Sequence record: MW845759.1
Direction: 5' to 3' (one strand)
DNA length: 64,000 bases
The notes under the pieces were generated by a model. That model had not been told where the DNA came from and made no database searches. It was given only the letters and a program-made list of their open reading frames with translations. Each line of letters starts with the position of its first letter. Positions within the stretch are counted from its first letter, which is position 1. A program made the translations under genes and the position numbers. Positions 1 to 64,000 of the stretch are shown in pieces.

Positions 1-1
1 T

Positions 2-88
2 ATCCAATCTATCGTTGCTAACTTCACAGCGACGTACGATACCCGTTTCAATTTATCAACCGCCAACGCAGAGCTTGACGGCTTTTAA
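2..88 (+). CDS. 3' end of a virion structural protein (partial, starts before window)
   Basis: Open frame IQSIVANFTATYDTRFNLSTANAELDGF* ending TAA at 86-88; same ELDGF C-terminus as 2023..3552, 5536..6051 and 6109..6636. Confidence 0.75.
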   Translation: MQSIVANFTATYDTRFNLSTANAELDGF

Positions 89-99
89 AGGATACCGTT

Positions 100-1116
100 A
101 TGGCATTAAAACTTTCATGGGCGAATCCTAACAAGGCCGCCACAGCGATTCGTATTTATCGCAAAGATACCGATTTCGACAGCAGCACTTTGCCTGCGCC
201 GTTGACCTCAATCGGGCCAACAGAAACCACCTACATCGACACTACCGCAGTCGAAGGTAAAACGTATTACTACGTAGTGGGTACGGTTAGCGCTGTCGAT
301 GAAGTCTTTACCGCGAGTCAGCGCATTACCGTCACTGATAACCGCGGCGTTGGGCCGGGTGTGTTGGTGGGCGGTGACAACCTCTTAGGCTACTTCGGTC
401 AAATCCCTACTGAAGACTTTGTTAACAGCAGCGTGCTGTTGGCGGCCGCCGCCAGTGTCACGGGTATCCCTAACGCCCTCCAGACGCCGGCATGGCATAA
501 GTTCATTCGTAACGGGAAAATCCTTTATTTACCTGACCAGGTTATGGGTAGTACGGATTGGCGCTATTTGTATCAGGCTGGGTTCGTGTTCGGTGTCGAT
601 GCTAACGGCCCTCCCGGAGCTGTGCTCACCGGTGTAACCCCCACGAATCAGTTGCGTACGTTTGTCTTTAAAGGAAAAACGTATAAGATTCGGCTACTGC
701 GGGGTTGGGGCGACGGTCCGGAGACAGACATTACTGCTTATAACGGCGGGGCGGGTAACCACGACAATATCGCGAATACTAAGGATAATGAGTTCAACGA
801 TTTGGTGTATGCATTAAACATGTATACGCCGAACAAGCAGCGCACGCCGAACTTCCTTAACTTAGCGTGGGAAAAATGGATGGGTCAGCCGACCACCAAC
901 TGGAGCGATACAGCTAGCCTGAACGCGATGATTGCGGCTTATCGTATCACCTGTCAAGAACGTTGGCCTAATGGTAACGTACTGTCTCGTGGCCAACGCG
1001 AGGTTACTTGGGGACCGACTGCCTCACCACACACTCGTGCGCACGTCTCCAACGCTGCAGCTGCCGCCTACACCCAGTCAATGTACTGGTTGCCAGTTTT
1101 AGAACTTGTTGATTAA
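100..1116 (+). CDS. Putative virion structural/tail-associated protein, paralog type A (N-terminal FN3/Ig-like domain)
   Basis: 338 aa, RBS aagga; LxW...IYR...Y.D....G..YYY.V N-terminal pattern; GYFG motif; C-terminal WLPVLELV; paralog of 3562..4587. Confidence 0.7.
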   Translation: MALKLSWANPNKAATAIRIYRKDTDFDSSTLPAPLTSIGPTETTYIDTTAVEGKTYYYVVGTVSAVDEVFTASQRITVTDNRGVGPGVLVGGDNLLGYFGQIPTEDFVNSSVLLAAAASVTGIPNALQTPAWHKFIRNGKILYLPDQVMGSTDWRYLYQAGFVFGVDANGPPGAVLTGVTPTNQLRTFVFKGKTYKIRLLRGWGDGPETDITAYNGGAGNHDNIANTKDNEFNDLVYALNMYTPNKQRTPNFLNLAWEKWMGQPTTNWSDTASLNAMIAAYRITCQERWPNGNVLSRGQREVTWGPTASPHTRAHVSNAAAAAYTQSMYWLPVLELVD

Positions 1117-1125
1117 GGGATCAAA

Positions 1126-2013
1126 ATGGGCATTAAATTAAATTGGGTAGACCAGTCTGCCCAAAATCTCGACGCGATTGAGATTTACCGCAGTACCTCG
1201 CCTATCGATTCAGATAACCCCGGTAATCCGATTGCGACCCTACCCGGCAATGCAACCGGTTTTGACGATACGACCGTAAAAAATAAAAATGTTTATTATT
1301 ATCGTGTCGTCGCGAAGAAAGGGGTCGACCGCAGCTGGGGGCCGAACCAATTCACGGGCTATTTCGCGGAAACGGGACCGGGTCGTCCTACGCCGCTGCG
1401 TGGCGATTGGAACGCTGCGCTGATGGATCTCATCGCCCCTGCAGATTTTATTACCAACGTGGCGTTGCGTGCGAAGGTGCCGAGCCTAGCCGCGCTACAG
1501 GCGGGGTCAGAACCCACAGTCTGGTTTAAGATGTTTTCGAAGGGTAAAGTTTTCTTTGTACCTAACGCTAACATCGTTACCGCTTCGTGGGCACAACTTT
1601 ATAACGCTGGGCTCGTATATGGGGTCGACGGTGTCGGTGAACGTCCCGCGACGATTGGTGCCGGCGTTGTGAATCAAAAGGTCACCGTGGATATTGGCGG
1701 TCGCCGTTATTTGATTCGCTGCCCGCGACTCTCTCCGTTGCCGGAAACCTCCTTTGCGGCAGCACAGGCGGATACTATCGGTTCGGAATGGCGCACGACG
1801 ATGGGTCGTATGGTGCGAGAAACAGTAGACCCTCAACCGGGTAGCCTGACGCGACTGTACGACAACACGTCATTGCCAAACTTCTTCGGTACGCATTACG
1901 CGTCCGTTGGTAATATCGTTTCTGTAACCGGGACAAAGCCCGAAACCTACGCCACGACCCCCGGTGGGACGAACATGGCCGTGGGACTGGTATTAGAACT
2001 CATCATGCCGTAA
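1126..2013 (+). CDS. Putative virion structural/tail-associated protein, paralog type B
   Basis: 295 aa; closely similar to 4598..5485 (ETGPGRxTPLRGDWNA, LELIMP end). Confidence 0.7.
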   Translation: MGIKLNWVDQSAQNLDAIEIYRSTSPIDSDNPGNPIATLPGNATGFDDTTVKNKNVYYYRVVAKKGVDRSWGPNQFTGYFAETGPGRPTPLRGDWNAALMDLIAPADFITNVALRAKVPSLAALQAGSEPTVWFKMFSKGKVFFVPNANIVTASWAQLYNAGLVYGVDGVGERPATIGAGVVNQKVTVDIGGRRYLIRCPRLSPLPETSFAAAQADTIGSEWRTTMGRMVRETVDPQPGSLTRLYDNTSLPNFFGTHYASVGNIVSVTGTKPETYATTPGGTNMAVGLVLELIMP

Positions 2014-2022
2014 GGAGGCCAT

Positions 2023-3552
2023 ATGGGATTATACACACGTGGTTCGCTGGACTTACTGGGCCAGCTTATCAAACGAGATAACCCCGGCTTCAAAGGCGAA
2101 ATAAATAAGAATACCGTGCTCGTATTAGGCGGTCCTTATACCTCTGGATTAGGCACAAGCGGGCGCAACGCCCGCATAGTGTTGAATGGTAAGACAGGGT
2201 CTGGGGTGGTCGGTAAGAAAGAGTTTTTCTACGACCGCCTCAATATCGCCTCGATGTTCAACGGAATTACTGTTGTCTTCAAAGCCAACGGGCAATCAGC
2301 AACGGTTGCAGACCTTTTACCGGCATTAAACGAGCAGTACGGATTAGGTTTAACCGCAGAAGATATCAGTAACGGCTCTACAAAGCTCGGTACGGGCTAT
2401 TCACCCACGCCGGTGACTCTGACTATCTCTTCGACTTGTGTCGCGTATACAGGCTCTCTGAGCGTCATTTGGACACGTACGCCGGTCGGCGTCTATCCAG
2501 ACTCTGGTCCGGGCAGTAAGACACTGTTGGTTGGTTCTTTACAGGAGGGTTATTTCGGCACAGTAACCGACCTCGAACTGATGTACACCGATGTCCTACT
2601 GTATAAGCTGAATACCCAAGCGAAAACAAACTACGGGGTAAGTACGCAGCCAAGCTCAGGTATCTGGTATAAATTCGCCAAAGATAATAAAGTCTATTAT
2701 CTCGCATCTTCACATGCCAGTGTGATTCGTTGGATGGAGCTGTACAAACTCGGTGCGGTGTATGAGACCAAAACACCTGCGAATAAACAGTCACCGATCG
2801 ACAACGTACAAGTGCCCCAAACGACTCTCGTGAATGTAAACGAGAAAGGTCGCGCGTGGTATCTCTCACCTTGCCTGCCACAGCTTTCCACGACCGACCC
2901 GTGGGATTACTTGCCTGCCAACAAGCAGCCTGACCCTACCGGGGATGTCGCTCGGCTGTTTGCGAAGATTGTGAACAGTGGGACATATGCAACGGGCGAG
3001 TGGGATATTAAGACGCTGACGGGTTCCAGTGTGTGGTTCAGGAATACCGACCTTACGGATAAAACCAAGGGGGTAATCTCCAACCTAAACGGCACGGGAC
3101 AGTCTTTGGCACTTAAGGAGAGTGCACAGCAATGGTGGGTACCGATGCTGGAGCTGGTCGATTTAAATGGCACAGCTGTATCGTTGACTGATATTAACTA
3201 CGCTGTCACCGGCCGACCGCGTGCCCCGCTACTCTCTATTTCACGTGATGTCGACCCGAACCTCCCGGTGCGTTTAACTGATGTTCAGGCAACGTATAAC
3301 CTGTCGATTCGGCGACCGTGGCTTAAACCGCCTACGCTGCTGCCGCTGCTTGCTGTCACGGATGTCGTCCCATCTGCACGGGTTAACCTGCGCAGCTTCG
3401 GCCCGTACCGTGCAACAGCTAACCCACCGAAGACGATTACTGAGGTACGGGCAGTACAGACCTTGCGGCCTATCGCCTTTACCGCACAAACGGTGGTACG
3501 CGACAAAGTTGATCTGTCAACCGCATTTGGCGAGTTAGACGGTTTTAAATAA
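2023..3552 (+). CDS. Putative virion structural protein, mosaic of two local paralog families
   Basis: 509 aa; N-terminus resembles 5536..6051 and 6109..6636; centre has GPGS..L..G....GYFG and W.PMLELVD of types A/B; ends DLSTAFGELDGFK. Confidence 0.7.
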   Translation: MGLYTRGSLDLLGQLIKRDNPGFKGEINKNTVLVLGGPYTSGLGTSGRNARIVLNGKTGSGVVGKKEFFYDRLNIASMFNGITVVFKANGQSATVADLLPALNEQYGLGLTAEDISNGSTKLGTGYSPTPVTLTISSTCVAYTGSLSVIWTRTPVGVYPDSGPGSKTLLVGSLQEGYFGTVTDLELMYTDVLLYKLNTQAKTNYGVSTQPSSGIWYKFAKDNKVYYLASSHASVIRWMELYKLGAVYETKTPANKQSPIDNVQVPQTTLVNVNEKGRAWYLSPCLPQLSTTDPWDYLPANKQPDPTGDVARLFAKIVNSGTYATGEWDIKTLTGSSVWFRNTDLTDKTKGVISNLNGTGQSLALKESAQQWWVPMLELVDLNGTAVSLTDINYAVTGRPRAPLLSISRDVDPNLPVRLTDVQATYNLSIRRPWLKPPTLLPLLAVTDVVPSARVNLRSFGPYRATANPPKTITEVRAVQTLRPIAFTAQTVVRDKVDLSTAFGELDGFK

Positions 3553-3561
3553 GGAAGCATT

Positions 3562-4587
3562 ATGGCTCTTAAATTGAAGTGGAAGAACAACAACGTTGTT
3601 GCTAACACAGTAAAAATTTATCGCGGGGATGCGAAGCTCGACCCGGCGAATTTACCGGCCCCGCTGGTAACCTTGACCAACGGGGAAACCAGTTGGGTAG
3701 ATGATACCGCCGTTTACGGTAAGAAATATTTCTACATTCTTGCCGTCGTTACCGAGAATGATGTTATCCCAACAGCCAACCAAGAAATTTTGGTGGCAGA
3801 CAACCGCGGGGTAGGCCCATCAACACTGCTGTACGGCGACGACAACCTCGGTTATTTCGGGCAGGTGCTACCGTCTGACTTTGTGACTAACCTCGATGTG
3901 GTGGCCGCCGCGGTGCCGGGTCAGAATTTGCCGAGCACCTTAATCCAGACACCGTGGTACAAGTTTGTGCGTAAAGGTCGCGTGATTTACGTACCCTCTG
4001 CATCATTCGGTCAAGTCACCTATAATCAGCTCTACGCCGCAGGTTTGGTTTACGGTGTGAACAGCAACGGCCCTGCGGAAGCAAACTTGGGCGGATTAAC
4101 ACCAGTGAATCAGTATCGGCCGATTGAGTTTAAAAGTCAGAAATACATCCCCCGCCTGATGCGTGGCTGGAGCGATAAGCCGCAAAACAGCTTTGACGGT
4201 TGGGATTTCGCTACTGAGTTTCTGCCTGATAGCACAGCGTATGCGAAAGTTAATGAGTTCAATGACTTTATGTTTGGTGTAGTTAACTTTGTGCCGGAAG
4301 TTCAGCGTTCAGAAACCTTCGTTGAAGGTAACATGGATGCGTTTGTCGGTGCAGCAGGCCGAAGCTACGGGGCGAGTAACGAACACATCATTGGCCGCAT
4401 ACTCTGTCAGGAGCGTAATACTGCCAACGTTAACGTATTGGCACGTATGCGTCGAAACTTCGGCTACGGTAGCGGCGGGGCAGCGCACGATAAATCGTTC
4501 TTGCAGGCGGGCAACGCGCAAAGCCCGGTGCAGGGTACCCAGTGGGTACCAGTATTAGAGCTCGAAATGCAGACTGTTACTTTATAA
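3562..4587 (+). CDS. Putative virion structural/tail-associated protein, paralog type A
   Basis: 341 aa; MALKLKW, DNRGVGP, GDDNLGYFGQ shared with 100..1116. Confidence 0.7.
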   Translation: MALKLKWKNNNVVANTVKIYRGDAKLDPANLPAPLVTLTNGETSWVDDTAVYGKKYFYILAVVTENDVIPTANQEILVADNRGVGPSTLLYGDDNLGYFGQVLPSDFVTNLDVVAAAVPGQNLPSTLIQTPWYKFVRKGRVIYVPSASFGQVTYNQLYAAGLVYGVNSNGPAEANLGGLTPVNQYRPIEFKSQKYIPRLMRGWSDKPQNSFDGWDFATEFLPDSTAYAKVNEFNDFMFGVVNFVPEVQRSETFVEGNMDAFVGAAGRSYGASNEHIIGRILCQERNTANVNVLARMRRNFGYGSGGAAHDKSFLQAGNAQSPVQGTQWVPVLELEMQTVTL

Positions 4588-4597
4588 GAGGTGATTC

Positions 4598-5485
4598 ATG
4601 GGCGTTAAATTAAACTGGGACGATCAGAGCGACCAGAACCTCGATCGTATCGAGGTTTACCGCAGTGCCAGCAAATCAGACTTGCAAGACAGTAAGAACT
4701 TACTGACTTCATTACCGGGCACGGCTACCTCTTACGAAGACATGACTGTCAAAAGTAAGAATTTGTATTACTACCGAATTGCAGCTGTCAAAGGTACAGA
4801 GTATGCATGGGGTGAACCACAGCTTACCGGGTATTTCTCTGAAACTGGTCCAGGGCGTGCAACCCCCTTACGTGGGGACTGGAATGCTGGGTTAATGGAT
4901 CGTATACCGATTGCTAACTTCATCAGCGGGCCTGACTTACGTCTTAAGGCTCCGGAGTTGGCCGCAATGGGTGGGAACCAAAACCCGAACAACTGGTACA
5001 AGATGGCGTATAAGGGTAAGGTGCTGTATGTACCTGACTCGAACATTGTGGCTGCCAACTGGAATGAGCTTTACAATGCGGGGATGTTGTTTGGTGAAGA
5101 CGGCGTCGGTCAACTACCAACCGGTGCAGCAGGTACGAAGAACCAGCGCTACGTGATTAACATTAACGGTCTGGAATACATTCTGCGTGCCCCGCGTCTG
5201 TCAGCGTTACCGACTACTGACTACATTACCACCACCGCTCAACTTGTAGGTAGTGAATGGAAAGATTGCCTGAGTCGTTTAATTATCTCATCAGTCAACA
5301 ATGACGCAACTGCCCGTACACGCTTGTACGACCAAGCATCCTCGTGGGGTTCTCTCGGCCCGCATCGTGCCAATGCCACAGCTGCTGCCTACGTAGCGGG
5401 CACCAACAGCGAGATTATCGGGGCGCCGCAGCCAATCACCACCCGTCAGTGGTTACCGATGGTTCTTGAACTGATAATGCCGTAA
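4598..5485 (+). CDS. Putative virion structural/tail-associated protein, paralog type B
   Basis: 295 aa; paralog of 1126..2013. Confidence 0.7.
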   Translation: MGVKLNWDDQSDQNLDRIEVYRSASKSDLQDSKNLLTSLPGTATSYEDMTVKSKNLYYYRIAAVKGTEYAWGEPQLTGYFSETGPGRATPLRGDWNAGLMDRIPIANFISGPDLRLKAPELAAMGGNQNPNNWYKMAYKGKVLYVPDSNIVAANWNELYNAGMLFGEDGVGQLPTGAAGTKNQRYVININGLEYILRAPRLSALPTTDYITTTAQLVGSEWKDCLSRLIISSVNNDATARTRLYDQASSWGSLGPHRANATAAAYVAGTNSEIIGAPQPITTRQWLPMVLELIMP

Positions 5486-5496
5486 AAATAAGAGTT

Positions 5497-5537
5497 ACTA
5501 CTCTCCCGAAAGGGAGAGTAGTTTCTTTTCTTTTTTT
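5497..5537. terminator. Intrinsic terminator between convergent genes
   Basis: Stem actactctccc-gaaa-gggagagtagt followed by T-rich tract; A-rich upstream. Confidence 0.85.
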
Positions 5538-6051
5538 AGACGAAGCCATCCAGCTCAGCGTTCTTCCACGCCAGTACATCCTTACCAGTATAGACACGGA
5601 ACACGTAGCTACCCTGCCACTTTAAATGGTTCGGGCTAAAAGTCAATTTGATATCACGGTACTCGTCCTGATTCTCATCGACTGCCAATTCAGTACGGAC
5701 GATAGTGACTTCAGACATCAAGACCGGATGGTTAGGGAGCGACGCGTTCATTACCGACAACACCATGTCGTCACTATCCCAGTTGTACTGAGCATCGTTA
5801 ATGATACTGCTGGGTTCGTCTTCCCCGTTCGGGTGGGTAAAATTAAACCGGAAGAAGTGGTATTCTTTACTGCCTGTAAAATTCGGACTGTCTGCTTTAG
5901 CGGTGATCACTAACGCGGTGTTTCGCGTGTCGCCGTCACCAGTGGGTGCGTAATTCGTGGGGTTACCAAACTCAACATCGGATAAAGCTAAACCCAAGTT
6001 CGGGTTTTTGGCATTAATCATGCCAATGAACTCTTCCTGCAATGTAGCCAT
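5536..6051 (-). CDS. Putative virion structural protein (ELDGF-tail family)
   Basis: 171 aa, RBS ggagg; paralog of 6109..6636; ends KNAELDGFV. Confidence 0.7.
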   Translation of the reverse strand: MATLQEEFIGMINAKNPNLGLALSDVEFGNPTNYAPTGDGDTRNTALVITAKADSPNFTGSKEYHFFRFNFTHPNGEDEPSSIINDAQYNWDSDDMVLSVMNASLPNHPVLMSEVTIVRTELAVDENQDEYRDIKLTFSPNHLKWQGSYVFRVYTGKDVLAWKNAELDGFV

Positions 6052-6064
6052 TTCGTACCTCCAA

Positions 6065-6094
6065 AGAAAAAATAAAGAGGGGCCAAAGCCCCTC
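6065..6094 (-). terminator. Intrinsic terminator
   Basis: gaggggc-caaa-gcccctc with A-run on its left (U-tract on minus strand). Confidence 0.7.
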
Positions 6095-6108
6095 CAGATT
6101 ATTTACCT

Positions 6109-6636
6109 TTACGCGGTAAAGCCGTCCAGTTCACCGTCAGTGGTGCTCAGGTCGGTTTTCACGATCTCTTCAGTTACCGTGTAGGTCGCAATCTGACCTT
6201 CGTGGTACTTGATGTGGCCAGCGTTGATAGACACACTGATAATCAGCGGGTCTTCTTCGGTACCAGCACCGTCACGGGTGATGGACAGCTCAGCCAGTGT
6301 GAACGCGTCTTCCGCGCGGCCCGCTGCAATCACGTCAGCATTCAGGACAGCCAATACTTCTGCATCGGTATCCCAGTCAGCCAGATCCGCGGTTACCGCT
6401 TTCGGACCAACTACACCTGCAGACAGACGGATGTAGTGCAGTTCGACATTACTGGTGAAGTGCTCACTCTCTGCTTTTGCAGTGATAGTGATTTTGGAGT
6501 CACGACCGCCAGTACCACCGTCTAGTGCAGAAGCGGCGCTGAAGTCAACATCGGCCACAGACAACGCCTGCGCCAGACCCGGGTTTTTGGTGTTAAACAA
6601 CTCTACCAGCTGCTGCTGGAAACTCTTAATAGCCAT
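6109..6636 (-). CDS. Putative virion structural protein (ELDGF-tail family)
   Basis: Start moved to MAIKSF at 6636 (RBS gaggg); ends DLSTTDGELDGFTA. Confidence 0.7.
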   Translation of the reverse strand: MAIKSFQQQLVELFNTKNPGLAQALSVADVDFSAASALDGGTGGRDSKITITAKAESEHFTSNVELHYIRLSAGVVGPKAVTADLADWDTDAEVLAVLNADVIAAGRAEDAFTLAELSITRDGAGTEEDPLIISVSINAGHIKYHEGQIATYTVTEEIVKTDLSTTDGELDGFTA

Positions 6637-6682
6637 GTTGCAATTCCCTCTGTTAACAGTTGAGGTGACGGGTGTCGTCATA

Positions 6683-6722
6683 AGAAAAAGGCTAAACCGC
6701 TATCCCGGTGAAAGGATAGCGG
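6683..6722 (-). terminator. Intrinsic terminator
   Basis: ccgctatcc...ggatagcgg stem with aagaaaaag on its left. Confidence 0.65.
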
Positions 6723-6727
6723 CCGTA

Positions 6728-7252
6728 TTACAGGTTCGGAACGATTTTATTCCATTCGATAGGTTGCTGTTTAATCACCGTTACCACCCCACGCGTTGGC
6801 GACCATACGGTTAAGTCCGGTTGGTTACGCACGTCGAAATGGAACCAGCTAATATCGGTTTCGAGGAAGTGAATGAACGGGAACTCATTCGGGTTCTGCT
6901 GAATGTAGGCACGCACAGCCTGCGGCGTATAACTGACGAACGTCAAGTCCATCGCCCCGCCGTATTTGTGCATGCTGTCAGACGCCGCATAAAGCTCGTG
7001 AGCGCGTTCTTTATAATTGCCACCCTTTGGTTGCTCTTGATTAATAAAGAACTGTAGCGTGCGTACAGAGCGCTGTGTCATGCCTTTCGCTGGTGAGTTG
7101 ACAATGATAGCACCGAATTTGTTACGCAGCTGCTGTAACGTGAGCATCACCAACGGGTTAATGATGTACGCCGCGTTCTTCCCCCGGCGTTTGATGATAT
7201 CCGGCGGCATTAACTCTTCGAGTTTAAACTGGTTGGGGTTGGGCTGAAACAT
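6728..7252 (-). CDS. Peptidase M15-family Zn metallopeptidase (possible peptidoglycan hydrolase)
   Basis: SMHKYGGAMD (H-x6-D) and WFHFD motifs typical of LAS/M15 peptidases. Confidence 0.75.
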   Translation of the reverse strand: MFQPNPNQFKLEELMPPDIIKRRGKNAAYIINPLVMLTLQQLRNKFGAIIVNSPAKGMTQRSVRTLQFFINQEQPKGGNYKERAHELYAASDSMHKYGGAMDLTFVSYTPQAVRAYIQQNPNEFPFIHFLETDISWFHFDVRNQPDLTVWSPTRGVVTVIKQQPIEWNKIVPNL

Positions 7253-7916
7253 TTGACTCTCCTGCGGTAGGGATAGGGTAGGTCAGAAATGCGCGTTTCA
7301 CGTTTAAGTAATGTACGTGCGCCTGCTGATGGGTTCGCACCATGGTCATGTCCTGCGGCGGAATACCCACCGATGGAAACTCACGGACGAACTCATAGTT
7401 GGCGTTCATGTTAAACGTGTATGCGTTCGGTTTAAAGTAAATGCATCCTTTGTTGTTGTCGATAAACGACGTCAAGCCAAAATGCTTCACTGCCAAATAA
7501 AAGGACTGACGTGTAACCCAATTTACCCCGAGCGCTTTCATGGCGTACAGGAACATGCGGTCCGCGAAGTTCTTGTCGATAAAGGCGTTCAGTTTTCCCA
7601 CCCCGTCGGAGGGGTAGTTGCCGATAATCGGAATCTTCTGGTAAAGCAGGTCGTGCAATGCGGCCGCGGGGCCGTAGTCACCTTCCGGTTTAAACAAAAA
7701 CTGGAGCTGTGTGGGTATTGATGCTAAATCGGTTACAAACCCTTTCGGGGCAACCAAATATAAAGGCATATCGGCTTTTAACCCGGTTTCCTTTAAAATG
7801 ACCTCGAGACGTGTCGGGTCGTCCTCAAACAGACCAGCTAAAGTAAAACCGAAGGTGTAGTCTTTCGTTAAGATAAACCACTGCTTATCAAAACGGCAAT
7901 ACTCGAACTTATCCAT
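7224..7916 (-). CDS. DUF1353-domain protein
   Basis: GFVTDLASIP, AAALHDLLY and ADRMFLYAM motifs characteristic of DUF1353. Confidence 0.8.
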   Translation of the reverse strand: MDKFEYCRFDKQWFILTKDYTFGFTLAGLFEDDPTRLEVILKETGLKADMPLYLVAPKGFVTDLASIPTQLQFLFKPEGDYGPAAALHDLLYQKIPIIGNYPSDGVGKLNAFIDKNFADRMFLYAMKALGVNWVTRQSFYLAVKHFGLTSFIDNNKGCIYFKPNAYTFNMNANYEFVREFPSVGIPPQDMTMVRTHQQAHVHYLNVKRAFLTYPIPTAGESNVSAQPQPV

Positions 7917-7946
7917 CTTGTTATCCTTCGTTTTACGTGGGGGTCA

Positions 7947-7982
7947 TAAAAAAAGAACAAAAGTGTGCCCCGAAGGGCACAC
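7947..7982 (-). terminator. Intrinsic terminator closing the radical SAM/Cys-repeat cluster
   Basis: gtgtgccc-cgaa-gggcacac (UUCG loop on minus strand) with A-run on its left, directly after the stop at 7985. Confidence 0.85.
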
Positions 7983-7984
7983 GC

Positions 7985-8641
7985 TTACAGCTCAGCGACA
8001 AACTTCTCTTTCAAACCTTTGAGCGTCGTGTAATCACTCTTCTCAGCGGCTGTCCGAGCAGTCTGTTTAAAGTCGGTCATCTTTTCATGCAGCCCATTGG
8101 TACGCGCAACAATGGCTTCGTTCAACGCTTTCAAATCATCCAGCGTGAATTCGAATTTCGCATTATTGGTATCGACCCAGTAACCCGGGTCTTGCTCTGT
8201 CGAAAGGTAACGACTGATCGCCGCTAACGCTTTCTCATCGGTTTGATAAACCCGACCGTTCAGTTCGAGTGGGGCGACCACTGCTTCACTGTACGCTTGG
8301 TTTACCCACGCAATGAGTTCGGTCAGTAACGCGACACACTTCCCGTGCGTCGAGATGCGCTCCGCCTGACGCTGGGCCAAATCAATCCCCAGCACATCAC
8401 TGATAAAGGTGTGTGCGGACTTAAGCGTGAACTTAATCTCCAGCGGAGACAAGCCCTGCGCTTTCAGTTGGGAAGACAGCTCTTCGTCTTTCATCCCGTC
8501 CAGCAAACGGTAATGTGCCAGACGAGACAGAGACGGGTTCCAACGCGAGTCACTTAAATGTCCATCCACGAACTGGCCGTGACGGTCAATCAGTTTCCCG
8601 CTGTTGAGAAAGCGATCTTTTATTTGGTCATTACTAAGCAT
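7985..8641 (-). CDS. DUF4376-like protein (tail-fibre-associated/chaperone candidate)
   Basis: C-terminal NGRVYQTDEKA...YWVDTNNAKFEFTLDDLKAL..AI pattern resembles DUF4376, which is often found beside tail fibre genes. Confidence 0.6.
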   Translation of the reverse strand: MLSNDQIKDRFLNSGKLIDRHGQFVDGHLSDSRWNPSLSRLAHYRLLDGMKDEELSSQLKAQGLSPLEIKFTLKSAHTFISDVLGIDLAQRQAERISTHGKCVALLTELIAWVNQAYSEAVVAPLELNGRVYQTDEKALAAISRYLSTEQDPGYWVDTNNAKFEFTLDDLKALNEAIVARTNGLHEKMTDFKQTARTAAEKSDYTTLKGLKEKFVAEL

Positions 8642-9183
8642 TCAGTTTTCCCCAGGATGCCGACGTCTTTCAGCAGACCGTAGTCGAGGAACGAGTAGTC
8701 CTTCGCCAAGTCATACTGCCAAACGAGGTTAGACACGCGCGATTCCACCGGCGTTTCTTCAGCAGTGTTGAACACCCCGATATGATCCCACAGCTCAAAG
8801 TAGTTGCACTGGTCTTTGTTGTCGCGCACCACTTTGATTTTGTTGTTCGGGAACGATTGCGCCAAGGCAATCAGCGAGTCAACCTGCTTGTTACGTTTCG
8901 CACGGAACAGCACAGTCAACTTGCTCGGCGGGGTATCCAGCATACGCTGCTCTAAGCCGGCGTTACGCAGTTCAGCGTTCGCCAGTGAGTTATGGCCGTT
9001 CTCCACACAGTCCAGCTCAATGTGCACGTTCAACGAGTGACGTACAACCAGCTTTTTCACTGTGTCGGTGTAGTGCTCTGCTTTACACAGGATGCTTACA
9101 TCGAACAGCTTATGCTTCGTCAGAAAGGCATCCAGCAGCGTGGTATCAAGCCGAGTAAAATTGTGAATCATCAATGACTGCAT
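8620..9183 (-). CDS. Hypothetical accessory protein of the radical SAM cluster
   Basis: Likely start MQSLMIHNF at 9183 (or 9171); overlaps both neighbours, suggesting translational coupling. Confidence 0.7.
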   Translation of the reverse strand: MQSLMIHNFTRLDTTLLDAFLTKHKLFDVSILCKAEHYTDTVKKLVVRHSLNVHIELDCVENGHNSLANAELRNAGLEQRMLDTPPSKLTVLFRAKRNKQVDSLIALAQSFPNNKIKVVRDNKDQCNYFELWDHIGVFNTAEETPVESRVSNLVWQYDLAKDYSFLDYGLLKDVGILGKTECLVMTK

Positions 9184-10492
9184 TAGGCTTTTCCTGTTTT
9201 GCATGAACGTGTGGTTGAACAGCCTCTGGTTTCGCGCCAGAGAGTTTTGGAAGTTTGTTTTCCTGCGAGGCTTTAACACGGCACTCGTAGCAGTTGCACG
9301 ACAACGGTTTGAACTGGTCGCCATAGGTACCAAAACGACGTTCCCACCATTGGGCAGTTAACAGCTTAGCGGTGGTCCAGCCGCACTGGCGACGTTCCGA
9401 GTGATACTGCTTACGCGCATCCTCTTCACCGTCACCATTCTCGTACGCTGCAGCTACGCAGGACGCACAGATGTGTTTGGCCGGGCAGCCCAGACAAGCA
9501 TCGGGGTACGACTGCCACTGGGTCTGGACTTCGTTCAGGAGCTTACCGCCGTCGGTGTTGACAATCTCACGACCCACGAGCTTCGCAATTGCCTGACGGG
9601 TGGTTACGGTGGACATGAAGCGGTTACAACCGTAGATGTTACGGTCAAAGCCGAGGCAGGTCATGTGAACCGTGGTACCACAGTGCGGTTTCAGACGTTC
9701 AGGGTCGTAACGAATCTGATCGTTATGCTGTAACATCTCACGCCATTCCGGAGCCCACATGTTATCGATGTTCATACCACGAGGGGTGATGTGCCCCATC
9801 TCAGCGGTCGGGTCTAAGTGCAGACCTTTACCAATCCAGTATTCCAGCACTTCAATCATCTGGTTAGAGATGCCGAGTGCCATATCACGTGGAATGATGT
9901 CTTCGAAAATCATGTTACCGTAAATAGTGCCGCCACCAGACTGGTCAATCAGCGACTTCATGGACGCCGCGTAATGCTTCAGCGTGTCATGGGTAAAGGT
10001 CGCTTTAATCCCGAGGTCGTTGATTTTCATCGACTTCAGGTAATGATAACCTTCCAGCGCTTTCTCGTAGGAACCTTTACGAGAGGTGGTGAAGATACGG
10101 TGACGGTCGTGGGTTTCCGGCAGACCATCGATTGACACGCCGATAGACAGTTTCGGATACCAGCGCTCAATGATTGAACGGTTTAACGGCTTATCAAAAA
10201 GCGTTCCGTTCGTGGAGATGGAGAACATGTATGGGCGGTTATCACGCGCCGCTAACATCTCTGCAGTTTCGAAGGCCGCAATCAGCAGCTTCGGTTGCAG
10301 GAACGGTTCCCCACCGATAATGTCGATAATCGCGCCGCCTACATTCGGCTTGCCGCGGTCACGGTCAAAACAGGCGTGGATGAAGTCAACCACGTCATCT
10401 ACACGGTTGTTACGCGGGAACTTGCGCTCGTAGCAATAATCGCAATCGAGGTTACACGACAAGTTCGTAACAATCTGATACGTTACGTCCAT
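9146..10492 (-). CDS. Radical SAM enzyme with SPASM-type domain; predicted peptide maturase
   Basis: CNLDCDYC, GGEP, STNGT, SIDG motifs; C-terminal C-x7-C-x9-C ... CxxC-x5-C-xx-C ... C; extra CNCYEC tail. Confidence 0.9.
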   Translation of the reverse strand: MDVTYQIVTNLSCNLDCDYCYERKFPRNNRVDDVVDFIHACFDRDRGKPNVGGAIIDIIGGEPFLQPKLLIAAFETAEMLAARDNRPYMFSISTNGTLFDKPLNRSIIERWYPKLSIGVSIDGLPETHDRHRIFTTSRKGSYEKALEGYHYLKSMKINDLGIKATFTHDTLKHYAASMKSLIDQSGGGTIYGNMIFEDIIPRDMALGISNQMIEVLEYWIGKGLHLDPTAEMGHITPRGMNIDNMWAPEWREMLQHNDQIRYDPERLKPHCGTTVHMTCLGFDRNIYGCNRFMSTVTTRQAIAKLVGREIVNTDGGKLLNEVQTQWQSYPDACLGCPAKHICASCVAAAYENGDGEEDARKQYHSERRQCGWTTAKLLTAQWWERRFGTYGDQFKPLSCNCYECRVKASQENKLPKLSGAKPEAVQPHVHAKQEKPNAVIDDSQFYSA

Positions 10493-10505
10493 TACAACAT
10501 CCCCC

Positions 10506-11381
10506 TCAGGACTGTGGCAAATTTAGGTAGGTGTGCAGATACTTGTAAGCCTCTACACCGATGATTTGGGCCATGGCATTACAGCCTGAGTTGACGTAGA
10601 AGTCTACGTTCTCATTGTGCTTAATGTCACCGTTGGGTTCTACCAGTTTCAGCTGACCGCAAGCGTTACAGTTGGTGTGGTCGAAGAACTTCTCCAGACG
10701 GAACACCGTATTGATACCGTTAACGCTATTGAGATGCTGCATCTGTTCTTCAATACGCTTGTAGCCGTAAATGAAGTTCAGCACGTGGTCCTGATTGAGA
10801 GGTTTGTGCATCAGTTTATCAAACGTCAGGGTCATAGCACCCACACGTAAGTGATGCAGCGCAGCATGCAGGCGCATGGTGTCTTCAAACCAGCGCGGTT
10901 TGCTAACGTGTTCGCGGGTCAATACGCCCCACGTAACAACATTGTCCAGCGCGTGCATGACTTCAAACGCTTCGTGCGCCCCTTCTTCCACAAACGCCAT
11001 CAGACTGCGCTCACCGCCTTCAAAATGGTCGATGGAGACGATGATGCGGTCAAACGTTTTCAGGAAGTCGAGCTGCGAGAGTTTGAGTTTTCGGCCGTTG
11101 GTAAACAGCAGGTGTTTTGCGGAAGGCACTTGCTCACGTGCTTCGCCTACAAAGTCAACTAACTTCTGGTAGGCCAATAACGGTTCGCCGCCCGTCCACA
11201 GGAATTCCTCTACTTGAGGATTTTCTTTTATAATGTCCACCATTGCCTCTTTGTGTTTTGTTTTCGAAACATCACCCTTGGCCATGTGAGCTGCCCCTCC
11301 ACAGAAGGAGCAGTTCAGGTTGCACTTAGACGTCAGGGCAATGTCAATCATGGTAGCAGACGACTTAGGGGTATCGTGCAT
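10506..11381 (-). CDS. Second radical SAM enzyme (short C-terminal Cys motif)
   Basis: CNLNCSFC, TGGEPLL, FTNG, VSID motifs; C-terminal CNAC...C; likely start MHDTP at 11381. Confidence 0.88.
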   Translation of the reverse strand: MHDTPKSSATMIDIALTSKCNLNCSFCGGAAHMAKGDVSKTKHKEAMVDIIKENPQVEEFLWTGGEPLLAYQKLVDFVGEAREQVPSAKHLLFTNGRKLKLSQLDFLKTFDRIIVSIDHFEGGERSLMAFVEEGAHEAFEVMHALDNVVTWGVLTREHVSKPRWFEDTMRLHAALHHLRVGAMTLTFDKLMHKPLNQDHVLNFIYGYKRIEEQMQHLNSVNGINTVFRLEKFFDHTNCNACGQLKLVEPNGDIKHNENVDFYVNSGCNAMAQIIGVEAYKYLHTYLNLPQS

Positions 11382-12303
11382 CAGGGTTTTTGTTCCACAG
11401 ATTTTCCATGAACGCGAATAACGGGTCGGAGACACGAACGTCTTCACCCGGGACGATCAGTTTCGGGTCATGGTACGCTTTAAGAATAGCATCCAGCACC
11501 TTGTTGCGATCGTTTAAACGCAGCAGCTCATCCACCGTCACGGTCTGACGGGTAAAGGAACTGACCGCATTTTGCTCTTCGGCCGACAGCAGACCCGCTT
11601 CATTGACTTTACCGACCAAGAAGGTCAGCACACGATGTAAGTCCGCGGTAGTGTTAGGTTGCTCACCGTACTCATACTGCAACAGATAGTTGGTCCACGG
11701 CTTACGAATGCGTTTGGTAATCTCATGCGCATCGGTAATTGCGGTCCACTTCATATCACGGTGGTCCCATGTAAATTTATAGGAATACGCGAGCAGGTCG
11801 GCCAGACAGTCAATACCTAACTCTTCGTACCCTTCAACCGGGTAGTAACGCTCGAGGTTGAAATAGCCGTCATCAACGGTACCTTCTTCAACCAGCGTAT
11901 AATAGAACGGGAACGACGACGGGTATTCCCAGTTCCACTGACGCTGAATCATCGGTTTCATGCCGTGTTCTTTGAACGAGGCAAACACCATCTCCAGCGG
12001 CATGGAATAGTTCAGCACCGCATCCGTGAAGTAATACTTTTCATTGACGAGCTTACCGACGTACTCCGTCGTGCCGTCGAGGTTGTACAGAATTTTAATC
12101 CGTAACCCATCCGGCGTGGTAAACTCTTCACGCACTTCTGCATGATTTAAAATATCACGCGGACGCAGACGAGGAAATTCACCCGGGTTCATGCAAATCA
12201 AACGCAGGCGATCATTCACGTGGTCGTTTACCGCATCGGGCAGCCCAAGATGGATTGGGTAGTTAAAGTTGGTACGAAACGCCAAGTGTTCATTATTCTT
12301 CAC
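11365..12303 (-). CDS. Hypothetical accessory protein of the radical SAM cluster
   Basis: 312 aa, GTG start with RBS taaggag 10 nt after the preceding stop; aromatic-rich; no recognised motif. Confidence 0.75.
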   Translation of the reverse strand: MKNNEHLAFRTNFNYPIHLGLPDAVNDHVNDRLRLICMNPGEFPRLRPRDILNHAEVREEFTTPDGLRIKILYNLDGTTEYVGKLVNEKYYFTDAVLNYSMPLEMVFASFKEHGMKPMIQRQWNWEYPSSFPFYYTLVEEGTVDDGYFNLERYYPVEGYEELGIDCLADLLAYSYKFTWDHRDMKWTAITDAHEITKRIRKPWTNYLLQYEYGEQPNTTADLHRVLTFLVGKVNEAGLLSAEEQNAVSSFTRQTVTVDELLRLNDRNKVLDAILKAYHDPKLIVPGEDVRVSDPLFAFMENLWNKNPDARYP

Positions 12304-12313
12304 GGATAGCTCC

Positions 12314-12523
12314 TTACGATGGCCACGTTACCGCTTTAGTGCCACCTGATGCTGACCAGCTGCAGCTGCCGTTACAACGGTAGGCCCCAGCCGGAATATT
12401 GTTTAAACGGTTCGCGTTATTCACCGTCCCCCGCGTGGCGATATAGTTATTCGCAGACGCAGTCGTGATGTACCCTTCGAGACGGGCGATTTGTTGCGCA
12501 ACCTCGTTCAGTGAAACAGCCAT
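12314..12523 (-). CDS. Short paralog of the Cys-repeat proteins (2 Cys only)
   Basis: RBS taaggag; MAVSLNEV leader, NANRLNN, RCNGSCSWS. Confidence 0.8.
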   Translation of the reverse strand: MAVSLNEVAQQIARLEGYITTASANNYIATRGTVNNANRLNNIPAGAYRCNGSCSWSASGGTKAVTWPS

Positions 12524-12532
12524 AGCGACTCC

Positions 12533-12931
12533 TTACGGTCCTGAGCAACCAGAGCATCCCGTACAAGACGACGAACAGCTACCAGAGCAGCCGCCTGAAC
12601 AGCCTCCCGAACAACTTGTAGAGCACGTACCGGAACAGGTTCCCGTACAGTTACCCGAACAACCCCCAGCACAACCACCGGTGCAGTTAGACGAGCACGA
12701 ACCGCCGCACGTCCCTGAACAAGTGCCTGTACAACCGCCAGAACATGCAGAGCCGCATGACCAGCTACAAGTGCCGCCACAGTGGTAATAGTTGGCGTCT
12801 TGACCGGCTAATCGGTCGACGTTGTTTGAAGTTTTACCGCCGATGTACGCTTGAACCCCTGCTTCTGTTTTCAGTGCAGCGGACTCAATGTTGTTCATCT
12901 GGTTCTTTACTGCATTAAGTGATACAGCCAT
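12533..12931 (-). CDS. CXXX-repeat Cys-rich protein 2 (putative radical SAM substrate)
   Basis: RBS taaggag; 50-aa leader plus 82-aa core with 21 Cys in Gly/Ser/Thr-rich CXXX repeats. Confidence 0.88.
   Translation of the reverse strand: MAVSLNAVKNQMNNIESAALKTEAGVQAYIGGKTSNNVDRLAGQDANYYHCGGTCSWSCGSACSGGCTGTCSGTCGGSCSSNCTGGCAGGCSGNCTGTCSGTCSTSCSGGCSGGCSGSCSSSCTGCSGCSGP
12536..12781 (-). repeat. Coding CXXX tandem repeat (12-nt period)
   Basis: 18 CXXX units followed by CTG CSG CSGP. Confidence 0.9.
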
Positions 12932-12942
12932 GGTCGCTCTCC

Positions 12943-13329
12943 TTACATCGGACCAGAACAGGCCGAACAGCCCGTACAGGAACTAGAACAAGAGCCAGAG
13001 CACCCGTGACCACATCCGCCGGAGCACGATGAGGAACAAGCACTACCACAGCCACCCACGCAGGTGCCGGTACACGTGCCGGAGCAACTCCCGGAACACG
13101 TACCAGAACAACCACCGGAGCAGTTACCGGAACAACTCGAGCAACCATAGGAGCACCCAGACGAACATGTCCAGCTACAGCTACCGTTACAGCGAATGTC
13201 CCCGGGTGACATACCACCCAGATTGTTTGCGTTAAATGCTTTGGTTGCAACCTGATTGTCCACAGAAGGTCCTGTGGCCAAAGACAGTCTCGCAATTCGC
13301 GCATTAACGTCATTAAGTGAAACGGCCAT
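12943..13329 (-). CDS. CXXX-repeat Cys-rich protein 1 (putative radical SAM substrate)
   Basis: RBS aagga; 46-aa leader plus 82-aa core with 21 Cys. Confidence 0.88.
   Translation of the reverse strand: MAVSLNDVNARIARLSLATGPSVDNQVATKAFNANNLGGMSPGDIRCNGSCSWTCSSGCSYGCSSCSGNCSGGCSGTCSGSCSGTCTGTCVGGCGSACSSSCSGGCGHGCSGSCSSSCTGCSACSGPM
12946..13191 (-). repeat. Coding CXXX tandem repeat (12-nt period)
   Basis: CXXX units with one early CSS unit, ending CTG CSA CSGPM. Confidence 0.9.
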
Positions 13330-13383
13330 ATGCTTCCTTTAACGGGCGAACTCGCATAGAGTAACGCCCTGACGTTATAAGAG

Positions 13384-14583
13384 TTATCTGGTACCTGCAG
13401 CCGACTGGAGATCGTCGCGGGTAGTGAGGCTGTTGTTAACGTGAACAGCCGCTTGCACCACGCCACCGGTGTTTTTGTTGAGGTACTGGTCGTGTGGGTT
13501 AGCCGCGGATTTGTGTGCTGCGAGATCCGAGTTGGTGTTGGCCAACGCCTGCTCCAGAGCCGCGATGCGATTTTCGAGACCTTGGTTCGCTGAGCTCATG
13601 TTCGCAATCTGCTGTTTCAGGTTACTGATTTCCTGATTCGCTGCTGCAAGACCCTGAGTAAGGGTACCGAGCTGTTGCGAGAGCAGACCGACCTGCGTTT
13701 CCAGCACCAGAATCTCATCCATCAGCTCAGCAATCTGCAGCTGGGTTTTCTGGTAGTTCTGGTCGACGGTGTTCAGCTGGGTGTTCCACGTCCCAATCGA
13801 GCTAACCAGTGCGGCAATCTGCTGCGTTAAGTTAGTGTCGGTTGCACCCAGGGTGCCGATATCTTGCAGGACAGCGTTAATGCTACTCTGTACTGTTTGA
13901 ATCTGCGCCCGGACTTCGGCGGTGGAGTAAACGTCCAACTGGCCACGGGTAATGTTGTGCACGTTACCTTCAGCCGTACGGTGCTCTTCTAATGCTGACA
14001 GCATTTCTTGACGATACGCTTTGAGCATGTTCTGAATCTGCACCATTTCAGCAGACGCGCCGATACGGATAGCGTCGTTAAGCTTAGACAACAGCGTAAC
14101 AATATATTCAAAACCGAAGAAGTCGCCCATGTCACGAAATGCCGGTGCACCCGCAAACTCGTCAGGCACATCGCGCAGCTCAGCGAAGTTAATTGTGGGG
14201 TCATCTAAGTTCAGCGTATTGATACATTGAATGATGTTGTCCACGTTCGCGGCATACGGCCCACCAACAATCTGAGCCGACGCGGTAATGTCTGCTGGGA
14301 CTGTCGATTTAGTAATAACGATGGCTGTGGCAATCTCACGTCCACCGGCTTGTTTAGTCAGGGACGGGTGGAGCAGAATCACTTCGTAGTTGGTGCCCCG
14401 AACGAGTGGCTGATTAGGCGCATTCACCGGAGCCATTCGAAGCGTATCAACAAAGAACGGACCTGTCGGGAAAGCAAACGCTCGGTTAACAGTACCGGTA
14501 CCGAGTTTAATCGGATGCGATACGGCATTACTGAGGTTGGTTCCGAACAGGTCCAATGGGTATTGCATTGCTACCTTACTCAT
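13384..14583 (-). CDS. Putative short fibre/whisker protein with long coiled coil
   Basis: N-terminal YPLDLFG..N domain shared with the three large fibre proteins; roughly 130-residue Gln/Leu heptad region; H...NPH motifs. Confidence 0.7.
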   Translation of the reverse strand: MSKVAMQYPLDLFGTNLSNAVSHPIKLGTGTVNRAFAFPTGPFFVDTLRMAPVNAPNQPLVRGTNYEVILLHPSLTKQAGGREIATAIVITKSTVPADITASAQIVGGPYAANVDNIIQCINTLNLDDPTINFAELRDVPDEFAGAPAFRDMGDFFGFEYIVTLLSKLNDAIRIGASAEMVQIQNMLKAYRQEMLSALEEHRTAEGNVHNITRGQLDVYSTAEVRAQIQTVQSSINAVLQDIGTLGATDTNLTQQIAALVSSIGTWNTQLNTVDQNYQKTQLQIAELMDEILVLETQVGLLSQQLGTLTQGLAAANQEISNLKQQIANMSSANQGLENRIAALEQALANTNSDLAAHKSAANPHDQYLNKNTGGVVQAAVHVNNSLTTRDDLQSAAGTR

Positions 14584-14610
14584 CGGAAAAACTCCTTGTG
14601 GTGAGTAAAG

Positions 14611-14634
14611 AGTGGGGAGCCGAAACTCCCCACT
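14611..14634. terminator. Hairpin between tail fibre gene and short fibre gene (weak terminator or processing site)
   Basis: agtggggag-ccgaaa-ctccccact; only a weak U-tract on the minus strand. Confidence 0.5.
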
Positions 14635-14638
14635 TTAT

Positions 14639-17600
14639 TTACACGCTCAGGGTGGAATCATGAATCATAACATCAAGGACAGTTGCCGTTGTTGCATCAA
14701 AATAGATGTCAACGTACTTGCCGCCCGCGAATGCACGTTCTTCCGTCCAGAACATAACCGGAGCTTTCGCCCCGCCCGATTGACGCATTGCCAGAATATA
14801 GTCTTTCCCCGTAGGGACGACGATGGTCTGGCCGCCCACTGCATTAGTACCGGTCAACGTCGTTGGACTTGCAGGGTTAGGCAGTTTAACACCTGTCATC
14901 GCCGCATTGGATACCGCGAGTTTTGTCGTACCGTCTTGCACCAACTCGAATGCAATATAGCACGGCGAATTACCCGGGGCTTCCTTAACAACGAAGGCTA
15001 ACGCGTTGGGTTGATTTAACAGCGCACCTGTCAGTGTCAGGTTAGCGTTCCCCGACAGCGTCCCTTTGGAGACACCGTTAAGGTACACATCCACCGAATC
15101 ATCAACCTGCACGTTCAGCACCAACGATGAAGAGGTTGGCGTGAAACTGGTCTTTGTTGCCCATGCAGTTCCGGCGGCCAGTTTACTCTCCGGCAAGAGA
15201 GTAATTGCAGGCGAGGCTAATGGTGGACTATAGGCGCTAGCTCGAGTCCCAACATTCGGCCAAAGCTTCTCGGCATAGTTGGTCAGCAGCATCCACGGGA
15301 ACGCCGACGCTGGGAAAGTCAGGCGTTGGATGGCGTTGAAGTTACCGCCTAACTGGTTTGCTGTTTCCAGCGCCGCAGCTGTGCCGTAAGACTTCGTTAA
15401 ATCCGCACCCGGACGAGTGATGTTCCAGAACCGTGTAGCATTCTGAGACGTTGCCCCGTACCCGAACCGACAACTGCGTGCAAAGGTCGGCGCCGCCGTC
15501 ACCAAGTCCACTTCCGCGTATTTATACGTGGCTGTGTTTCTTAGCTGACTTAACGTTAACCCCTTCTTCGCCGCAATGATGGCGCGGATGTTGTCATCCC
15601 GCACACCGGTGGTTGGCAGTAACGCGTGTTCTACCGCGATATACAGCTTGTTACCGCGCCGTTCAGCATACACGTGCGCATACCACTTACTCCATGCCAG
15701 CAAGTCCGTGGTGTCCGCATCCAACGTAGTGATTAAACGGGAGGATGCTTGGCGGTAGTTCTCTTTGAGCTGAATCAGGCCGGACAGGTTAACGTGTGAC
15801 TCAATCGAGTTGCCGATAGCCAAACATAACGTCTGCTCTACATTAGCCGCAGTGTCTTCCTTCTTCAATGCTGCGAGCACCACCGCAACACCGTCGTTGT
15901 CACCGTCGTTAGAAGTGACGACCGTATTGAACACATAGTCGCCCACCAATTCGTCCGAGATAAAGCCCACGAACGTTGCGGTGTTTAACGTACATTCAAC
16001 AACGTCGTCCGCTGCCACGTATCTCCATGCCACTAACTCTGACTCGTTCGCAGGTTGCGCGACGGTAGAGTTGTTGTGGCTGAAACGGTACCAGCTATTA
16101 TAGATGTCTTCGAACGATGGGAAAGCAAACGAGTCTACCGTCCCTAAGTTTTCCATGTTCGAGTACAACGTATCCGGCGCCGCCGCACTTGGCAGGTAAC
16201 CGTGTGCGTAGCGGTTATCGGCATGACTCAACAGTGCACCAACGCGCCCCAGTCGTTTAACGCGACTGATTTTCGCATCTGTGATTGCATTGCTGGTCGT
16301 CGTGGCATAACCAATATACAGCCGGGAAGCGGTGTCCGGCAGCTGGGTTTTCGACACTAGATACTCAGCCACTCCAGATGCATTTAACTGCACGTGGAAA
16401 TAGAACGTTGCATCTTGGTAGTCCGTAGGGAATAGCGTTTTGAAATCGAACGTCGCCGCAGGGACAAGGTGGTCTTCCATCTTCGCAAAGAACGGAACCG
16501 CTTGCGTGATGTACAGAATCATCCCTTCTGCGACTTGCGGGCCAAAGAGTATTGTGGGGCGCCCGCCGGTTTCAAACGCAATACCTTTCCCGCTGTAAAC
16601 CGTCCCCCCGAGATAAACTCCGAGCATTACAAAACCAATTTTTGCGATCTCATCTGTTTCCTGAAGATACACATAGTCGATTTCATTATTAGACGGGTTA
16701 AACGAAATACGCGTACCTGTCCATGTTGTCAAATCTTGAGAGATTTTCAACAGGTAACTCAAGTCGGTGCTAGAGCTACTGGTATTCACACGACATAGCG
16801 TTCTTGTCCTTAATAACCAGCCGTCGGAACGCTTAATCAAACGCATCTGGCTCATCTCTGCCAAATCATTGAGCGTGACCGCAGACACCCTGAATTTCTC
16901 TTCCTTCCACACCTCGATACCACCGAGCATCGACAGCGAAATAATTCCATTGTCAAACGTCATCGGGATACGGTAGAAATAAGTGCTGTTATCAAACCCA
17001 CCGGCCGTCGCGTTCGGGGTCAGAATACAAGTTTGCAGCACGCAGAGGTTTTGTCCTCCGAAGTCAAAGATACTCAGCCAAGCGATTCGCAGCGTAGGAT
17101 CAATAGCCAACCAGCCCGGAATTTTCGCGTCTAAGAAGTTTTCAATAGCTGACCACTGCTCAGCACTGATAGTAACCCTCTCGTTGGTGATGGTGGTGGT
17201 GCCTGCGATATTTCGATACGCACGACTTTCTGCCTTTCTAAACGAAGCACCGTTGAGATAGGACTGACTACCGTTATAGACTTGTCCCAGGCGACAAATC
17301 GCTTCGTAGTCATTTTGCGACACGACCTCACGATCATTAGACGGCCCCCAACCCACATAATCCGGCACGCCGTAGGTAGTGTCCGTGTCGTACGCAATGC
17401 TCATACACGACCCGGTACTACGTTGACGAAGAAGCATTTTCTTGGCAGTGCCGCCCAAAGCCGCCATCCCGCGCATTCTAAGAATGTACGGCGAAGCGTA
17501 TGGTCCAAGCACATTCACACTGTTTCCAATTGAGTTGGTCCAATCGGCATTCCAGCGGGCGCTTTCAAACGCGTCAGCATTTGGTAAGCGGAAACGCACC

Positions 17601-20323
17601 AAAAAGTCTTCTGCATCTGAGTTGCCGATACCAGTGACCCTATCTCCCTGAACGAACAGGCACATGGTGTACCCGTAGAAAAGATTGTTCGAGGTTTGAT
17701 CGTATTTCCCTTTCGGGAAGGTCAATCCGGTTTCATCAACACACAACGGGAAGAAATCGTCGTCGAGCGTGGCCGTTTTCGCGGTGAGATCGATAACATA
17801 AGACACCGTCCACTGAGGATCGCTATTTCGAATACCCTGCGCCTGCAACGAAGAACGGGCATGCAAACGAACACGAATTTTATTGCCTTTTGCTGCAGCA
17901 TAAATGTTTCTGCGGCTAAAGCTGATCATATTACGCGAAGTCCATTTCGCGGCCCCTTCTGGCGTGATGTACCAAAAGTTTGTCGTGTTAGGGTCAGTGG
18001 AGTTGGCACCATACGTTGAAAAACGCGCAGCATCGCCGGCGGGGTACTTCCCAGTTAGCGGCACTTTGGACATCAGCAGGTCGGAAGTTTTCCCGACTAG
18101 ACTTTCATCCAACGTCCAAATACAGGTATAAAAGTCTTGGGGGACCAAGTACATTTTAAGCAGGCACACTTTCCCCTCGGTTAACACCAACCGGTCTTCA
18201 TTGGTGTTAAAGTACGAAGGGGTAATTGGGTCGACTGTTCCGCCATTAAGCGCTTCCAAGGTCACGCGCGAGACACGGGTGTGTTTCGCCATGTTCATGG
18301 TGCCGTCAAACATAACCAAATAGTATTTGTTATCGGTCCCTTGGAAAATACCGCATTCATCACCAATGACAGTGACCGTTTTGAACTTCACGTTCGGGGC
18401 GATAGCTTTTAGCCCCACGGGCACATACTCTACGGTGGTTGGAATCGGATTGGAAACTGCGCCTGTTTCACTCACATCCGCTGTCCAATACAACACCATC
18501 TCGGAGCCGGCATACCCGCTCGTGGCATTACGAAGCACATAGAACTTACCGTTCTCTTCCCGTCCGATGTTTGCCCGAAGTGCGGCTTCCATTTGTTGAG
18601 ACGAGCCGTCGTAACGTCCGGCAGTAGGGATAGGCAGAAAGCCACTGTCTCCGTAATACGTCCCGCTGGCCACCCACGACGGTAACAGGTTGTTGGCTTT
18701 GTCTTCTGCCCCATCGATATCCAGTTTCAACTGGTAACCGAGTTTAGAGACCGCCGCCCGTTGTGTCGTGTAGTCAATGCCTGCCGCCAGATACGCCAAG
18801 CCTGACAGGATTGGAGACGCCGTTGGGACGTTCTGCAAGTCTGCTGCAACGTGGGTGTGGACTTTCAGCGCCTTAGTGGTTAACTGGTCACGGAACACCT
18901 GCGTCACGGGCTTGTCAGCCGGTGCTGTGTTGTTGACCTTATCCAGACCGAACGACAGCGCCGTCAGGTTAATGGTTTGGGTCGAACCGAAGGCTGCGTT
19001 GTTGATTTTGAAAGTCTCATCAACGTAGTTATTCAGTTTCAACAGCAGGTCGTTCACCCCCTTCTGCGACAGCGCGTAGTTCGGTGCAATAACCTCTACA
19101 CTGTCTGTCAAACGGAACAACCCTTCTACGGTATTCGTCGCAGCCGGGGTTTGAGCCGTCATGTTCAGTGGGGACTGCGTTGAGCCATTACCGCCCATCA
19201 ATACTGTCGACGTGGACTTGAAGCTTGGTTGAGCATTCGAGTTCAGTGGGGCATAGAGGTACAGGTTAATGGACTCCGGGGTAATTAAGAAAGCGCCGTT
19301 GTAAATCGGACGGACATCTTTCGCCCCTGCAGCATTACCTTTGGACGGCACGAACAGTTCATCGTAACCTGCACGGGAGGACACCCCTACCCCGCGCTGG
19401 TTGTTGTCACTGTCTGCCGCCAGCTCAATGACGGCTTCTGCACCGGTCAACAGGATTTTGCCTGCAGTAAACCGCAGAGCAGACTTCCCGTCTTGCGTGG
19501 CGTACATCAGCTCATCGTTATTGATAGCACGGAACCGACCGAAGACCTGACCCATGGTATCTTCGAGCAGCCCATCCACAATACGCTGTGAGATTTTGTG
19601 CTCGACCATAATCGCCACTAACTCAGCAAGCGTCTTACTGAACGCTTTCACCGCGTTGGTCGCCGCATCCCCAGCCGCTAACGCCCCGATTTGCGCCGGG
19701 GTGTATTTGTGCTGATGAGGCGTTTTATGGTGCTGTAACAGTTTATCCGCATACAGCTTTTGGGCTGCACGAGACAGGGCGGTTAAGGCGGTATTAATCT
19801 CGGTGTCGAGTTGCCCGGCCTTCGCTTCAATCTTCAGACGGATACCATCAATCGATTTGGCCACCTCATCACGCTGTAGCGCTTCAGCAAGCGTAGCAGG
19901 TGGGTCAATCGGGTCAATGGTTATTGGATAACGCATCAACGATTTCCAGTCGATGTTGCGCGGTTCTGTCAGTTCCGGATTAACTAAGAAGATGCCAATG
20001 TCCGATTCAGGAACCGAATAAGACGAGCCGAGAACCTGAGCTTTATAGGTAATCTCGGTTTTGGTCAGTAGCATTATCCCGCCGAAAAGCTGAGCGTTCG
20101 CGGCGTGAGCACCCTCTGAGTAATACAACGCGAGGTAATAATCGATACCTTCGAATAACAGATTCCCCGCTGTGTCCTTAACCTCTAAGCCGTTACGAAA
20201 GAAGGGTGCCTCGAGAGGCACCACTAAATTGAAACGGTTAGGATAAGTGGACGACTTGAGGGAACCTTCCGCGATGTTATCAGGACTTTCGCCCGTCAAA
20301 TCTTCGGGATAATGTTTTCTCAT
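14639..20323 (-). CDS. Putative long tail fibre/receptor-binding protein (1894 aa)
   Basis: YPEDLTG N-terminus; AT...G..L fibre repeats; DKVNNTAPADKPV motif; distal lectin/jelly-roll-like segments (SNDGDNDG, VDDSVDVYLNG). Confidence 0.75.
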   Translation of the reverse strand: MRKHYPEDLTGESPDNIAEGSLKSSTYPNRFNLVVPLEAPFFRNGLEVKDTAGNLLFEGIDYYLALYYSEGAHAANAQLFGGIMLLTKTEITYKAQVLGSSYSVPESDIGIFLVNPELTEPRNIDWKSLMRYPITIDPIDPPATLAEALQRDEVAKSIDGIRLKIEAKAGQLDTEINTALTALSRAAQKLYADKLLQHHKTPHQHKYTPAQIGALAAGDAATNAVKAFSKTLAELVAIMVEHKISQRIVDGLLEDTMGQVFGRFRAINNDELMYATQDGKSALRFTAGKILLTGAEAVIELAADSDNNQRGVGVSSRAGYDELFVPSKGNAAGAKDVRPIYNGAFLITPESINLYLYAPLNSNAQPSFKSTSTVLMGGNGSTQSPLNMTAQTPAATNTVEGLFRLTDSVEVIAPNYALSQKGVNDLLLKLNNYVDETFKINNAAFGSTQTINLTALSFGLDKVNNTAPADKPVTQVFRDQLTTKALKVHTHVAADLQNVPTASPILSGLAYLAAGIDYTTQRAAVSKLGYQLKLDIDGAEDKANNLLPSWVASGTYYGDSGFLPIPTAGRYDGSSQQMEAALRANIGREENGKFYVLRNATSGYAGSEMVLYWTADVSETGAVSNPIPTTVEYVPVGLKAIAPNVKFKTVTVIGDECGIFQGTDNKYYLVMFDGTMNMAKHTRVSRVTLEALNGGTVDPITPSYFNTNEDRLVLTEGKVCLLKMYLVPQDFYTCIWTLDESLVGKTSDLLMSKVPLTGKYPAGDAARFSTYGANSTDPNTTNFWYITPEGAAKWTSRNMISFSRRNIYAAAKGNKIRVRLHARSSLQAQGIRNSDPQWTVSYVIDLTAKTATLDDDFFPLCVDETGLTFPKGKYDQTSNNLFYGYTMCLFVQGDRVTGIGNSDAEDFLVRFRLPNADAFESARWNADWTNSIGNSVNVLGPYASPYILRMRGMAALGGTAKKMLLRQRSTGSCMSIAYDTDTTYGVPDYVGWGPSNDREVVSQNDYEAICRLGQVYNGSQSYLNGASFRKAESRAYRNIAGTTTITNERVTISAEQWSAIENFLDAKIPGWLAIDPTLRIAWLSIFDFGGQNLCVLQTCILTPNATAGGFDNSTYFYRIPMTFDNGIISLSMLGGIEVWKEEKFRVSAVTLNDLAEMSQMRLIKRSDGWLLRTRTLCRVNTSSSSTDLSYLLKISQDLTTWTGTRISFNPSNNEIDYVYLQETDEIAKIGFVMLGVYLGGTVYSGKGIAFETGGRPTILFGPQVAEGMILYITQAVPFFAKMEDHLVPAATFDFKTLFPTDYQDATFYFHVQLNASGVAEYLVSKTQLPDTASRLYIGYATTTSNAITDAKISRVKRLGRVGALLSHADNRYAHGYLPSAAAPDTLYSNMENLGTVDSFAFPSFEDIYNSWYRFSHNNSTVAQPANESELVAWRYVAADDVVECTLNTATFVGFISDELVGDYVFNTVVTSNDGDNDGVAVVLAALKKEDTAANVEQTLCLAIGNSIESHVNLSGLIQLKENYRQASSRLITTLDADTTDLLAWSKWYAHVYAERRGNKLYIAVEHALLPTTGVRDDNIRAIIAAKKGLTLSQLRNTATYKYAEVDLVTAAPTFARSCRFGYGATSQNATRFWNITRPGADLTKSYGTAAALETANQLGGNFNAIQRLTFPASAFPWMLLTNYAEKLWPNVGTRASAYSPPLASPAITLLPESKLAAGTAWATKTSFTPTSSSLVLNVQVDDSVDVYLNGVSKGTLSGNANLTLTGALLNQPNALAFVVKEAPGNSPCYIAFELVQDGTTKLAVSNAAMTGVKLPNPASPTTLTGTNAVGGQTIVVPTGKDYILAMRQSGGAKAPVMFWTEERAFAGGKYVDIYFDATTATVLDVMIHDSTLSV

Positions 20324-20326
20324 TAC

Positions 20327-23300
20327 TTATTCCTTTTCAAGATTTAGCTGCTTAACCACGAAGTCCCAGTTACGCTGGGTCAAGTTCCATGGGTTCTGCA
20401 TTGCAATCATTGGGATTTTACCGAACTCGTACGCGTACCAATCCGCCACGTTTGTTTCGAGTGTCTTGGTCGTGTTGTCGTTGTACGTGATGGTAAACTT
20501 CGCCTTCACAAAACACGTTAACGCGCCGGCTGTTGGTTCAGTGGTTACGGTGAAGTAACCTTTAAAGTTAGCACTCGGCACATAATTGATAGTTGCCGTA
20601 GCGTTACCCACTGCACCCGCTTGGTTGGACTTCGCAACCTGTTGGCCATCTACCCACGCACTCAGTACACCCTGACCCGCAATATTCACGGATACGGTTT
20701 TGGCGTTGGTCAATAGTCCCGGTTCGATATGCGTTGCCGCATAACCCCGGCGATTAAGGTTTGCCAATCCGATGGCAGTCCCTGCGTCGGTTCCTGGGTT
20801 CAGGAAATCGTCCGCCGGTACCGGGGTGACACCAAACGTCGACTCACGTGAACCTACTTGCCACAGCCCGTGAGGAACGGTGTACGTCGCGGTATCACGC
20901 AGAATGTTCGTCGTCTCTTCGGTGAGTATCACCTGAGTGGCAATATCCGCGTCTACCATTTCCGCCCCTAAGAAGAACCCAACACGTCCGCGCTGAAGTC
21001 CGTTCTTTTTCGCCGCATACGCCGACAGCTCAGAGCCACGGATATACGACTTGATAAGGCCAGTGTGGTAGTTCAGACGCGTCAGGTATTCCGTTGGGAT
21101 GTTACACTCGAAGATAGACCCCATGATGCGGTAGCCTGTTTTGCCGGTTGAGGAATATCCCACGTACGGCCCTTCGAAGAAACGCGAAATGTCCTGACTG
21201 AACACCAACGAACAGAAGCGGTGTGCTTCAGTACGGGTAGACTCACCCACGCCACCAATCATGATATTCAAGCGATTCTCCGCCGGAATATAACGATATC
21301 GGATTGCAATCACCCGTGGCTTTTTAATTGACACGCTATCCACGTGGGTCGGGAAGGCAAAGTCAGCAGCGACCGCAACATCTTCTTCACGAGTAAACGG
21401 TACCAGATTCGTGAGGGCGATATTAACGAACGGCTGAGCAACTGGCTGCGGGTTGACCTCATTAACGAACGCGATGGACGCCGTGCCCGTCGCAGCGGAA
21501 TCAATAGCAAACAAAGACAACACTTCATGTTTACCGTTGATTGCACTGGCAACGAACTCGATAACCCCGGATTCATTAGCCATGAAAGAACCGTCGTACG
21601 TGACCCGGCGTTTTGCCTGAGGGTTCGCCATGTTCTTCCAACGGAACGGGGATTGTCCCTTCACACCTACCCACAGACGTAGCGGTGCAGCCGCTGCAGC
21701 ACCTTCTGCGACAATCAGTGTACCTTGCGTACGTAAAGTCATCCCAGCAGCATCAGAGAACAGCGCGACACTCGGCGTGGAGGTAACGGCTTTATCAGCC
21801 ACCCCGTACGGTTCAGTAATCTCCAAGCCCGGCACTTTCACATCAGCAGGACTGTAGTCGCTCGCTGTTGTATCAATACCGCCGTGAGCACGCTGGTCAG
21901 CAATATGCTCTTGCAACTCACGGAACTGACCGAAGTCAATCACTTGGTTAAACTGAATCGGCCCGCCTGAAGTCACGACTGCCGTCGCGTTAGTATCAAC
22001 ATAGCCCAGATAGAGCATCTCGGTGTTCAATGAGTCGCTCGGTACTGGCGCCCCTACCGCCTGGAATTTACCCAATGTTACGTTCCCGTAAATAAAGAAA
22101 CGCATATTCGCAGTTGGGAAGTTGGTGGCAATGGTGCCAATGCGGGTTGCGGCTGAACTGGTGTATACCGGGGTGGTGTCGTCCATGATGTCAAACGCCA
22201 TAGACGCCGGTTTGGTAGTGTCTTCGCACAACGACATAATAGCAATCGCATGCACACCCGGCAGTAACTCAATCTCCACATTCGGATCGGTCGCTGCTTC
22301 CACAACCGGGTTTTCATCTACCCAGATAGACACCTTACCTGCAGAACGCACACGGATTTTGATGATGTCATCTGTAAAGCGTAAACGCACCTTCGAGGCC
22401 AACTTAAGACCTGCTGCACCTAAGCGGTTGTTCGCCATCGAAACAGCAACCGCTTGCGGCAGTGGGTTAGTCGGCTGAGTGGTATGTACCACGCCGGCAC
22501 TCCAGTTGTTCTCGATACCGCACGCGGTGTAATACCACGTTCCGCTCGGAACCGCTGCAAGGTTAACCACACCGTCAAACGTCCCTTCTGCCGAATCTAA
22601 CGCGCGGGCTACGAAATAACGGTATGCAGTGGTAGGTGTCAGGTTCCAGCCGGATACGTTAAAGGTGACCGACTCCACCGAGGTGAACTCTAAGGTGTCT
22701 TTGTACATCACACCGAAGAAACGTTTGTTGATATCCACCAAACGGTCGTTCAACGCCTTCAGTACCGCTGGCGCAACAGCCTGACCATCTTCCACTTCGG
22801 AAAGTTGGGAGGCCACCTTAACCGTACCGTACGCCATACGCGTGGCTTGCCCGATTTGCAGCATTGACCAATCGTGCTTGTGGTCTTTGGCTACTAAGGC
22901 ATCCGTACGCGCTTTCTGCGGCGTTGAGAGCGGTTTATTCAAGTCAGCAGTGTTATCTACTGAACCCAAATTTAAATCGCTCTTATCGAGGGTAATGCCG
23001 GCACCGGACATCGGCTTGTTATTAATCAGCAGTGTCTTCGGCACCATGTCATTGAAACCGTCGTTGTACGGCTTACCGGAGGCAGGCGTTGCCGCCACCC
23101 CATCGGCCACCGCGCCCGGACCGGTTACGAGCTTTACCTTACCCGGCAACGCCTTGGTCGCTTTCGGGATATTCAGCTCAGCTTCAAGTGGCGCAGACGG
23201 TGTACCTTTCCCTTTGAACGTCATGTTCGTTGAGGAGATATTAATCTGCACGTTCTCCGGGTCACCGTTGGCGTCTTTCGACTGGTACTTCTTCACGGTA

Positions 23301-24349
23301 CGGCCAGTCAGTAAAGCGACACCGTTCAGGGTGAGTTTATCGACGCCTAACGCGGTACCGTTGGTGGTGACACGCAGGGTGTTCGTTCCACACACGTACT
23401 CCACGTATTTAGCGCCTGACAAATCCGTCCCTGCTGCCGCCACAATACCACCTTGAGTAATCAGCTGAATCTTCGCAGCCGACAGAATCAGTTTAGTCGT
23501 ATTGGTGCTATCGGCGATAACGGTTGCCCCGTCCGCAAACTGGAAGGTGCCTTTAACGTTCTTCGACAGATAGCGGTGGATATACAGCTGGATATCGGCA
23601 TCAGACAAACCCTGTGAGCGGATGTTTTCAATCAACTCACGCAGGTTCTTTCCGTAGGCCAGAAACGTGTCCGGCACTTCCAACCCAACCGGATGCGCAT
23701 TAAGTTGGGTCGGGGTGACAGCGTGCGGGTCAGTTGCCGCAATGTGTGCCGGATAGTTAAATGCTTCAATATCGGTGAACAGTTGGTTCGCTTGTTGCGT
23801 CAAGACCTGCAAGTCTGTTTTCAGGTCTTGCACATCCGCATCAACAGCAGCGGCCACATCATCCACCGCAGAGGCAGTGTACTGTTTGTTCTTGGCATCG
23901 GCCCAACTGGTGTAGCTGGGCTTTTGTGGGAACAGTGCAGGCACCCCATTCAACGAACGGTAGCTGGCCGAACGGGGGTTATTAATGTATTTAATCAGGT
24001 AGTCCAGAATCTCCGTCAGGGGATCGTAGAAATCACCCCCCAACAGATTTCCGTTGAACACGAGATTGCCACTGATTTCAGGATTAATGAACTGGACACC
24101 GCAGTAGACCGGTGGTGCATCTGTAGCCAATGAAGCCTTCAGTGCCGACAGCTCATAAACGTATTCGTAGTCGGAGCCTTCATCCAACGGGGTGGTGCTG
24201 TTCCCGTTGAAGATTTGTAAAGCCCCGAAGAACGGGGCATGGCTTAACATGATAACACGGTCGGTGTTCTCATTGGACTCGAGAATACGCTCCTCAGTGA
24301 AGACGTTGGTGGTCGCCTTCCCTGTCGGGTCGTACGGATATCTAGTCAT
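20327..24349 (-). CDS. Putative long tail fibre (1340 aa)
   Basis: YPYDPTG N-terminus; LGSVDNTADLNKPLS; ATKALPGKVKL and ATRMAYGTVKV repeats; two W(V)D jelly-roll-like modules. Confidence 0.75.
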   Translation of the reverse strand: MTRYPYDPTGKATTNVFTEERILESNENTDRVIMLSHAPFFGALQIFNGNSTTPLDEGSDYEYVYELSALKASLATDAPPVYCGVQFINPEISGNLVFNGNLLGGDFYDPLTEILDYLIKYINNPRSASYRSLNGVPALFPQKPSYTSWADAKNKQYTASAVDDVAAAVDADVQDLKTDLQVLTQQANQLFTDIEAFNYPAHIAATDPHAVTPTQLNAHPVGLEVPDTFLAYGKNLRELIENIRSQGLSDADIQLYIHRYLSKNVKGTFQFADGATVIADSTNTTKLILSAAKIQLITQGGIVAAAGTDLSGAKYVEYVCGTNTLRVTTNGTALGVDKLTLNGVALLTGRTVKKYQSKDANGDPENVQINISSTNMTFKGKGTPSAPLEAELNIPKATKALPGKVKLVTGPGAVADGVAATPASGKPYNDGFNDMVPKTLLINNKPMSGAGITLDKSDLNLGSVDNTADLNKPLSTPQKARTDALVAKDHKHDWSMLQIGQATRMAYGTVKVASQLSEVEDGQAVAPAVLKALNDRLVDINKRFFGVMYKDTLEFTSVESVTFNVSGWNLTPTTAYRYFVARALDSAEGTFDGVVNLAAVPSGTWYYTACGIENNWSAGVVHTTQPTNPLPQAVAVSMANNRLGAAGLKLASKVRLRFTDDIIKIRVRSAGKVSIWVDENPVVEAATDPNVEIELLPGVHAIAIMSLCEDTTKPASMAFDIMDDTTPVYTSSAATRIGTIATNFPTANMRFFIYGNVTLGKFQAVGAPVPSDSLNTEMLYLGYVDTNATAVVTSGGPIQFNQVIDFGQFRELQEHIADQRAHGGIDTTASDYSPADVKVPGLEITEPYGVADKAVTSTPSVALFSDAAGMTLRTQGTLIVAEGAAAAAPLRLWVGVKGQSPFRWKNMANPQAKRRVTYDGSFMANESGVIEFVASAINGKHEVLSLFAIDSAATGTASIAFVNEVNPQPVAQPFVNIALTNLVPFTREEDVAVAADFAFPTHVDSVSIKKPRVIAIRYRYIPAENRLNIMIGGVGESTRTEAHRFCSLVFSQDISRFFEGPYVGYSSTGKTGYRIMGSIFECNIPTEYLTRLNYHTGLIKSYIRGSELSAYAAKKNGLQRGRVGFFLGAEMVDADIATQVILTEETTNILRDTATYTVPHGLWQVGSRESTFGVTPVPADDFLNPGTDAGTAIGLANLNRRGYAATHIEPGLLTNAKTVSVNIAGQGVLSAWVDGQQVAKSNQAGAVGNATATINYVPSANFKGYFTVTTEPTAGALTCFVKAKFTITYNDNTTKTLETNVADWYAYEFGKIPMIAMQNPWNLTQRNWDFVVKQLNLEKE

Positions 24350-24359
24350 TACGAATCCT

Positions 24360-27300
24360 TTATTTCGTCGAGCGTACCATCAGCATTGCATACGCTTTTT
24401 TGTTTGAATAGTAAGAACAGTTTTCTGGCAAGTAAGTAATGCCGCGTGAATCCGCTGTCAAGAAGGCGGGTTGTCCTACCTCTGTTTGGATTTGTGCCTG
24501 CGTCAGCGTTGCCGAGGACAAGTCCCCGCGGGCAACACGCACTTTAGACAATGGGGAGACGTTATCGATTAACGACCCCAGCGTACTGTACATACCCGCA
24601 GGGTTAACCGTAGGGTGTATCTGGAACGTATAAGTGCTTTTCGACTTATACAGACCCAATACACCAACCATCGCGCTACCCAAGAAGAAATCGGTAGCAA
24701 TGCCTTTCGCACGCATTAACGGCTCCAGTTGGGTCGTTTTACTTTGACCTAAGCTGTTGCTAACAACCACCGTCATAGCGTCGAAGTCGATAACAAACTT
24801 TTCCGTTACCGCATCTAAGCTGCTGACCGCGCCGGGCTGAACCGTAAAGACGTTCCCGACACGAGCGATGACTATTGGCTTAACGACTAATTGAGAAAGC
24901 TTCTGGGTCGCAGACCGCGCAGTAACACCCGGAATGATAATCTGCGAACTCTTACCTGCATCGATAACGACTGCATGGATAGTAGGCTGCCCAGAATCAG
25001 TTACCCAACCCCCCGCATCGGGGTTAGCAATGATGGAGAGGGTATGTTCCTCCGTTTTCACTTGTCGATAAGACAGCAACCAACCTAACCACCCGCCGTT
25101 GTCAGCGGTGGTATCAGTCGCAACCGTACCCCTCAAGGTATAACCCGCCTGCTTCTGAGAATGCACCAGACCGGTAGCGTTGACCTGTCCAGCGCCATAA
25201 TTGGTAAGCATCAATGTTTGACCGGCCTGCGTCCACGTTGCGGTATTAAAGACACTCTGCCAATCTCGGAGACCGTTAGTGAACCCGACTTTGTAGTTGC
25301 CGACAGCAGCAGGGATATTCCGAATACTGGACAGCCCCACGCTGTCTTTATCCACCGTGGTCACGTTATGCGCATTTGGGTTATCCACATGTTCAGTGAA
25401 CTCGCGGAAGCCACCTAAACGGGTAACGTTGTTAATGACCGCACGAACAATCGAGTCACCGTCCGTTACCACGGTGCCGATTTCGGTCAAGGTATCGTTT
25501 TCCTGACGGCGGGTCCCACTGATGGAGTACACTGCTGTACCGTCCGCTACCGCATCAACGTATACGTAGAACGTTTTATTAGTATACGCGCCCGGGAACA
25601 GGTCGACCAAGTTGTAAGACTTCGCCGCCACGGTACGTTTGCCACCGCAGTAGTAAGAGCTGGCTGGCAGGGAGACCATGTAGTCTTCAGTTTCCACGCC
25701 TTCAATCAGCCCGGTACCGGAATTACCATAACGCAGGATGTTGATGACTGCCGGAGACAAGGTATCACTCGACTCGGTATCAACCGCATCCAACCGTGCA
25801 GACTGCGCCAATACTTCACGCCCGTCCAATGCAATAGTGGCATCGTTTTCAAGTCCGCCCAGTTTCACCAAGCCTTTGACCGTGGTCGTGGCATTGACAA
25901 TACCGAACATGCTCGCGGGGTGGGTGTGGTTAGGGTCGTTTTCGTAGTCGGCAATCAACGTTTCCATTGCGGTCGACATCGGCATCAACATGTCCGAGAT
26001 ATCCACCACCTCTGACAGCCCATACATGGACTTGGACAGGGTGATAGAACCAGCGAGTTTAACACCGTTGATGTTCGCCGTGCCCTTCAACAGTTTACCG
26101 GTGAAGTTTGCGGCAAGCTTCGTAATCAGCGCCGGTGTAGCGGCCAGTGCAGAGCTGGTGCCGAAATCATCAGTTACCATACGCATGGCCAACGCACTTA
26201 AGTCAGCCGCCGACGGTTCTTTCCACGTGGCCACAAACGGACTGGAGCCAATGCCCTTACCGGTTAAGGTAATAGTCGCCGTACTGACACCCACGAACCC
26301 TGCAGCCGCAGCGCCCCCTTGAGGGATATACGGACCGACAGTATCGTGCGTTAACAGCTTAGAACCGTTCCACGTTAAACCACGCCCGTCGTTATACAGT
26401 CGCAGCACACCGGTACCCGCTTTGATATCAATGTACTGCGCAGCAGTGACAGAGATGTTATCATTACGAGCAATCAGCCACGACTGCAGCTTATCGAACT
26501 TCGACAGGATGCGAATGTTGGAGGCATCAGAACCTTGCGTATGTTGGGTCAGACCTTCGACGCCGACAATGGTTCCGCGCAGTAAACGCGCAGTGGTCTC
26601 ACGACGCACTTTGGTGGCGAGGTTAGCCGCGGTAGGAGCCAGTCCATTGACGTAAGTGGTTAACTGGGGCAGCGTACGGTTATAGATACGCACCGCATCC
26701 GCAGAGATACCGTTACGCACCAACGCTTTAATCCAGCCAGCCTCTTCGTTGTGCGGGTTGTCCTTACGCAGGATATGCTCACGTGCCGGAGACTGGTCGA
26801 AGCTCTCGCGGAGCAGTTTATACCAAACGGTTAACAGCCCTTTGATATCTTCCGTGATGCCAGCAGTAAAGCCCGGACACTGAAGGATTTGCATGTAACC
26901 CGTGTTACGGAACTGCACCGTGGTACGTAGGTCAGTTGGCCCCGCCAGACGCGCAGCAACATTATACTGCGCATACGTGTTGGCAATCGCTGTTGGTGGG
27001 TTGTTGTGCTCCACCTTCATTTTACCCAGCACACCAGCATCGTTGCTAATCTGCACTTCTACGGACTGGTTAGGTTCTGAACGGGCAATGCGCACACGGA
27101 ACGGTTTGGTGAAGTTCGCAACCGGGAACGCAACACTGGCGATGTCGTAATACTGCCATACGCTCGAAACCGACACCATCAACTGGAGACGGAACGCCCC
27201 GTTAATGTGGCGCAGACAAATACAGACAAACGGGGAAGCCCAGCTGTTGTCAACTAAGCTGTTGAACGCTTCTTTTGTCACATCAGTATTCAATGCCGCT

Positions 27301-27989
27301 TTCGGCAGGTAATATTCAGCCTCGAAAACATAGTTCTCAAGGGCCGCGGCTTTCCCATTGCCAAAATCAAAGCGCCAAATGGTGTCCAGTGCAAAGTTGT
27401 GACGGCCTGTGGCGGCATCAAAGGTAACACGGGCTGCGCTATAGTCAGACGGTGGGTTGGCAGAGACGCTCGTTAATAACGGGTCTTTCTGAGGCTGCTT
27501 GTATTTCAGACCGTCGGCTAATACACCAAGGGCATCCATCAGCTCGCGCTCACCGCACCAGTTATCCCAGTCAAACTGAAGATCGACCGGTGGGAAATAC
27601 GGGTCACCTACAACGTCTTCCCAATACTTATCGGTGAAGACGGTGTTCCCGGCAATAAAAGCAGTTTTTTGTGCTGCCGTAGCAGCATTGATTCCTACGG
27701 GATGGTAGGTCACTGTTAATGCACGAGAAACGGTATCGTCAATGACTAAAATCGCACCGTGAATACGACGGGCAGTACGCAGCACCCCGGTGGCATACGG
27801 CAACACTTTATAATAGTGCACCTGCTCTTGGAGCTCCTTCGTACCATCGAAAAGCTTGAACTCAAGGTCGGTATAGAACGGACCGTGGGTTGGGAAAATA
27901 AGTCGCGGGCCAGTAGCGGGCAGAGTTTGTGCTTCTTTTGTCTGCACGTTTTCCGCTACAGTCCCATGTGGATCAAACACGACAGACAT
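24360..27989 (-). CDS. Putative long tail fibre (1209 aa)
   Basis: FDPHG..EN N-terminus; HILRKDNPH, ATTTVKGLVKL and HVDNPNAHNV motifs. Confidence 0.75.
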   Translation of the reverse strand: MSVVFDPHGTVAENVQTKEAQTLPATGPRLIFPTHGPFYTDLEFKLFDGTKELQEQVHYYKVLPYATGVLRTARRIHGAILVIDDTVSRALTVTYHPVGINAATAAQKTAFIAGNTVFTDKYWEDVVGDPYFPPVDLQFDWDNWCGERELMDALGVLADGLKYKQPQKDPLLTSVSANPPSDYSAARVTFDAATGRHNFALDTIWRFDFGNGKAAALENYVFEAEYYLPKAALNTDVTKEAFNSLVDNSWASPFVCICLRHINGAFRLQLMVSVSSVWQYYDIASVAFPVANFTKPFRVRIARSEPNQSVEVQISNDAGVLGKMKVEHNNPPTAIANTYAQYNVAARLAGPTDLRTTVQFRNTGYMQILQCPGFTAGITEDIKGLLTVWYKLLRESFDQSPAREHILRKDNPHNEEAGWIKALVRNGISADAVRIYNRTLPQLTTYVNGLAPTAANLATKVRRETTARLLRGTIVGVEGLTQHTQGSDASNIRILSKFDKLQSWLIARNDNISVTAAQYIDIKAGTGVLRLYNDGRGLTWNGSKLLTHDTVGPYIPQGGAAAAGFVGVSTATITLTGKGIGSSPFVATWKEPSAADLSALAMRMVTDDFGTSSALAATPALITKLAANFTGKLLKGTANINGVKLAGSITLSKSMYGLSEVVDISDMLMPMSTAMETLIADYENDPNHTHPASMFGIVNATTTVKGLVKLGGLENDATIALDGREVLAQSARLDAVDTESSDTLSPAVINILRYGNSGTGLIEGVETEDYMVSLPASSYYCGGKRTVAAKSYNLVDLFPGAYTNKTFYVYVDAVADGTAVYSISGTRRQENDTLTEIGTVVTDGDSIVRAVINNVTRLGGFREFTEHVDNPNAHNVTTVDKDSVGLSSIRNIPAAVGNYKVGFTNGLRDWQSVFNTATWTQAGQTLMLTNYGAGQVNATGLVHSQKQAGYTLRGTVATDTTADNGGWLGWLLSYRQVKTEEHTLSIIANPDAGGWVTDSGQPTIHAVVIDAGKSSQIIIPGVTARSATQKLSQLVVKPIVIARVGNVFTVQPGAVSSLDAVTEKFVIDFDAMTVVVSNSLGQSKTTQLEPLMRAKGIATDFFLGSAMVGVLGLYKSKSTYTFQIHPTVNPAGMYSTLGSLIDNVSPLSKVRVARGDLSSATLTQAQIQTEVGQPAFLTADSRGITYLPENCSYYSNKKAYAMLMVRSTK

Positions 27990-28020
27990 GGATTACTCCT
28001 TTGTAAACTGGGCCACCGAG

Positions 28021-28035
28021 GGTCATATTATGACC
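28021..28035. promoter_or_regulatory. Perfect palindrome GGTCATA-T-TATGACC between divergent structural genes; candidate bidirectional late promoter/operator
   Basis: Places TATG on both strands; TATG is the reported phiKZ late-promoter core. Confidence 0.5.
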
Positions 28036-28058
28036 TTTCTTCTAACGAGGAACCCCTG

Positions 28059-29306
28059 ATGGAAGCGATTTATCAAGTGCGGTCTGACAACGCTTTCGGC
28101 TATAATCGCAGTACCCGCATTTGGGAAAATGTTGATATCACGCTGCCGATTAAGACGTTGCTCGACCAGTATCATGAAATTGAAGTCGGGATTACTGACT
28201 TTAAATCAGACCCCTTTACTTTTTTTACCCAATTGCATTTGTCTGCACTCAGTAATTTCACTGGCAACCTTCAGGCGTGGTTTACCTCGAAAGCCGGTAT
28301 TGCACTGACGACATTGAAAGCTGGTTTCCCAACGCTGGAGTTCAATCACGCTTACTACCAGTCGCTGTTCTGGGATATCGGCATCAAAACCCATATCTGT
28401 CCGCCGGGCACGCACTTCACGCAGGACTTTGCCTTGGATGACGCCACAGATGTCGTTATTGAAGTAGAGAAGGAAAGCTCTGAGCTCTACAACAACTACG
28501 CCCTGTACAACATCGACGGCTACTGGGTGCCGCACGTTTATGACGATGCGGGTGTGCGCCTTACTGCAGCCGGTAAGATTGTCAAACGCAGCGGGCGTGT
28601 GTCGGTGGGTTGTCTGGTGATGAAACATATCGCCAAAGTCAAGACCATACCGATTACAGACGATATGTTATTCCGTGTTGACAGTTCTCTGGAATGGACG
28701 TCTAACCTCCTTCTGAAGGTTGGTACAGGACTGACAGGGAAAACTGTCGGGTTGGTGATTGGTGGTGTCCTGCGCTGGCTGAAGCCCTCTCAGATACTGT
28801 CTGACACCACAGCTACCGTGTCGTTGTCCAATCTTAACCTGTTAAAGCAGCTTCTGATGTCGGATACGCATTACGACTGGGATGCGTTAGGACTGGGTGA
28901 CTTCGTCTCACCTTCATCCGTTGCCAAACTCCGCAATACGGAAACCTTACGGACGTTGCTGAAACACGAGTCGTCTTTCTTGGTGACCATCGATACCCCG
29001 TATCTGGAAATCAGTGAAGACTACGTGAACCATACTGCTAACGTCGGCATCTTCTATTACGCTGATAAAGACGGCGACAAAACCCTTGGCGTGTTAACCA
29101 ACGACCTAGGCAAATGCATCGACTATTGGCCTATCTGGGAAGAAGGGGAATGGACGCTCAACACCAATGAACTGTCCAGTCCGAACTATGTCGCTTTCAC
29201 CTCGAAGTGGCAGGGTCACCATGCGGTCAACAATGCACAACGTCACACTGACCCGTGGCGGAAACCGATGACCAAGATGTCGCAGTTCCGTGCCAGAAAA
29301 AAATAA
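28059..29306 (+). CDS. Conserved jumbo-phage hypothetical/virion structural protein
   Basis: Real start MEAIYQ at 28059 (RBS gagg); the upstream extension in the ORF track overlaps the antisense fibre gene. Confidence 0.7.
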   Translation: MEAIYQVRSDNAFGYNRSTRIWENVDITLPIKTLLDQYHEIEVGITDFKSDPFTFFTQLHLSALSNFTGNLQAWFTSKAGIALTTLKAGFPTLEFNHAYYQSLFWDIGIKTHICPPGTHFTQDFALDDATDVVIEVEKESSELYNNYALYNIDGYWVPHVYDDAGVRLTAAGKIVKRSGRVSVGCLVMKHIAKVKTIPITDDMLFRVDSSLEWTSNLLLKVGTGLTGKTVGLVIGGVLRWLKPSQILSDTTATVSLSNLNLLKQLLMSDTHYDWDALGLGDFVSPSSVAKLRNTETLRTLLKHESSFLVTIDTPYLEISEDYVNHTANVGIFYYADKDGDKTLGVLTNDLGKCIDYWPIWEEGEWTLNTNELSSPNYVAFTSKWQGHHAVNNAQRHTDPWRKPMTKMSQFRARKK

Positions 29307-29311
29307 GAGTA

Positions 29312-29349
29312 ACTACTCTCCCGATGGGAGAGTAGTGCTTTCTTTTTTT
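29312..29349. terminator. Intrinsic terminator, near copy of 5497..5537
   Basis: actactctccc-gat-gggagagtagt followed by T-tract. Confidence 0.85.
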
Positions 29350-29554
29350 ACGCGTCTGCTTTGTACACAGTTGCGTTGCCGAACATTTTGTTGTCACCGC
29401 CAGCGGCAGTAATAACGATAGCGTCGCCGCCCAGCTCGGCTGCTTTCGCTTCCAGTGCTTTCTCGACGTCATTCAGAGTAGCTTTACCAGAAACAGACAC
29501 GGTGCCGATTTCAGAGTAGCCAGCTGGTACAGAACCTTTTGCGAACTGTTGCAT
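29348..29554 (-). CDS. DUF1471 (YdgH/BhsA/McbA-like) domain protein without signal peptide
   Basis: IGTVSVSG..TL.DVEKAL..KAAELGGDAIVITAAGGDNKMFGNATVYK; RBS gagga before MQQF at 29554. Confidence 0.8.
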   Translation of the reverse strand: MQQFAKGSVPAGYSEIGTVSVSGKATLNDVEKALEAKAAELGGDAIVITAAGGDNKMFGNATVYKADA

Positions 29555-29867
29555 AACATCATCCTCAGTTGTGGGTGAACGACAAGACACAATGCCTTTC
29601 GCTCTATGTGCATACTAAGGCAAACAAAAATTAGAATTCCCCCTAGACGAGGTTGGCGCGAATCATTTATCGGCCGAAACAAGTCGTAGGGGGTATTCAT
29701 TTTTTGGTTCGCATCGGCAATCGCAATCGCGTATCGAATCCACAGGCACGCATGCCAGTAATGGGCTAATCAAAGCCTCTGTAAGTTTCAAATTGTGGGC
29801 ACTACTATTTGCACTGATTAAACAGTTCATGTTGCATATAATAGTAACCAGTGTTGTTATTGAACTT

Positions 29868-30776
29868 TTACTTCGGTTTAGACACGTCTTTACCGTCACC
29901 TTGCTCGGTGTGTACGTGCAGTGTGAAGGTAATACCAGCAATAATTGCTTCGGTAACCGTGAATGTGCCTTTACCTGTCCCTTTACCGTTATAGGTAAAG
30001 TCTTTATCCACGAGGAAGTTACCTGTCGTTTCGTGTTCAGGCGTATCGTGCGTCACTTTGGTTTTGGCTACCGTGGTTGCGGTGTCGCATTCCACTAACC
30101 ACTCTTTCGTCTTCCAGTGAATCTTATCTTTCGCCCAACCGTACACCTCATCACGGAACATGTGCATCTTGGTACCGAAGGAGTTCTCTGAACCGATATC
30201 CCCTTCTTCCGAGGCCATCCAGATTTTGTTCCCTGCATCATCCATGATAACCACTTTGGACTCTTCGGTGTCAATCTGCAAGTCGTAGCCAAACTTCTCC
30301 CCGTTCATCTTTGAAGTGTGGAGGGTGATATGTTTGTCTTCAGGTGAGAACGCCATCCAATAGGCGTTGGCCAAGTTATTAACCATTCCCCCGTTCGGGT
30401 CAGCACCAAAGGCAAAGACAACGTGCTCTAAACGCTTCACGTTCATGCAGTTCATGTCTTCCCAGTAATAGATATCCGTCTCACCTAAACGGCGCAGGTG
30501 AACTTGGTCACCTTTCTTGACGTCCGGTGAAGTCACCCGGTTACTGTTAAGATGCAGCCACGTCGCGTCAATGGTTTTACCCATGGTGACCTTCAGGTTA
30601 TCCTGAGCACCTTTCGCGTTCTTGTAGCTCATCTCAATTTCAGCTTCTTTGGTATCGATAGTTGTCGCGTTGGCGAAGTTAACCTCGATTGGGATGACCT
30701 TGATGACGTCCGTACCCCGAGCTTTATCTTCCGCAACGATACCGTAGCTGTAGGGCTTCAGTTGTGAAATTTCCAT
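29868..30776 (-). CDS. Putative baseplate central spike (gpV/gp5-like)
   Basis: OB-like N-terminus, beta-rich repeats, C-terminal GITFTLHVH (HxH metal-binding apex). Confidence 0.7.
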   Translation of the reverse strand: MEISQLKPYSYGIVAEDKARGTDVIKVIPIEVNFANATTIDTKEAEIEMSYKNAKGAQDNLKVTMGKTIDATWLHLNSNRVTSPDVKKGDQVHLRRLGETDIYYWEDMNCMNVKRLEHVVFAFGADPNGGMVNNLANAYWMAFSPEDKHITLHTSKMNGEKFGYDLQIDTEESKVVIMDDAGNKIWMASEEGDIGSENSFGTKMHMFRDEVYGWAKDKIHWKTKEWLVECDTATTVAKTKVTHDTPEHETTGNFLVDKDFTYNGKGTGKGTFTVTEAIIAGITFTLHVHTEQGDGKDVSKPK

Positions 30777-30818
30777 TAGTCACCTCGTTGTACGTTACAT
30801 AGTAAATCTTTTCTCTTA

Positions 30819-30850
30819 TTTTTTACGTTACCACCCTAGGTTATAGAGGG
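30819..30850 (+). promoter_or_regulatory. Candidate phage promoter, class 2 (TTTTTACGTTA-N-CCTA-N-TATAG)
   Basis: Motif recurs at about 34593, 46064 and 60238, each just 5' of a plus-strand gene block. Confidence 0.45.
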
Positions 30851-30970
30851 ATACGTGAAAGACGGTTTCTGGGGAGAGGGGGCTTTTAATACACGGAGCG
30901 TAGCGACATCCTTGTTCTTAATGTTTTCATCTAGCCTTCCTCCTTATCCTTCTTTTTCTAATGAATTTAT

Positions 30971-30997
30971 TTTCAGATATATATTACCTACGTGATA
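30971..30997 (+). promoter_or_regulatory. Candidate early (virion RNAP) promoter, class 1
   Basis: tttcagataTATATTACctacgtgata contains the phiKZ early consensus TATATTAC; near copy at 37578. Confidence 0.65.
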
Positions 30998-31075
30998 AGG
31001 ACCTTGTGTTCTTTAACTCCCCGCTTTCCTTTAGTGAATTGACCGGGGCTCTGAGACTACTGTGAGGATTTAAGC

Positions 31076-32134
31076 ATGACTAATGTAAAACTGACCAACG
31101 GCATCGCATCCCTGCTGAACCGTTTAGCGGATAAACAACTCGACATCAACGACCTCGCCAAAGAACTGGCGGTTGTCCTGTCGGATGTCGACGACCGTAA
31201 CTGGGTTGTGGCAGAAGTCCCGACTATCTCCCAACTGAACTGGCTTGCCGAATGGGTGGGTTCCAATCATGGGATTGATATTACTCAACCCGGTACTGGG
31301 ACAGCTTTGTCTAACACATTGCAAGGCGTGTCCGATTCTATCTACGCCAATTACGGCGAAGGGAAGCCGGTATGGGCGGCCTACTACGCCGGTAAGAAAC
31401 TGCTGATTAAACAGACCATCCGTGGAGAGGTTCTGTACGCCGCGGTACTCGAACAGCGTGAAGCTGACAAACAGGAGTTAGTGCAGATACCGGACGGTCG
31501 TTTCAATGGTCATTTGCTGGCGCTACGTGACCGCGTAAAAGACAGCTACACAGATTTAGCTACCCGCAGTGTGGTGCGAGAAGCGTTGGTACATGCAATT
31601 AATCGCAGTACCAACATGCGGTGGAAACTGACAGAGGTGCAACTGTCTGCGGATGGGATGATTGAAGGCGTGTTCGCCGCCACTTTCCCTTCAGATGACG
31701 TGTTACACACGTTAGCGAAATATGTTCGCGATGGGGTGCAGGAGTTCTACAGCACAAAAATCACTGTAATCCCGTCGATGAAAACTGGCATGGTCGGCAT
31801 GGCCCGGTGCATGGAAGTATGTTTGGAAGCACGCGACACAGATATGGTCTATCGCGTCAAAGCTTTAATGACGCTGGACGATGTGGACATGTTCGACATG
31901 GTTGACAACGCTCCCACACCGAGCTTGTCTGACCAACACATTTTAGAAACAATTCCAGACTCGGGTGACCGGAGCCGTAATGAGCCGGTGTATCTGATGT
32001 CGGCGAAAGCCACACGCTCTTTATTAGACGGCCGTTTACTCGACCGTTCCCTTGACGACATTCGCCGTGTCGCAAAGCAGCAGGGGTGGAGCGATGTGCA
32101 AGCGTTTGGACAGCAACTGCTGTTCTCATGCTAA
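31076..32134 (+). CDS. Hypothetical protein
   Basis: 352-aa ORF with RBS, first gene after class-1 promoter. Confidence 0.75.
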   Translation: MTNVKLTNGIASLLNRLADKQLDINDLAKELAVVLSDVDDRNWVVAEVPTISQLNWLAEWVGSNHGIDITQPGTGTALSNTLQGVSDSIYANYGEGKPVWAAYYAGKKLLIKQTIRGEVLYAAVLEQREADKQELVQIPDGRFNGHLLALRDRVKDSYTDLATRSVVREALVHAINRSTNMRWKLTEVQLSADGMIEGVFAATFPSDDVLHTLAKYVRDGVQEFYSTKITVIPSMKTGMVGMARCMEVCLEARDTDMVYRVKALMTLDDVDMFDMVDNAPTPSLSDQHILETIPDSGDRSRNEPVYLMSAKATRSLLDGRLLDRSLDDIRRVAKQQGWSDVQAFGQQLLFSC

Positions 32135-32210
32135 AACTATAAGTTGTATCACTGGGGGTGTCCATGCCACCCCCTACTTTAGAATTCGTTGCCTTAAAGA
32201 GGTACCAAGT

Positions 32211-32498
32211 ATGTTTGACTTTATTAATAAACTGATTATCGCCGCGTCTCTTTCCAGTAAGGAATCTGCCGCCTACCTCCGTGCGAACACTGAGCTCGGA
32301 CGTTGGCTTCTCCGCCGCGACAATCGTATCGATTTAGATAAAGTTCAACGTTTAGTCAATGAAGACTACGACGTTCGGTTTATTACCCGCCACCCTGAAT
32401 CCCACGTGGCGCTGCGTGATGCTAACACTAAAACCGGCGACGTTGTCGTTATCAAACATAACGGGACGGAGTTCGAATACGAATACCGCCTCGAATAA
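32211..32498 (+). CDS. Hypothetical protein
   Basis: Start MFDFINK at 32211, RBS gagg. Confidence 0.65.
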   Translation: MFDFINKLIIAASLSSKESAAYLRANTELGRWLLRRDNRIDLDKVQRLVNEDYDVRFITRHPESHVALRDANTKTGDVVVIKHNGTEFEYEYRLE

Positions 32499-32525
32499 AA
32501 TTTAATTTTAATCGGAGTGTGTAAG

Positions 32526-33095
32526 ATGAATCATAAGCTGAACTTTAGTCGTTCTCTGGCGGTGCGTACCACTGTCGAGGATTATTCTGCTACGGAGCTG
32601 TGCGCTTTAATGAAGTCTATTGAAGTTAGTAACTCTGCAAGAGTAGTGGCCCTTAATGGCACACGTGAAATGCTGGAAGCCGTCTTAAACACTCCGCAAC
32701 TTAACTATTATCTGCGTTGTAACTATAAGGCAGTGATCGATGCTGTTGAAATGGGACGCTGTAGCTTTAAACAATGGGACGCTCCTGCCCGTGCAACGGT
32801 GGTGGTGACTGACCATCCACAAGGCGCACGAGTAAGCATTCTGGGCACCGAGATGTCGGTGGTTGTTCCAGATGGTTTTGTGGAGAAGTATACTGTGGAG
32901 CAAAACAGTGTGGACGGGGTCTTCTTGGACTCTGACCGCTTTGATTTTGTCTTCGCCTTCCCTGCGGCTGTTTCTTGCTACCACCCACTTATCAAAATGT
33001 TGCGCGAAGCGTCACAGCACCTCGAGTGTATTGACAGCTTCCGTTCTATAGACACGTTAGGACAAACGGAGAGCGCTCTGCGTCTATTTGCCTAA
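32526..33095 (+). CDS. Hypothetical protein
   Basis: Start MNHKL, RBS ggag. Confidence 0.7.
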   Translation: MNHKLNFSRSLAVRTTVEDYSATELCALMKSIEVSNSARVVALNGTREMLEAVLNTPQLNYYLRCNYKAVIDAVEMGRCSFKQWDAPARATVVVTDHPQGARVSILGTEMSVVVPDGFVEKYTVEQNSVDGVFLDSDRFDFVFAFPAAVSCYHPLIKMLREASQHLECIDSFRSIDTLGQTESALRLFA

Positions 33096-33120
33096 CCTCG
33101 GCACCATCTGAGGAGTAATT

Positions 33121-33633
33121 ATGTTTAACCTTACCCGTATGAACAAAGTATCCCCTGCACAATTAGCAGCAATGGCGTCCACGCTGTGCCAGATGCAGGA
33201 TTTAGAGCTGCGTATCTTAAACGGTACCGGCAGTATTGAGAAGGCAGCACGCCAAATCAATATCCGTCTGTACACCGCAGCGCAACGAAGTGGTGCATTC
33301 CATAAATCGTTGTTTGCATTACCGATGGTTACCGCGTACAGCGACAACCACGGTTTGCCGTTCAATCGGGACTTCCCCCTGCAGTTGAACCTGTGTCAGT
33401 TCGTGGCGTACAAACCGCTGTTCGGGGATGTACGTATCCGTAACTTACAAACCGGTGAAGAGTTTGTGACCTCTAACCGGGGAATTCCGCTCATGGAGAA
33501 GTTTGGGGAAATACTGGTGTTCAACGGGGCAAGGGTCCTTAACAACACTCCGTACGAAGACATTACTGGCACTTACTACCCAGCCAATCCCGTTAAAGAA
33601 GTTGAAGAAGACGACGAACTGGTAATGGGTTAA
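33121..33633 (+). CDS. Hypothetical protein
   Basis: 170 aa, RBS gaggag. Confidence 0.75.
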   Translation: MFNLTRMNKVSPAQLAAMASTLCQMQDLELRILNGTGSIEKAARQINIRLYTAAQRSGAFHKSLFALPMVTAYSDNHGLPFNRDFPLQLNLCQFVAYKPLFGDVRIRNLQTGEEFVTSNRGIPLMEKFGEILVFNGARVLNNTPYEDITGTYYPANPVKEVEEDDELVMG

Positions 33634-33664
33634 ACGTGCCCAACGTTAGGTTCATGGTGAACCG

Positions 33665-33695
33665 GGAGGACAGGGAACTGTCCTCCTCTTTTTTT
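33665..33695 (+). terminator. Intrinsic terminator
   Basis: ggaggacag-ggaa-ctgtcctcc plus T-tract. Confidence 0.85.
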
Positions 33696-33720
33696 CTAAT
33701 ATTAAAATTGTGGAGCAAAC

Positions 33721-34557
33721 ATGACTGGTAATAATTTAGGTAATCGCGAAATTTTTGGTATGCACGCATTTGCACGCTCATCTGGCTACGACAACCAGCG
33801 CCAGCGAATGATTGCAAAGGCGATGGGGTCTTTAATTATATCAGTGTTGTCTGACCCGAGCTTACCTCTGGGTGGGTCAGTCAAAACCAGCGGGAACGGT
33901 AAGGTTGAAATACTGACCAGTGACGAGCTGGAATATTTCCTCACGACCAAAGAAACTGAACCTGCGAAATATTTCAAGGATCTTTTCCAGCACAAAGAAA
34001 TGCCGGCTTATGTACTGACGGAAAGTCGGTTGGTGAGTGGACCTGCACCTGCTACTATGTTAGCCGCGTACACAGAGGTGTATAAAAAGACCCTTATCAT
34101 TTCTATTGTAGGTATGGCGGGTAAAACATTCCATTGTGATGAAAACGACATGTGTACAGAAGAAGAATTTAGCGAGCTTCTAACCTGCATCATGTTCTTT
34201 GGTCCTGCCGCGAAACTCAGAACCGTCCCTCGTAAAGCGTATAAAGTTTTACGTGAATTGATGGTCGAGCCGCTGGCGCACTTTGAACCACGTCTTGACA
34301 ATCTACTGGACGTGATTAACGCAGCCCGCGCTGACATTGACCATAAAGTTGGTTTTGAGGGGCGTGCCAAATTATTAAGCGCGCCGCTGGCACTGGCAAT
34401 TGCATCTCTCGGCGATGTTACTAAACGCCGCGACCTGATATCTTGGATTACGTCTGAGGCTACTCGTGACCGTGCTGCGTTTTTCGCTGCCTGTGAACTT
34501 TTGAATGTTAGCATCAAGTGCGGCGACGGTGAGCTGACAGTGACGTACGAAGATTAA
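33721..34557 (+). CDS. Hypothetical protein
   Basis: 278 aa, RBS ggag. Confidence 0.75.
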   Translation: MTGNNLGNREIFGMHAFARSSGYDNQRQRMIAKAMGSLIISVLSDPSLPLGGSVKTSGNGKVEILTSDELEYFLTTKETEPAKYFKDLFQHKEMPAYVLTESRLVSGPAPATMLAAYTEVYKKTLIISIVGMAGKTFHCDENDMCTEEEFSELLTCIMFFGPAAKLRTVPRKAYKVLRELMVEPLAHFEPRLDNLLDVINAARADIDHKVGFEGRAKLLSAPLALAIASLGDVTKRRDLISWITSEATRDRAAFFAACELLNVSIKCGDGELTVTYED

Positions 34558-34564
34558 AAGAATC

Positions 34565-34589
34565 GGGTCTTCGGACCCTTTCTTTTTTT
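34565..34589 (+). terminator. Intrinsic terminator
   Basis: gggtc-ttcg-gaccc plus T-tract. Confidence 0.8.
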
Positions 34590-34592
34590 GTC

Positions 34593-34622
34593 TTTTTTAC
34601 GTTAGAGACCTAAAGTATAGGG
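34593..34622 (+). promoter_or_regulatory. Candidate phage promoter, class 2
   Basis: ttttttacgttagagacctaaagtatagggt between terminator and sbcC-like gene. Confidence 0.45.
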
Positions 34623-34641
34623 TAACTTATCGGTACTAAAA

Positions 34642-37152
34642 ATGTTCAAAGTAAACCGTATTAAGCTTAAAGGGTTCACGGGAATGGCGCTGCACGATGT
34701 TGCAGAATTCGACTTCTCGATTAAAACCCCTATCACTATTATTCTCGGCGGGAACGGAAGCGGCAAGACCAGTTTACTTTCTGTCTACTTTCCGGTCTGC
34801 CCCCCAAAGGAAGATTTAAAAGACGGCGGGTCGTACACCAACTATTGCCAGATGGATGACGTGCGCTATAAATGCTACGTTAAACGTACGGGCGGCACAC
34901 TGCATTGTTCTATCACGAACCTCGAGACTAACGAGGAAATCGTTTCTAAGGTCAACCCGAAAGTTTATAACGCGAACATCGAAGACCTGTTCGGTTTAAC
35001 CAAAGAACGTAAAGACCTGCTGAACGGTGAGAGCATACTGACTCGTGCAGGCACCTCACAACGTCGTCAGTGGTTCACCATGCTGTCGACTTCCAACCTG
35101 ACCTACGCATTGGGTTTCTATACGCGTCTGCGTAAGCACCTGACTGCGCTGGGTAATCAGGCGGATTATGTTCGTGGTAAGATTGCCGAAACCAAAGTCC
35201 GTGTCGTCGAAGACGAGACAGAGCGTTTGCAATTAGAAGAACGCTTAAAAGTGCTTGAAGCTGAAATCAGTAAGCTGGCGGCATCGTTAGCAAGCACCCC
35301 AGCAACTGACCCGAACGTCGATGAGAATTATATTCGTCATCTATTAGCGCAGTGTGCAGATGTCAGTAAGTTTGTCGTCGGTGGTCAAGCGATTCCCGTG
35401 CAGGATGATATCGACAGTGCCCAGTTAACCATCCAGAACTTGAATGCGTCTATTCAATCGTGGGGCGCGGTGTATACCGAACGTAACAAAGCCCTGTCTG
35501 CATTGATGGATGAAGAAGCCCGTCAGCAGTATCTGATGCGTAACCATTCGGGACTGAAAGAGCAACTCGTCCAATTGACCGCGACGGTGCAGCAGTACGA
35601 AGCGCGGGACTACCTGTTCAAGTCGCTGTTTGATGTGCAGCTTACTATCGATGAGTTGAAATCAGCTAACGACGCGGCTCGTGACTTTGCTCATACCCTG
35701 CAGACGAATGTCGATGCACTGACTACCCGTGAAACGATTCGCTCTATTCAGGAGTCGTTGATTCCGATTGAGAACCGGATTACGGAACTGTCTGGTAAGG
35801 TGGTGACATTAGAACGCTTGCTGGCAGAAGACCAAGCGATGTTGCAGCACATTCGCGACACTGACGAAGTGAGTTGTCCAAACTGTTCTCACACTTTTAA
35901 GCCGGGTGTGGGTAAATTAACGGAAACTGATTTGCAGCAGCGTATTCTCGCGGGTACGAATCACATCACCGTTCACACGACCGAAATTAATGGCCAACGT
36001 CGTGAACAGACTGCGCTGTTAGACGAAATGAAACGTCTGCAAGCCATCCGTGAAATCGTCATGACCTATTCGCGTGACCGTGTACTGTCCATCCTCTTTA
36101 AGAAACTGACAGAGGAAGGGGCGTTTCGTGAGAACCGTTCGAAGTTCGGCGGGATTGTTACGGCGTTCTTTGATGAAGTCACTGAAGCGACACATTACTT
36201 GCGGGAAAAACTCCAGCTGGAGAAGACTCGTGAGGAGTGGGCAGAGATTGCACGGGCACAGGGTAATGTCGACACCACACTGGAAGCACGGCTGGCTGTA
36301 CAACGTGATGCAGTAAATGAAGCACTGCAATCCAAGTACAATGTCGAAGGTTCTCTCAAGCACGCACAGGCACAACTCGACAGTCTACTGCGTACCAAAG
36401 CAGCAGTAGAGAATTTCAAAGTGTTGGAAGGTCGTTTAGAATCAGCAATGCGTCTGTATTCAAACAACCTTGCGGTCAAAGAAGTCGAGGACTTCCGCGA
36501 CATGCGCTGGGACCAGTATTCGGTTGCCCGTGAACGCTACCGTTTAATGCAACAGGAGCTGGACAAACTCGCGGAACTTGAGAAAGAGCTGGAGCGGTTA
36601 TTAAAGCACCAACACACTGCCAAGTTAATGGTCACCAGTTTCTCTCCGGAGAAAGGGGTATTGCGTCGTCACTTCTTTAACTCGATTGCGCGCGTCACCG
36701 AGATGATGTCGAGTTATATTGAACACGTCTGGGCGTACCCGATGCAGGTGCTGCCGTGCGACATGTCAGAAGGGGATTTGGACTACCGTTTCCCGTATCG
36801 CCTGAAAGACAATCCAGAACCAGTGTTCGATATCTGCAAAGGGTCAGCGGCACAGCGGGATATCTTTGACTTGACCTTCCGTTTAACGGCGTACCGTTGC
36901 CTCGGTCTGAAACAGTATCCGTTGCTGTTAGACGAACCGGGTGCCACCTTCGATGAAGCACACCGTAATGAACTGGTGGACTTCTTGAAAATGCTGTTAA
37001 ACTCCGATGAGTTCTCACAAATCATCGTGATTTCTCACAACTCGGAAGTTCACTCTAAACTCGTAGGTGCCGATTATTGCGTACTGGAATCGGAAGGGAT
37101 TACCCCTCCACCGGTTTATAATCAGAACGTGAAAATAACTTATACCGATTAA
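34642..37152 (+). CDS. sbcC: SbcC/Rad50-like SMC ATPase
   Basis: Walker A GGNGSGKTS, long coiled coils, Zn-hook CPNC, signature GSAAQ, Walker B LLLDEP, H-loop ISH. Confidence 0.9.
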   Translation: MFKVNRIKLKGFTGMALHDVAEFDFSIKTPITIILGGNGSGKTSLLSVYFPVCPPKEDLKDGGSYTNYCQMDDVRYKCYVKRTGGTLHCSITNLETNEEIVSKVNPKVYNANIEDLFGLTKERKDLLNGESILTRAGTSQRRQWFTMLSTSNLTYALGFYTRLRKHLTALGNQADYVRGKIAETKVRVVEDETERLQLEERLKVLEAEISKLAASLASTPATDPNVDENYIRHLLAQCADVSKFVVGGQAIPVQDDIDSAQLTIQNLNASIQSWGAVYTERNKALSALMDEEARQQYLMRNHSGLKEQLVQLTATVQQYEARDYLFKSLFDVQLTIDELKSANDAARDFAHTLQTNVDALTTRETIRSIQESLIPIENRITELSGKVVTLERLLAEDQAMLQHIRDTDEVSCPNCSHTFKPGVGKLTETDLQQRILAGTNHITVHTTEINGQRREQTALLDEMKRLQAIREIVMTYSRDRVLSILFKKLTEEGAFRENRSKFGGIVTAFFDEVTEATHYLREKLQLEKTREEWAEIARAQGNVDTTLEARLAVQRDAVNEALQSKYNVEGSLKHAQAQLDSLLRTKAAVENFKVLEGRLESAMRLYSNNLAVKEVEDFRDMRWDQYSVARERYRLMQQELDKLAELEKELERLLKHQHTAKLMVTSFSPEKGVLRRHFFNSIARVTEMMSSYIEHVWAYPMQVLPCDMSEGDLDYRFPYRLKDNPEPVFDICKGSAAQRDIFDLTFRLTAYRCLGLKQYPLLLDEPGATFDEAHRNELVDFLKMLLNSDEFSQIIVISHNSEVHSKLVGADYCVLESEGITPPPVYNQNVKITYTD

Positions 37153-37161
37153 GGAGCTATC

Positions 37162-37491
37162 ATGGGTGGGGCCGTTGTCATCGTAACGACGGCTGCTGCT
37201 AACGCGGCAGCCAGTGCATCCATTGCAGCCAGTAATGCAGCCAACAACTTCAGATACTCCGGTGCCGATGGGGACGTCGGGCTGGAAATGGTGTTTGTCA
37301 TTTTGTTTATGCTGGTTCTCATTGGTGGCGGTGTGCGTGTTACTGACTCAAAATGGGAACGTGACTGGGCGCGGGGACATGACCATGCAAAGTACGTGCA
37401 CTTTCACAATCAAATGGTTTTACGGGGTGTGTGCTTAGCCATTGCGTTGAGCATCATTGCTATTCTTGGCATTTTAACGGTGGCACTATAA
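37162..37491 (+). CDS. Membrane protein (two TM segments, Ala-rich N-terminus)
   Basis: Two hydrophobic stretches; RBS aaggag. Confidence 0.7.
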   Translation: MGGAVVIVTTAAANAAASASIAASNAANNFRYSGADGDVGLEMVFVILFMLVLIGGGVRVTDSKWERDWARGHDHAKYVHFHNQMVLRGVCLAIALSIIAILGILTVAL

Positions 37492-37577
37492 TGAATATCA
37501 TGACTCTGGTAGGACGTGTGATTAAAGCAATTATCCGTTCCATGTTCACACGGAAGAAAGAGCAACAAGAAAAATAA
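37491..37577 (+). CDS. 28-aa small protein not in ORF track
   Basis: TAATG overlap; MNIMTLVGRVIKAIIRSMFTRKKEQQEK, amphipathic and basic. Confidence 0.45.
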   Translation: MNIMTLVGRVIKAIIRSMFTRKKEQQEK

Positions 37578-37604
37578 TTTCAGATATATATCATCTTCAT
37601 GCTA
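37578..37604 (+). promoter_or_regulatory. Candidate early promoter, class 1
   Basis: tttcagatatatatcatcttcatgcta; first 14 nt identical to 30971. Confidence 0.6.
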
Positions 37605-37626
37605 ATCAATCCATTTGGAGTTAATC

Positions 37627-38367
37627 ATGTACCAGTTTTTAAGACAGCTTGGAGATGAGCGTTCGCAGACAGCCCGTGACAGTTGGCTGGACGAGTTTGA
37701 TAAGTTCTACTTCCCCGTGCGGGAAAGAGGGGTAACCATCCAACGCACGATTCATACTTGGAACGGTGTAGCCCTTCCGAACATCATGTGGCGACTGCGC
37801 GCATTTGATGCGTTGGAGAAGTGGTGGGTTGGCTCTGGTTATGCAGATTGCCCTGTAGCAACTTATGCCCCGTCGTGGGACGAGCATGTCTATCGACAGG
37901 CGTATGAAGAGATGCAGTTCCATGCACCGTTTGATACGGCGGCGTTCTTAGCTGCCATCGACGCCAAGACTGGGCGTGACCTGTTGATATTTAAAAGCAT
38001 CATTCTGCCTGAGTGGACACTCTCACCGTCGTACAATTACGTTGATGAACCGTCCAAGCTTTATCGCGTGATGCGCGACATCTGGTACGGCCCTCGCGCA
38101 CCGAGTGTTCGTTTGGAATTCAGTGACTGTGCCATTCAATACGCGTGGCACCAGAACCACTATTTCCTGTACCAGCCTGAACCGGAGCTGTGGATGTGGA
38201 TAGCCCATCATGCTAAACCGTCCTACGCTAAAGGCCGTTTGTATGCACTCAACGTCAAAAACGATCTGAGTGTATTAGAGGAGCGCTACTTGCATTCTCT
38301 GGTGAATATACAAGTCACTAAACCAAACGGGAAGAAGGCATTATGGATGGGTGGACGGCCGAGCTAA
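37627..38367 (+). CDS. Hypothetical protein
   Basis: Start MYQF, RBS ggag; Trp/Tyr-rich. Confidence 0.75.
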   Translation: MYQFLRQLGDERSQTARDSWLDEFDKFYFPVRERGVTIQRTIHTWNGVALPNIMWRLRAFDALEKWWVGSGYADCPVATYAPSWDEHVYRQAYEEMQFHAPFDTAAFLAAIDAKTGRDLLIFKSIILPEWTLSPSYNYVDEPSKLYRVMRDIWYGPRAPSVRLEFSDCAIQYAWHQNHYFLYQPEPELWMWIAHHAKPSYAKGRLYALNVKNDLSVLEERYLHSLVNIQVTKPNGKKALWMGGRPS

Positions 38368-38465
38368 TCGGTAGTGGTATATTTTTAGCTACTTCGTTTT
38401 TATTTCTCTACATTATTCATCGTCGGGACAGGAAGTCCAGAAGGGGTTCGAATGAAAAATCCTAA
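38343..38465 (+). CDS. 40-aa single-pass membrane protein not in ORF track
   Basis: MDGWTAELIGSGIFLATSFLFLYIIHRRDRKSRRGSNEKS; TM followed by basic tail. Confidence 0.5.
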   Translation: MDGWTAELIGSGIFLATSFLFLYIIHRRDRKSRRGSNEKS

Positions 38466-38598
38466 AGTTATTTTTGGCGTTGTCATGTTGGGTCTGTTCC
38501 TCATGAAGCAGTGGTGGTTATTCTTACCGATGTTCGGTTTCGCGCTGGGCTATCTGATGCGTCGAGAGATTGACCGTCAGGCGAGTAAGAAGTCATGA
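38452..38598 (+). CDS. 48-aa membrane protein not in ORF track
   Basis: MKNPKVIFGVVMLGLFLMKQWWLFLPMFGFALGYLMRREIDRQASKKS; ATGA overlap with next gene. Confidence 0.6.
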   Translation: MKNPKVIFGVVMLGLFLMKQWWLFLPMFGFALGYLMRREIDRQASKKS

Positions 38599-38894
38599 AC
38601 CCGTTCTTTAAGCCGGTGGAGAATCCGGCTTTACTCCCCGTAGTGGTCAAACATCCGCAGCTGCTTTCTGCTGACTTTGATGGGGATTCTCCAAACGGAC
38701 TAATCAGTCCGTACGACCCATTGTGCGTCTGGGTAATGAATCACATTGTTCCGGGTATGCGTGCTATTGTTGGCGCATTCCGAGACATTGTTACCAGTCA
38801 CGGTTTCAAAGTGGCGGTAGCTAAAGCACGTAAACAAAAACGGTTGAAAAACCAAAGACGACGTCGCAAAACTAAAGCGATGCGTAAAAAGTAA
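38595..38894 (+). CDS. Small basic-tailed protein containing ADFDGD
   Basis: 99 aa; HPQLLSADFDGD; C-terminus KRLKNQRRRRKTKAMRKK. Confidence 0.65.
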   Translation: MNPFFKPVENPALLPVVVKHPQLLSADFDGDSPNGLISPYDPLCVWVMNHIVPGMRAIVGAFRDIVTSHGFKVAVAKARKQKRLKNQRRRRKTKAMRKK

Positions 38895-38939
38895 TAACCC
38901 AAAAGACATATCTATCAAACATACCGTGGAGCATTCAAA

Positions 38940-39905
38940 ATGAACGAACAAAAGAAAGTTACTTTACCAGGCAGCATCTCTAACATCCCAACCACCAACT
39001 ACGGTCGTGCGTATTCTATCATGAGCACGTGGGGACACATGTACACCGCTGATGAAATGAAGCGCATGCTTATTGGGCGCGGGGTTGATATCACCGATAT
39101 CGATGTTGATGCGCTGCACAAAGCCTGCACCGCTTCTCTAGAAGGCTTAACTGAGCCTAACGCGTCGCTCGAAATCACGTACGAAGACGGCACGAAAGAA
39201 TCACGTTCTGCCTCTGCGTCTCTGATGAAGCCTAAAACTCCCGAAGAGCAGGAGAACGCGTGGACTGAACGTAAACGTGGTTTAATCGTTGCGGCATTGG
39301 CCAGACATCAAAACGACCCCGCTAAACTGATTGATGTTGAGAATCTGACTCAGCGTCTGTTTAGCAAGGACCGTAGCTTCTCCGAACGGGGAAGAGATAT
39401 GATGGAACTCTCATCACTACTGGGCGTAGGCACGCTGAACGAAGACCCGGCATGGGAAACGTTTAAATCTCAACTGGTAGAATCGGTACCGGGGATGCAT
39501 CGGCCGACACCTAATCGTTGGTCCGGTGAGTCTGAGTTGGCGCGTCTTAGCGATTACGATGGCCGTACCCGTTTTAATCCGGGTAATGACTTGGTCAATC
39601 GCTTACTGACCCAAGGGTATCATTCGGACGAAGTTAAGCTTGCTGATTTGGGCGTGGGTAAATTGTTGGACGCTGCTGCTTTCATGGCACCGCATCACAT
39701 GACCATTCATACGAGCACTCCGGGTGAAGATCAAGTTCTTATTGTCCCTAAACCAGCGATTACACGTCAGCGCCTTTCCCATCCTTACGGTCATGCGTTC
39801 CGCACTTACAGCGATGACTATCTGCGCGAACTGGCCATTAAACGTAAAGCGAAACGCATTAAGAATCAACGTCGTCGTCGTAATGCGAAAGCTCGGAGAA
39901 AATAA
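38940..39905 (+). CDS. Hypothetical protein with basic C-terminal tail
   Basis: 321 aa; ends KRKAKRIKNQRRRRNAKARRK. Confidence 0.75.
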   Translation: MNEQKKVTLPGSISNIPTTNYGRAYSIMSTWGHMYTADEMKRMLIGRGVDITDIDVDALHKACTASLEGLTEPNASLEITYEDGTKESRSASASLMKPKTPEEQENAWTERKRGLIVAALARHQNDPAKLIDVENLTQRLFSKDRSFSERGRDMMELSSLLGVGTLNEDPAWETFKSQLVESVPGMHRPTPNRWSGESELARLSDYDGRTRFNPGNDLVNRLLTQGYHSDEVKLADLGVGKLLDAAAFMAPHHMTIHTSTPGEDQVLIVPKPAITRQRLSHPYGHAFRTYSDDYLRELAIKRKAKRIKNQRRRRNAKARRK

Positions 39906-40087
39906 TGGAAAAGGAATTTCAGTTGCAACCCGTACCTTTTATCGTGCGTCCTCCTGAGGAGCCTGAAGGTACGGTACTGCGCTACCGGACAAAGACCACC
40001 ATTGCCGGTAAAGACTATCTGTTATACACACCGGGCCCGCAAGACGACACGTCCGAGCTCGTCGAGGTAAAGTTAAATGAATGCTGA
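39905..40087 (+). CDS. Hypothetical protein
   Basis: 60 aa, TAATG overlap, RBS ggag. Confidence 0.6.
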   Translation: MEKEFQLQPVPFIVRPPEEPEGTVLRYRTKTTIAGKDYLLYTPGPQDDTSELVEVKLNEC

Positions 40088-40277
40088 TGATTTGATTCTG
40101 TTTCAGAAGTTTCTCGGTGTGCTCAGTATTGGCGTCGCCCTGATTGTTGTGGTACTGGCAATCAAAGTGGGGATCGATAAATACGTTGACCGCAATAACT
40201 ACTTTGAAGAGGAAGAGGGTTCAAGTAATGACGATGATGTGGCACACGAAACACGAACATTACCACACTCTAAATAA
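40077..40277 (+). CDS. Small single-pass membrane protein
   Basis: TM FLGVLSIGVALIVVVLAI, acidic C-terminus; RBS gagg. Confidence 0.6.
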   Translation: MNADDLILFQKFLGVLSIGVALIVVVLAIKVGIDKYVDRNNYFEEEEGSSNDDDVAHETRTLPHSK

Positions 40278-40545
40278 CGAGATTGCGGAATGGGCGAAAG
40301 TGAACGTAGGGCCAAACTGGGATTTGGAAACCACCTATACGTTCATCTGGTTTGATGGGGAAGAGCGTCTGTTCCGTGAAGATGTTCGTGAGAAAGTGAT
40401 GTCGAAGATGGAAGGGCATCCGCCTATTCCAGAGAACCATCGCCGTCTTTACAACCTCTATCAAAACTACAATCACAATCCGGTGAAGACGTACTTCACG
40501 TACATCGACGTACCGGCTGAAGACTGTTACGAGAAAGAGCGGTAA
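40228..40545 (+). CDS. Hypothetical protein
   Basis: Likely start MTMMW at 40228, RBS gaggg. Confidence 0.6.
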   Translation: MTMMWHTKHEHYHTLNNEIAEWAKVNVGPNWDLETTYTFIWFDGEERLFREDVREKVMSKMEGHPPIPENHRRLYNLYQNYNHNPVKTYFTYIDVPAEDCYEKER

Positions 40546-40547
40546 TC

Positions 40548-41045
40548 ATGCTATCATTAAAGTTTCTTCGCGAGTCGACTATCGACGGGAATTTGTTCAA
40601 CGCACCGGAGACGTATAAAGTCGTTACGGTGAATCAAGTCGGGGCTATGGGTCGGGGCATAGCACTCTCTTGCAAAGAACGTTATCCCAATGTCTATCGG
40701 GAGTACCGTAAGGCATGTCGTGAGAAACTTTATTTCCCCGACGATGTCATGGTGTTCGAAGAGGAGAAGATTATTCTCCTCGCCACTAAAGACGACTGGA
40801 AAGCCCCATCCACGGTTGAAATTATTACACGTGGGTTATATGGTTTGAGTCGTCAACTCCCGAACCTTAACGCCTCCATTGCCATTCCGCCGTTGGGAAT
40901 GGTTAATGGGTGGCTGAAGAAATCCCAGCGTGCTGAGATTTTTTCTTTGGTCGTTGAACTTTTCCACAAACAAGACTGTAACGTGAGAGTGTACCTCCCG
41001 GACGTTTTGTATGAGGAGGTACGTGAGTTGTACCATTCCAAATAG
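40548..41045 (+). CDS. Macrodomain protein (DarG/TARG1-like ADP-ribosyl hydrolase)
   Basis: VN.VGAMGRGIAL..KERYP, ATKDDWKAPS..E.I..GL, SIAIPPLG..NG motifs. Confidence 0.8.
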   Translation: MLSLKFLRESTIDGNLFNAPETYKVVTVNQVGAMGRGIALSCKERYPNVYREYRKACREKLYFPDDVMVFEEEKIILLATKDDWKAPSTVEIITRGLYGLSRQLPNLNASIAIPPLGMVNGWLKKSQRAEIFSLVVELFHKQDCNVRVYLPDVLYEEVRELYHSK

Positions 41046-41046
41046 G

Positions 41047-41073
41047 CATGGATATATATTCTCATTGTGGCTA
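41047..41073 (+). promoter_or_regulatory. Candidate early promoter, class 1 variant
   Basis: gatatatattctcattgtggcta upstream of the lytic transglycosylase gene. Confidence 0.4.
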
Positions 41074-41197
41074 ATAGATTAGTCCGAGAACATCACTTTA
41101 TTAATTTCCGCAGGAGGCAGACTTAGGAACACCACGCCATTGGGGTAGTAGCATTACTACAAACCAGCGTCAACCACTCTCACGAGGAACACGTTAA

Positions 41198-42055
41198 ATG
41201 AAACATTTACTTTTAGGCTTAGCAATCCTGCTGACAAGCCTGCCCGCATTAGCATCAACATCCACGAGCGCTTCATGGGACCGCCATAAGCAGACGGTAG
41301 CCAAAGCAGCACACAAAGTTGGAGTGTCACCCAAATTAGCCACCGCCATTGCCGGCCGTGAATCCGGCGGTAACGCCAAGGCAAGAAATCCACACTCCTC
41401 GGCCTCGGGCCTGATGGGTGTCACGCGACCGACCGCTCGCTCCATGCTGCGTAAATACGGTAAAGAGTTAGGGCTCTCCCGTAATGCGGATATCATGAAC
41501 CCAAAGGTCAACGCGCTGTTAGGGACTGTCTATTTAAGAGAAGTCCGTCAGGAAATGAATCAACGCTTGGGTCGTCCAGCCCGGGATCACGAAGTGTATC
41601 TTGCATATCACTTTTCTCCCGCAAAAGCTGAACGCATTATTAAAGCGCGCCCTTCGAAACGCATGGTAGATATCTATCCCTCCGCAGCACGCGGTAACAA
41701 GGCATGGTATTACCACAAAGGCGGAAAGGCGAAATCTGCTGCTGATGTGATTAGCATGGCACGAAACAAAGTCGGCAAAGAGTCGAAGTATGGTCACGAA
41801 GCTGTGTCAATAGCCGAGAATACACAGAAGGCTAAAGCCGCTCCTACAACGTTAGCGAGTATGGCTACCACCACACCGGTCTGCATGGCAGACGTGGTAT
41901 CTGAGTCGTCTCAGCCTCGTGAACACCCTTTATTGGTGAAAGGTACGTTAGGCACAAGCGTGATGTCACGCTGCCGTGACACCTCCACCTTGGACCCGGA
42001 GTTTGATACTGCGATGGTGCGGTACTCCCTAAAAGAACAGTATTTGCGTTATTAA
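41198..42055 (+). CDS. Signal-peptide-bearing lytic transglycosylase (SLT/GH23-like)
   Basis: MKHLLLGLAILLTSLPALA signal; RES (catalytic Glu), ASGLMG, LGTVYL and YLAYH motifs. Confidence 0.8.
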   Translation: MKHLLLGLAILLTSLPALASTSTSASWDRHKQTVAKAAHKVGVSPKLATAIAGRESGGNAKARNPHSSASGLMGVTRPTARSMLRKYGKELGLSRNADIMNPKVNALLGTVYLREVRQEMNQRLGRPARDHEVYLAYHFSPAKAERIIKARPSKRMVDIYPSAARGNKAWYYHKGGKAKSAADVISMARNKVGKESKYGHEAVSIAENTQKAKAAPTTLASMATTTPVCMADVVSESSQPREHPLLVKGTLGTSVMSRCRDTSTLDPEFDTAMVRYSLKEQYLRY

Positions 42056-42068
42056 TCAGGAGCAGACG

Positions 42069-42542
42069 GTGAAACAGAAACAGCCGGCTTATTATCGCCC
42101 TATCGCGGAAGCATTACGCCTTACCGCGAACCAGGCAGTGAGTCAGACGTTGAAGAGTAACTTTGGCGTGAAGAGCACGTTTTATCGTGTGCATGATTGC
42201 CAGCATACGTTAGAGCATGCCTTAGAACGCCGTCATTTTGACTTTGACACAGCGTACGGATTGCTTTATCTGATGGGTTATCGCCCGTCGTTATTAGAAA
42301 CGGCTGACGGCCATGCGTTGTTGCTGCTCCCGTCTACGACCTATAACCGAACCATCACACTGGAAATTGCGACTCAGGAAGCGAAAGTGTATCTGGCCAG
42401 AACACTGAAGCTCTCTGATGAAACGCTTTCTATTAAGAAGCAGTTGGCAGCTTTCGGCGACGGCCGTCAGATTCTGCGCGATACTTCACTTCCACGTGAG
42501 AAGTTCTTACTTGAGTACAAACGTTATGAAGACGCTGCTTGA
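42069..42542 (+). CDS. Hypothetical protein
   Basis: GTG start, RBS aggag. Confidence 0.7.
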   Translation: MKQKQPAYYRPIAEALRLTANQAVSQTLKSNFGVKSTFYRVHDCQHTLEHALERRHFDFDTAYGLLYLMGYRPSLLETADGHALLLLPSTTYNRTITLEIATQEAKVYLARTLKLSDETLSIKKQLAAFGDGRQILRDTSLPREKFLLEYKRYEDAA

Positions 42543-43035
42543 CCTGACCCGCTTTTACAACCAGCCAGACAGCAAGGAAGTGTTAGCGCTGACTATGCCG
42601 GTATTGGTCGAGGCGTGTCGTCTTGACGTCTCTGTGGAAACTGCACTCATCTCCTCAACCGCCATTACGGACTACGATGTCGAAGCGTATCTAAATTCGC
42701 AACATATCGTCGTACCGTATAACATGCACGTGGTGATTGCGCCGGAACATCGGATGGTGTATCAAACAGCCACACCGGTTCCGTTGTTTGGGGATGCCTT
42801 ATCCTACGACCTGACAGCAGCAACCTTTTTCAAAACCGGTGTTGGCATGTCCTATCGCAAGTGGGCTCTTGCGGTGTGGGAAGACAACGCGGATGCGATT
42901 ACGGTGCTCGCAGTCATGGACGAAGAACGGCTGGACCCTGAGGTGATTACTGTTACCAATGTTGAAGGGCGGACGAACGCGTGCATCTTTACGCCAGAGA
43001 TGTGTTACGTGCGAATCGACCCAAGCAAACAATAA
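42526..43035 (+). CDS. Hypothetical protein
   Basis: Likely start MKTLL at 42526, overlapping the previous gene end. Confidence 0.65.
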   Translation: MKTLLDLTRFYNQPDSKEVLALTMPVLVEACRLDVSVETALISSTAITDYDVEAYLNSQHIVVPYNMHVVIAPEHRMVYQTATPVPLFGDALSYDLTAATFFKTGVGMSYRKWALAVWEDNADAITVLAVMDEERLDPEVITVTNVEGRTNACIFTPEMCYVRIDPSKQ

Positions 43036-43043
43036 AAAGGTAC

Positions 43044-43080
43044 CCTACCCCCGACGGGGGTAGGTCCTTAGTTTATTTTT
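43044..43080. terminator. Bidirectional terminator between convergent genes
   Basis: cctaccccc-gac-gggggtagg with flanking A- and T-rich tracts. Confidence 0.75.
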
Positions 43081-43692
43081 TTAGCCCTTACTTGCCGCAA
43101 TTTTCATCAGCTCATCATTGAGCTTTTGCAAGTCGTCAGCACGCTTCTGTAAAGTCGCCACTTGTTCCTCCAGTGGCACCGCGTCACGAATGTTCTGTTT
43201 ACGCTTACTTTCCATTTCCACGTGCTGGGCGTTGTCGACCTGACCTTCGTAGCGCATTGTGGAGATATACGGCGTAGGGAGAATACCCAACTTACCCTGC
43301 AGGTAGTTCGTGAAGTCCCCAGTAAAGGCTTGCACATCCACATAGTCAGGCAGGAGGGCTAAGTCCACCACCAACACATTCCGGTTGTACTTTAACCCGG
43401 TTAATCCCGGGTAAGAAGACAGGTACGTGTTCGGCACATAACGTACTTCGCCGTCGTTTGCCTTGAACACCAGAATCGATGCACTCGCCGCCGCATCGGC
43501 CTTGTAATCGGCCTGAGTGATGTTATGAGGCGCATAGTACGTGTCGTATACCGGCTTATTGTTGCGTTCTAACTCCGGGAAGGTACGAATCGCGTCTAAG
43601 CGATAGATAACCCCTTGCGGTAATTCAAACGGCGAGAGACAGATAAATGTCCCTTCGCAGTTGATGGGGGGCGTTAGTGGTTTACGCGCCAT
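43081..43692 (-). CDS. Conserved jumbo-phage protein, probably virion structural
   Basis: 203 aa, RBS aggag, C-terminal coiled coil; assignment by resemblance only. Confidence 0.55.
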   Translation of the reverse strand: MARKPLTPPINCEGTFICLSPFELPQGVIYRLDAIRTFPELERNNKPVYDTYYAPHNITQADYKADAAASASILVFKANDGEVRYVPNTYLSSYPGLTGLKYNRNVLVVDLALLPDYVDVQAFTGDFTNYLQGKLGILPTPYISTMRYEGQVDNAQHVEMESKRKQNIRDAVPLEEQVATLQKRADDLQKLNDELMKIAASKG

Positions 43693-43701
43693 TTATTCTC
43701 C

Positions 43702-45039
43702 TTAGACGACTTCAGGCCAGACCGAAGTGCGACTGAGCACACGGTATTCCACGTTCTCATGTTCGAAGACGTAGAAGGCCAGCTCTTTGTTGTTTTCATC
43801 AACAACCTTCACCACATCGGTGGTGCCGGCATACGGATGGTACTCTTCAGCTGCAATCAAAGCCTGAATGTACAGACGAATCCACTCGGTGGTGGGTTTC
43901 GATACGCGTGAGATTTCACTGGACGACGTAGAGATTAACGCGTAGTCCTTGATGGTCTCATGCAGTGTCTTTTTATTGTCTGCGTTTTCAGGTCCGCTGA
44001 TGCACACTGCACTCAGCGATTTGTACTGGGCAGGGACGAGACAAACATCGGTGGTTGGGAGTTTGTGCGGATTATCTTCATCGATAGCCGCCGTAGACCA
44101 TTCACCAAACGTGTCAATCGACTTCAGGATGAAATCGTATGGCAGCATCGGGGAGTACAGTGAAGCGACATCTTCCATGTTTGGAATGCCGCGAATCTTC
44201 CACCCCGGAATAAAGGTAAAGCGTGTGGTCGAGAACAAATCTGGGAAGACTTTTGCCCAGTCCTTTCGGCTATACCCCGACTGCGACAGAACCGCATCTT
44301 GATACGCTTCTTTGACGTAGGTCGGATTGCGACCCTGTGGGCCGTAAATGATACAGGTAAAGACAATATTCGGGATAGTGGATTCACTGTCCTCACGGTC
44401 ATGCCAGGTGTAGTAGTTTGTCTGGATGGCCGTATAGGGGAACTTGTTTGCCATCTCGTTCACTTTATCGTGATGGTCAGGCAACGTCCACCCTGCTAAT
44501 GCTTTTTCGACCACTGTCTTAACTGACTGGAAAGTGTCGATAGGATTCAACATCAAAATGACTTCGATGTCATAGCCACGGTAATCCTTGGCAAAATCTG
44601 CATCGGAGAACCAGAGACGGATTTCGTTCTCTTCCTGCCCTTCGAGCGTGTAGGCAATCCAACGTGGGAACCAGTTCCCCTTGCCTTCCACCATCGCGCC
44701 GGTAGAAACCTTAGAAATTTTGGATGAAAACTGTCCGACCAGCAGACGTTGGAACTCGACCTCGTCGTTTTTCAACACGCCGTTAATCGCTTGTGAGTAG
44801 ATCCACTGCGTAACTGTTAAAACGTTATCGGAGAACGACGACGGAACAGTAATGGCTACCTTATCTCGTTTTGAGGTGAAGGCAACCAGTTCCACCTGGG
44901 CGTTTGCTTTACTAAACCATTGTTTATCTTTAGCAAAGCTGGTAGCATACTCTGAGAGCTCCCCTACAGGAGCTGTAACACCGCCGGGTGTATTGTCTTT
45001 CAGCGGGCCAATATTGATGAACCCTTGTAAATCGTACAT
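43702..45039 (-). CDS. Conserved jumbo-phage protein, probably virion structural
   Basis: 445 aa, RBS ggag; assignment by resemblance only. Confidence 0.55.
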   Translation of the reverse strand: MYDLQGFINIGPLKDNTPGGVTAPVGELSEYATSFAKDKQWFSKANAQVELVAFTSKRDKVAITVPSSFSDNVLTVTQWIYSQAINGVLKNDEVEFQRLLVGQFSSKISKVSTGAMVEGKGNWFPRWIAYTLEGQEENEIRLWFSDADFAKDYRGYDIEVILMLNPIDTFQSVKTVVEKALAGWTLPDHHDKVNEMANKFPYTAIQTNYYTWHDREDSESTIPNIVFTCIIYGPQGRNPTYVKEAYQDAVLSQSGYSRKDWAKVFPDLFSTTRFTFIPGWKIRGIPNMEDVASLYSPMLPYDFILKSIDTFGEWSTAAIDEDNPHKLPTTDVCLVPAQYKSLSAVCISGPENADNKKTLHETIKDYALISTSSSEISRVSKPTTEWIRLYIQALIAAEEYHPYAGTTDVVKVVDENNKELAFYVFEHENVEYRVLSRTSVWPEVV

Positions 45040-45059
45040 ATAACTACTCCGAGGTAAAT

Positions 45060-45572
45060 ATGGTAGCGGGTATAATTAAGCTCCTACCACTATTGACGTT
45101 TCTGCTGGAAGTATTCAAAACTGACGACGGGAAATTCACCGCGAAAGCTAAGGCGTTTTGTCTCGCCATGTTCGCAGTATTCAGTTTCGCTGCTTACGTT
45201 TCGTACGCATACGTTCAGCAGTTTCACGCTTTAGTGGAACTGAAAGCTCATCAGCAGTACCTGATAAAGTCCGAAGGTGAGGCAGTCGGTCGTGCTCTGC
45301 GTTTAGAGAACAGGATAACCGAGTTGGAAAACAAACTCGATATCTGCCGCTCCCGGCCGCCATATGAAGGTGCGTCGTTAAAGCAACCACCTCCCAAAGC
45401 GGCGGACATTGTCCCTATCCCGGTCGTAACAAAACCCGCCCCGATTCCCAAACGTCCCATTCCTTTCACGCCCGACGCCGTCACTCATGTGACAGCCATC
45501 CCTCCTCGTGAGGATAAAGAGAAAGGGATTGCCGACCGTATGGATAAAATCACAAGGCACATTAATAATTAG
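45060..45572 (+). CDS. Putative inner-membrane spanin (i-spanin-like) or holin-like protein
   Basis: N-terminal TM segment(s), coiled coil, Pro-rich linker; followed by a lipoprotein gene. Confidence 0.55.
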   Translation: MVAGIIKLLPLLTFLLEVFKTDDGKFTAKAKAFCLAMFAVFSFAAYVSYAYVQQFHALVELKAHQQYLIKSEGEAVGRALRLENRITELENKLDICRSRPPYEGASLKQPPPKAADIVPIPVVTKPAPIPKRPIPFTPDAVTHVTAIPPREDKEKGIADRMDKITRHINN

Positions 45573-45580
45573 AGGTTTGT

Positions 45581-46027
45581 ATGCCGTGGGTAATTTTGTT
45601 TTTAGCAATGGCAGTGTCAAGTTGTTCGCAGTTTGGTGGTCGCTATACGGGTCCAGTTCAGCAGCTCAAGGATGGGCCGAACGTCTCGGAATACCAGACC
45701 AGCCAGCGTAACGACGCCGCGTTGCGTGAATACGTCACCGCGGTCAATCTTTATGCCTTCTATGTTTTCAACTACACGAAGTCCCTGAACGAGTATGCCG
45801 CCAGTCACGGCTGGAAAGCATTGCCCATGTCTCCACTGTGTGAGCAATACCAAATGCCGGGTTTGATGGACATTCCCGATTTCATGTTCCGGCGTGGGAT
45901 TAAAACTGATGAAGAGGTAGACTTGGCACTAGCCGACTACATTCGTCGATTGCGGATACGCATGGAAGAAAATGCCCAGCGGGTTAATGATGCATTTGTT
46001 AAACACCGTGATGCGTGCATGTACTGA
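45581..46027 (+). CDS. Putative outer-membrane lipoprotein (o-spanin-like)
   Basis: MPWVILFLAMAVSSC lipobox-like signal. Confidence 0.6.
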   Translation: MPWVILFLAMAVSSCSQFGGRYTGPVQQLKDGPNVSEYQTSQRNDAALREYVTAVNLYAFYVFNYTKSLNEYAASHGWKALPMSPLCEQYQMPGLMDIPDFMFRRGIKTDEEVDLALADYIRRLRIRMEENAQRVNDAFVKHRDACMY

Positions 46028-46033
46028 AAAATG

Positions 46034-46068
46034 GGGACTGTCCTTCGGGGCAGTCCCTTTTACTTTTT
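46034..46068 (+). terminator. Intrinsic terminator
   Basis: gggactgtcc-ttcg-gggcagtccc plus T-tract. Confidence 0.85.
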
Positions 46069-46093
46069 TACGCTATGACCTAATAGTGTGTAT
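46064..46093 (+). promoter_or_regulatory. Candidate phage promoter, class 2
   Basis: ttttttacgctatgacctaatagtgtgtat upstream of the exonuclease gene. Confidence 0.4.
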
Positions 46094-46111
46094 ACAATAA
46101 GGAGACTGCCA

Positions 46112-46840
46112 ATGGCGATTTATATTCCCAAACTTCCGGTCATCATTCATGCTTTTGACTGCGAAACCAAAGCGTTACGTCCTAACGCCTACATCCTGAG
46201 CATGGGTGGTTCAACGTTCGATGTGGCCACCCTGACTATGCTGGGTTGCACCTACGTTGCGGTTGACCCGAATGACCCTGAGGCAGATAAAATCTTCGAC
46301 ACTGACTCGGGCACAGTCGCGTGGTGGAACGGCGAAGGTAATCCGGACTACGCACCGACCCCCGAGGCTAAGAAAGCGGCATGGGAAGGCACCACCAAAA
46401 TTGACGTGGCCCTGAAAATCGTCGTCGAATACTTCGAAGGCTTTAAGAAGTTCGACTCGGTGTTGGTGAGCCGCGGACCAGAGTTTGATATGCCGATTGT
46501 CTGTAATGCGCTGGTTGCCTGTAATCAGTTCCAAGGCATCTTCCGTAAGTTCTCCGCCTGTGAGTCTGACCGGACTGTAGAACGTTTGATGCTGGCGTTC
46601 GGCATTGACATGGACGAAGCGGTGGAAGGGCATAACTGGCTGAAGAAAGGTGAGTGGGTTGAGCATCACCCAAGCTTTGACTCGGCACGCAGTGCATATC
46701 GTACGGCGCGTGCTTATCATTTGGCACACATCGCCAAGAACTACGGGTTTGATAAAATGCTGTTAGCGCATAATGCGCTGCGCGCAGGGAACTATAACCC
46801 GGCCTTAGGATTCAAAGGGGAATTCAATGGAGCAGGCTGA
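46112..46840 (+). CDS. DEDDh 3'-5' exonuclease
   Basis: FDCET (Exo I), RGPEFD (Exo II), HHPSFDS (Exo III); start MAIY, RBS aaggag. Confidence 0.8.
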   Translation: MAIYIPKLPVIIHAFDCETKALRPNAYILSMGGSTFDVATLTMLGCTYVAVDPNDPEADKIFDTDSGTVAWWNGEGNPDYAPTPEAKKAAWEGTTKIDVALKIVVEYFEGFKKFDSVLVSRGPEFDMPIVCNALVACNQFQGIFRKFSACESDRTVERLMLAFGIDMDEAVEGHNWLKKGEWVEHHPSFDSARSAYRTARAYHLAHIAKNYGFDKMLLAHNALRAGNYNPALGFKGEFNGAG

Positions 46841-48368
46841 TTTAGCGGTTCTGTATACGGACGGTAGCCACTTCCCTGACCCACTGGGGTCAGGTGCCGG
46901 TATCTTCGTGTACACCGTTGACAAAGTGGATGAAGGGTTTGCAAACGGGTACAGTTTCCCGGGTATTCCCGAAGCTATCACGTCGGAGGGGCTTGTCCCC
47001 ATGACGTTGTCTGACCCGAAACCGCTTTTACCGGAAGGACGGGTCAAGTTTTACGAAGCCGTGATTCCAGTACGTCCCTCCTCAGCGCAGGTCGGTGAAC
47101 TGGTGGCATTCATCGCGGCTTTTGACCAGACGCCGTTCAAAGCGAAGAAGTACATTATCTACGCTGACTCCAACTACATGATTAATACGGTCACAGACTG
47201 GATTTGGGGCTGGGAGCGTAAAGGTTGGATGCGTGCTGATGGTACACCGTGTGCTAACCTTGACTTGCTCAAACGCATGATTGTCATTCTGCGGGCGATT
47301 AAAGAGCAGGGTATCACGTTGATTGTGCGCAAGATTAAAGCGCACAACGGTCACTTCGGTAATGAAGCGGCTGACCAATTAGCCAAGCAAGGTGCAGCAG
47401 CGTCGGCGTTGACGAACGAACATAACTTCACCCCGTTCTGGCGTGAAGCGTATAATGACGTTGCCGATGAAGAGGACGTGCCGGAGGTCTTCAACAAACC
47501 GGAACTGCCGGGTGGCGGAATGGACATTACGTCTCTGCCGTCTATCATGTCGCACAAATGGCATTATCTGCTTTCCGAAGAAGAAATGCCGAGCTTTACT
47601 TTAGCGAACGGTGAGCGGTGGGAGTATGTGTTGTCTGGGCATCATGCTAAGGACAAGAACGACTTGGTGCTGGTTGGGAAGTTCCTGCCGGATGCCATGT
47701 TCTCCGTGACAATGCATAAAAGCGCGCCGAAGAATTTGAAGTTCATTGTGGACGAACATGCCAAACGTGCATGGGACGGCGTGCCGATGCTGAAACAGTT
47801 CCGTGCCATTACCATGGTGAACGGGGACTACCTCAAACGTAAGAAATTTGTGGAAGCAGCGAAAGACGGCCTGCCGGTTGACCAGATGGAGTTCAAGTCC
47901 GACGGTAACGCGTGGATGTTTGAAGACACCTGTATCAGCTACATGTTGCGACCAGCTCTGCTGTCGTACCGTGCGCTGGAGATTCGTGATGAACTGGCTG
48001 CAATGTTGAAAGACGTTGTAGAAGGACATCCGAGCGTGGTGTTCAATGACATCACGTCGAACTTCTTTGACGACGACCATAAACCGAAAAAGGATTACTA
48101 CCGTAACGTTGACCGCAGCATTAAATTGCCGGTGAGCTATCCGGGCAGTGATAAAACTATCGATGTGATTCTGTCACGGTCTATCGATATGCCGTCTCGT
48201 ACTGAACTCAACCGCATCTATGAACCGGGTGGGCGATTCGGGATTGCGACATGGCGTCGGGATACCCATTTAACGGTCTACGCTCTGGTGTATTTGGGCA
48301 AAGACTCACACGGCCTATGGATGGGATACTACAGCGCTAAACGTATCCTAACAACAGAACAAATTTAA
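46827..48368 (+). CDS. rnhA: Ribonuclease HI with long C-terminal extension
   Basis: YTDGS, AQVGEL, YADSNY, W..KGW, NLDL, KAHNGHFGNEAADQLAKQGA. Confidence 0.9.
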   Translation: MEQADLAVLYTDGSHFPDPLGSGAGIFVYTVDKVDEGFANGYSFPGIPEAITSEGLVPMTLSDPKPLLPEGRVKFYEAVIPVRPSSAQVGELVAFIAAFDQTPFKAKKYIIYADSNYMINTVTDWIWGWERKGWMRADGTPCANLDLLKRMIVILRAIKEQGITLIVRKIKAHNGHFGNEAADQLAKQGAAASALTNEHNFTPFWREAYNDVADEEDVPEVFNKPELPGGGMDITSLPSIMSHKWHYLLSEEEMPSFTLANGERWEYVLSGHHAKDKNDLVLVGKFLPDAMFSVTMHKSAPKNLKFIVDEHAKRAWDGVPMLKQFRAITMVNGDYLKRKKFVEAAKDGLPVDQMEFKSDGNAWMFEDTCISYMLRPALLSYRALEIRDELAAMLKDVVEGHPSVVFNDITSNFFDDDHKPKKDYYRNVDRSIKLPVSYPGSDKTIDVILSRSIDMPSRTELNRIYEPGGRFGIATWRRDTHLTVYALVYLGKDSHGLWMGYYSAKRILTTEQI

Positions 48369-48389
48369 AATATATGTTATCGCGTGATA
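48364..48389 (+). promoter_or_regulatory. Candidate early promoter, class 1 variant
   Basis: tttaaaatatatgttatcgcgtgata; shares atatat...cgtgata with 30971. Confidence 0.45.
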
Positions 48390-48409
48390 CCATTTGAGGA
48401 GTAATAACA

Positions 48410-49186
48410 ATGCAAGTAGTAATGAGTTACGAGTTGTCGAAACTGAACGTTGCGTTTCGCAACCGCTTAATGAAACACCTCATCACGCGATACTTTGAGG
48501 AAAACAAAATCCCCGATACGTGGGCCGAAGAAAAAGAAACGATTGTTGACGAGCTGGATATTCCAGCGCAGTTGATTATCAGCCGTCTGTTTGGCGGTTG
48601 GTTAGACGCTGCCATTAACTGCGCGAACAGTGGCGACCCTGTATTCAGTCCAGAGTCGTTGGTCGAGTACCCGCACAACATCGATGACCTGTACGATATG
48701 TACAGCTTCGAAAGTGAGAAAGAGTACCACCGTGACTTCTCCGGTTACATGGACCAGACCGCGTGGGAGTTCATGACTCGCGCCTCTGAATTCCTGACCG
48801 AAGACGCGATGTTGGGTTCTATCCACAAATACCTTGTGAATATTGTAGTTGAGCTATACGGCACCATCTCAGCTTTACGTGGCGGCGGGTGTGCTGGTGT
48901 TTGGCACACTCTTGAACAATACGAGCAGCAGGTTTGGATGGGTAGACCGGTTCTGTTTGCGATTTACCCGGAAGACTATACGGTTCTGCATGAAGGGCCG
49001 AAACCAGAAGTGTTCGTCGGGTCTGAGCAGGCTAAAGCCACAGCAGGACAGGGCGAATATTTCTTCCTCTGGGATGGGCATATGTTCACATTGTCGAAGA
49101 TTGACGAGGTCCCTACCGGGTCGGTCATTCGTACTTGTGAGTTGACCGATGAAGCAGTTAGCTGGATTGAAGGAAACTGTGAATGA
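48410..49186 (+). CDS. Hypothetical acidic protein
   Basis: 258 aa, RBS gaggag. Confidence 0.75.
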   Translation: MQVVMSYELSKLNVAFRNRLMKHLITRYFEENKIPDTWAEEKETIVDELDIPAQLIISRLFGGWLDAAINCANSGDPVFSPESLVEYPHNIDDLYDMYSFESEKEYHRDFSGYMDQTAWEFMTRASEFLTEDAMLGSIHKYLVNIVVELYGTISALRGGGCAGVWHTLEQYEQQVWMGRPVLFAIYPEDYTVLHEGPKPEVFVGSEQAKATAGQGEYFFLWDGHMFTLSKIDEVPTGSVIRTCELTDEAVSWIEGNCE

Positions 49187-49989
49187 AGAAAGTCATCAGT
49201 GGCGTAATCACTTCGCTCAAAACGTCCATTCGTAACGAATGGGATACGTGGTGGGAGAGTGAATTCAGTGTGGCAACACCTGAGCATTATCGTCCGTATG
49301 TTGATGGCATCAATGTCTCTGGTCAGTTAGGTATCGAGCAGACGAAAAGTCTGCCGTACTGGACAATGGCTAACGATGCGGTGCAGGAGTTTCAGGTTCG
49401 GCTCTTTGAAGCATTGTTTAAAGAGTACAACCTGTCCGACACGTACGACCATTCGCATTTCATGCATGTGTTGATGGATGTGTTCGGTGAGACGTGGGAT
49501 AACGACCTGCAAGTGCTGCTCGACAAAGTGGACACCAACGACTGGGAACATCGTGATGCGTGTGACACGTTCGTTAAGAACATGCTTACAACGTTCATGG
49601 ATCAGCTCGTGGAAATCATGACCTCGGAATGGTCGGAAGCCTTCTACTTCGGTTTCTTCGAAGAGATGGACGGCATCAAGGAAAGCTTGCCAGCGTTAGG
49701 GATTACGCCGCAAGTCGACCTGCGTGACTTCGCGGCTGATCCGCAATGCCGTATCTGTATTATCGAAAGTGATGACGTGTCCTACGAATCGATTAAGACG
49801 TGGGACGGTTCGCAGGAGGTAATCGAATGGCTCCGTCAGGGGCTGGAGAATGCCCATCTGCAACGAGTCATCTGGCTGGTTAACGGTCAGGTGGAACTCG
49901 ACATGGCACACCGTACGTTGAACTCCGGTGACGTCGTTAAGAAATGTCTTTTAAAATTAGGAGCTAACCCAAGTGCAGTTAATCATTGA
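49183..49989 (+). CDS. Hypothetical acidic protein, probable paralog of 48410..49186
   Basis: 268 aa, ATGA overlap; shared F..RL...L...Y...DT(W/Y) and MDQ motifs. Confidence 0.7.
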   Translation: MKKVISGVITSLKTSIRNEWDTWWESEFSVATPEHYRPYVDGINVSGQLGIEQTKSLPYWTMANDAVQEFQVRLFEALFKEYNLSDTYDHSHFMHVLMDVFGETWDNDLQVLLDKVDTNDWEHRDACDTFVKNMLTTFMDQLVEIMTSEWSEAFYFGFFEEMDGIKESLPALGITPQVDLRDFAADPQCRICIIESDDVSYESIKTWDGSQEVIEWLRQGLENAHLQRVIWLVNGQVELDMAHRTLNSGDVVKKCLLKLGANPSAVNH

Positions 49990-50506
49990 TTTTCGTAACC
50001 ACGATGTATCCGAGGCGCTGCGCAATCTCAGCAACGGCATGAAGACCAATGTTATGCTTCTGATTGAAGAAGCATTGAGCATGTCGGAAATCAACCTGTC
50101 CGTATCGACGGGTAACGATCATGTGTTTATCAACAACGCTAATTTGGCTGACATTGTAGAGGATGTCATCACCCGCGAACTGCAGCGTATTTTCGGACAG
50201 GCGGTAACCATTAACACCGGTAATTTCAGCGACGTGAGTGAGTTCCTTGAACTCTGTTCACAACGTTTCGGTGAAATCTTTAATCGACTGGTTACCGAAG
50301 CGCAAGCAACGGAGCTAACCGCGAAGATGTTGGTCGATGGTCAACCCGCGGGCAACTTCAAAGATACCTTAACCAATCTTATTCCTGCGGAAACGTGGGC
50401 TGGTATTGAGAAAGAGTTCGATGAAGGTCGTCAGCAAGCTCTCCGCATTATGCGTACTTCGCTGGAAAGTTTGATGGCATCCCTTGAACCGGGGTCAGTC
50501 ATGTAA
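49973..50506 (+). CDS. Hypothetical protein
   Basis: GTG start, RBS aggag. Confidence 0.7.
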   Translation: MQLIIDFRNHDVSEALRNLSNGMKTNVMLLIEEALSMSEINLSVSTGNDHVFINNANLADIVEDVITRELQRIFGQAVTINTGNFSDVSEFLELCSQRFGEIFNRLVTEAQATELTAKMLVDGQPAGNFKDTLTNLIPAETWAGIEKEFDEGRQQALRIMRTSLESLMASLEPGSVM

Positions 50507-50516
50507 GGAGTGGCGT

Positions 50517-50972
50517 ATGCAATACGTCTTCTCGTTATCGTACGACCAACTCTCGATTGCCCATCGGCGCGATCTGCGTAACGCTATTGCTCGGCTTCGT
50601 CGGGCGTTAGCATCAGGGATTGTGTTTTCGCATGGAAAGGGAAGTTGGCGAGGGTGTAGTAAAGCAGTGACTCATCAAGCTGTGGGGGAAATTCAACCCC
50701 ACTTAAAGAAAACACACACAGTTGAGATTAAGCGCGTGGGGACTGCGGAAGCGGTCTTCAAAATCCTTCGGGATGCTGCAAACCTTGAAGTCGTATTGCC
50801 TGACAATATCCAGTTCGCTGAAAAGACCACGCGTGAGCTCTCGCCTGAAGCGAAAGGTCGCATGCAGGGTGCTTGGCATTACTTCCGGGACACCATTAAG
50901 TGGATTACCGATGAAGAACTGCACGAGCAAGCGGAGCGGATATACGCTCAGTTGATTGCTAACAAAAAATAA
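50517..50972 (+). CDS. Hypothetical protein
   Basis: Start MQYVF, RBS aaggag. Confidence 0.7.
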   Translation: MQYVFSLSYDQLSIAHRRDLRNAIARLRRALASGIVFSHGKGSWRGCSKAVTHQAVGEIQPHLKKTHTVEIKRVGTAEAVFKILRDAANLEVVLPDNIQFAEKTTRELSPEAKGRMQGAWHYFRDTIKWITDEELHEQAERIYAQLIANKK

Positions 50973-50979
50973 GAAACTG

Positions 50980-51018
50980 CCTACTACCCTCGCGGGTAGT
51001 AGGTCGGTTTTATGCTTT
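50980..51018. terminator. Bidirectional terminator
   Basis: cctactaccc-tcgc-gggtagtagg between convergent genes. Confidence 0.75.
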
Positions 51019-51771
51019 ATCTTTTTTTGCCAGCGTTTTAATCTGGTCGGTGGTACCGTTAATGCAGTTGGTCATCTCGTCAATCTGACGCATGAACAGA
51101 CCGAGCAACTGTACCCACGCATCACACATGTCCACGAGCTTCACCAGTTCTTTTGCAACGGTCGGGTTGACGTCTGCTTCACTGATGATTTCACACGAAC
51201 CGGAAATGGACTCTACCAGATTCAGGGTGTCGTTACGTACGGACTTGCTGATGGAGTCACGCAGAATCTTCGCTCGGTGGAAGGTGGTTTCCAGTTCACC
51301 GGCGGAACGGTAGGTCTTTTCAAACGCACGTTGGTCAATGTTAGCAGCCACGTAGTTCTTAGACAGCTTACCAGTCAGGTCATCTGGGTTGACGTTGGAC
51401 AGCGGGTATTTAAAGCCCGACATGCGGAAAGACACCGGCACGGTTAACATCGCAGGGGCGTTAGCCAGACCTGCCAGTTCGTTATTGACAGGTTTCAGCA
51501 CCCCATCAACAATCCCTTCCAGCACTTTCCACACATCTTCCAGTTGTTTGATGTGGTCGAACATGTACGCATTAAAACCCGGCGGGACTGGAACCTGCAT
51601 GCCAAGGAAGTTGGCGTACTGCTCACGCTTAATCCATTTGCTAACTTCCTCGACATCGGTGTGGGTGGCCAGTACGACGTCGTCTTTCGTGCCGCTGAAG
51701 AAACGCGGAACGATGGTGGTCACGTTACTGACCATGGTCGCCATTGCTGGCGCGATGTCACGGATATTCAT
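51010..51771 (-). CDS. Hypothetical protein (helical, possibly virion)
   Basis: 253 aa, RBS aagga. Confidence 0.7.
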   Translation of the reverse strand: MNIRDIAPAMATMVSNVTTIVPRFFSGTKDDVVLATHTDVEEVSKWIKREQYANFLGMQVPVPPGFNAYMFDHIKQLEDVWKVLEGIVDGVLKPVNNELAGLANAPAMLTVPVSFRMSGFKYPLSNVNPDDLTGKLSKNYVAANIDQRAFEKTYRSAGELETTFHRAKILRDSISKSVRNDTLNLVESISGSCEIISEADVNPTVAKELVKLVDMCDAWVQLLGLFMRQIDEMTNCINGTTDQIKTLAKKDKA

Positions 51772-51874
51772 TATAAATCCTTGTGGTTAAGGGTCCGAAT
51801 CATACTAATGATACTTTTTACAACTCAACGATAAGATATGTATAACTAACCCACATTTCAAATGGAGCACTACG

Positions 51875-53353
51875 ATGGCTGGTCCGAAGAAGGCTACTCA
51901 AGGTGAGGCTATTCGCCCACGTTTTAACATCTGGACAATTTTTGACCATGCGCTGGGCGAGTACGTAAAGGGCGATGACGGCCTGTGGTACCTCAACGGT
52001 GGCTTTGGGCACATCATGGGCTTCGCAGGGCGCGGTAACACCTTTAAGTCGTTCCTGCTCGATTACTGCATCATGACCATTCTGTTGCGTTACCGTGCCG
52101 AGTGGGCATCAAAGTACGACACCGAAGTGTCTGCCCAGCTCTCCCGTATGCAAACCGTCGTCCGTTGTGTGTGTATTGCCAACGGCTGGACGTACGACCA
52201 TGCTGAGCATGCGGTCGAAGTGATGATGGAGAAAGGTTGCTTTAACATGCAATCTTCCGAGCTGGTGCCGGGCGAACAATGGTGGGCCGACTACATCCGT
52301 GATGAAGTTGAAGACCGCTATAAGCAATACATGGGTAAAAAGAACCTGCGTGAAACGCCGTTCCCTGACCCAATCCGTAAAGAAAACAAAAAGATGCTCA
52401 ACCCGTGGGCGTACGGTTGCGATTCTCTGTCTGAGTGGAAAACCTCGAAGATGGAAGATGCCCGTGACGACTCCAACGTGGGTGACTCTGAGCAGAACGC
52501 CTTGGCAGCACAGGATGCCAAACAGAAGTCCGATATGATGGGTCGTTGGCCGAATGCCTTAGCGCGTGGTCACTTCTACATGGGCTTTGTGGTCCACATT
52601 ACCGACAACATGCAAATGGGTCGTATTGAACCGGGTAAGAAACTCGACGAGTTCAAAGGCAACATCAAGTTCGCTAACGTGCCGGGTCGTGCGGTTACCT
52701 TCCTGACGAACTCCCTGTTGGTTGCTACTCACTCCGGCGACTGTAAACAGCCGGGCACCTTTAACAGTAAGACCGGTACCGAAGAGCCGATGTTCCCGTC
52801 CTCGAAACTTAAGGGCAAGAGCAGTTCGGTTAACGACCTGAAGATTATCCGTTACACTCAGTTCCGTGCGAAGTCTGGCCCGACTGGTGTCAAGATGGAC
52901 ATGATCTATTCTCAGGAACTCGGTTTCATGCCGCACCTGTCATTGTGGTACTACCTGAAAGAAACCTTGCAGGGCGATTACGGCTTTAACCGCTCAGGAC
53001 ATTTCTATGAGCTCCAAATCCTGCCGGGTGTGAAATTCGGTCGTACGACTATCTTTGACATGGCGTTAGAGAACCGTCGTTTACAGCGTGCATTAGAAAT
53101 TACTGCGGGCTTAGCCTACATGCAGAACAACTGGTTCCGTCTGGAGCCGGAGTACCACATCACGCCACAAGAGCTTTACGATAAGGTGAAGGAAGCCGGA
53201 TACGACTGGGAACAAATCCTTGACGATACGGTTGAATATTGGCAGTTCAAAGACCAAGAGACAAAAACGTCTAAGCGTTGCGTCACTGTGAAGACGCTGT
53301 TAGACATGGCGTTGAAAGGTCTTAAGCCGAAGTTCCTCACTGCGAAAAAATAA
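51875..53353 (+). CDS. uvsX: UvsX/RecA-like recombinase
   Basis: Walker A-like GFAGRGNTFKS, Walker B-like CDSL, RecA-like C-terminal FRAKSGP strand; lies near the vRNAP beta-C and RNase H genes as in phiKZ-like phages. Confidence 0.75.
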   Translation: MAGPKKATQGEAIRPRFNIWTIFDHALGEYVKGDDGLWYLNGGFGHIMGFAGRGNTFKSFLLDYCIMTILLRYRAEWASKYDTEVSAQLSRMQTVVRCVCIANGWTYDHAEHAVEVMMEKGCFNMQSSELVPGEQWWADYIRDEVEDRYKQYMGKKNLRETPFPDPIRKENKKMLNPWAYGCDSLSEWKTSKMEDARDDSNVGDSEQNALAAQDAKQKSDMMGRWPNALARGHFYMGFVVHITDNMQMGRIEPGKKLDEFKGNIKFANVPGRAVTFLTNSLLVATHSGDCKQPGTFNSKTGTEEPMFPSSKLKGKSSSVNDLKIIRYTQFRAKSGPTGVKMDMIYSQELGFMPHLSLWYYLKETLQGDYGFNRSGHFYELQILPGVKFGRTTIFDMALENRRLQRALEITAGLAYMQNNWFRLEPEYHITPQELYDKVKEAGYDWEQILDDTVEYWQFKDQETKTSKRCVTVKTLLDMALKGLKPKFLTAKK

Positions 53354-53362
53354 CTTTTGGCC

Positions 53363-53383
53363 GGGTAGGGGGCAACCCCTACC
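53363..53383 (+). other. Intergenic hairpin without U-tract
   Basis: gggtaggg-ggcaa-ccctaccc directly before the RBS of the next gene. Confidence 0.5.
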
Positions 53384-53399
53384 CTAAAGGACTTTAAAC

Positions 53400-53711
53400 A
53401 TGCGTTATCAAGACGTGATAGTAGAGCGGTTGCGTCAAGGTCTTGCAGGCGTTGACCACAGCCTCGCTCAGGAATTTGTTGATTGTTGTAGTCCACCGGC
53501 GACCACCCTGTATGAATTCTCTGACCGTGTGAACCAGCACTTTGCTGGGTTATTAAAAGCACACGGCGTGAAGCCACAGGCAAAGGACTTCGAAGTGCCG
53601 GAGGACAATGACGCCATTCCGTACTGGGTGGAAGATTTGGAGAACCGTGTACACCCGGTATTAAAAGCTGCGCAGGGGAAGAAAGATGGCACTGAATCAA
53701 CAGCTGCGTAG
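53400..53711 (+). CDS. Hypothetical protein
   Basis: 103 aa, RBS aagga. Confidence 0.7.
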   Translation: MRYQDVIVERLRQGLAGVDHSLAQEFVDCCSPPATTLYEFSDRVNQHFAGLLKAHGVKPQAKDFEVPEDNDAIPYWVEDLENRVHPVLKAAQGKKDGTESTAA

Positions 53712-54357
53712 AAAAGCCGAGGCGTATATCTATTCGGTACTGGATGCGGTTGACCCGTCCGGTATCAATACGAAAATCGCCAAGGAATGTATTCCGGCTA
53801 TGTCTGACGACAAGTTCGTTGAAATGGCAGGCTTAGGCATTCCGATATATCAACCCGTCGGCGGTAAGACACAAATCTCGTATCAGAACAACATCAAAGT
53901 GGCTGAGAAGATGGGGATTCCCCTGTCTGAGAAACTGTGGCTGACCGAACCGAAAACCGGTATTACCACTCTGACCCGTCATCCTCATCTGGTACTGCTG
54001 CTGCCGATTCGTCGTCAAACGCAGATGCTGGAAAAGAAAATGTCGGTGTCCAAGCACGATAAAATTCGTGACAAACTCACCGGACAGGTGACCGGGCCGT
54101 CAAAAGCCTCAGGAATCTCATTCCCGGAAGCCTACATTATCTATTCCGATAAACTCGATGAGTCGCTGCAGGAGTTTCTGCATGCACGTGGCGGTAACGA
54201 AGCTGTTAACCGTTCTTTCTATCAGGCGTTACGCATGACCGGCCGTGGGCGTATCCATATTCCGGGGGCTGAGCGCACTTCTGCAAAATCCACCCGTACA
54301 TGGGCTGCGTATTATACCGCCATGCACATTGGTAGTAACATAGGGAAACCGCAATGA
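53686..54357 (+). CDS. Virion RNA polymerase beta subunit, C-terminal fragment (phiKZ gp149-like)
   Basis: LTGQVTGPSKASGISFPEA...LQEFLHARGGN...FYQAL aligns by eye with the RpoB C-terminal TQQPLGGKAQ...EME...LQEMLTVKSDD...Y segment. Confidence 0.75.
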   Translation: MALNQQLRRKAEAYIYSVLDAVDPSGINTKIAKECIPAMSDDKFVEMAGLGIPIYQPVGGKTQISYQNNIKVAEKMGIPLSEKLWLTEPKTGITTLTRHPHLVLLLPIRRQTQMLEKKMSVSKHDKIRDKLTGQVTGPSKASGISFPEAYIIYSDKLDESLQEFLHARGGNEAVNRSFYQALRMTGRGRIHIPGAERTSAKSTRTWAAYYTAMHIGSNIGKPQ

Positions 54358-55076
54358 TATTCACGCGTCGGAGTTTGGTAGACATTAGTTGTTTGGTAGA
54401 CGACCGTCTGGGTCTGGTCGCCGTCCGTTATCCAGAGTTGCTGGAGAAGCTTGATGTGGATGCGTACCGTTTACGCATTACGGAAGTGTGGGCCAAAATC
54501 ATCGGTATCGATAATTTCGTGGAGGAGTACGCTACCCGAGATATCGAGGTACTGAAAGCATCCCTGCCGACGCAATTTATCAAAGCATTCCGCGAACGTC
54601 TCGAAGAAGACCTGCTGGCCATTAAGCTGTCCGCCCCTATCGAGCGTCCCACCGTTACCATCAACCTTTATCCGTACAGTCATCTCAACGTGACTGAACG
54701 TAACGAATTCAAACAGGTGTTCACGGAACTGTTTCCAATGGTGCAAGTTAATGTAGTCTGCATTTCATTGGAAGACTTGACGCCGGAATACTTGCGTTCT
54801 ACATGGGATGGGTGGTTCACGTATGACTTTTATCCGTGGATGAAAGCCAATGCGAAACGTCTGGGTAATCGCATACCTCGCTTTGTGATTCATCGCCCCG
54901 GTATCCTGACTGACGAGTTGACGCCAGAAACGATTGAAGCCATTAAACGTGATAAGGCTGACCCGTTCACCGAGTCAAAAAAATTCCTTGCCGAGTACGT
55001 AGCTGTTGAAACGCTCAAAGCTGAGCTTTTCTGCCACGTACCCGGGTTGGACATTATGCCGAAACGTTCGATTTGA
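54354..55076 (+). CDS. Conserved jumbo-phage hypothetical protein
   Basis: 240 aa, ATGA overlap. Confidence 0.7.
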   Translation: MIFTRRSLVDISCLVDDRLGLVAVRYPELLEKLDVDAYRLRITEVWAKIIGIDNFVEEYATRDIEVLKASLPTQFIKAFRERLEEDLLAIKLSAPIERPTVTINLYPYSHLNVTERNEFKQVFTELFPMVQVNVVCISLEDLTPEYLRSTWDGWFTYDFYPWMKANAKRLGNRIPRFVIHRPGILTDELTPETIEAIKRDKADPFTESKKFLAEYVAVETLKAELFCHVPGLDIMPKRSI

Positions 55077-55521
55077 TTTTGCTGAATTCGTTTTCCATGA
55101 TTTGCTCTACGTCGATAGATTCACCGACCGCGGATAATTCGCCGTCAATGTGATTCGCCGCCGGGATATCTGGAATCTCAGGATGGTAATCACCGGGAAC
55201 GTCGGCAGGTTCGTCGTGGCGTTGTATCTTCGCGCCCAGACGCTCACCAAGAATTTGGTTAATGGCGTTGGCCAAATCGCCGACTTTATCTGCTGATTTC
55301 TCTTGTGCCGCGATGCGACGACGGTTTGTGATTTGCCCATCAATACCTGACAGCATTTTATTGAGACTGTTAATCTCGTCTTTGTCTAATGAACTGGCAG
55401 GCTTGGCCATAATCGCATCGGCAACGACGACACGTATACCCTGAGTATGGCGCTCAAGCGCAACATCGTCAGCAACGTCACCTTCGAAGCTTTGATGCTT
55501 CAGCTTTATTTCCTCGCTCAT
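55054..55521 (-). CDS. Hypothetical protein
   Basis: Likely start MSEEIK at 55521, RBS gagg; 3' end overlaps the convergent gene. Confidence 0.65.
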   Translation of the reverse strand: MSEEIKLKHQSFEGDVADDVALERHTQGIRVVVADAIMAKPASSLDKDEINSLNKMLSGIDGQITNRRRIAAQEKSADKVGDLANAINQILGERLGAKIQRHDEPADVPGDYHPEIPDIPAANHIDGELSAVGESIDVEQIMENEFSKIKSNVSA

Positions 55522-55550
55522 ACAGCACCTCTCTAAAAGGAAACGGATAT

Positions 55551-56072
55551 ATGTTATCAATGTGCATGGGGTGGTTTAGAAAGCGTCTCTATAAACGTCG
55601 TAGAGAGCAGCTGCTAGCCACGTTTCATAATAACAGTAACAATCTATACCTGCACGTGATTACTGGCTTAGAACTGCTTACAGAGCCGTTAGAATATGGT
55701 TCTGAAAACTATGCTCCGTTGCCATTATTTGGCCGGATTGACAGTAGCGTTGCCGACTTCAATATTCTGCAATTGCGACTGGAATGGCACCTTGAAAACT
55801 TTGAACGCGTGATACGAGGAGGAGATTACCACACTATCCCTGATGCGTTATCGCGTCAGAAAGATTTACCCCTGCCACGTTGGAAAGACCAGTTCTTTCA
55901 GACAACCTCTTCTGATATAGTCCGTCAGCAGCTGGCAGTTATTAGACAACTTCTGGTTACGTACGAAGCTGTGTACTTCAATCGGCATAGTCGATCAGAA
56001 GAAGACGTGCTGTGGCGACAAACCCAACCCGTCTTACGAGAGTTAGAGATTATAGTGGAACACTTTCTCTGA
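55551..56072 (+). CDS. Hypothetical protein
   Basis: 173 aa, RBS aagga. Confidence 0.65.
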   Translation: MLSMCMGWFRKRLYKRRREQLLATFHNNSNNLYLHVITGLELLTEPLEYGSENYAPLPLFGRIDSSVADFNILQLRLEWHLENFERVIRGGDYHTIPDALSRQKDLPLPRWKDQFFQTTSSDIVRQQLAVIRQLLVTYEAVYFNRHSRSEEDVLWRQTQPVLRELEIIVEHFL

Positions 56073-56104
56073 CATCACCGCCAACCTTGGAGCAAGGATG
56101 GAAA

Positions 56105-56926
56105 ATGGACGACTTACAAAACTCGATAGAAGCCGGGCCACCGCAAGACCCGCCTACAGGCCGATATCTACAGAAGTGTTTCTGGGATCTCAACGATACG
56201 TTAGTCATTACCCCAGCTATCTGGAAACGTCTCGTAAAGGAGTATGTGGAAGATGAGCGGTTCGTCGGCAAGTCGACGGCGACACCCGAAGAACGCATGT
56301 CTCGTCTCACCACCGCATTGAGTCGCGGTAGCATTAAGCACCTGCAACCTGATTTAACATGGAAGCGGTTTATTGAAGGCTTAGTGTTTCTCAAGATTCA
56401 GTCATTACGTGTCACGGCAACCGCGAAACGCGGGAACTGGGGCGAGTCAAAGACGGTCTCTGCCATCACCCGTCCGGAAACGGACCATCTGAGAGCAGTG
56501 AATAAAGAAGATGAAGAAGTCTCGACCGAATCGGTGGGACGGACGCTGAATCGGTTCTTTGACAACCCGGATAAAACCGCGACTCGGGTCATGGAACACA
56601 TCTTACTGAAATTGTTCTGGCAGTTCATTGCTGCGTACAAGATTGATAGCCGTCGGTGGAAGGAGTTGTTAATCGCTTATGTGAACAACCCGAAAAACTG
56701 CCCGCAAATTAAATCGCGCCGTAACGATGCACGTCATAACCTTCAACAATCCATTCGTCGAACCAAGAAGTTAACATGGCGCTTCTTCCTGAAAGCTCTG
56801 CAGGCTATTGATGTCCGCGAGTTGAAGATGGCGTTTCTCTTTACCACCGAAAGCGGGAAAGAGATCGAGTGTTACTTCAAAATTGATTTGACGAAGCATA
56901 CGTTTAAGAGTGGTAAAGATGAGTAA
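56105..56926 (+). CDS. Hypothetical protein with internal two-fold repeat
   Basis: Start MDDLQ; FW...I....WK.L...YV...LTW..F...L occurs twice. Confidence 0.7.
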   Translation: MDDLQNSIEAGPPQDPPTGRYLQKCFWDLNDTLVITPAIWKRLVKEYVEDERFVGKSTATPEERMSRLTTALSRGSIKHLQPDLTWKRFIEGLVFLKIQSLRVTATAKRGNWGESKTVSAITRPETDHLRAVNKEDEEVSTESVGRTLNRFFDNPDKTATRVMEHILLKLFWQFIAAYKIDSRRWKELLIAYVNNPKNCPQIKSRRNDARHNLQQSIRRTKKLTWRFFLKALQAIDVRELKMAFLFTTESGKEIECYFKIDLTKHTFKSGKDE

Positions 56927-58121
56927 TACTGTTCAGCCTGACCCGCGGCTAGTACAGGCCATGACCGAACTGCAAGACTATCAGGACAAGCTCGGCGAAC
57001 GTATTAAAGCCGCGTCTGTTCGTGGTGCCGGCAGCGGTACTGGCCCAACTACCCGACCCACCATCTTTGAAACTGACCCGAAAGGTTTACTGCCCGACTT
57101 AGACCCGTTGCTGCGCAAGGTAGCAACACCGTTTGAGGGGATGGATAAACTCGGGGACAGCGTACTGAAGTATTTTGACCCCACTGGAAAGTTGGGGAGC
57201 TTTGCGAAGAAGGCGGTTAACGCTTTACCGAGCGAGTTAAAAGAGGCCGGTACCAAACTGGCCCGTGGCGACGTCGTCGACGCTGCAAAAGGTATTACGG
57301 GGCTTAACAACTTCCGCGATTTGAAAAGTCTGGTCACCACAAAAGACGGTTCCTTCGGTTTAGACTTCTCTTCAGTGAAAGGTCGCATCGAGAAATCGTT
57401 TGGACTGGGTGGCAATGGTTTAGGTGGACTCTCTCCGGACGTGCAGAACCTCATTGGCAAAGCCGCGAATGAAGTGATGGGCGAAGGGAGTATGGGGATG
57501 GTGTGGAATGAAGTCTTCACGGCGGTACAGGGAGCGGACTTTGCTTCTGTCTCCAGCGTGACGGACGTCATTAACCGCATCACAAAACAGTCCGACCTCT
57601 GGGATGTGTTTGACCTTAGCGGTGCCGCGGCATTGATTTACGGCTTGTCTGATAAGCTTATCGAGTGGGATGCCCCCGATATGCTCGACGACGTGCTGGA
57701 TAAAATCAAAGATGTGAATGCGCAGAAAGCGATGCTCGATGAGCTGGCGATACGTGCGTCTGCATCCGGTTCATTGTCCTCGACAGAACATTACGTCGGT
57801 CGACTGGATGCAAACCGTAAAGCCGCGATTGCTGACTTGGTCATCACGAACATGATGCGTAGCGTCAGTTTCTGGGCCTCGGATTCTCGTGACACCTCGT
57901 ATGCTGAATACGGGAGTCGTCTGAAGAAACTGTTCGATAGCCTCGATCCGAACTGGGATAAAGACCCCTACGACAACACCGGGCACAGCTGCTATTACTT
58001 CACCCTGATGAACGATACGGCGTATCAGGCGTTCTTAACGACCGACAAACGTCCGTTCTGTGCCGTCTTCGGCATCGTTCGTAGAGAAGATGTGGACACC
58101 ATCATCTCTAACAACTTTTAG
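56919..58121 (+). CDS. Hypothetical protein (Gly-rich, possibly virion)
   Basis: About 400 aa; start MSNTV overlaps the previous stop. Confidence 0.7.
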   Translation: MSNTVQPDPRLVQAMTELQDYQDKLGERIKAASVRGAGSGTGPTTRPTIFETDPKGLLPDLDPLLRKVATPFEGMDKLGDSVLKYFDPTGKLGSFAKKAVNALPSELKEAGTKLARGDVVDAAKGITGLNNFRDLKSLVTTKDGSFGLDFSSVKGRIEKSFGLGGNGLGGLSPDVQNLIGKAANEVMGEGSMGMVWNEVFTAVQGADFASVSSVTDVINRITKQSDLWDVFDLSGAAALIYGLSDKLIEWDAPDMLDDVLDKIKDVNAQKAMLDELAIRASASGSLSSTEHYVGRLDANRKAAIADLVITNMMRSVSFWASDSRDTSYAEYGSRLKKLFDSLDPNWDKDPYDNTGHSCYYFTLMNDTAYQAFLTTDKRPFCAVFGIVRREDVDTIISNNF

Positions 58122-58132
58122 TGGGAACGAGT

Positions 58133-59149
58133 ATGACTACAATTGACCCGAAAGTAGTACCGTTAACCCGTCTTGCAGGACTGTTGAGAGTGTTAACGCT
58201 GGGTACGCGCTACGACCAGACTTGCCAAGGAACAGGTAAAGAGAAAGTCATTGCGCGTATCAGGCACGATATGCTGTTAGAGCAGGTCTTCCCGTCAAAG
58301 TTCGAAGAGGGGATGTCTGAGCTAATGCTACTCGAGATTTATAAAACGGGGAAATACGACGCGAACTACGGCGTGGCGATGGCGCAACGTAACGGCTTAA
58401 ATATACCGAAAGCGAATGCCAATGACTACGATGTCACCAAATGCAGTGTGAAGTTACTGAGTCACTATCCCGGCCCTGTTCGTCACGATCGCGATACGGA
58501 ATTTTTCATTCACATGCGCCGCATCGGTGCCGTACCCATTACGGGCGAGAAAGATGACAGCACTGACGGGGTTAACCATGTCAATATCTATTCGGACGGT
58601 CGCACCACCGTAGGTCGTCTGGCAAGCAATTTCAGTGAAGGCCCCTTTGACACATTGGACGGTACGTTCTTTACACTTGAAGGCTACTACCACTGGCTGC
58701 GCATTCGTGACTGGACACTGACCACCAAATACGCTTTTAACATGGCGGCGATGGAGGACATGTATCCGGGTCTACGAAAATTGCGGGTCGTGACAGGTAC
58801 GGAAGCAATTCGCTTAGGGCGCACACTCAAGTCCAACATCTACGGCGGCACGAAATACCGCACGGGACCCTTCTCGAAAGAGTCGCTGGAGCGTTTTCGT
58901 TGGGCGTTGGCCGGGAAGTTACACGAGCTGCGTTACAATAATGTGACACTGGGTAACTATTTGTCGATGATGGTGTATTGTGGTTTCACGTTGACGCATT
59001 ACTACGTGTACAACGGTAAAGCGAAATACCCGGACTTCCGCGAGTGGTTGCCTAACTTATTGTCTGGCTTGTTGGAACATATCGACCCCAATGATTCGGA
59101 CTTTGATTTGGCTGCGCTACAAGCGAAAATAACTGAGGGTTCCGTATGA
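58133..59149 (+). CDS. Protein with NADAR-like C-terminal domain
   Basis: HVNIYS...GRLASNFSEGPF....GTFFTLEGYYHWL resembles the NADAR (YbiA) SNF..PF...F.T.E.YY motif. Confidence 0.5.
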   Translation: MTTIDPKVVPLTRLAGLLRVLTLGTRYDQTCQGTGKEKVIARIRHDMLLEQVFPSKFEEGMSELMLLEIYKTGKYDANYGVAMAQRNGLNIPKANANDYDVTKCSVKLLSHYPGPVRHDRDTEFFIHMRRIGAVPITGEKDDSTDGVNHVNIYSDGRTTVGRLASNFSEGPFDTLDGTFFTLEGYYHWLRIRDWTLTTKYAFNMAAMEDMYPGLRKLRVVTGTEAIRLGRTLKSNIYGGTKYRTGPFSKESLERFRWALAGKLHELRYNNVTLGNYLSMMVYCGFTLTHYYVYNGKAKYPDFREWLPNLLSGLLEHIDPNDSDFDLAALQAKITEGSV

Positions 59150-59814
59150 GTGGTTTCAGTCTGAATAGCCTGCTACAAGGGCTGGAAAAAGACAAGGAGT
59201 GGGGTCATCAACAAGCTGCTCAAGAATCAATCTCCACGGAGAAAGAGAAAGAGTATTGCCTGTGGGTGAAGCCGACGTCGGCCGGGTGGCAGTGGTTGGG
59301 TGAGCAACAGAGCACACCGACACTGGATATCCTGATGCCTATTGAAGGCGCACGGCGGCGTTGCCGTATCCGTCCGGACGGGGCACAGCTGACGTACAAG
59401 CAGCGGGTGAACAACGAGACCGTGGAAGAGAACAGCGATGTCGGTTTTGCGATGGCGTTGTCGTTCTATGCGGATGGGTTTAACTCGCACCTGTTCCGTC
59501 GGGTTCGTCTGGAGGCCAGTCCCGAGCTGATGGGTCAGGGCGCGAAGCATTGGGACATCGATATTTTCCATATCGTGCCTCAGCATCCTAACCTGCCGGA
59601 TATTCAGGCGCTGAACGAGCTGTCTGACACCTTACGTCAAACTACCGCGTACGGTGATTTGGTCAAAGTGGAGCTGGAGGTAGAGAAGTTCTTTACTGAC
59701 AGTATCCGTGACCTGATTCCGTTTGAAGTGGAAGCGGTGTATTCCTCTCGTCCGAAAGACGAAGAGACGCAAGTGATGCTTGCGGATTACTGGGATAACG
59801 TCACCAGCATTTAA
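59146..59814 (+). CDS. CYTH/triphosphate-tunnel family protein
   Basis: EKEKEY (ExExK), RCRIR, LTYK, EEN, WDIDIF and VELEV motifs. Confidence 0.65.
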   Translation: MSGFSLNSLLQGLEKDKEWGHQQAAQESISTEKEKEYCLWVKPTSAGWQWLGEQQSTPTLDILMPIEGARRRCRIRPDGAQLTYKQRVNNETVEENSDVGFAMALSFYADGFNSHLFRRVRLEASPELMGQGAKHWDIDIFHIVPQHPNLPDIQALNELSDTLRQTTAYGDLVKVELEVEKFFTDSIRDLIPFEVEAVYSSRPKDEETQVMLADYWDNVTSI

Positions 59815-59820
59815 TGAGCA

Positions 59821-59853
59821 CCCAACCCTTCGGGGTTGGGGCTTTCTATTTTT
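59821..59853 (+). terminator. Intrinsic terminator
   Basis: cccaaccc-ttcg-gggttggg plus T-rich tract. Confidence 0.85.
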
Positions 59854-59868
59854 ACCTGTGGAGCTTTC

Positions 59869-60237
59869 ATGAAGAAAATAAGCTGTAACAATCGGGCTGT
59901 GTTGGTTGACGGTAAACCACGCTACGCCCCAAACGTATTAGGACATCTGCATTTCTTTGAAGGGATTACTGAGGCGGTGATTATCGCCCCCGAAAACCCA
60001 GGCAATCTACTCAGTCCCCCGATGACCGATGCCAGCATCCAGCATGTCAGCTTTATCCGCATTACCGAAGGGGCACGACTGGCCCTGCTGAACGATGTGG
60101 AAGAACTGCCAACGAACTGGCGCGAATTGACCGTGCTGATTCTCCACCGCCGTAAATACGACGGGGTCGTTATCGATGAGCTGTTCCGCGTTGAGTCCCG
60201 TGACCCTGTTGCGGATGAGGACGACGTGGAAGAGTAA
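59869..60237 (+). CDS. Hypothetical protein
   Basis: Start MKKIS, RBS ggag. Confidence 0.7.
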   Translation: MKKISCNNRAVLVDGKPRYAPNVLGHLHFFEGITEAVIIAPENPGNLLSPPMTDASIQHVSFIRITEGARLALLNDVEELPTNWRELTVLILHRRKYDGVVIDELFRVESRDPVADEDDVEE

Positions 60238-60268
60238 TTTTTTAACGTTACACCCGTTAGTTATGTAA
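60238..60268 (+). promoter_or_regulatory. Candidate phage promoter, class 2
   Basis: ttttttaacgttacacccgttagttatgtaa. Confidence 0.35.
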
Positions 60269-60291
60269 ACCTTCCTGAGGCCCCAATTTAA

Positions 60292-60438
60292 ATGCGCAAA
60301 AAGTTCTGGCGTTCGGTTCTAACCTTATTAGTTCTCCTGTCGATTATCGGCTACGGTTGTACCCTTGTACAGTCACTAATTTGGTCAGGTGTCGTACGAA
60401 CGTCTAACGCCAATTACTTCCGAGGATACGATGAATAA
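60292..60438 (+). CDS. 48-aa membrane protein or lipoprotein not in ORF track
   Basis: MRKKFWRSVLTLLVLLSIIGYGC...; basic n-region, hydrophobic core and Cys; RBS gagg. Confidence 0.55.
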   Translation: MRKKFWRSVLTLLVLLSIIGYGCTLVQSLIWSGVVRTSNANYFRGYDE

Positions 60439-60889
60439 ATTCGATTTTACTGAAGACCACCGAATGGTACTGAACGGAATGACCTCCGAGCCGGTAGCGG
60501 AAGAAATCGTTGGCATCTGTGAGCGCCTTCGTGAATTTGCGAAAGACCGCGAATTCAAAATTCTCCTGACCACCAACCCGTTGGCCCCGTTGCCGAAAGA
60601 AGTGGACGATCAGATTCTGATGCCGATGTACGAGCCGATACCGCTGTATGCTGCTGACTTTATCCTGGCCATAGGCAATCTGACCAACGACATCGACGGT
60701 CACTACGGGTTAGCCTGTGTAAAGGCGCGCGTACCGTCGACTGAAAAGTGGGAAGTGCGTGAAGACGGCCGTGAGCTGTTGACTGGCCGTGACCTCGTGC
60801 TGTCGTACATTCCGGGGGAGAACGAAGACCCGCGCACTTTCGTTACTTACTGGGGAGCCGGAGACAATGCCGAACAAACTGAAGATTGA
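60431..60889 (+). CDS. Hypothetical protein
   Basis: Start MNKFDF, RBS gagga. Confidence 0.7.
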   Translation: MNKFDFTEDHRMVLNGMTSEPVAEEIVGICERLREFAKDREFKILLTTNPLAPLPKEVDDQILMPMYEPIPLYAADFILAIGNLTNDIDGHYGLACVKARVPSTEKWEVREDGRELLTGRDLVLSYIPGENEDPRTFVTYWGAGDNAEQTED

Positions 60890-61265
60890 AAACGACCAGA
60901 TTGTTATCAATGACAAACCCATTGGTAACCTCGGACTGGCTCGTTGGGTACTGGACGAGTTAGGTAGCAAGTTCGAACACGATTTCTATTTGACAGTTAT
61001 CGGTACTCCACCGACGAACGAACACTGGAAAAACCGTCTGCCGGTGATGCGTCAAATCAGCGAAGAGCAATTCGTGACGCTGTACAAAGCCGCGACTATC
61101 CGCGGGTGGATCACCGACCCGGAAGTGGCTGCGCACCTTGCTATGGTCGCGCAAAAGGCTGTCCCGTTTGCACAGGGGCCTGTCCCGGCCGGTGCAGACG
61201 ATATGTTGTTGTGGGCTAACCACGACATTGAAAACAAAACCACAACCTATTTTATCGTTTATTAA
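60867..61265 (+). CDS. Hypothetical protein
   Basis: Start MPNKL, RBS ggag. Confidence 0.7.
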   Translation: MPNKLKIENDQIVINDKPIGNLGLARWVLDELGSKFEHDFYLTVIGTPPTNEHWKNRLPVMRQISEEQFVTLYKAATIRGWITDPEVAAHLAMVAQKAVPFAQGPVPAGADDMLLWANHDIENKTTTYFIVY

Positions 61266-61274
61266 GGAAGCGTC

Positions 61275-61706
61275 ATGGAGCAGTCAATGCTAAACACCCT
61301 CGAGTACAGCGACGAAGACCTGTACGTTAATAACCTGACCATCGTGCTGGACAAACTCGATCCTGAGTACCTCACTGGTCTGATAAAGCGCTTCCCTGAA
61401 CCGGTGGCGATTGTGCAGTTGTCGCGTCTGGCCCAACTCCCTGTTGAAGGTGTGGTTGGTCAGCTTGAAGTGAAACCGATCGCCTCCTACGAAGCGTCCG
61501 GGATTGTGAACTCGTCCAGTGCTTATTCTCTGGTTGATGACCCATCAATCAAGAAAGTCGTCTGCAAAGAGCTCATCGGTTCCCCGCATGATATGGTGAT
61601 GGCCGCACCACAGCCTCCTGCAGACTTTGATTACAAGAACGCGTTGTACATTGTCTTTACGGCGACAGACGCCGGAATCGAATACGCGTTAGCGTATTTT
61701 AAATAA
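61275..61706 (+). CDS. Hypothetical protein
   Basis: 143 aa, RBS aagga. Confidence 0.7.
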   Translation: MEQSMLNTLEYSDEDLYVNNLTIVLDKLDPEYLTGLIKRFPEPVAIVQLSRLAQLPVEGVVGQLEVKPIASYEASGIVNSSSAYSLVDDPSIKKVVCKELIGSPHDMVMAAPQPPADFDYKNALYIVFTATDAGIEYALAYFK

Positions 61707-61712
61707 CACAGT

Positions 61713-61738
61713 GGTGTCTCTTCGGGGACACCGTTTTT
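61713..61738 (+). terminator. Intrinsic terminator
   Basis: ggtgtctc-ttcg-gggacacc-gttttt. Confidence 0.8.
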
Positions 61739-61763
61739 AATTATTTTTCGTGAGGTACTCATC

Positions 61764-62147
61764 ATGTTGAAGAAACTCCTGGTCGTCATGTGTTTATCGC
61801 TGTTCAGTTTCTCTAGCCACGCGTTGGCGCTCTCGTTTAAAGAAGTGGCAAGTTGGCCTGAGCCCATGCGTCCGCAGTTTAAAACCGTCGTAGGAATGAA
61901 CGACAACAAGGTTGCAATTCAGGCCGGTAGCTTTATGCTGATTCGCGCTTATGCTGGGGATGCTTGTCCTGCGGGGCAGTATTTCTTAGCGAACCTTGAA
62001 CTGCGTACCGTCACCGCGGTGGAGATTGGCACCTGTGACGAAGAAGAACTTACCTTCGGCGTGAACAAAGCCAAAGGAACCACTACCAATAAATCGATTG
62101 ATGTGTTTAGCCACGGTGACTTGGCTGCTCGTATTCCGGTCTATTGA
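61764..62147 (+). CDS. Secreted/periplasmic protein
   Basis: Sec signal MLKKLLVVMCLSLFSFSSHA; two Cys in the mature part; RBS gagg. Confidence 0.7.
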   Translation: MLKKLLVVMCLSLFSFSSHALALSFKEVASWPEPMRPQFKTVVGMNDNKVAIQAGSFMLIRAYAGDACPAGQYFLANLELRTVTAVEIGTCDEEELTFGVNKAKGTTTNKSIDVFSHGDLAARIPVY

Positions 62148-62162
62148 TAAAAAAATAAAAGG

Positions 62163-62196
62163 TACACCCCCGGTGGGGGTGTATTCTTTTTTTTGT
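62163..62196. terminator. Bidirectional terminator
   Basis: tacaccccc-ggt-gggggtgta flanked by A- and T-tracts. Confidence 0.85.
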
Positions 62197-62199
62197 TTC

Positions 62200-63999
62200 T
62201 TACAGTCGAGATGGGCCGCCCATGAACGCTGCCACGATACGGGCAGGCGGGGTGTCCATTACGGCGTTGGTGATATTACTCACTGACGCAGCAGACTTCC
62301 AGCTCATCAACCATTTGTTCCAGTTCATGTTCAGCATCTCAATCCCTTTGGTACGCTGATGTAATGACGCACCACCCAACACCGCCATAAAGTCTGAGAA
62401 CTTGTTATCGTCATCAAACACGGACGGGTCGGTTACCAGCGGCATGTGCATTACACGAGACAGGTCTTTAATGGTCACGCTGATATCGACACTCAACGGG
62501 ATACCGTCTTTACGCCAACCCAAGTTACCTACCCCGAAGGTCATACTGACGTTGGTCACCATCGCATTACGGAAAGCAAAGCGACCACGGGAATAACACT
62601 CAAGGTAGAACGGGTGGATGTACGACTGTTTACCGGTCGACAGCGGACAAACTGCTGCAATCCAGAACGCGATAGGTACGATGATTTCTTGGAACACGTC
62701 CAAGTCGTTACCCGACCAAGCACGCAACGGGATGTTAAGCGTCAGGTCATCGCCCGAGGTGTCAGAGGAATCCCACACTTCCGGGAAGTCAACCACCGAC
62801 TGACTGTAGAGTGCGGCCAGTCCGGTTAAGTGCAGCGTATCGAGTGCCCCACCTAACGCCGACTTCACCCCCTCAATTGCCCCATCGACAAAGTCCGCAC
62901 CGGTTTTCCCGCCGGAGGTATTGACGTCCAAACTACGGGCGGCCGAGGTCATGCTGTTAACTTTGCCAGAGATTTCCGGTTCTTTGGTGGAGTTTGACCA
63001 ACTACGCTGTGTGGTGTCACGTCCATCAATGCGCCATGTAACCCACTGTGCGCCGTCTTGCAGCTCAGACAAGGCTTGGGTACCGATTTGTGTTTTGAGC
63101 TTGTTGACGGCCTCTGCAGCGCCATCTACGAAGCTACCAAACAAGTCACCCATGGATTTCCCGCCGGTTTCATCAGCGTACTTCGAAATCTCCTCATCGG
63201 TTAAGCCACCGGTCGCCAATTTCTCGACGCCACTGGTGGTCATTACCGGTTCAGGCGCGGCACCGTCTGCTGAAGGGGTCTGCTGCTGCGTGTAGTTCTG
63301 GCGCAGCTGATTCAGGGTACCTTCGGCTTCTGCCGCTTTCGCATCGTCAATCCCTAAATAACCGGCGTTGGATTTGTGGTACAGTTCCAAATCCGCCAGT
63401 GAGACTTCGTACTTCTGCGCTGACTCACGCACCTGCTGGGTATAACGGGCATTACGGTAGAAACGTTCCAGCTTAGCTTCGACGTCTTCCGTGTTACTGC
63501 CATCGTTGTAAATCTGCTCCAGCATGCTCGCCTGATAGTTCGCCAAGGTCTGGTAGCGGTTAATCATCTTGTAGATGTCAAACTCACCACTCGACTTCCA
63601 AATGCCCGGCAACATACCGTACAGGTCTTTACGGTCATTGAAGTATTTGTTCTCTGGCTTATCAATCCCCTTCATCTGCGCTTGCTGGCGTTTGTCATCG
63701 TACACGTTCCACTGTCCTAAGGACTGAATAGGGACGAGGCGGCGATACAAGAGCTGGGTGTTGACGATGTTCTGTACCGCACGCAAGTACAGGTGCATCG
63801 TGGGTCGTACGTAGTAATACTTCGACGACTGTTTGTTCAACACCATTTTGATGATGCGTGGGATAATCAGAATCGCTGCGAACGCAACAGTACCAGTAGC
63901 GGCCCAAATAGCTGCCCCCGTCACCCATGACGCGACGGTACGAATGATACGGGTGTAATCACCGGTACGGGCCAGATACGCCAAGTTCGAATCGTACAT
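62200..63999 (-). CDS. Putative virion structural protein, baseplate/tail-tube-initiator-like (5' partial)
   Basis: Runs off the window end; C-terminal AMVTNVSMTFG...W...G.P.SVDISVTIKDL resembles tube-fold baseplate proteins. Confidence 0.5.
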   Translation of the reverse strand: MYDSNLAYLARTGDYTRIIRTVASWVTGAAIWAATGTVAFAAILIIPRIIKMVLNKQSSKYYYVRPTMHLYLRAVQNIVNTQLLYRRLVPIQSLGQWNVYDDKRQQAQMKGIDKPENKYFNDRKDLYGMLPGIWKSSGEFDIYKMINRYQTLANYQASMLEQIYNDGSNTEDVEAKLERFYRNARYTQQVRESAQKYEVSLADLELYHKSNAGYLGIDDAKAAEAEGTLNQLRQNYTQQQTPSADGAAPEPVMTTSGVEKLATGGLTDEEISKYADETGGKSMGDLFGSFVDGAAEAVNKLKTQIGTQALSELQDGAQWVTWRIDGRDTTQRSWSNSTKEPEISGKVNSMTSAARSLDVNTSGGKTGADFVDGAIEGVKSALGGALDTLHLTGLAALYSQSVVDFPEVWDSSDTSGDDLTLNIPLRAWSGNDLDVFQEIIVPIAFWIAAVCPLSTGKQSYIHPFYLECYSRGRFAFRNAMVTNVSMTFGVGNLGWRKDGIPLSVDISVTIKDLSRVMHMPLVTDPSVFDDDNKFSDFMAVLGGASLHQRTKGIEMLNMNWNKWLMSWKSAASVSNITNAVMDTPPARIVAAFMGGPSRL

Positions 64000-64000
64000 G

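Follow-up and report, generated by a model that had tools for sequence, protein, structure and literature searches.

A cysteine-repeat operon in the tail-fibre region of Erwinia phage pEa_SNUABM_38 and its putative role in radical SAM-dependent maturation of fibre tips

The family pair TIGR04114/TIGR04115 (Pfam PF27846) consists of a target protein with a cysteine at every fourth position and an adjacent SPASM-type radical SAM enzyme without a fused RRE. It has been defined in silico, and we found no biochemical work on it in the literature. The locus that we describe here, from the Erwinia phage pEa_SNUABM_38, has the same arrangement and, like the canonical members on viral contigs, lies in a tail module. 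There are also clear differences. The canonical targets carry the repeat before or after a different, non-fibre-like domain and contain up to 80 cysteines, whereas in pEa_SNUABM_38 the repeat is preceded by a junction segment of fibre-like type, whose C-S-W unit is found in none of 62 canonical proteins. The phage additionally possesses the conserved partners p312, rSAM2, p187 and a DUF4376 protein.

The best-scoring characterised family for rSAM1, the presumed maturase of the phage CXXX repeats, is PapB of the PapB/PapA (freyrasin) system. PapB acts on repeated C-x3-acceptor motifs and generates small i-to-i+4 thioether rings (PMC10739248). It requires Asp or Glu at i+4, where the phage repeat has the next cysteine, and PapA yields a small peptide whereas the substrate here would be a fibre-associated protein domain. 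Cross-linking of a protein rather than a peptide is known from QhpD/QhpC and from Methanococcus voltae, in which the SPASM enzyme CrpC (TIGR04463) puts ranthionine links into the Cys-rich protein CrpA; CrpA is not processed into a peptide, and it has a paralogue with a common N-terminal stretch of 47 residues that may act as a helper (PMC13692751). The three CXXX paralogues of the phage, which are alike over about 46-50 N-terminal residues, resemble this arrangement. But CrpC, unlike rSAM1, contains an RRE, the 17-residue CrpA repeats with C-x-x-Q/D differ from the CXXX repeats, and the CrpC and QhpD systems are cellular while the CXXX system is viral and linked to tail fibres. Sequence searches detected a single solved structure for rSAM1, its best PDB match CteB/SCIFF (5wgg, 8e-8), which has the same SPASM architecture. 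CteB differs in its N-terminal RRE and its short six-Cys peptide substrate, and only the radical SAM core aligns significantly. We know of no fibre tip that consists of a Cys-every-fourth repeat or that needs radical SAM enzymes.

Phage pEa_SNUABM_38 is a giant phage (Derbicusvirus) with a 224-kb genome, and our window, the whole stretch of DNA analysed, comprises 64,000 nt of its record MW845759.1. The cluster occupies positions 7985-13329 on the minus strand, as do all features given below, and is composed of three small paralogues, a 312-aa protein, two radical SAM enzymes, a 187-aa protein and a DUF4376 protein. The earlier note had placed these genes and the terminator correctly but had counted seven genes where there are eight. 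Each of the small genes has an AAGGAG ribosome-binding site 5' of its start, and the operon is closed by a terminator-like hairpin with a UUCG loop (7963..7982), which reads GTGTGCCC-TTCG-GGGCACAC from 7982 to 7963 and is followed by a T-run, as in intrinsic terminators. The upstream neighbour (13384..14583) encodes a 399-aa coiled-coil virion structural protein (phrog_2163, 2.8e-100) and is separated from CXXX-A by 54 nt without a terminator. It closes a series of four paralogous genes of fibre or baseplate type, and its N-terminal domain is common to the 1894-, 1340- and 1209-aa proteins. The "four fibre genes" of the earlier note are more exactly four paralogous virion structural genes; their SPN3US homologue gp168 has been reported as a tail baseplate/fibre protein. 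The eight-gene cluster forms one operon with them and is located at its distal end, and the 399-aa protein is a possible docking partner. All eight genes are kept in each of 21 jumbo lineages.

The first two genes, CXXX-A (12943..13329, 128 aa) and CXXX-B (12533..12931, 132 aa), encode paralogues with 21 cysteines each. In CXXX-A an N-terminal domain of about 46 aa is followed by an 82-aa core containing the 21 cysteines, of which the spacings are 4 in 17 cases and 3 in three cases; for CXXX-B the figures are 18 and two. The third paralogue, CXXX-C (12314..12523, 69 aa), shares the N-terminal domain but has just the first C-x3-C-S-W unit with 2 Cys. All three match phrog_6085 (4.5e-43, 5e-40 and, over profile positions 1-67, 4e-24). 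Against TIGR04114, CXXX-A and CXXX-B score 20.0 and 23.8 bits and thereby reach the cutoff of 20, if only at the borderline. CXXX-A has exactly 21 cysteines in 21/21 jumbo loci, and CXXX-C is conserved across them. No other ORF of the 64-kb window contains at least five consecutive C-x(2-4)-C units, and the Cys content of the CXXX proteins is about 16%, compared to a median of 1.2% in window ORFs of at least 150 aa. This periodicity is far outside chance. The DNA itself shows only short and degenerate arrays of 12 and 24 nt. In the CXXX orthologues of Phobos, CR5 and Wellington, changes at the third codon position dominate (e.g. 68 vs 20 and 11) and all aligned cysteines are conserved. CXXX-A and CXXX-B are under clear purifying selection, and together with the short CXXX-C they are real, conserved genes.

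Both genes are nonetheless unannotated in the deposited pEa_SNUABM_38 record. The records of SPN3US, EarlPhillipIV, CR5 and pEa_SNUABM_38 omit the true CXXX ORFs or have them mis-framed, and several GenBank records, that of SPN3US among them, lack the Cys-repeat genes or give them in a wrong frame or on the opposite strand. Virion proteomics could therefore not have found their products. In the SPN3US proteome papers examined we came across no reference to gp161-gp167, although the true ORFs were outside the annotation that would have been searched at the time.

The cores of CXXX-A and CXXX-B are rich in Gly, Ser and Thr, with X1-X3 being mainly Ser/Thr, Gly and Gly/Ser/Thr. Neither core contains Asp or Glu, and hence the Cys-to-Asp acceptor of PapB-type chemistry is absent. 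The acceptor residue remains unidentified, which counts against the explanation that we favour below. An AF2 model of CXXX-B shows a helix at residues 5-30 only, with the remainder at low confidence and the core without predicted structure.

The enzyme rSAM1 (9146..10492, 448 aa) matches Pfam Radical_SAM (9.3e-12) and has a C-x3-C-x2-C cluster motif as well as a seven-Cys SPASM-type C-terminal motif. Its cysteines C13, C17, C20, C271, C289, C333, C336, C342, C345 and C370 are invariant in 13 divergent relatives. The Pfam SPASM model itself gives no match at E<=0.1, and there is no N-terminal RRE extension, the first cluster cysteine being residue 13. Two families score clearly highest: PapB (NF047865) with 113.2 bits (E 1.4e-32; residues 12-348 to model positions 12-319 of 330) and TIGR04115 with 111.5 bits (E 6e-32; residues 3-362 to model positions 4-343 of 359). 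Membership of the PapB family is not supported, as the score is far below the 340-bit cutoff and the cores have no C-x3-Asp/Glu motif. For TIGR04115 the score is likewise far below the cutoff of 350 bits; the near full-length alignment, the C-x3-C-x2-C motif, the seven-Cys auxiliary motifs and an adjacent target, here two 21-Cys genes 1.8-2.5 kb upstream in one operon, are all as expected for the family. Weaker matches are QhpD (55 bits), the anaerobic sulfatase maturase anSME (TIGR03942; 50.6 bits, cutoff 349) and TIGR04463 of CrpC (50.4 bits). Substrates of anSME carry the motif C/S-x-P/A-x-R, which was not found in the CXXX proteins. Cofactor and sulfatase enzymes score far lower than the PapB and CXXX maturases; the earlier note had named best homologs of this kind as a possible refutation. 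These matches place rSAM1 in the clade of SPASM peptide/protein maturases, with PapB and the CXXX-repeat family as its nearest relatives.

Another possible refutation was that relatives of the radical SAM enzymes would commonly occur without CXXX genes. This is almost never the case. A Cys-every-fourth gene is found just upstream in 82 of 86 phage or viral loci with rSAM1 relatives, the other four being short or truncated contigs, and these relatives are only 25-37% identical to rSAM1. In a control set of bacterial or archaeal loci, 10 of 80 had such an ORF. Of these 10, eight rank in the top ten by match to rSAM1; the majority of the remaining control loci match rSAM1 solely over the N-terminal radical SAM core. 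TIGR04115 scores form a series from canonical loci (599-361 bits) through a group at 273-217 and fibre-fused loci at 169-145 down to pEa_SNUABM_38 at 111 bits. The canonical loci, on viral contigs, directly follow tape-measure, baseplate and fibre genes, and a tail-module position is seen in every tier examined.

In several non-jumbo phages the Cys repeat is the C-terminal domain of 250-600-aa proteins with tail-fibre domains. The phrog_6085 profile matches the C-termini of the proteins from loci L025, L026, L029, L030, L032 and L004 at 1e-5 to 3e-14. The L028 protein has a P2-type Phage_tail_fib domain at its N-terminus (PF12571, 1.8e-40) and the Cys repeat at its C-terminus; L026, L027 and L029 have hits to tail-fibre PHROGs, HxH fibre repeats occur in L004, and the L005 homologue has a precomputed PF27846 match. 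For L027 and L028 no match of the C-terminus to phrog_6085 was found at E<=0.001, but both are proven fibres in which the CXXX C-terminus is seen directly. Domain homology and tail-module position are thus both as expected for a tail fibre or appendage, and the homology of the repeat to fibre C-termini gives strong comparative support to the virion-appendage reading, which the earlier note had put forward as a guess.

The gene for p312 (11365..12303; 312 aa, phrog_8030 at 1.4e-148) directly follows the CXXX genes. Its family comprises 35 clusters among 1.84 billion representatives and was found in 32 loci, namely the jumbo group, L004-L006 and L026-L033. It is limited to this fibre and jumbo branch, where it stands directly after the CXXX gene and tracks fibre-type CXXX and rSAM1. 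The AF2 model is confident (pLDDT 84, pTM 0.78); the fold had no match in the PDB, only an orthologue was found in BFVD, and there is no detectable similarity to known chaperones. In P2 (gpH/gpG) and Mu-type fibres, chaperone genes of the gpG type are normally downstream of the fibre gene, and in L028 the p312-like gene occupies this very place. The role of p312 is inferred from gene position and co-occurrence alone.

We suggest that the eight genes are the distal end of a tail-fibre operon and mature a Cys-repeat fibre-tip domain, a reading to which we give a probability of roughly 60%. In the best reading the enzymes cross-link this domain in the cytoplasm, probably via thioethers, with both the chemistry and the virion location being inferred. 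Late in infection, in the reducing cytoplasm of the host where disulfides are unable to form, rSAM1 would take hydrogen atoms along the Gly/Ser/Thr-rich core, and Cys sulfurs would be joined to neighbouring residues as ranthionine-type thioethers. A disordered 82-residue tail might in this way become a compact, covalently stapled domain. Most likely p312, encoded where fibre assembly chaperones usually are, would hold or present the substrate and therefore stand in for the missing RRE, while rSAM2 may bring in modifications of a second kind, or a second set of them. The small CXXX proteins could dock on the fibre apparatus through their common N-terminal helix and junction segment. As the jumbo phages have the repeat on separate small proteins, we infer fibre attachment from the homology to fused forms. 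In unrelated phages the Cys repeat forms the tail-fibre tip, and for this reason we are probably dealing with an enzyme-driven chemical cross-linking of a virion protein, not described before. There is no direct evidence for the modification, its chemistry or the presence of CXXX proteins in virions. The sub-threshold scores of rSAM1 for TIGR04115 and PapB, the absence of a Pfam SPASM match and the lack of AF2 structure for the core also speak against this reading.

It is conceivable, if rather unlikely, that the fibre-tip domain is instead stabilised by metal ions, Fe-S-like clusters or post-lysis disulfides and that what the radical SAM enzymes do to it is not thioether formation but some other chemistry, such as epimerisation, C-methylation or the oxidation of Cys or Ser. 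Acidic acceptors like those of PapB substrates are missing from the cores, AF2 is unable to fold the core alone, rSAM2 has no informative family match, and Cys-rich proteins beside radical SAM enzymes are often suspected to be metal binders (PMC13692751). However, the nearest characterised relatives of rSAM1, namely PapB, CteB and QhpD, all make Cys thioethers, as does CrpC with its weaker family match, the seven-Cys SPASM motif is intact and the sulfatase-maturase match is weak.

We consider it improbable that the CXXX proteins are precursors of a non-structural RiPP-like product, such as a bacteriocin, metal chelator or host-takeover/anti-defence factor, that works within the host or outside it and never enters the virion. 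Small proteins with a leader-like N-terminal domain and a C-terminal core have typical precursor anatomy, and the neighbouring genes are maturase-like. Against this, family searches found in the cluster neither protease nor exporter, in line with the earlier note, and no immunity gene, the homologous repeat is a fibre C-terminus elsewhere, and the operon is shared with fibre genes, with a tail-module position in every tier. The locus does not qualify as a classical RiPP cluster, since apart from the precursor-like anatomy neither RRE, protease nor transporter was found and the repeats are permanent in fibres. The term RiPP-like remains apt, as a protein would be modified and no peptide natural product released. 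Least credible of all is the published view that such radical SAM genes, in SPFM/SPN3US-type phages (PMC6614189) and in Campylobacter phages (PMC2853527), serve as auxiliary metabolic genes to enhance the metabolism of the host, which would make them chance neighbours of low-complexity Cys-rich genes. Co-occurrence with the Cys repeat is near-universal among very divergent phage enzymes and rare in the control loci, and the best rSAM1 matches are peptide maturases rather than cofactor enzymes.

Whether maturation of fibre tips is general to the CXXX-repeat system (TIGR04114/TIGR04115), with radical SAM enzymes stapling a virion structural protein into thioether-laddered tips in the reducing cytoplasm of hosts of hundreds of phages, ranging from siphoviruses of the gut to jumbo phages of the SPN3US type, seems to us evenly balanced. 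If the proposed maturation is real, radical SAM chemistry would for the first time be known to mature a structural protein of the virion, and an orphan enzyme family defined by computation would gain a biological role. It would also replace the host metabolism label on genes of SPN3US-type phages (PMC6614189) and reveal a route for phages to make covalently cross-linked extracellular domains within a reducing cell. The analysis furthermore exposes a systematic annotation gap for Cys-repeat genes, even in the model phage SPN3US.

The other enzyme, rSAM2 (10506..11381, 291 aa), starts at the position annotated in relatives, while the ORF itself extends to 11447. It matches Pfam Radical_SAM at 6.7e-11 and has the C-x3-C-x2-C motif. 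The SPASM-like motif is confined to rSAM1; rSAM2 has instead three invariant C-terminal cysteines (C238, C241 and C267), possibly ligands of a single auxiliary cluster. Its PDB matches (BtrN and others) are weak. In L029 a relative of rSAM2 is fused to an rSAM1-like domain as a double radical SAM protein. The function of p187 (8620..9183; 187 aa, phrog_7988 at 9.1e-86) is unknown; it has no Pfam family and is found in 21/21 jumbo loci and in none outside the jumbo group. The last operon gene (7985..8641) encodes the 218-aa DUF4376 protein (PF14301 at 3.5e-11; phrog_8169 at 7.6e-96), which also weakly matches a "tail protein" PHROG and is probably a fibre-associated or assembly protein. Together with downstream DUF1353 proteins it might aid assembly. 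In L005, DUF4376 genes flank the CXXX gene.

In this analysis we establish the reality of the cysteine-repeat genes, the class of the enzymes, a near-obligate pairing of CXXX and radical SAM genes, and their tail-fibre context. What the phage carries is a divergent, fibre-linked version of the CXXX-repeat target and radical SAM maturase pair known in silico (TIGR04114/TIGR04115); the modification, its chemistry and a location in the virion are inferred. With these three points left to inference, the comparative evidence supports the suggestion of the earlier note that the phage modifies its own Cys-rich proteins, most likely virion appendages.

At 100% identity the window corresponds to Erwinia phage pEa_SNUABM_38 (MW845759.1), a 224-kb Derbicusvirus with the close relatives EarlPhillipIV, Derbicus, Phobos and Cronobacter phage CR5. 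The gene cluster described earlier was confirmed with small corrections: it is a tightly packed minus-strand operon running from 13329 to 7985, and we count eight genes rather than seven. These encode CXXX-A (12943-13329, 128 aa), CXXX-B (12533-12931, 132 aa), CXXX-C (12314-12523, 69 aa), the accessory protein p312 (11365-12303, 312 aa), the radical SAM enzymes rSAM2 (10506-11381, 291 aa counted from the start annotated in relatives) and rSAM1 (9146-10492, 448 aa), the accessory protein p187 (8620-9183, 187 aa) and a DUF4376 protein (7985-8641, 218 aa). The motif AAGGAG is found 5' of every small gene. The UUCG terminator proposed for this operon is indeed present as a terminator-like hairpin at 7982-7963, the sole such hairpin on the minus strand in the operon stretch. 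Upstream lie four paralogous virion structural genes (399, 1894, 1340 and 1209 aa) with a common N-terminal domain, and no terminator was seen between them and the CXXX operon. For the SPN3US homologue, gp168, a role as tail baseplate/fibre protein has been reported (PMC5105663). Downstream of the operon are a DUF1353 'tail assembly chaperone' gene and an endolysin-like gene (6728-7252, phrog_894), followed by two adjacent paralogues (5536-6051 and 6109-6681, phrog_4862) with weak virion-structural matches.

Both proteins described as having 21-Cys CXXX cores were found to contain exactly 21 Cys, in cores of 82 residues. The Cys spacing is four in 17 of 20 intervals in CXXX-A and 18 of 20 in CXXX-B, and the remainder of both cores is nearly all Ser, Gly and Thr, with Asp, Glu, Lys and Arg absent. 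In a set of 629 C-x3-C units taken from 53 distinct jumbo-phage proteins, 77% have Ser or Thr at X1, 56% have Gly at X2 and 84% have Gly, Ser or Thr at X3. A run of five consecutive C-x(2-4)-C units occurs in no other ORF of the 64-kb window, whose long ORFs have a median Cys content of 1.2%.

We considered whether the genes could be a low-complexity artefact or a wrong reading frame. Against the Phobos, CR5 and Wellington orthologues, third-codon-position changes dominate (for example 68 versus 20 and 11), synonymous changes equal or exceed non-synonymous ones (about 3-5 times against Phobos), and all aligned Cys are conserved; the codon-position pattern and the Cys conservation exclude this explanation. 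A recent tandem expansion of the DNA as the origin of the repeat can also be excluded. The region does contain 12- and 24-nt arrays, but these are only short and degenerate, so the Cys periodicity is kept at the protein level. In each of the 21 jumbo loci examined (the SPN3US-type giant-phage group) the Cys count of paralogue A is exactly 21, with a varying share of three-residue spacings; the counts are 20-23 for paralogue B and 2-4 for paralogue C. That the count stays fixed between lineages with only 60% identity in rSAM1 argues for a defined structure. An AF2 model of CXXX-B without an alignment (pLDDT 46.5) gave only an N-terminal helix and was otherwise uninformative.

Several deposited records lack or miscall the Cys-repeat genes. 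In pEa_SNUABM_38 both 21-Cys genes (12533-13329) are unannotated, with about 860 bases carrying no feature, and the exact CXXX-A and CXXX-B sequences were not found in a collection of 15 billion proteins. Over the corresponding regions, EarlPhillipIV gp161 (L001 16609-16881) is an ORF in an alternative frame and CR5_157 (L002 17011-17223) was called on the opposite strand. In SPN3US (L003 6094-6905) the frame called as gp166 is an alternative one, and nothing is annotated for the first paralogue; the correct ORFs there are 6094-6486, 6497-6901 and 6917-7123. The proteome papers on SPN3US that we searched, along with one supplement, make no mention of gp161-gp167.

Every one of the 21 jumbo lineages, among them SPN3US, phiEaH2, Asesino and Kwan, retains all eight operon genes. 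For a wider survey we aligned rSAM1 relatives and scanned IMG/VR with the alignment, which gave 326 viral contigs; 80 loci were kept and six further loci were added. The earlier note would take its proposal as refuted if the enzymes were commonly found in related phages without the CXXX genes. This is not the case, as 82 of 86 phage or viral loci are paired. A CXXX ORF lies near the radical SAM gene in both deposited phage records, EarlPhillipIV and CR5, and a co-oriented ORF with Cys at every fourth residue lies within about 5 kb in 80 of the 84 other loci, the four exceptions being short or truncated contigs. The repeat ORF is upstream of the enzyme in most loci and downstream in seven (L034-L039 and L047). 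As a control, the same scan on 185,579 reference genomes gave 80 loci, and in most of them the match is limited to the radical SAM core; these relatives are distant (27-29% identity or less), and only 10 have such an ORF, eight of them among the ten best matches. A second tblastn search with the enzyme of locus L005 found nothing further. Scores against TIGR04115 fall into tiers of 361-599 bits for canonical members (those above the cutoff), 217-273 bits for intermediates, 145-169 bits for a fibre-fused group and 111 bits for the window phage. We also observed that many contigs of 220-245 kb with these phage genes (protein clusters P0007-P0022, P0156 and P0157) are filed among isolate assemblies of Salmonella enterica and E. 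coli. It thus seems that sequencing data from bacterial isolates carry jumbo phage genomes along.

A connection with tail fibres is seen in the fibre-fused group, where longer proteins have the Cys repeat as their C-terminal domain. The CXXX proteins of these loci show a P2-type Phage_tail_fib N-terminal domain (L028, PF12571, 1.8e-40), a match to tail-fibre phrog_6722 (L027, 2e-40), to phrog_2631 (L029, 2.7e-32) or to a long-tail-fibre distal subunit family (L026), collagen-like Gly-x-y repeats (L032), or HxH fibre repeats in a gene that follows a GpJ-type tail tip (L004). For the C-termini from L025, L026, L029, L030, L032 and L004 we obtained matches to phrog_6085, the jumbo CXXX family (1e-5 to 3e-14), and these matches include part of its N-terminal domain profile. 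The segment just before the core looks alike in both settings, NANNLGGMSPGDIRCNGSCSWTC in the window and ANASKLAGQTSGYYRCSGCSWTC in L004; the C-S-W unit and junction feature are absent from 62 canonical proteins. In three canonical loci (L034, L042 and L057) the enzyme and Cys-repeat genes directly follow tape-measure, baseplate and fibre genes. In L057, about 3.5 kb downstream of the module next to tail genes, is a reverse transcriptase gene (13737-15014, phrog_1423, 1.6e-76), which may be part of a diversity-generating retroelement. The siphovirus-like contig L004 has three radical SAM genes and, just after its second fibre gene, encodes a 180-aa Cys-rich protein (10876-11418) with a precomputed TSP1_ADAMTS Pfam match.

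The rSAM1 cluster motif C-x3-C-x2-C is at residues 13-20, and such an early start leaves the enzyme without an N-terminal RRE. Among 13 relatives, down to 23% identity, Cys 271, 289, 333, 336, 342, 345 and 370 are invariant in a SPASM-like arrangement. Beyond the SPASM motif, residues from about 385 to 448 (9146-9340) extend the C-terminus in the jumbo group only and hold three further invariant Cys (C399, C401 and C404). In the HMM check proposed earlier, peptide maturases are the best NCBIfam matches and are near full length, but both PapB (113.2 bits, cutoff 340) and TIGR04115 (111.5 bits, cutoff 350) fall far below the cutoffs. A sulfatase or cofactor maturase can be rejected, as the scores are too low (anSME, 50.6 bits, cutoff 349). 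Sequence searches recovered a single solved structure, that of the thioether synthase CteB. For rSAM2, where the radical SAM cluster motif is accompanied by three Cys that are invariant near the C-terminus, no informative family match was found. In L029 the two enzyme types, encoded by separate genes in the window, are naturally fused into one 651-aa protein (8236-10191) with a SPASM domain and two radical SAM domains; judged from its sequence, this ties the two types together functionally.

By analogy with PapB, CteB and QhpD, its nearest characterised relatives, rSAM1 would cross-link the CXXX core through Cys thioethers. PapB makes C-x3-D rings (PMC10739248), and since the cores have no acidic residue the acceptor remains undetermined. 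Whether the proposed links lie within or between chains is likewise open. A precedent was demonstrated in 2026 with the SPASM enzyme CrpC, which puts ranthionine links into the 28.8-kDa Cys-rich CrpA; the paralogue CrpB has its first 47 residues in common with CrpA (PMC13692751). With their shared N-terminal domains, CXXX-A, -B and -C look very similar in design.

Previous papers describe the radical SAM enzymes of SPN3US-type phages as enhancing host metabolism (PMC6614189), and a similar reading has been given to the numerous radical SAM genes in Campylobacter phages (PMC2853527). Our literature search found no phage CXXX, radical SAM or fibre system, and no paper linking either group of enzymes to Cys-repeat or fibre proteins. 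Campylobacter phage CP220, with 11 reported radical SAM genes, encodes a 123-aa hypothetical protein (CPT_0032, L168 24206-24577) with about 27 Cys at a three-residue period. It may represent a parallel Cys-repeat and radical SAM system, as seen in the first 50 kb of that genome only.

Relatives of p312 occur in 32 loci, namely all jumbo loci, L004-L006 and L026-L033, and are absent from all canonical loci. In the inspected loci (L004, L005 and L026-L030) they directly follow the CXXX gene. The family is rare (35 clusters among 1.84 billion representatives), and neither Pfam nor NCBIfam has a match for p312, its distant relatives or p187. The AF2 model of p312 is confident (pLDDT 84, pTM 0.78); no fold relative was found in the PDB (best E 0.39), and BFVD returned only its own orthologue. 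p187 is confined to the jumbo group, whereas L005 too has DUF4376 genes flanking its CXXX gene.

Follow-up and report, generated by a model that had tools for sequence, protein, structure and literature searches.

The window, a stretch of 64,000 nucleotides, derives from the SPN3US-like Erwinia jumbo phage pEa_SNUABM_38 (MW845759.1). Two radical SAM genes, rSAM1 and rSAM2, lie within its tail-fibre gene block, with the genes of small Cys-repeat proteins directly upstream. They belong to a module of six genes on the minus strand, arranged in the order A-B-C-accessory-rSAM2-rSAM1. In MW845759.1, both radical SAM ORFs are entered as 'hypothetical protein' with identical bounds, and proteins A and B carry no annotation. 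The region contains the following genes and features:

7963..7982, minus strand: terminator-like hairpin just after the DUF4376 gene (8-bp stem with 6 G-C pairs, T-run)
7985..8641, minus strand: DUF4376 protein, 218 aa (domain match)
8620..9183, minus strand: conserved 187-aa protein (phrog_7988), downstream of rSAM1 and overlapping its end
9146..10492, minus strand: rSAM1, predicted radical SAM/SPASM enzyme, 448 aa (Pfam, NCBIfam and CteB profile matches)
10506..11381, minus strand: rSAM2, predicted radical SAM enzyme, 291 aa (Pfam, AF2 model, fold matches)
11365..12303, minus strand: accessory protein, 312 aa (phrog_8030), co-conserved with rSAM2
12314..12523, minus strand: protein C, 69-aa head-only paralogue (phrog_6085), with CNGSCSW and no Cys ladder
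12533..12931, minus strand: protein B, 132 aa, head plus 21-Cys CxxxC ladder (TIGR04114 match)
12943..13329, minus strand: protein A, 128 aa, head plus 21-Cys CxxxC ladder (TIGR04114 match)
13384..14583, minus strand: coiled-coil virion (tail) protein, 399 aa, homologue of SPN3US gp167
14639..20323, minus strand: giant tail/baseplate-fibre-like protein, 1894 aa, positional counterpart of SPN3US gp168

A scan of the region for promoters and terminators gave counts not above those of shuffles, the total of terminator-like sites included. Its only convincing site was the hairpin after the DUF4376 gene, a suggestive feature that probably marks the end of the transcription unit.

The preliminary description of this DNA had assigned to the 448-aa enzyme a SPASM-like set of Cys residues, an extra CNCYEC motif and a low-complexity tail. 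The length and the Cys arrangement proved to be exactly as read, based on the ORF, a motif check and conservation in homologues. The Cys residues of rSAM1 (positions 13, 17, 20, 41, 271, 279, 289, 333, 336, 342, 345, 370, 399, 401 and 404) make up the series CNLDCDYC, C-x7-C-x9-C, CxxC-x5-C-xx-C, a distal Cys and CNCYEC, with these positions in the window:

10433-10456, minus strand: rSAM1 CX3CX2C motif
9383-9682, minus strand: rSAM1 SPASM Cys, C271-C370
9281-9298, minus strand: rSAM1 extra CxCxxC

This pattern, like that of rSAM2 below, is not a product of chance. Among 19 homologues with identity down to 22%, C13, C17, C20, C271, C289, C333, C336, C342, C345 and C370 were invariant; in the homologue alignment G60-G61 was also invariant and E62 nearly so. 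The Pfam model Radical_SAM (PF04055) matched with 45.9 bits against a gathering threshold of 29.5, and the dN/dS value of 0.06 relative to the Phobos and CR5 orthologues indicated purifying selection. In the profile alignment, the seven post-core residues C271, C289, C333, C336, C342, C345 and C370 fall on the SPASM Cys of CteB (5WGG). Judged by its sequence, rSAM1 is a SPASM-type enzyme with seven or eight Cys and two predicted auxiliary [4Fe-4S] sites. The canonical CX2CX5CX3C was absent: 84 of 87 homologues showed CX2CX5CX2C, and x3 never occurred at the last spacing. The Pfam SPASM model was not matched at E values up to 0.1, Radical_SAM and Fer4_12 being the only models listed. The extra CxCxxC was present in 71 of 76 close homologues versus none of 11 shorter ones. 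As a refinement of the preliminary description, the low-complexity tail is a variable linker, leading to a conserved aromatic-Tyr-Glu/Ser-Ala terminus in 44 of the 76 close homologues; the copy in the window terminates in ...QFYSA.

The best NCBIfam matches of rSAM1 were PapB (NF047865; residues 12-348, 113.2 bits vs a cutoff of 340) and TIGR04115 (residues 3-362 on model positions 4-343 of 359, 111.5 bits vs a cutoff of 350), both full length and both under the cutoff. Compared with CteB 5WGG, the rSAM1 profile gave an E value of 4.7e-41 over CteB residues 97-451. By profile comparison rSAM1, which has no fused leader-recognition domain, is distantly related to the CXXX-repeat maturases (TIGR04115/PapB/CteB).

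The second enzyme had been described as a protein of about 291 aa with just 'CNAC...C' after the core. This was confirmed as C238, C241 and C267, which together with CNLNCSFC account for all six Cys of rSAM2:

11301-11324, minus strand: rSAM2 CX3CX2C motif
11184-11192, minus strand: rSAM2 GGE motif
10581-10670, minus strand: rSAM2 auxiliary Cys C238, C241 and C267 (beta-hairpin plus helix)

The Cys residues of CX3CX2C, the GGE motif (G64-G65-E66) and C267 were invariant in 21 homologues with identity down to 21%, and C238 and C241 were conserved in at least 90% of them. Radical_SAM (PF04055) matched rSAM2 with 43.1 bits (gathering threshold 29.5), and dN/dS values of 0.09-0.15 relative to the Phobos and CR5 orthologues again pointed to purifying selection. 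In the AF2 model (pLDDT 91), strands 244-247 and 253-255 and helix 268-274 are flanked by C238, C241 and C267; the modelled C-terminal part appears to be a short, Twitch-like hairpin-helix with three auxiliary Cys. The two enzymes therefore differ in auxiliary architecture as had been supposed, SPASM with 7-8 Cys versus Twitch-like with three. Because the catalytic motifs are complete in both and both are under purifying selection, neither is likely to be a dead enzyme; both look catalytically competent. PHROGs groups rSAM1 and rSAM2 together in phrog_1802. That they are recent duplicates of each other was rejected, since the best BLASTP E value was 0.053 and no significant similarity extended beyond the cluster motif.

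The rSAM2 family is small, with about 25 full-length clusters (50% identity) among the 150 best matches listed, of 1.84 billion representatives; its members here were on phage-like contigs only and always adjoined an rSAM1. Each locus recovered (19 from related jumbo phages, plus 7 other loci or contigs) had its rSAM2-type gene adjoining one of the rSAM1 type; the order varied, and some of the pairs overlapped. In L052 the two genes are duplicated as a pair, and in L021 and L022 an additional rSAM2, without an additional rSAM1, is inserted between two ladder genes. If rSAM2 instead acted on a nucleotide or another small molecule, like viperin or MoaA, it would be a mere neighbour of the Cys proteins. 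Its NCBIfam/PDB profile scores to viperin-like enzymes and MoaA (viperin_w_prok, 43.1 bits, cutoff 180; moaA, 41.3 bits, cutoff 284; N-terminal core only) are low and similar to those of its peptide-maturase matches. However, all such scores are far under the family cutoffs, the top fold matches of the rSAM2 model (CteB, SkfB and ChlB) are peptide maturases, and the consistent company of rSAM1, the paired duplication and the insertion between ladder genes count against it as well. The score for NF033640 was 32 bits vs a cutoff of 170, and the best PDB match of the rSAM2 profile was TigE, an enzyme acting on a repeat peptide. The fold of rSAM2 is slightly closer to peptide maturases than to nucleotide-acting enzymes. 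Overall, we consider it highly improbable that rSAM2 acts on a nucleotide or another small molecule and leaves the Cys proteins untouched.

The same gene arrangement would also suit rSAM2 as an obligate partner of rSAM1, a hetero-complex subunit or a donor of electrons or clusters, which is not an independent catalyst. The genes are always adjacent, may overlap translationally and have been duplicated together, and PMC10470005 reports intermolecular electron transfer between PapB molecules. An electron donor, however, would have no need of the complete SAM-cleaving site (CX3CX2C, GGE) that rSAM2 keeps under selection, and the extra rSAM2 genes in L021 and L022 come without extra rSAM1; we consider that there is very little chance of such a role.

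Proteins A, B and C are paralogues; the N-terminal head common to all three is about 50 aa long and closes with C-x-G-x-C-S-W. In A and B the head is followed by a ladder of about 80 aa with Cys at every fourth residue (21 Cys each) and only Gly, Ser and Thr in between:

13171-13191, minus strand: protein A CNGSCSW
12958-13191, minus strand: protein A Cys ladder
12545-12781, minus strand: protein B Cys ladder
12356-12376, minus strand: protein C CNGSCSW

Scores with TIGR04114 (CXXX-repeat target) were 20.0 bits for A and 23.8 bits for B vs a cutoff of 20. From lineage to lineage, the number of Cys in A changes together with that in B (21/21, 21/20, 21/23, 31/33, 15/16 and 21/22). Protein C, with a dN/dS of 0.05, was found in 19 of 19 jumbo-phage loci and in L052, L134 and L135.

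The ladders of A and B contain no Asp or Glu, so that a PapB-type link from Cys to an acidic residue is impossible in them. This composition would suit ladders that bind metal or iron-sulfur clusters or form disulfides, with no thioethers, and enzymes that carry out epimerisation, Cys/Ser oxidation or C-methylation; the radical SAM profiles also match the epimerase YydG and the sulfatase maturase anSME, and the cutoffs of the thioether-forming families are not reached. On the other hand, the best full-length matches of rSAM1, PapB and CteB, form thioethers, bacterial TIGR04115 members are paired with the same kind of repeat, and the Cys-rich precedent CrpA receives thioethers. We therefore regard ladders without thioethers as unlikely.

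The 312-aa accessory protein matched nothing in Pfam or NCBIfam. Its model (pLDDT 84) gave nothing better than an E value of 0.03 with Foldseek against the PDB and matched only its own orthologue in BFVD. Sequence homologues of it occur in L005, L052, L134 and L135. Of the upstream neighbours, SPN3US gp167 was found in virions and was missing from tailless particles (SPN3US proteome table), and gp168 was tail-associated (SPN3US MS table). The 1894-aa gene is paired with gp168 by gene order, which is the same in SPN3US. gp168 has been likened to phiKZ gp131, a baseplate-periphery protein (PMC5105663). In the proteome table, gp163-165, which correspond to both enzymes and the accessory protein, were absent from SPN3US virions. 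The Cys proteins have not been reported from any virion. This observation is uninformative rather than negative: in SPN3US their genes lack annotation or have a wrongly called frame, and with 0-2 Lys/Arg in the ladders the proteins would escape tryptic proteomics.

All 18 jumbo-phage loci from IMG/VR, and SPN3US as the 19th, have the order A-B-C-accessory-rSAM2-rSAM1. The module was also found in a minimum of four further phage lineages, and its neighbours are tail genes in every case. The same components are present in L005, L006, L052, L133, L134 and L135, some of which have additional radical SAM genes or just one Cys-ladder protein. In L005 the ladder forms the C-terminus of a 258-aa tail-fibre-repeat protein; in L006 and L133 it comes after GpJ-like or giant fibre genes and a gene for DUF4376, a domain that thus recurs next to Cys-ladder genes in distant phage loci. 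Among bacteria, relatives of rSAM1 adjoin CxxxC-repeat ORFs in Ruminococcaceae, Termititenax, Clostridiales, Lachnotalea and others, and the nearest cellular relatives (L053, L060 and L050) are true TIGR04115 members (383-513 bits, cutoff 350). Termititenax proteins with about 120 Cys are found among these bacterial CXXX-repeat systems. Such adjacency of Cys-repeat genes holds for every phage locus examined and for the majority of the nearest cellular ones. The proposed link of both enzymes to neighbouring Cys-repeat genes is thus upheld by synteny in every locus examined.

The preliminary description had further suggested that one enzyme might act on the CSW head and the other on the repeat. 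The C-x-G-x-C-S-W head and the head-only paralogue occur in five of the six phage lineages with rSAM2, and the bacterial rSAM1 relatives examined have neither rSAM2 nor this head. This association is confounded with the difference between phages and cells, and the L006/L133 lineage, an exception, has an rSAM2-like gene and a different head without CSW. These distributions weakly and indirectly favour a possible split of head and repeat between the enzymes.

The same description had called the Cys proteins 'precursors'. As classical RiPP precursors, A, B and C would have their heads cut off and would release a Cys-rich core, bacteriocin-like or host-manipulating and unrelated to the virion. A leader-like head followed by a repetitive core, enzymes falling in RiPP-maturase families and the absence of these enzymes from SPN3US virions agree with such a role. 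The setting argues against it: the conserved module includes no leader peptidase or exporter and is always within tail gene blocks, the heads resemble fibre-protein segments, the ladder of L005 is fused to a tail-fibre-repeat protein, and strict conservation of a head-only paralogue is hard to square with a disposable leader. The term, in the sense of a leader-core peptide made for release, does not fit these proteins well, and we judge their being released peptides improbable.

Taken together, the six-gene module probably, if by no means assuredly, encodes two enzymes that between them introduce thioether-type cross-links into fibre-like proteins. The data establish the gene structure, the conservation of motifs, the family ties, synteny and selection; the chemistry, division of labour and incorporation into the virion are inferred. 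rSAM1 corresponds in phages to the CXXX-repeat maturases of bacteria and would use a 5'-deoxyadenosyl radical and two auxiliary clusters to join Cys sulfur to carbons of nearby ladder residues, presumably as sactionine- or ranthionine-type thioethers. The three-Cys auxiliary site of rSAM2 could leave an iron open for binding of a substrate thiolate. Less firmly, rSAM2 may introduce another kind of modification into these proteins; the head motif is the most likely site, since this is the only part common to A, B and C. The likely role of the accessory protein is to present the substrates or to chaperone them. The products would be covalently stiffened, redox-insensitive tail components of the fibre or fibre tip, not released peptides.

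Several observations were counted against this explanation: rSAM1 scores about 112 bits vs TIGR04115/PapB cutoffs of 340-350; the last SPASM spacing is x2, not x3, and the Pfam SPASM model is unmatched; the ladders are without Asp/Glu, TIGR04119 is absent, and L006/L133 are without the CSW head; viperin and MoaA match rSAM2 at similarly low scores. More tentatively, we propose that several tailed-phage lineages may build fibre parts from cysteine-ladder proteins cross-linked by two dedicated enzymes in the reducing cytoplasm, with rSAM2 and the accessory protein as a phage-specific maturase pair acting on the C-x-G-x-C-S-W head.

At minimum, two genes are to be added to this GenBank record and reading frames corrected in SPN3US and CR5. 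If the proposal is true, SPN3US, CR5 and about 60 sequenced relatives encode heavily modified tail components from unannotated or mis-framed genes, and standard tryptic proteomics is blind to such tail proteins. Radical-mediated cross-linking of the RiPP type would then be known for the first time from a virion structural protein, and the reach of radical SAM peptide chemistry would widen from natural products that are secreted to the architecture of viruses. It would also make sense of a covalent stiffening, independent of redox state, in fibres that are assembled in a reducing cytoplasm. How thioether-forming enzymes choose their acceptor residues could then be studied on this module, in which nature pairs a SPASM enzyme with a minimal three-Cys Twitch-like one and a very simple repetitive substrate.

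Literature on SPN3US, jumbo phages, CXXX-repeat systems and phage radical SAM enzymes or thioether tail fibres yielded nothing on the module; one cyanophage paper merely assigns a radical SAM gene to 'antibiotic synthesis'. Radical SAM cross-linking of proteins has not been described before for a phage. Several known systems are comparable in part. HxsB/HxsC likewise pairs a SPASM enzyme with a second, shorter radical SAM enzyme, and their genes accompany that of a substrate with short-period repeats, although the repeat is His-x-Ser and not Cys-x3. HxsC was the top NCBIfam match of rSAM2 (49 bits, cutoff 267.9), and HxsB matched rSAM1 with 54 bits (cutoff 370). We know of no link between HxsB/HxsC and phages.

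The sactisynthase SkfB (6EFN) was the second-best fold match of rSAM2 (E value 1.8e-10). SkfB, also a radical SAM peptide maturase, makes a Cys thioether; its only auxiliary cluster lies in a shortened SPASM domain of the Twitch type. It is only 13% identical to rSAM2 and has an N-terminal recognition domain, whereas rSAM2 has just three auxiliary Cys. CteB, the maturase of the SCIFF peptide CteA, is the sole strong solved-structure relative of rSAM1, with its seven SPASM Cys aligned, and the top fold match of rSAM2 also; unlike both phage enzymes, it has its own N-terminal recognition domain of about 96 residues, and its final Cys spacing is CX2CX5CX3C vs x2 in the phage clade.

PapB/PapA of Paenibacillus polymyxa (the ranthipeptide freyrasin) represents the best-scoring named family for rSAM1. 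PapB forms thioethers (PMC9413430 and PMC10739248), and its substrate has repeated Cys motifs with a four-residue period, as in the phage ladders. PapB links Cys to Asp/Glu, however, whereas the phage ladders have no acidic residue, and PapA is a short peptide compared with substrates of 128-132 aa. In Methanococcus voltae, the SPASM enzyme CrpC installs ranthionine links in the Cys-rich protein CrpA, and the paralogues CrpA and CrpB have their N-terminal 47 residues in common and then diverge (PMC13692751). As in the phage module, the substrate is a Cys-rich protein, not a peptide, and has paralogues with a common N-terminal region, as A, B and C do. In contrast, the CrpA repeat consists of 17-residue units with C-x-x-Q/D (PMC13692751), CrpC has a predicted recognition domain and acts as one enzyme, not two, and the system is archaeal and tied to iron/sulfur physiology, not to a virus. 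rSAM1 matched TIGR04463 (CrpC) with 50 bits only.

The TIGR04119 maturase domain is fused to or adjacent to some TIGR04115 members such as L060; the phage module showed no NCBIfam match to TIGR04119. Replacement of this domain by a homologous rSAM2 or accessory protein was rejected, as hhalign against the L060 domain gave probabilities of 4% and 0.5%, respectively. To our knowledge, the bacterial CXXX-repeat system (TIGR04115, TIGR04114/PF27846 and TIGR04119) has been defined from genome context, not from experiment. As in the phage module, a SPASM enzyme without an N-terminal recognition domain adjoins Cys-x3 proteins there; the phage module adds rSAM2, the 312-aa accessory protein, a conserved head, a head-only paralogue and the setting in a tail gene block, and it ties the phages to these still uncharacterised bacterial systems.

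The presence of two adjacent radical SAM genes in the window is confirmed. The preliminary description had assigned a SPASM-like set of Cys residues plus an extra CNCYEC motif to the 448-aa enzyme (rSAM1) and only CNAC...C after the core to the 291-aa enzyme (rSAM2); both are real ORFs, and both Cys patterns were found as described. The two proteins pass the Pfam Radical_SAM threshold, their genes show dN/dS of 0.06-0.15 against two orthologues, and no similarity between them was detectable outside the cluster motif. With a 312-aa accessory protein and three small paralogues (A, B and C), they make up a module of six genes, listed here together with the C-terminal stretch of rSAM1 and the genes downstream of the module:

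9146-10492, minus strand: rSAM1, 448 aa
9146-9298, minus strand: C-terminal stretch of rSAM1 (residues 399-448), a CxCxxC motif followed by a variable linker
10506-11381, minus strand: rSAM2, 291 aa
11365-12303, minus strand: accessory protein, 312 aa
12314-12523, minus strand: C, 69 aa
12533-12931, minus strand: B, 132 aa
12943-13329, minus strand: A, 128 aa
5536-6051, 6109-6681, 6728-7252 and 7224-7916, minus strand: downstream genes, encoding two DUF7941 paralogues (C-terminus ...ELDGF), a protein weakly similar to Peptidase_M15, and one with DUF1353

Erwinia phage pEa_SNUABM_38 (MW845759.1, Derbicusvirus, 224 kb) matches positions 9000-13400 at 100% identity; the identity falls to 97% in EarlPhillipIV and Derbicus, 81% in Phobos and 76% in Cronobacter phage CR5. 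All six module genes are intact, with no stops or frameshifts within the reading frames. From ~20.3 kb down to 5.5 kb, all genes of the window are densely packed on the minus strand. Because a terminator-like hairpin sits 3' of the DUF4376 gene, the module and the fibre genes probably share one transcript. A DUF1353 gene is found near the module in phage contig L052 as well.

Cys 271, 289, 333, 336, 342, 345 and 370 of rSAM1 are invariant, as are its three cluster Cys, among 19 homologues with identities as low as 22%; C279 is retained in closer relatives only. Of 76 close homologues, 71 carry the extra CxCxxC motif (residues 399-404), which all 11 of the shorter and more remote homologues lack. 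The final SPASM spacing of the family is CX2CX5CX2C throughout; the canonical spacing is one residue longer. The best family matches of rSAM1, both over full length, are PapB, a ranthipeptide maturase (113 bits), and TIGR04115, the maturase of CXXX-repeat targets (111.5 bits); both scores fall far short of the curated cutoffs. A profile of the phage rSAM1 family matched thioether-forming CteB (5WGG) with an E value of 4.7e-41 over CteB residues 97-451, fully covering the catalytic core and SPASM domain and leaving the N-terminal recognition domain of CteB outside the match. The closest relatives in cellular genomes, including those of Ruminococcaceae, Termititenax, Clostridiales and Lachnotalea, show 23-29% identity; three of those scanned pass the TIGR04115 cutoff, and most of the nearest are adjoined by CxxxC-repeat ORFs of 52 aa up to ~660 aa (Termititenax, 112-122 Cys). 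Based on the family matches and the repeat ORFs beside cellular relatives, rSAM1 appears to be a functional equivalent of the CXXX-repeat maturases, though outside the family by curated score. At the C-terminus, 44 of the 76 close homologues share an aromatic-Tyr-Glu/Ser-Ala sequence that could be a docking motif; C41, kept in the close clade, might complete the CxCxxC site as its fourth ligand.

In rSAM2, the cluster Cys, GGE and C267 are invariant and C238/C241 nearly invariant among 21 homologues (down to 21% identity). When 1.84 billion representative proteins were searched with its profile, the best 150 matches included ~25 full-length clusters, the others matching in the generic N-terminal core only. 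rSAM2 is nowhere near any curated family cutoff, the best being HxsC (49 bits versus 268). Its AlphaFold model is of high confidence (pLDDT 91) and shows a partial barrel, then a beta-hairpin and helix bearing C238, C241 and C267. By fold, the model comes closest to three peptide maturases (CteB, SkfB and ChlB), with viperin-like enzymes and SuiB close behind. When sequence profiles were compared with the PDB, the best match was TigE (8VPO), a RiPP maturase of the RS-SPASM subfamily that acts as a cyclopropyl synthase. From the motif, the model and its neighbours, we infer that rSAM2 modifies peptides and is a minimal enzyme of Twitch-like type, with three Cys at its auxiliary site.

A, B and C, encoded immediately upstream of the enzyme and accessory genes and all members of phrog_6085, share a head of ~50 residues with CNGSCSW or CGGTCSW at its end. 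In A and B the head is followed by a ladder of ~80 residues in which Cys recurs every four residues (21 in each protein); the residues between are nearly all Ser, Gly or Thr, acidic and basic residues being absent, and both proteins attain the score required by the model for CXXX-repeat targets. One-residue breaks in the ladder spacing are partly kept between lineages. Each of the three ORFs has a ribosome-binding site of its own, with spacers of 9-11 nt. In the Cys frame, dN/dS is 0.05-0.08 with synonymous sites saturated, indicating strong purifying selection, and for A/B the selected frame is the Cys frame. A and B are unannotated in the GenBank record of pEa_SNUABM_38 (MW845759.1); the corresponding stretch is annotated in another reading frame in SPN3US (gp166) and on the opposite strand in CR5, as plus-strand ORF CR5_157. 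In loci L003 and L002 the long Cys-ladder genes lie at these positions:

L003, 3094-3486 and 3497-3901: long Cys-ladder genes
L002, about 9536-10408: long Cys-ladder genes

Long alternative-frame ORFs also run over the ladders of the window (12465-12788, plus strand; 12508-12780, minus strand), for example a plus-strand ORF rich in Pro-Glu-Gln repeats. Such overlapping ORFs are by-products of the 12-nt repeat period, and gene-calling programs are likely to be misled by them. The ladder regions carry at most two Lys/Arg, and those of A and B in the window none. This scarcity and the lack of annotation explain why the proteins have never been reported from virions.

With tblastn, 83 phage records gave a match to rSAM1, and in 63 the match was nearly full length; among the full-length matches listed, the phage hosts are Erwinia, Salmonella, Escherichia, Cronobacter and Proteus. 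The order tail protein (gp167 homologue), A, B, C, accessory, rSAM2, rSAM1, small protein and DUF4376 is kept in 18/18 full-length IMG/VR jumbo-phage loci and in SPN3US. In all loci recovered, an rSAM1-type gene adjoins each rSAM2-type gene. Two jumbo phages have an extra rSAM2 between the A and B genes (L021, 5459-6370; L022, 5458-6369). L052 (83.6 kb) has two complete rSAM1/rSAM2 pairs (8001-10305 and 12133-15748) and ladders of 31 and 33 Cys, and L134 and L135 have the full module of two long proteins, head-only protein, accessory, rSAM2 and rSAM1. Across lineages, the Cys counts of the two long ladder proteins co-vary (21/21, 21/20, 21/23, 31/33, 15/16 and 21/22). In L005, a GpJ-like tail gene is followed by a 258-aa tail-fibre-repeat protein with a C-terminal head motif and Cys ladder, then by genes for an accessory homologue, two proteins like rSAM2, one like rSAM1, and a fibre protein of 601 aa. 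The L006/L133 lineage combines fibre genes, DUF4376, a single Cys-ladder protein whose head is of another kind and contains Trp, and 2-3 radical SAM genes. In L135 (1256-3160), a 634-aa protein with a Peptidase_S74 domain (tail-fibre intramolecular chaperone) is encoded directly upstream of the rSAM1-type gene, which further ties the module to fibre genes. In L134, a 73-aa gene (4749-4970) of the Acb2/Tad1 hairpin family (anti-CBASS/Thoeris sponge-like) precedes the Cys-ladder genes by about 200 nt.

According to the published proteome table of SPN3US, gp167-gp171 are present in virions and missing from tailless particles; the table does not list gp161-gp166, a range including both enzymes and the accessory protein. 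SPN3US gp168 has been likened to a baseplate-periphery protein of phiKZ (PMC5105663).

Neither rSAM2, the accessory nor the CSW head was found in any of the cellular CxxxC loci examined. The largest Cys-ladder proteins among the loci compared (661-667 aa, 112-122 Cys in CxxxC register) are those of Candidatus Termititenax/Margulisiibacteriota (L054, L055 and L056), with a 399-aa TIGR04115-like radical SAM enzyme (275 bits) just downstream. The CXXX maturase of L060 (5950-8112) is TIGR04115 fused to a C-terminal TIGR04119 'CXXX repeat peptide maturase' domain, of which no counterpart was detectable in the phage module; proteins of 706-728 aa resembling it occur in L057, L059, L061 and L063, the fusion being established for L060.

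The phage set brings together two radical SAM enzymes, both intact and differing in their auxiliary sites, three Cys-rich paralogues and an accessory protein; all are co-conserved, in a tail-gene context. PapB is described as a thioether-forming enzyme (PMC9413430, PMC10739248). By analogy with its relatives PapB, CteB and CrpC, rSAM1 would form cross-links from Cys sulfur to carbon along the ladders of A and B; the acceptors would be Ser, Thr, Gly or backbone carbons, Asp/Glu being impossible. More tentatively, rSAM2 and the accessory may modify the head motif, since the head is the sole element common to A, B and C. The same assignment is suggested by the co-occurrence of rSAM2, accessory, head motif and head-only paralogue in 5/6 phage lineages (L006/L133 being the exception) versus 0/9 cellular ones, a pattern fully confounded with phage versus cell. 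Speculatively, a covalent, redox-independent cross-link would suit a fibre built in a reducing cytoplasm, and the matching ladder lengths might reflect pairing of A and B in register.

CXXX-repeat/maturase pairs are already known as curated bioinformatic families, and thioethers on a Cys-rich protein were demonstrated in 2026 in an archaeal system (PMC13692751). Our literature search found no paper that connects the phage enzymes with the tail or with proteins of the Cys-ladder type. Relative to the known pairs, the phage version differs in lying among tail genes and in having another radical SAM enzyme specific to the family, an accessory protein lacking a close fold match in the PDB, and a head-only paralogue.

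Follow-up and report, generated by a model that had tools for sequence, protein, structure and literature searches.

Cysteine-rich proteins beside the tail-fibre genes of a jumbo phage as candidate enzyme-cross-linked fibre parts

Sequence comparison suggests that two Cys-rich proteins encoded next to the fibre genes of an SPN3US-like jumbo phage, Erwinia phage pEa_SNUABM_38, are fibre components cross-linked by enzymes and not a peptide that is set free. The window is a stretch of 64,000 nucleotides from sequence record MW845759.1 that matches this phage at 100%, and its relevant features are collected in Table 1. Our reading as a whole, in which a retained N-terminal module carries a thioether-stapled Cys-rich rod that is built into or onto the baseplate fibres, is given somewhat better than an even chance. 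Peptide maturases of the radical-SAM type are familiar from the bacterial biosynthesis of natural products and cofactors. Literature searches on the CXXX system, on radical SAM in connection with tail fibres, and on phage RiPPs turned up no account of the arrangement seen here.

Table 1. Fibre genes, Cys-rich paralogs and cassette genes in the window
Feature	Position	Strand	Length (aa)	Remarks
Three long fibre/baseplate-periphery paralogs	14639..27989	(-)	1894, 1340, 1209	Equivalent to SPN3US gp168-170
Coiled-coil fibre-like protein	13384..14583	(-)	399	Directly upstream of the Cys-rich genes; SPN3US gp167 orthologue, 45% identity
Cys-rich paralog 1	12943..13329	(-)	128	Starts MAVSLNDV; helix, NANNLGG, CxxxCSW box at Cys47, CXXX core
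Cys-rich paralog 2	12533..12931	(-)	132	Starts MAVSLNAV; helix, NVDRLAG...YYH, box at Cys51
Short paralog 3	12314..12523	(-)	69	Starts MAVSLNEV; NANRLNN; single CxxxCSW box (Cys50), without repeats
Orphan protein, phrog_8030	11365..12303	(-)	312	Accompanies the cassette in distant phages
Shorter radical-SAM protein	10506..11447 (annotated start: 10506-11381)	(-)	313	CNLNCSFC motif
Radical-SAM/SPASM maturase	9146..10492	(-)	448	CX3CX2C at residues 13-20
phrog_7988, DUF4376 protein, DUF1353 protein	7224..9333	(-)		DUF1353: PHROG label 'tail assembly chaperone'

Three paralogous genes behind the fibre genes

The three ORFs are real genes. Each has a strong Shine-Dalgarno sequence: AAGGAAG precedes paralog 1, and TAAGGAG, overlapping the previous stop codon, precedes paralogs 2 and 3 as well as the next gene. 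All three match phrog_6085 (E-values from 4e-24 to 4.5e-43, the latter for paralog 1), which is the sole PHROG matched by these proteins of the window; the likeness among the paralogs is therefore homology and not chance. They are poorly represented in public annotation. Paralogs 1 and 2 are unannotated in the GenBank record of pEa_SNUABM_38 itself, paralog 2 is wrongly framed in the records of Derbicus and SPN3US, and two of the three genes are absent or misframed in the records examined (pEa_SNUABM_38, Derbicus, CR5 and SPN3US).

An earlier note on this DNA had described three Cys-rich paralogs that start MAVSLN(D/A/E)V and continue with an amphipathic helix and an N(A/V)xxLx(G/N) motif ahead of the first Cys. 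The N-terminal description was confirmed on the ORFs. Hydrophobic residues occupy positions 5, 8, 12 and 15 in all three leaders, giving a 3-4-3 spacing; the helix segment is IARL in paralogs 1 and 3 and MNNIE in paralog 2; and the first Cys lies 14 residues past the first N of the motif in every case. The label Cys-rich applies to paralogs 1 and 2 and not to paralog 3, which has the first CxxxC box only and lacks the Cys-rich repeat. Paralogs 1 and 2 contain 21 Cys each, spaced by four residues in 17 and 18 cases and by three in 3 and 2 cases, respectively. Their cores are about 75 residues long and free of charge (no K, R, D or E), so that tryptic sites are absent from them, Lys and Arg being confined to the N-terminal regions, and Cys makes up 26% of the core.

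An N-domain of the phrog_2163 type is common to the three long fibres and the 399-aa protein. The SPN3US virion lists include gp167-170, and gp167 is a virion protein by mass spectrometry, while none of the annotated SPN3US cassette genes gp163-166 appears in the virion list. Published SPN3US virion proteomics is blind to the Cys-rich proteins because their ORFs are unannotated or misframed.

The N-terminal module and its distribution among phages

Across 52 distinct junctions, numbered from the first Cys, L or F stands at -10 in 94%, G or N at -8 in 94%, N or D at -14 in 81%, and Y at -2 in 87%. By these alignments the leader motif is family-wide. An AF2 monomer model of paralog 2 with 24 relatives places helices at residues 5-21 and 23-34 and leaves the rest unstructured, at a confidence (pLDDT 49.5) too low for a fold search.

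A likeness of the NAxxLxG segment to a general tail-fibre repeat, suggested earlier, is weakly favoured by the one library-wide match, a collagen-like protein with six repeats (P0151; 46% identity over 26 residues, E 4e-5). This E-value accumulates over several weak repeats, and a score as good was obtained with an unrelated repeat protein. A tblastn search of P0151 against phage genomes returned collagen-like matches only. The suggested likeness to the adjacent long fibres did not hold. Among all ORFs of 35 loci, the best fibre match to the leader profile had E 0.16, and a loose motif regex over all large ORFs of the window gave nothing special (8 matches in 18.9 thousand residues), the long fibres lacking a convincing copy. 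A homology search with residues 1-55 of paralog 1 returned no match, probably for technical reasons (a stop codon in the reference, few words), whereas whole-protein searches did retrieve relatives. PDB sequence searches with the Cys-rich family found no relative; the best match, to nematocyst Cys-rich domains (E 0.39), is at chance level.

The cassette was found in 64 phage records. The triad of two long paralogs and one short one, with the order kept, recurs in CR5, SPN3US and two further loci (L006 and L010). Paralog 1 has 21 Cys in 15 of the 15 jumbo relatives checked, with a core of 71-77 aa. The short form of paralog 3 is conserved as well, and in some relatives the same slot holds a protein with a C-terminal globular extension. 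A genome-contig search with the homologue P0029 found no prophage copy.

Homologues outside the jumbo phages tie the module more closely to fibre proteins. In a P2-like phage (L025), the leader, the CxxxCSW box and a CXXX core make up the C-terminus of a 401-aa protein that contains collagen-like runs and matches tail-fibre PHROGs; the gene of this protein is followed by genes for a radical-SAM protein, a phrog_8030-like protein, a radical-SAM/SPASM protein and the tail sheath. In three T7-like phages (L004, L007 and L031) the order is fibre adaptor (PF03906), collagen-like mini-fibre, Cys-rich protein and radical-SAM genes, and the mini-fibre and the Cys-rich protein have the same N-domain. 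In a lambda-like phage (L008) the Cys-rich gene lies directly past gpJ, together with radical-SAM genes. The phrog_5073 tail-fibre N-domain is present in three homologues (P0029, P0067 and P0012). One T7-like phage and one P2-like phage carry near-identical modules, in which identity begins exactly at N-x-x-x-L-x-G, whereas the N-termini of the proteins are unrelated. Placement in a tail-fibre slot is thus seen in four phage body plans, namely those of the window, the T7-like, the lambda-like and the P2-like phages. The exception is the L006/L034 lineage, in which the cassette is not beside recognisable fibre genes. Some fibres lose C-terminal domains after assembly, so that retention of the module does not follow from the fusion. 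The idea of one paralog for each long fibre was not borne out: the fibre N-domain occurs in four neighbours rather than three, paralog 3 is without the Cys-rich stretch, and the triad is not confined to the neighbourhood of fibre genes.

The cassette enzymes and the CXXX-repeat family

Against TIGR04114 (cutoff 20 bits), paralog 1 scores 20.0 bits and paralog 2 scores 23.8 bits. On these scores both belong, as members of a phage type, to the CXXX-repeat radical-SAM target family (TIGR04114/PF27846); paralog 3, with its one CxxxC, was ruled out as a CXXX-repeat target. The twin-arginine leader of the RRxFxK type is absent from the phage-type proteins.

The nearest families of the 448-aa maturase are PapB (1.4e-32) and TIGR04115 (6e-32), both below cutoff, and its PDB match is CteB. 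Its TIGR04115 score of 111.5 bits against a cutoff of 350 assigns it to a clade that is related to TIGR04115 and is not an equivalog. For comparison, a bacterial control (L030) scores 617 bits and a phage locus (L028) 385 bits, so a true TIGR04115 enzyme is carried by one phage clade. The maturase also matches HxsB, and the top NCBIfam match of the 313-aa radical-SAM protein is of the HxsC type; the Hxs scores are far below the cutoffs for both enzymes. The maturase has no N-terminal RRE because its radical-SAM motif starts at residue 13. PqqD matched no cassette protein, the fold of the 312-aa orphan being available only at an AF2 pLDDT of 35.6.

That orphan has no Pfam, PDB or NCBIfam match, no peptidase signature and no similarity to the TIGR04119 protein, and a Pfam scan of nine phrog_8030 relatives gave nothing credible. 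Its AF2 model was made from the single sequence and is too poor for a fold search. No peptidase or transporter families were found in any gene from 5536 to 14583, and no Tat genes in the cassette of the window. The three genes downstream of the maturase probably belong to the same transcription unit, because no strong minus-strand terminator was found ahead of them.

Proposed role, alternatives and known systems

In the reading that we favour, the trio would be late genes of the tail-fibre operon. The first 46-50 residues (an amphipathic helix, a single unit resembling a fibre repeat with the conserved Tyr at its end, and the CxxxCSW box) would be retained and not cut off. This module may serve to dock or oligomerise the protein at the fibre apparatus and probably doubles as a recognition handle for the maturases. 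By analogy with PapB, CteB, QhpD and CrpC, the SPASM enzyme, with the 313-aa radical-SAM protein and the phrog_8030 orphan as helpers, would convert the 21 Cys into thioethers to neighbouring residues, and this cross-linking would make the core a stapled, protease-resistant rod of fixed length. Against this reading count the lack, in the core, of Asp and Glu, the acceptor of the nearest characterised enzyme type (PapB), the TIGR04115 score of the maturase far below the cutoff, the low confidence of the AF2 monomer model, the leader profile without a match in the long fibres, and the L006/L034 lineage without recognisable fibre genes beside the cassette. The matured proteins may then serve as a distal or bracing element in or on the baseplate fibres, and paralog 3 would bring in the N-terminal module alone or, in relatives, combined with a globular tip. 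In a more specific version, which we consider unlikely, the trio would form a 1:1:1 hetero-oligomer through its N-terminal helices and cap the 399-aa coiled-coil stalk. The two thioether-stapled 21-Cys cores, matched in length, would then constitute a new covalent fibrous fold, with the covalent CXXX fold replacing the collagen-like triple helix or globular tip of the paralogous mini-fibres.

Many phages encode tail-fibre assembly proteins just downstream of fibre genes. The Cys-rich proteins could likewise be chaperones or scaffolds that fold or join the long fibres and are absent from the finished particle; their genes lie immediately 3' of the fibre genes and upstream of genes that PHROGs labels as tail assembly chaperones, and the annotated SPN3US cassette genes are missing from the virion list. 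That list is uninformative on the Cys-rich proteins themselves, which the annotation omitted, whereas the C-terminal fusion to a collagen-like fibre and the exchange of the module resemble a distal tip, and costly covalent maturation together with a core of constant length points to a product made to last. We hold a role confined to assembly to be improbable, although it deserves some weight. It is quite unlikely that the proteins are instead classical RiPPs, whose leader of 46-50 residues would be cleaved and whose cross-linked core would be set free when the cell lyses, acting for instance as an antimicrobial or as a peptide that modulates the host. Such a product would suit a maturase of the PapB/CXXX-repeat/SCIFF clade of peptide maturases that is of the radical-SAM/SPASM type and encoded beside its precursor, the small size of the precursors and their occurrence side by side as in RiPP clusters, and a conserved motif at constant distance from the core, as in many leaders. 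The earlier note, in contrast, had taken the leader for a segment of the tail-fibre kind, and comparison among phage genomes supports that view. Elsewhere the 'leader' is embedded in larger fibre proteins, the genes occupy tail-fibre slots in four phage types, and no peptidase, exporter or RRE was found in the operon. Moreover, the short paralog is conserved though it has no core to release, and the twin-arginine signal and dedicated TatA/TatC of the bacterial relatives imply export of a folded protein.

A purely intracellular function, in which the CXXX array would bind metals or Fe-S clusters or act as a redox buffer for the radical-SAM enzymes without any structural role, appears very improbable. 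The high Cys content of the core would fit it, and possible metal binding has been suggested for CrpA by its authors (PMC13692751), but it does not account for the fused fibre domains, the position of the genes within tail modules or the conserved N-terminal module, and the cassette enzymes belong to peptide-modifying clades.

If the retained, stapled rod is real, phages harden part of their host-recognition apparatus by radical-SAM chemistry, with a module that appears to travel between unrelated phages along with its enzymes. This would add a post-translational layer to tail-fibre biology, extend RiPP-like modification to virions and provide a function for the uncharacterised CXXX-repeat family. 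Should the capped-stalk hetero-oligomer also be true, it would mark the first case of a RiPP-like structural element in a virion that is cross-linked by enzymes, found across myo-, sipho- and podoviruses. Virion proteomics carried out against current annotations of this phage group misses the Cys-rich genes.

Among known systems, modular tail fibres (T7 gp17-type adaptors with distal proteins, and collagen-like segments) resemble the cassette in gene position, in the N-domain held in common with a neighbouring collagen-like mini-fibre, and in a C-terminal module that is swapped between unrelated phages. They differ in that a need for radical-SAM maturation is not reported for any known fibre module, and the CXXX rod has no PDB relative. 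The bacterial CXXX-repeat system of Bacteroidota and others (target TIGR04114, maturase TIGR04115, TIGR04119 and TIGR04116) is defined bioinformatically, and a literature search found no experimental paper on this peptide modification system. Like the phage proteins, its targets carry a Cys at each fourth position, separated by small residues, and are encoded beside a SPASM radical-SAM enzyme from the same clade. In contrast, its targets carry a twin-arginine leader and its operon contains TatA/TatC, TIGR04119 and TIGR04116, all of which the window lacks, whereas the window has an N-terminal module of the fibre type, phrog_8030 and a second radical-SAM enzyme.

PapA/PapB (freyrasin, a ranthipeptide) and SCIFF/CteB are the best-scoring characterised families for the 448-aa enzyme, and they also share repeated Cys motifs with four-residue spacing. 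PapB joins Cys to Asp in CX3D motifs, an acceptor for which the cores of both long paralogs, without Asp or Glu, have no counterpart. Both systems yield short peptides that are released; the phage module, in contrast, belongs to fibre proteins or is associated with them. A further parallel is the CrpA/CrpB/CrpC system of Methanococcus voltae, in which a SPASM radical-SAM enzyme puts thioethers into a whole Cys-rich protein, engagement of the enzyme needs the N-terminal region, and a paralog, CrpB, has the same N-terminus (PMC13692751). The layout of the triad in the window matches this combination of a Cys-rich protein and a paralog sharing its N-terminus. QhpC/QhpD is alike in that a SPASM radical-SAM enzyme forms thioethers in a whole Cys-rich protein. 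The Crp and Qhp enzymes differ in family (TIGR04463, to which the window scores 1.4e-13), their acceptors lie in C-X-X-Q/D, and their targets are cellular proteins without fibre context. Finally, HxsA/HxsB/HxsC (PMC13128918) offers a parallel for the enzyme pair, a SPASM radical-SAM protein and a shorter one acting on a protein of short-period repeats, although the repeat is HXS rather than CXXX and Hxs works in bacteria as an antiphage effector that is exported to the periplasm.

Three paralogs and their gene neighborhood

All three paralogous genes are preceded by a strong ribosome-binding site, and their products match phrog_6085 (E 4e-24 to 4.5e-43). ORF translation confirmed the N-terminal features described in the earlier note. 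In detail, 3/3 begin with MAVSLN(D/A/E)V, positions 5, 8, 12, and 15 are hydrophobic, and the N(A/V)xxLx(G/N) motif (NANNLGG, NVDRLAG, and NANRLNN in paralogs 1, 2, and 3) starts exactly 14 residues ahead of the first Cys. That note counted three Cys-rich proteins, which holds for paralogs 1 and 2, but paralog 3 (the short paralog) ends after the first CxxxCSW box. Paralogs 1 and 2 contain 21 Cys residues each, at a spacing of nearly always four residues, and reach the TIGR04114 cutoff; this family describes a Cys-rich repeat found in radical-SAM targets. Their cores (the CXXX-repeat part) are built from Cys, Ser, Gly, and Thr and lack charged residues. Comparison of window 12314-13329 with loci L013-L027 revealed that paralog 1 has 21 Cys residues in 15/15 jumbo relatives and paralog 2 has 19-23 in the same 15; the core extends 71-77 residues past the box, with one exception of 85. 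That a low-complexity repeat keeps so constant a length argues for a defined structure.

Ahead of paralog 2, paralog 3, and the 312-aa gene, TAAGGAG overlaps the preceding stop codon (spacers, 9-11 nt). This repeated overlap suggests coupled translation along the three paralogs and the 312-aa gene. No strong minus-strand terminator-like site was found across 14583-7982.

Coordinates of the features in the window and in compared loci
Feature	Coordinates	Strand	Details
Paralog 1	12943-13329	minus	128 aa
Paralog 2	12533-12931	minus	132 aa
Paralog 3	12314-12523	minus	69 aa
Stop/Shine-Dalgarno overlap	12932-12948		paralog 1 to 2
Stop/Shine-Dalgarno overlap	12524-12538		paralog 2 to 3
Stop/Shine-Dalgarno overlap	12304-12318		paralog 3 to 312-aa gene
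Four upstream proteins	13384-27989	minus	common N-terminal domain phrog_2163; 399 (coiled coil), 1894, 1340, 1209 aa
Downstream cassette genes			312-aa orphan (phrog_8030), then 313-aa radical-SAM, 448-aa radical-SAM/SPASM
Other downstream genes			phrog_7988, DUF4376, DUF1353 proteins
Five ORFs in a row	100-5485	plus	295-509 aa
Long Cys-rich genes, unannotated or mis-called	12533-13329; L001 19509-20314; L003 5178-6207; L002 6548-7353
Fused radical-SAM protein	L004 11330-13336		668 aa, T7-like phage
Fibre with CXXX core	L025 6275-7480		401 aa, P2-like phage
P0029	L031 1599-2219		206 aa, T7-like phage
P0134	L009 8001-8633		210 aa, jumbo relative
P0140	L010 8001-8444		147 aa, jumbo relative
Triad and enzyme cassette	L006 9620-13567; L034 9001-12947		distant large phage
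Duncaniella operon	L030 2590-6380		bacterial

Upstream, the 399-aa protein shows 45% identity to gp167 of SPN3US, a phage in which mass spectrometry places gp167-170 among the tail, baseplate, or fibre proteins of the virion. This smallest of the four directly precedes the Cys-rich trio and is a coiled coil nearly throughout, with no obvious distal domain. The pairing of one paralog with each fibre, a speculative idea of the earlier note, is not supported: the phrog_2163 fibre domain occurs in four proteins, not three. In the SPN3US virion lists, which are uninformative on the Cys-rich proteins themselves, gp167-170 are present and gp163-166 absent; the latter fits a non-structural role of the radical-SAM enzymes. 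None of the upstream or downstream neighbor genes listed gave a match to a peptidase, a transporter, or a PqqD-like domain.

Across 9000-15000 the window shares 100% identity with Erwinia phage pEa_SNUABM_38 (MW845759.1, 224 kb). Identity is 96% for Derbicus and EarlPhillipIV, 81% for Phobos, and 77% for Cronobacter phage CR5; these phages are all SPN3US-like jumbo myoviruses of the genus Derbicusvirus. By tblastn with the short paralog as query, the family occurs in 64 phage records, every one from an SPN3US-like phage (hosts: Erwinia, Salmonella, Cronobacter, Escherichia, and Proteus). Usually the short paralog alone is annotated in this phage group. It is the only one of the three in the pEa_SNUABM_38 GenBank record; in Derbicus the two long genes are overlaid by gp161 and gp162, which were called in the wrong frame, and the CR5 annotation has the short paralog alone and an opposite-strand ORF. 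SPN3US encodes all three (130, 134, and 68 aa); its annotation omits two of them and has the wrong frame for the other. Elsewhere in the window, the five plus-strand ORFs correspond to Derbicus gp146-150, consecutive genes labelled "putative virion structural protein", and may be a piece of a large paralog array resembling SPN3US head family B.

The N-terminal region as a probable fibre module

Wider searches sort CXXX proteins into three kinds. Bacterial members carry a twin-arginine leader. The Duncaniella operon encodes a true TIGR04115 maturase (617 bits), TIGR04119, and TIGR04116; since it also has its own TatA and TatC and the precursor has a twin-arginine leader, the bacterial product is probably exported folded and modified. 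A phage clade with a ~107-aa N-domain lies in a podovirus structural module (P22-type portal) and adjoins a true TIGR04115 enzyme (385 bits). The window's clade is recognizable by its junction, (N/D)xxx(L/F)x(G/N)x5YxC..CSW; across 52 distinct junctions, with positions numbered back from the first Cys, L/F occupies -10 in 94%, G/N -8 in 94%, N/D -14 in 81%, and Y -2 in 87%.

In this clade 46 to 290 residues precede the box. In longer relatives the window-type leader aligns internally (e.g., phrog_6085 positions 5-8 onward with residue 68-96 onward), and the extra N-terminal parts match tail-fibre PHROGs, notably phrog_5073 (5.7e-7, 2.8e-6). T7-like podoviruses (L004, L005, L007, L031) have a fibre adaptor (PF03906), a 118-aa collagen-like mini-fibre, a Cys-rich gene, and radical-SAM genes, and the mini-fibre shares its N-domain with the adjoining Cys-rich protein. 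In a lambda-like siphovirus (L008), gpJ is followed directly by the Cys-rich gene and then a radical-SAM gene. The P2-like 401-aa protein has collagen-like runs and tail-fibre/minor-tail PHROG matches (2e-9, 2.5e-10), and ends in the window-clade junction and CXXX core; radical-SAM, phrog_8030-like, and radical-SAM/SPASM genes follow in that order, the module lying between baseplate genes and sheath. Its junction and core are almost identical to those of P0029. The shared stretch opens precisely at the N-x-x-x-L-x-G motif, and the two proteins have unrelated N-termini. Such mosaicism is typical of exchangeable fibre tips. In P0134 and P0140, the third-paralog slot holds the N-terminal module with a globular, non-repetitive C-terminal extension of ~80-140 residues.

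These fusions to fibre proteins and the gene order across four phage body plans support the core claim of the earlier note, that the N-terminal region is probably not a RiPP leader to be discarded but a module of the fibre type. Proteins with such a module may, as that note proposed, trimerize and be displayed on the virion. A resemblance to the neighboring fibres is not supported: the leader profile had no match in the long fibres of this or related phages, and a loose motif regex found nothing notable there. A 69-position leader-plus-box profile, searched against 1.84 billion representatives, gave 26 matches, mostly short paralogs. One, P0151 (297 aa, collagen-like, lacking a Cys-rich part), has six copies of a 21-residue repeat; these align with positions 23-48 of the profile at 46% identity over 26 residues (E 4e-5). 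Since single repeats score just 7-14 bits and the unrelated repeat protein P0150 likewise reached E 1e-5, the supposed resemblance of NAxxLxG to a general fibre repeat is suggestive only.

The distant large phage L006/L034 has two long paralogs and one short in the window's order, then a phrog_8030 homolog (26% identity, 6e-29) and two radical-SAM genes. This full cassette has no recognizable fibre genes nearby; among the proteins encoded around it are an Acb2/Tad1-like hairpin protein, a GIY-YIG protein, and a Cpn60 chaperonin.

Possible maturation of the cysteine core

The 448-aa radical-SAM/SPASM protein matches PapB (1.4e-32) and TIGR04115 (6e-32) best, each well below cutoff, and CteB in the PDB; it probably belongs to the thioether-forming peptide-maturase clade. 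The fusion of the two radical-SAM enzymes in L004 argues that they work together. Literature searches turned up no account of phage fibre proteins being matured by radical-SAM enzymes.

Beyond the observed gene set and its conservation, we infer a mechanism from this enzyme clade and the CrpA/CrpB/CrpC precedent; structure prediction was uninformative on it. The N-terminal module would serve as an enzyme handle and as a docking or oligomerizing part, and the 21 cysteines may be stapled to neighboring residues, giving a stiff rod. Asp and Glu are absent from the core and are therefore ruled out as acceptor. In the known system, the whole Cys-rich protein CrpA is a radical-SAM thioether substrate of CrpC, its N-terminal domain is required for engagement by the enzyme, and CrpB has the same N-terminus (PMC13692751).
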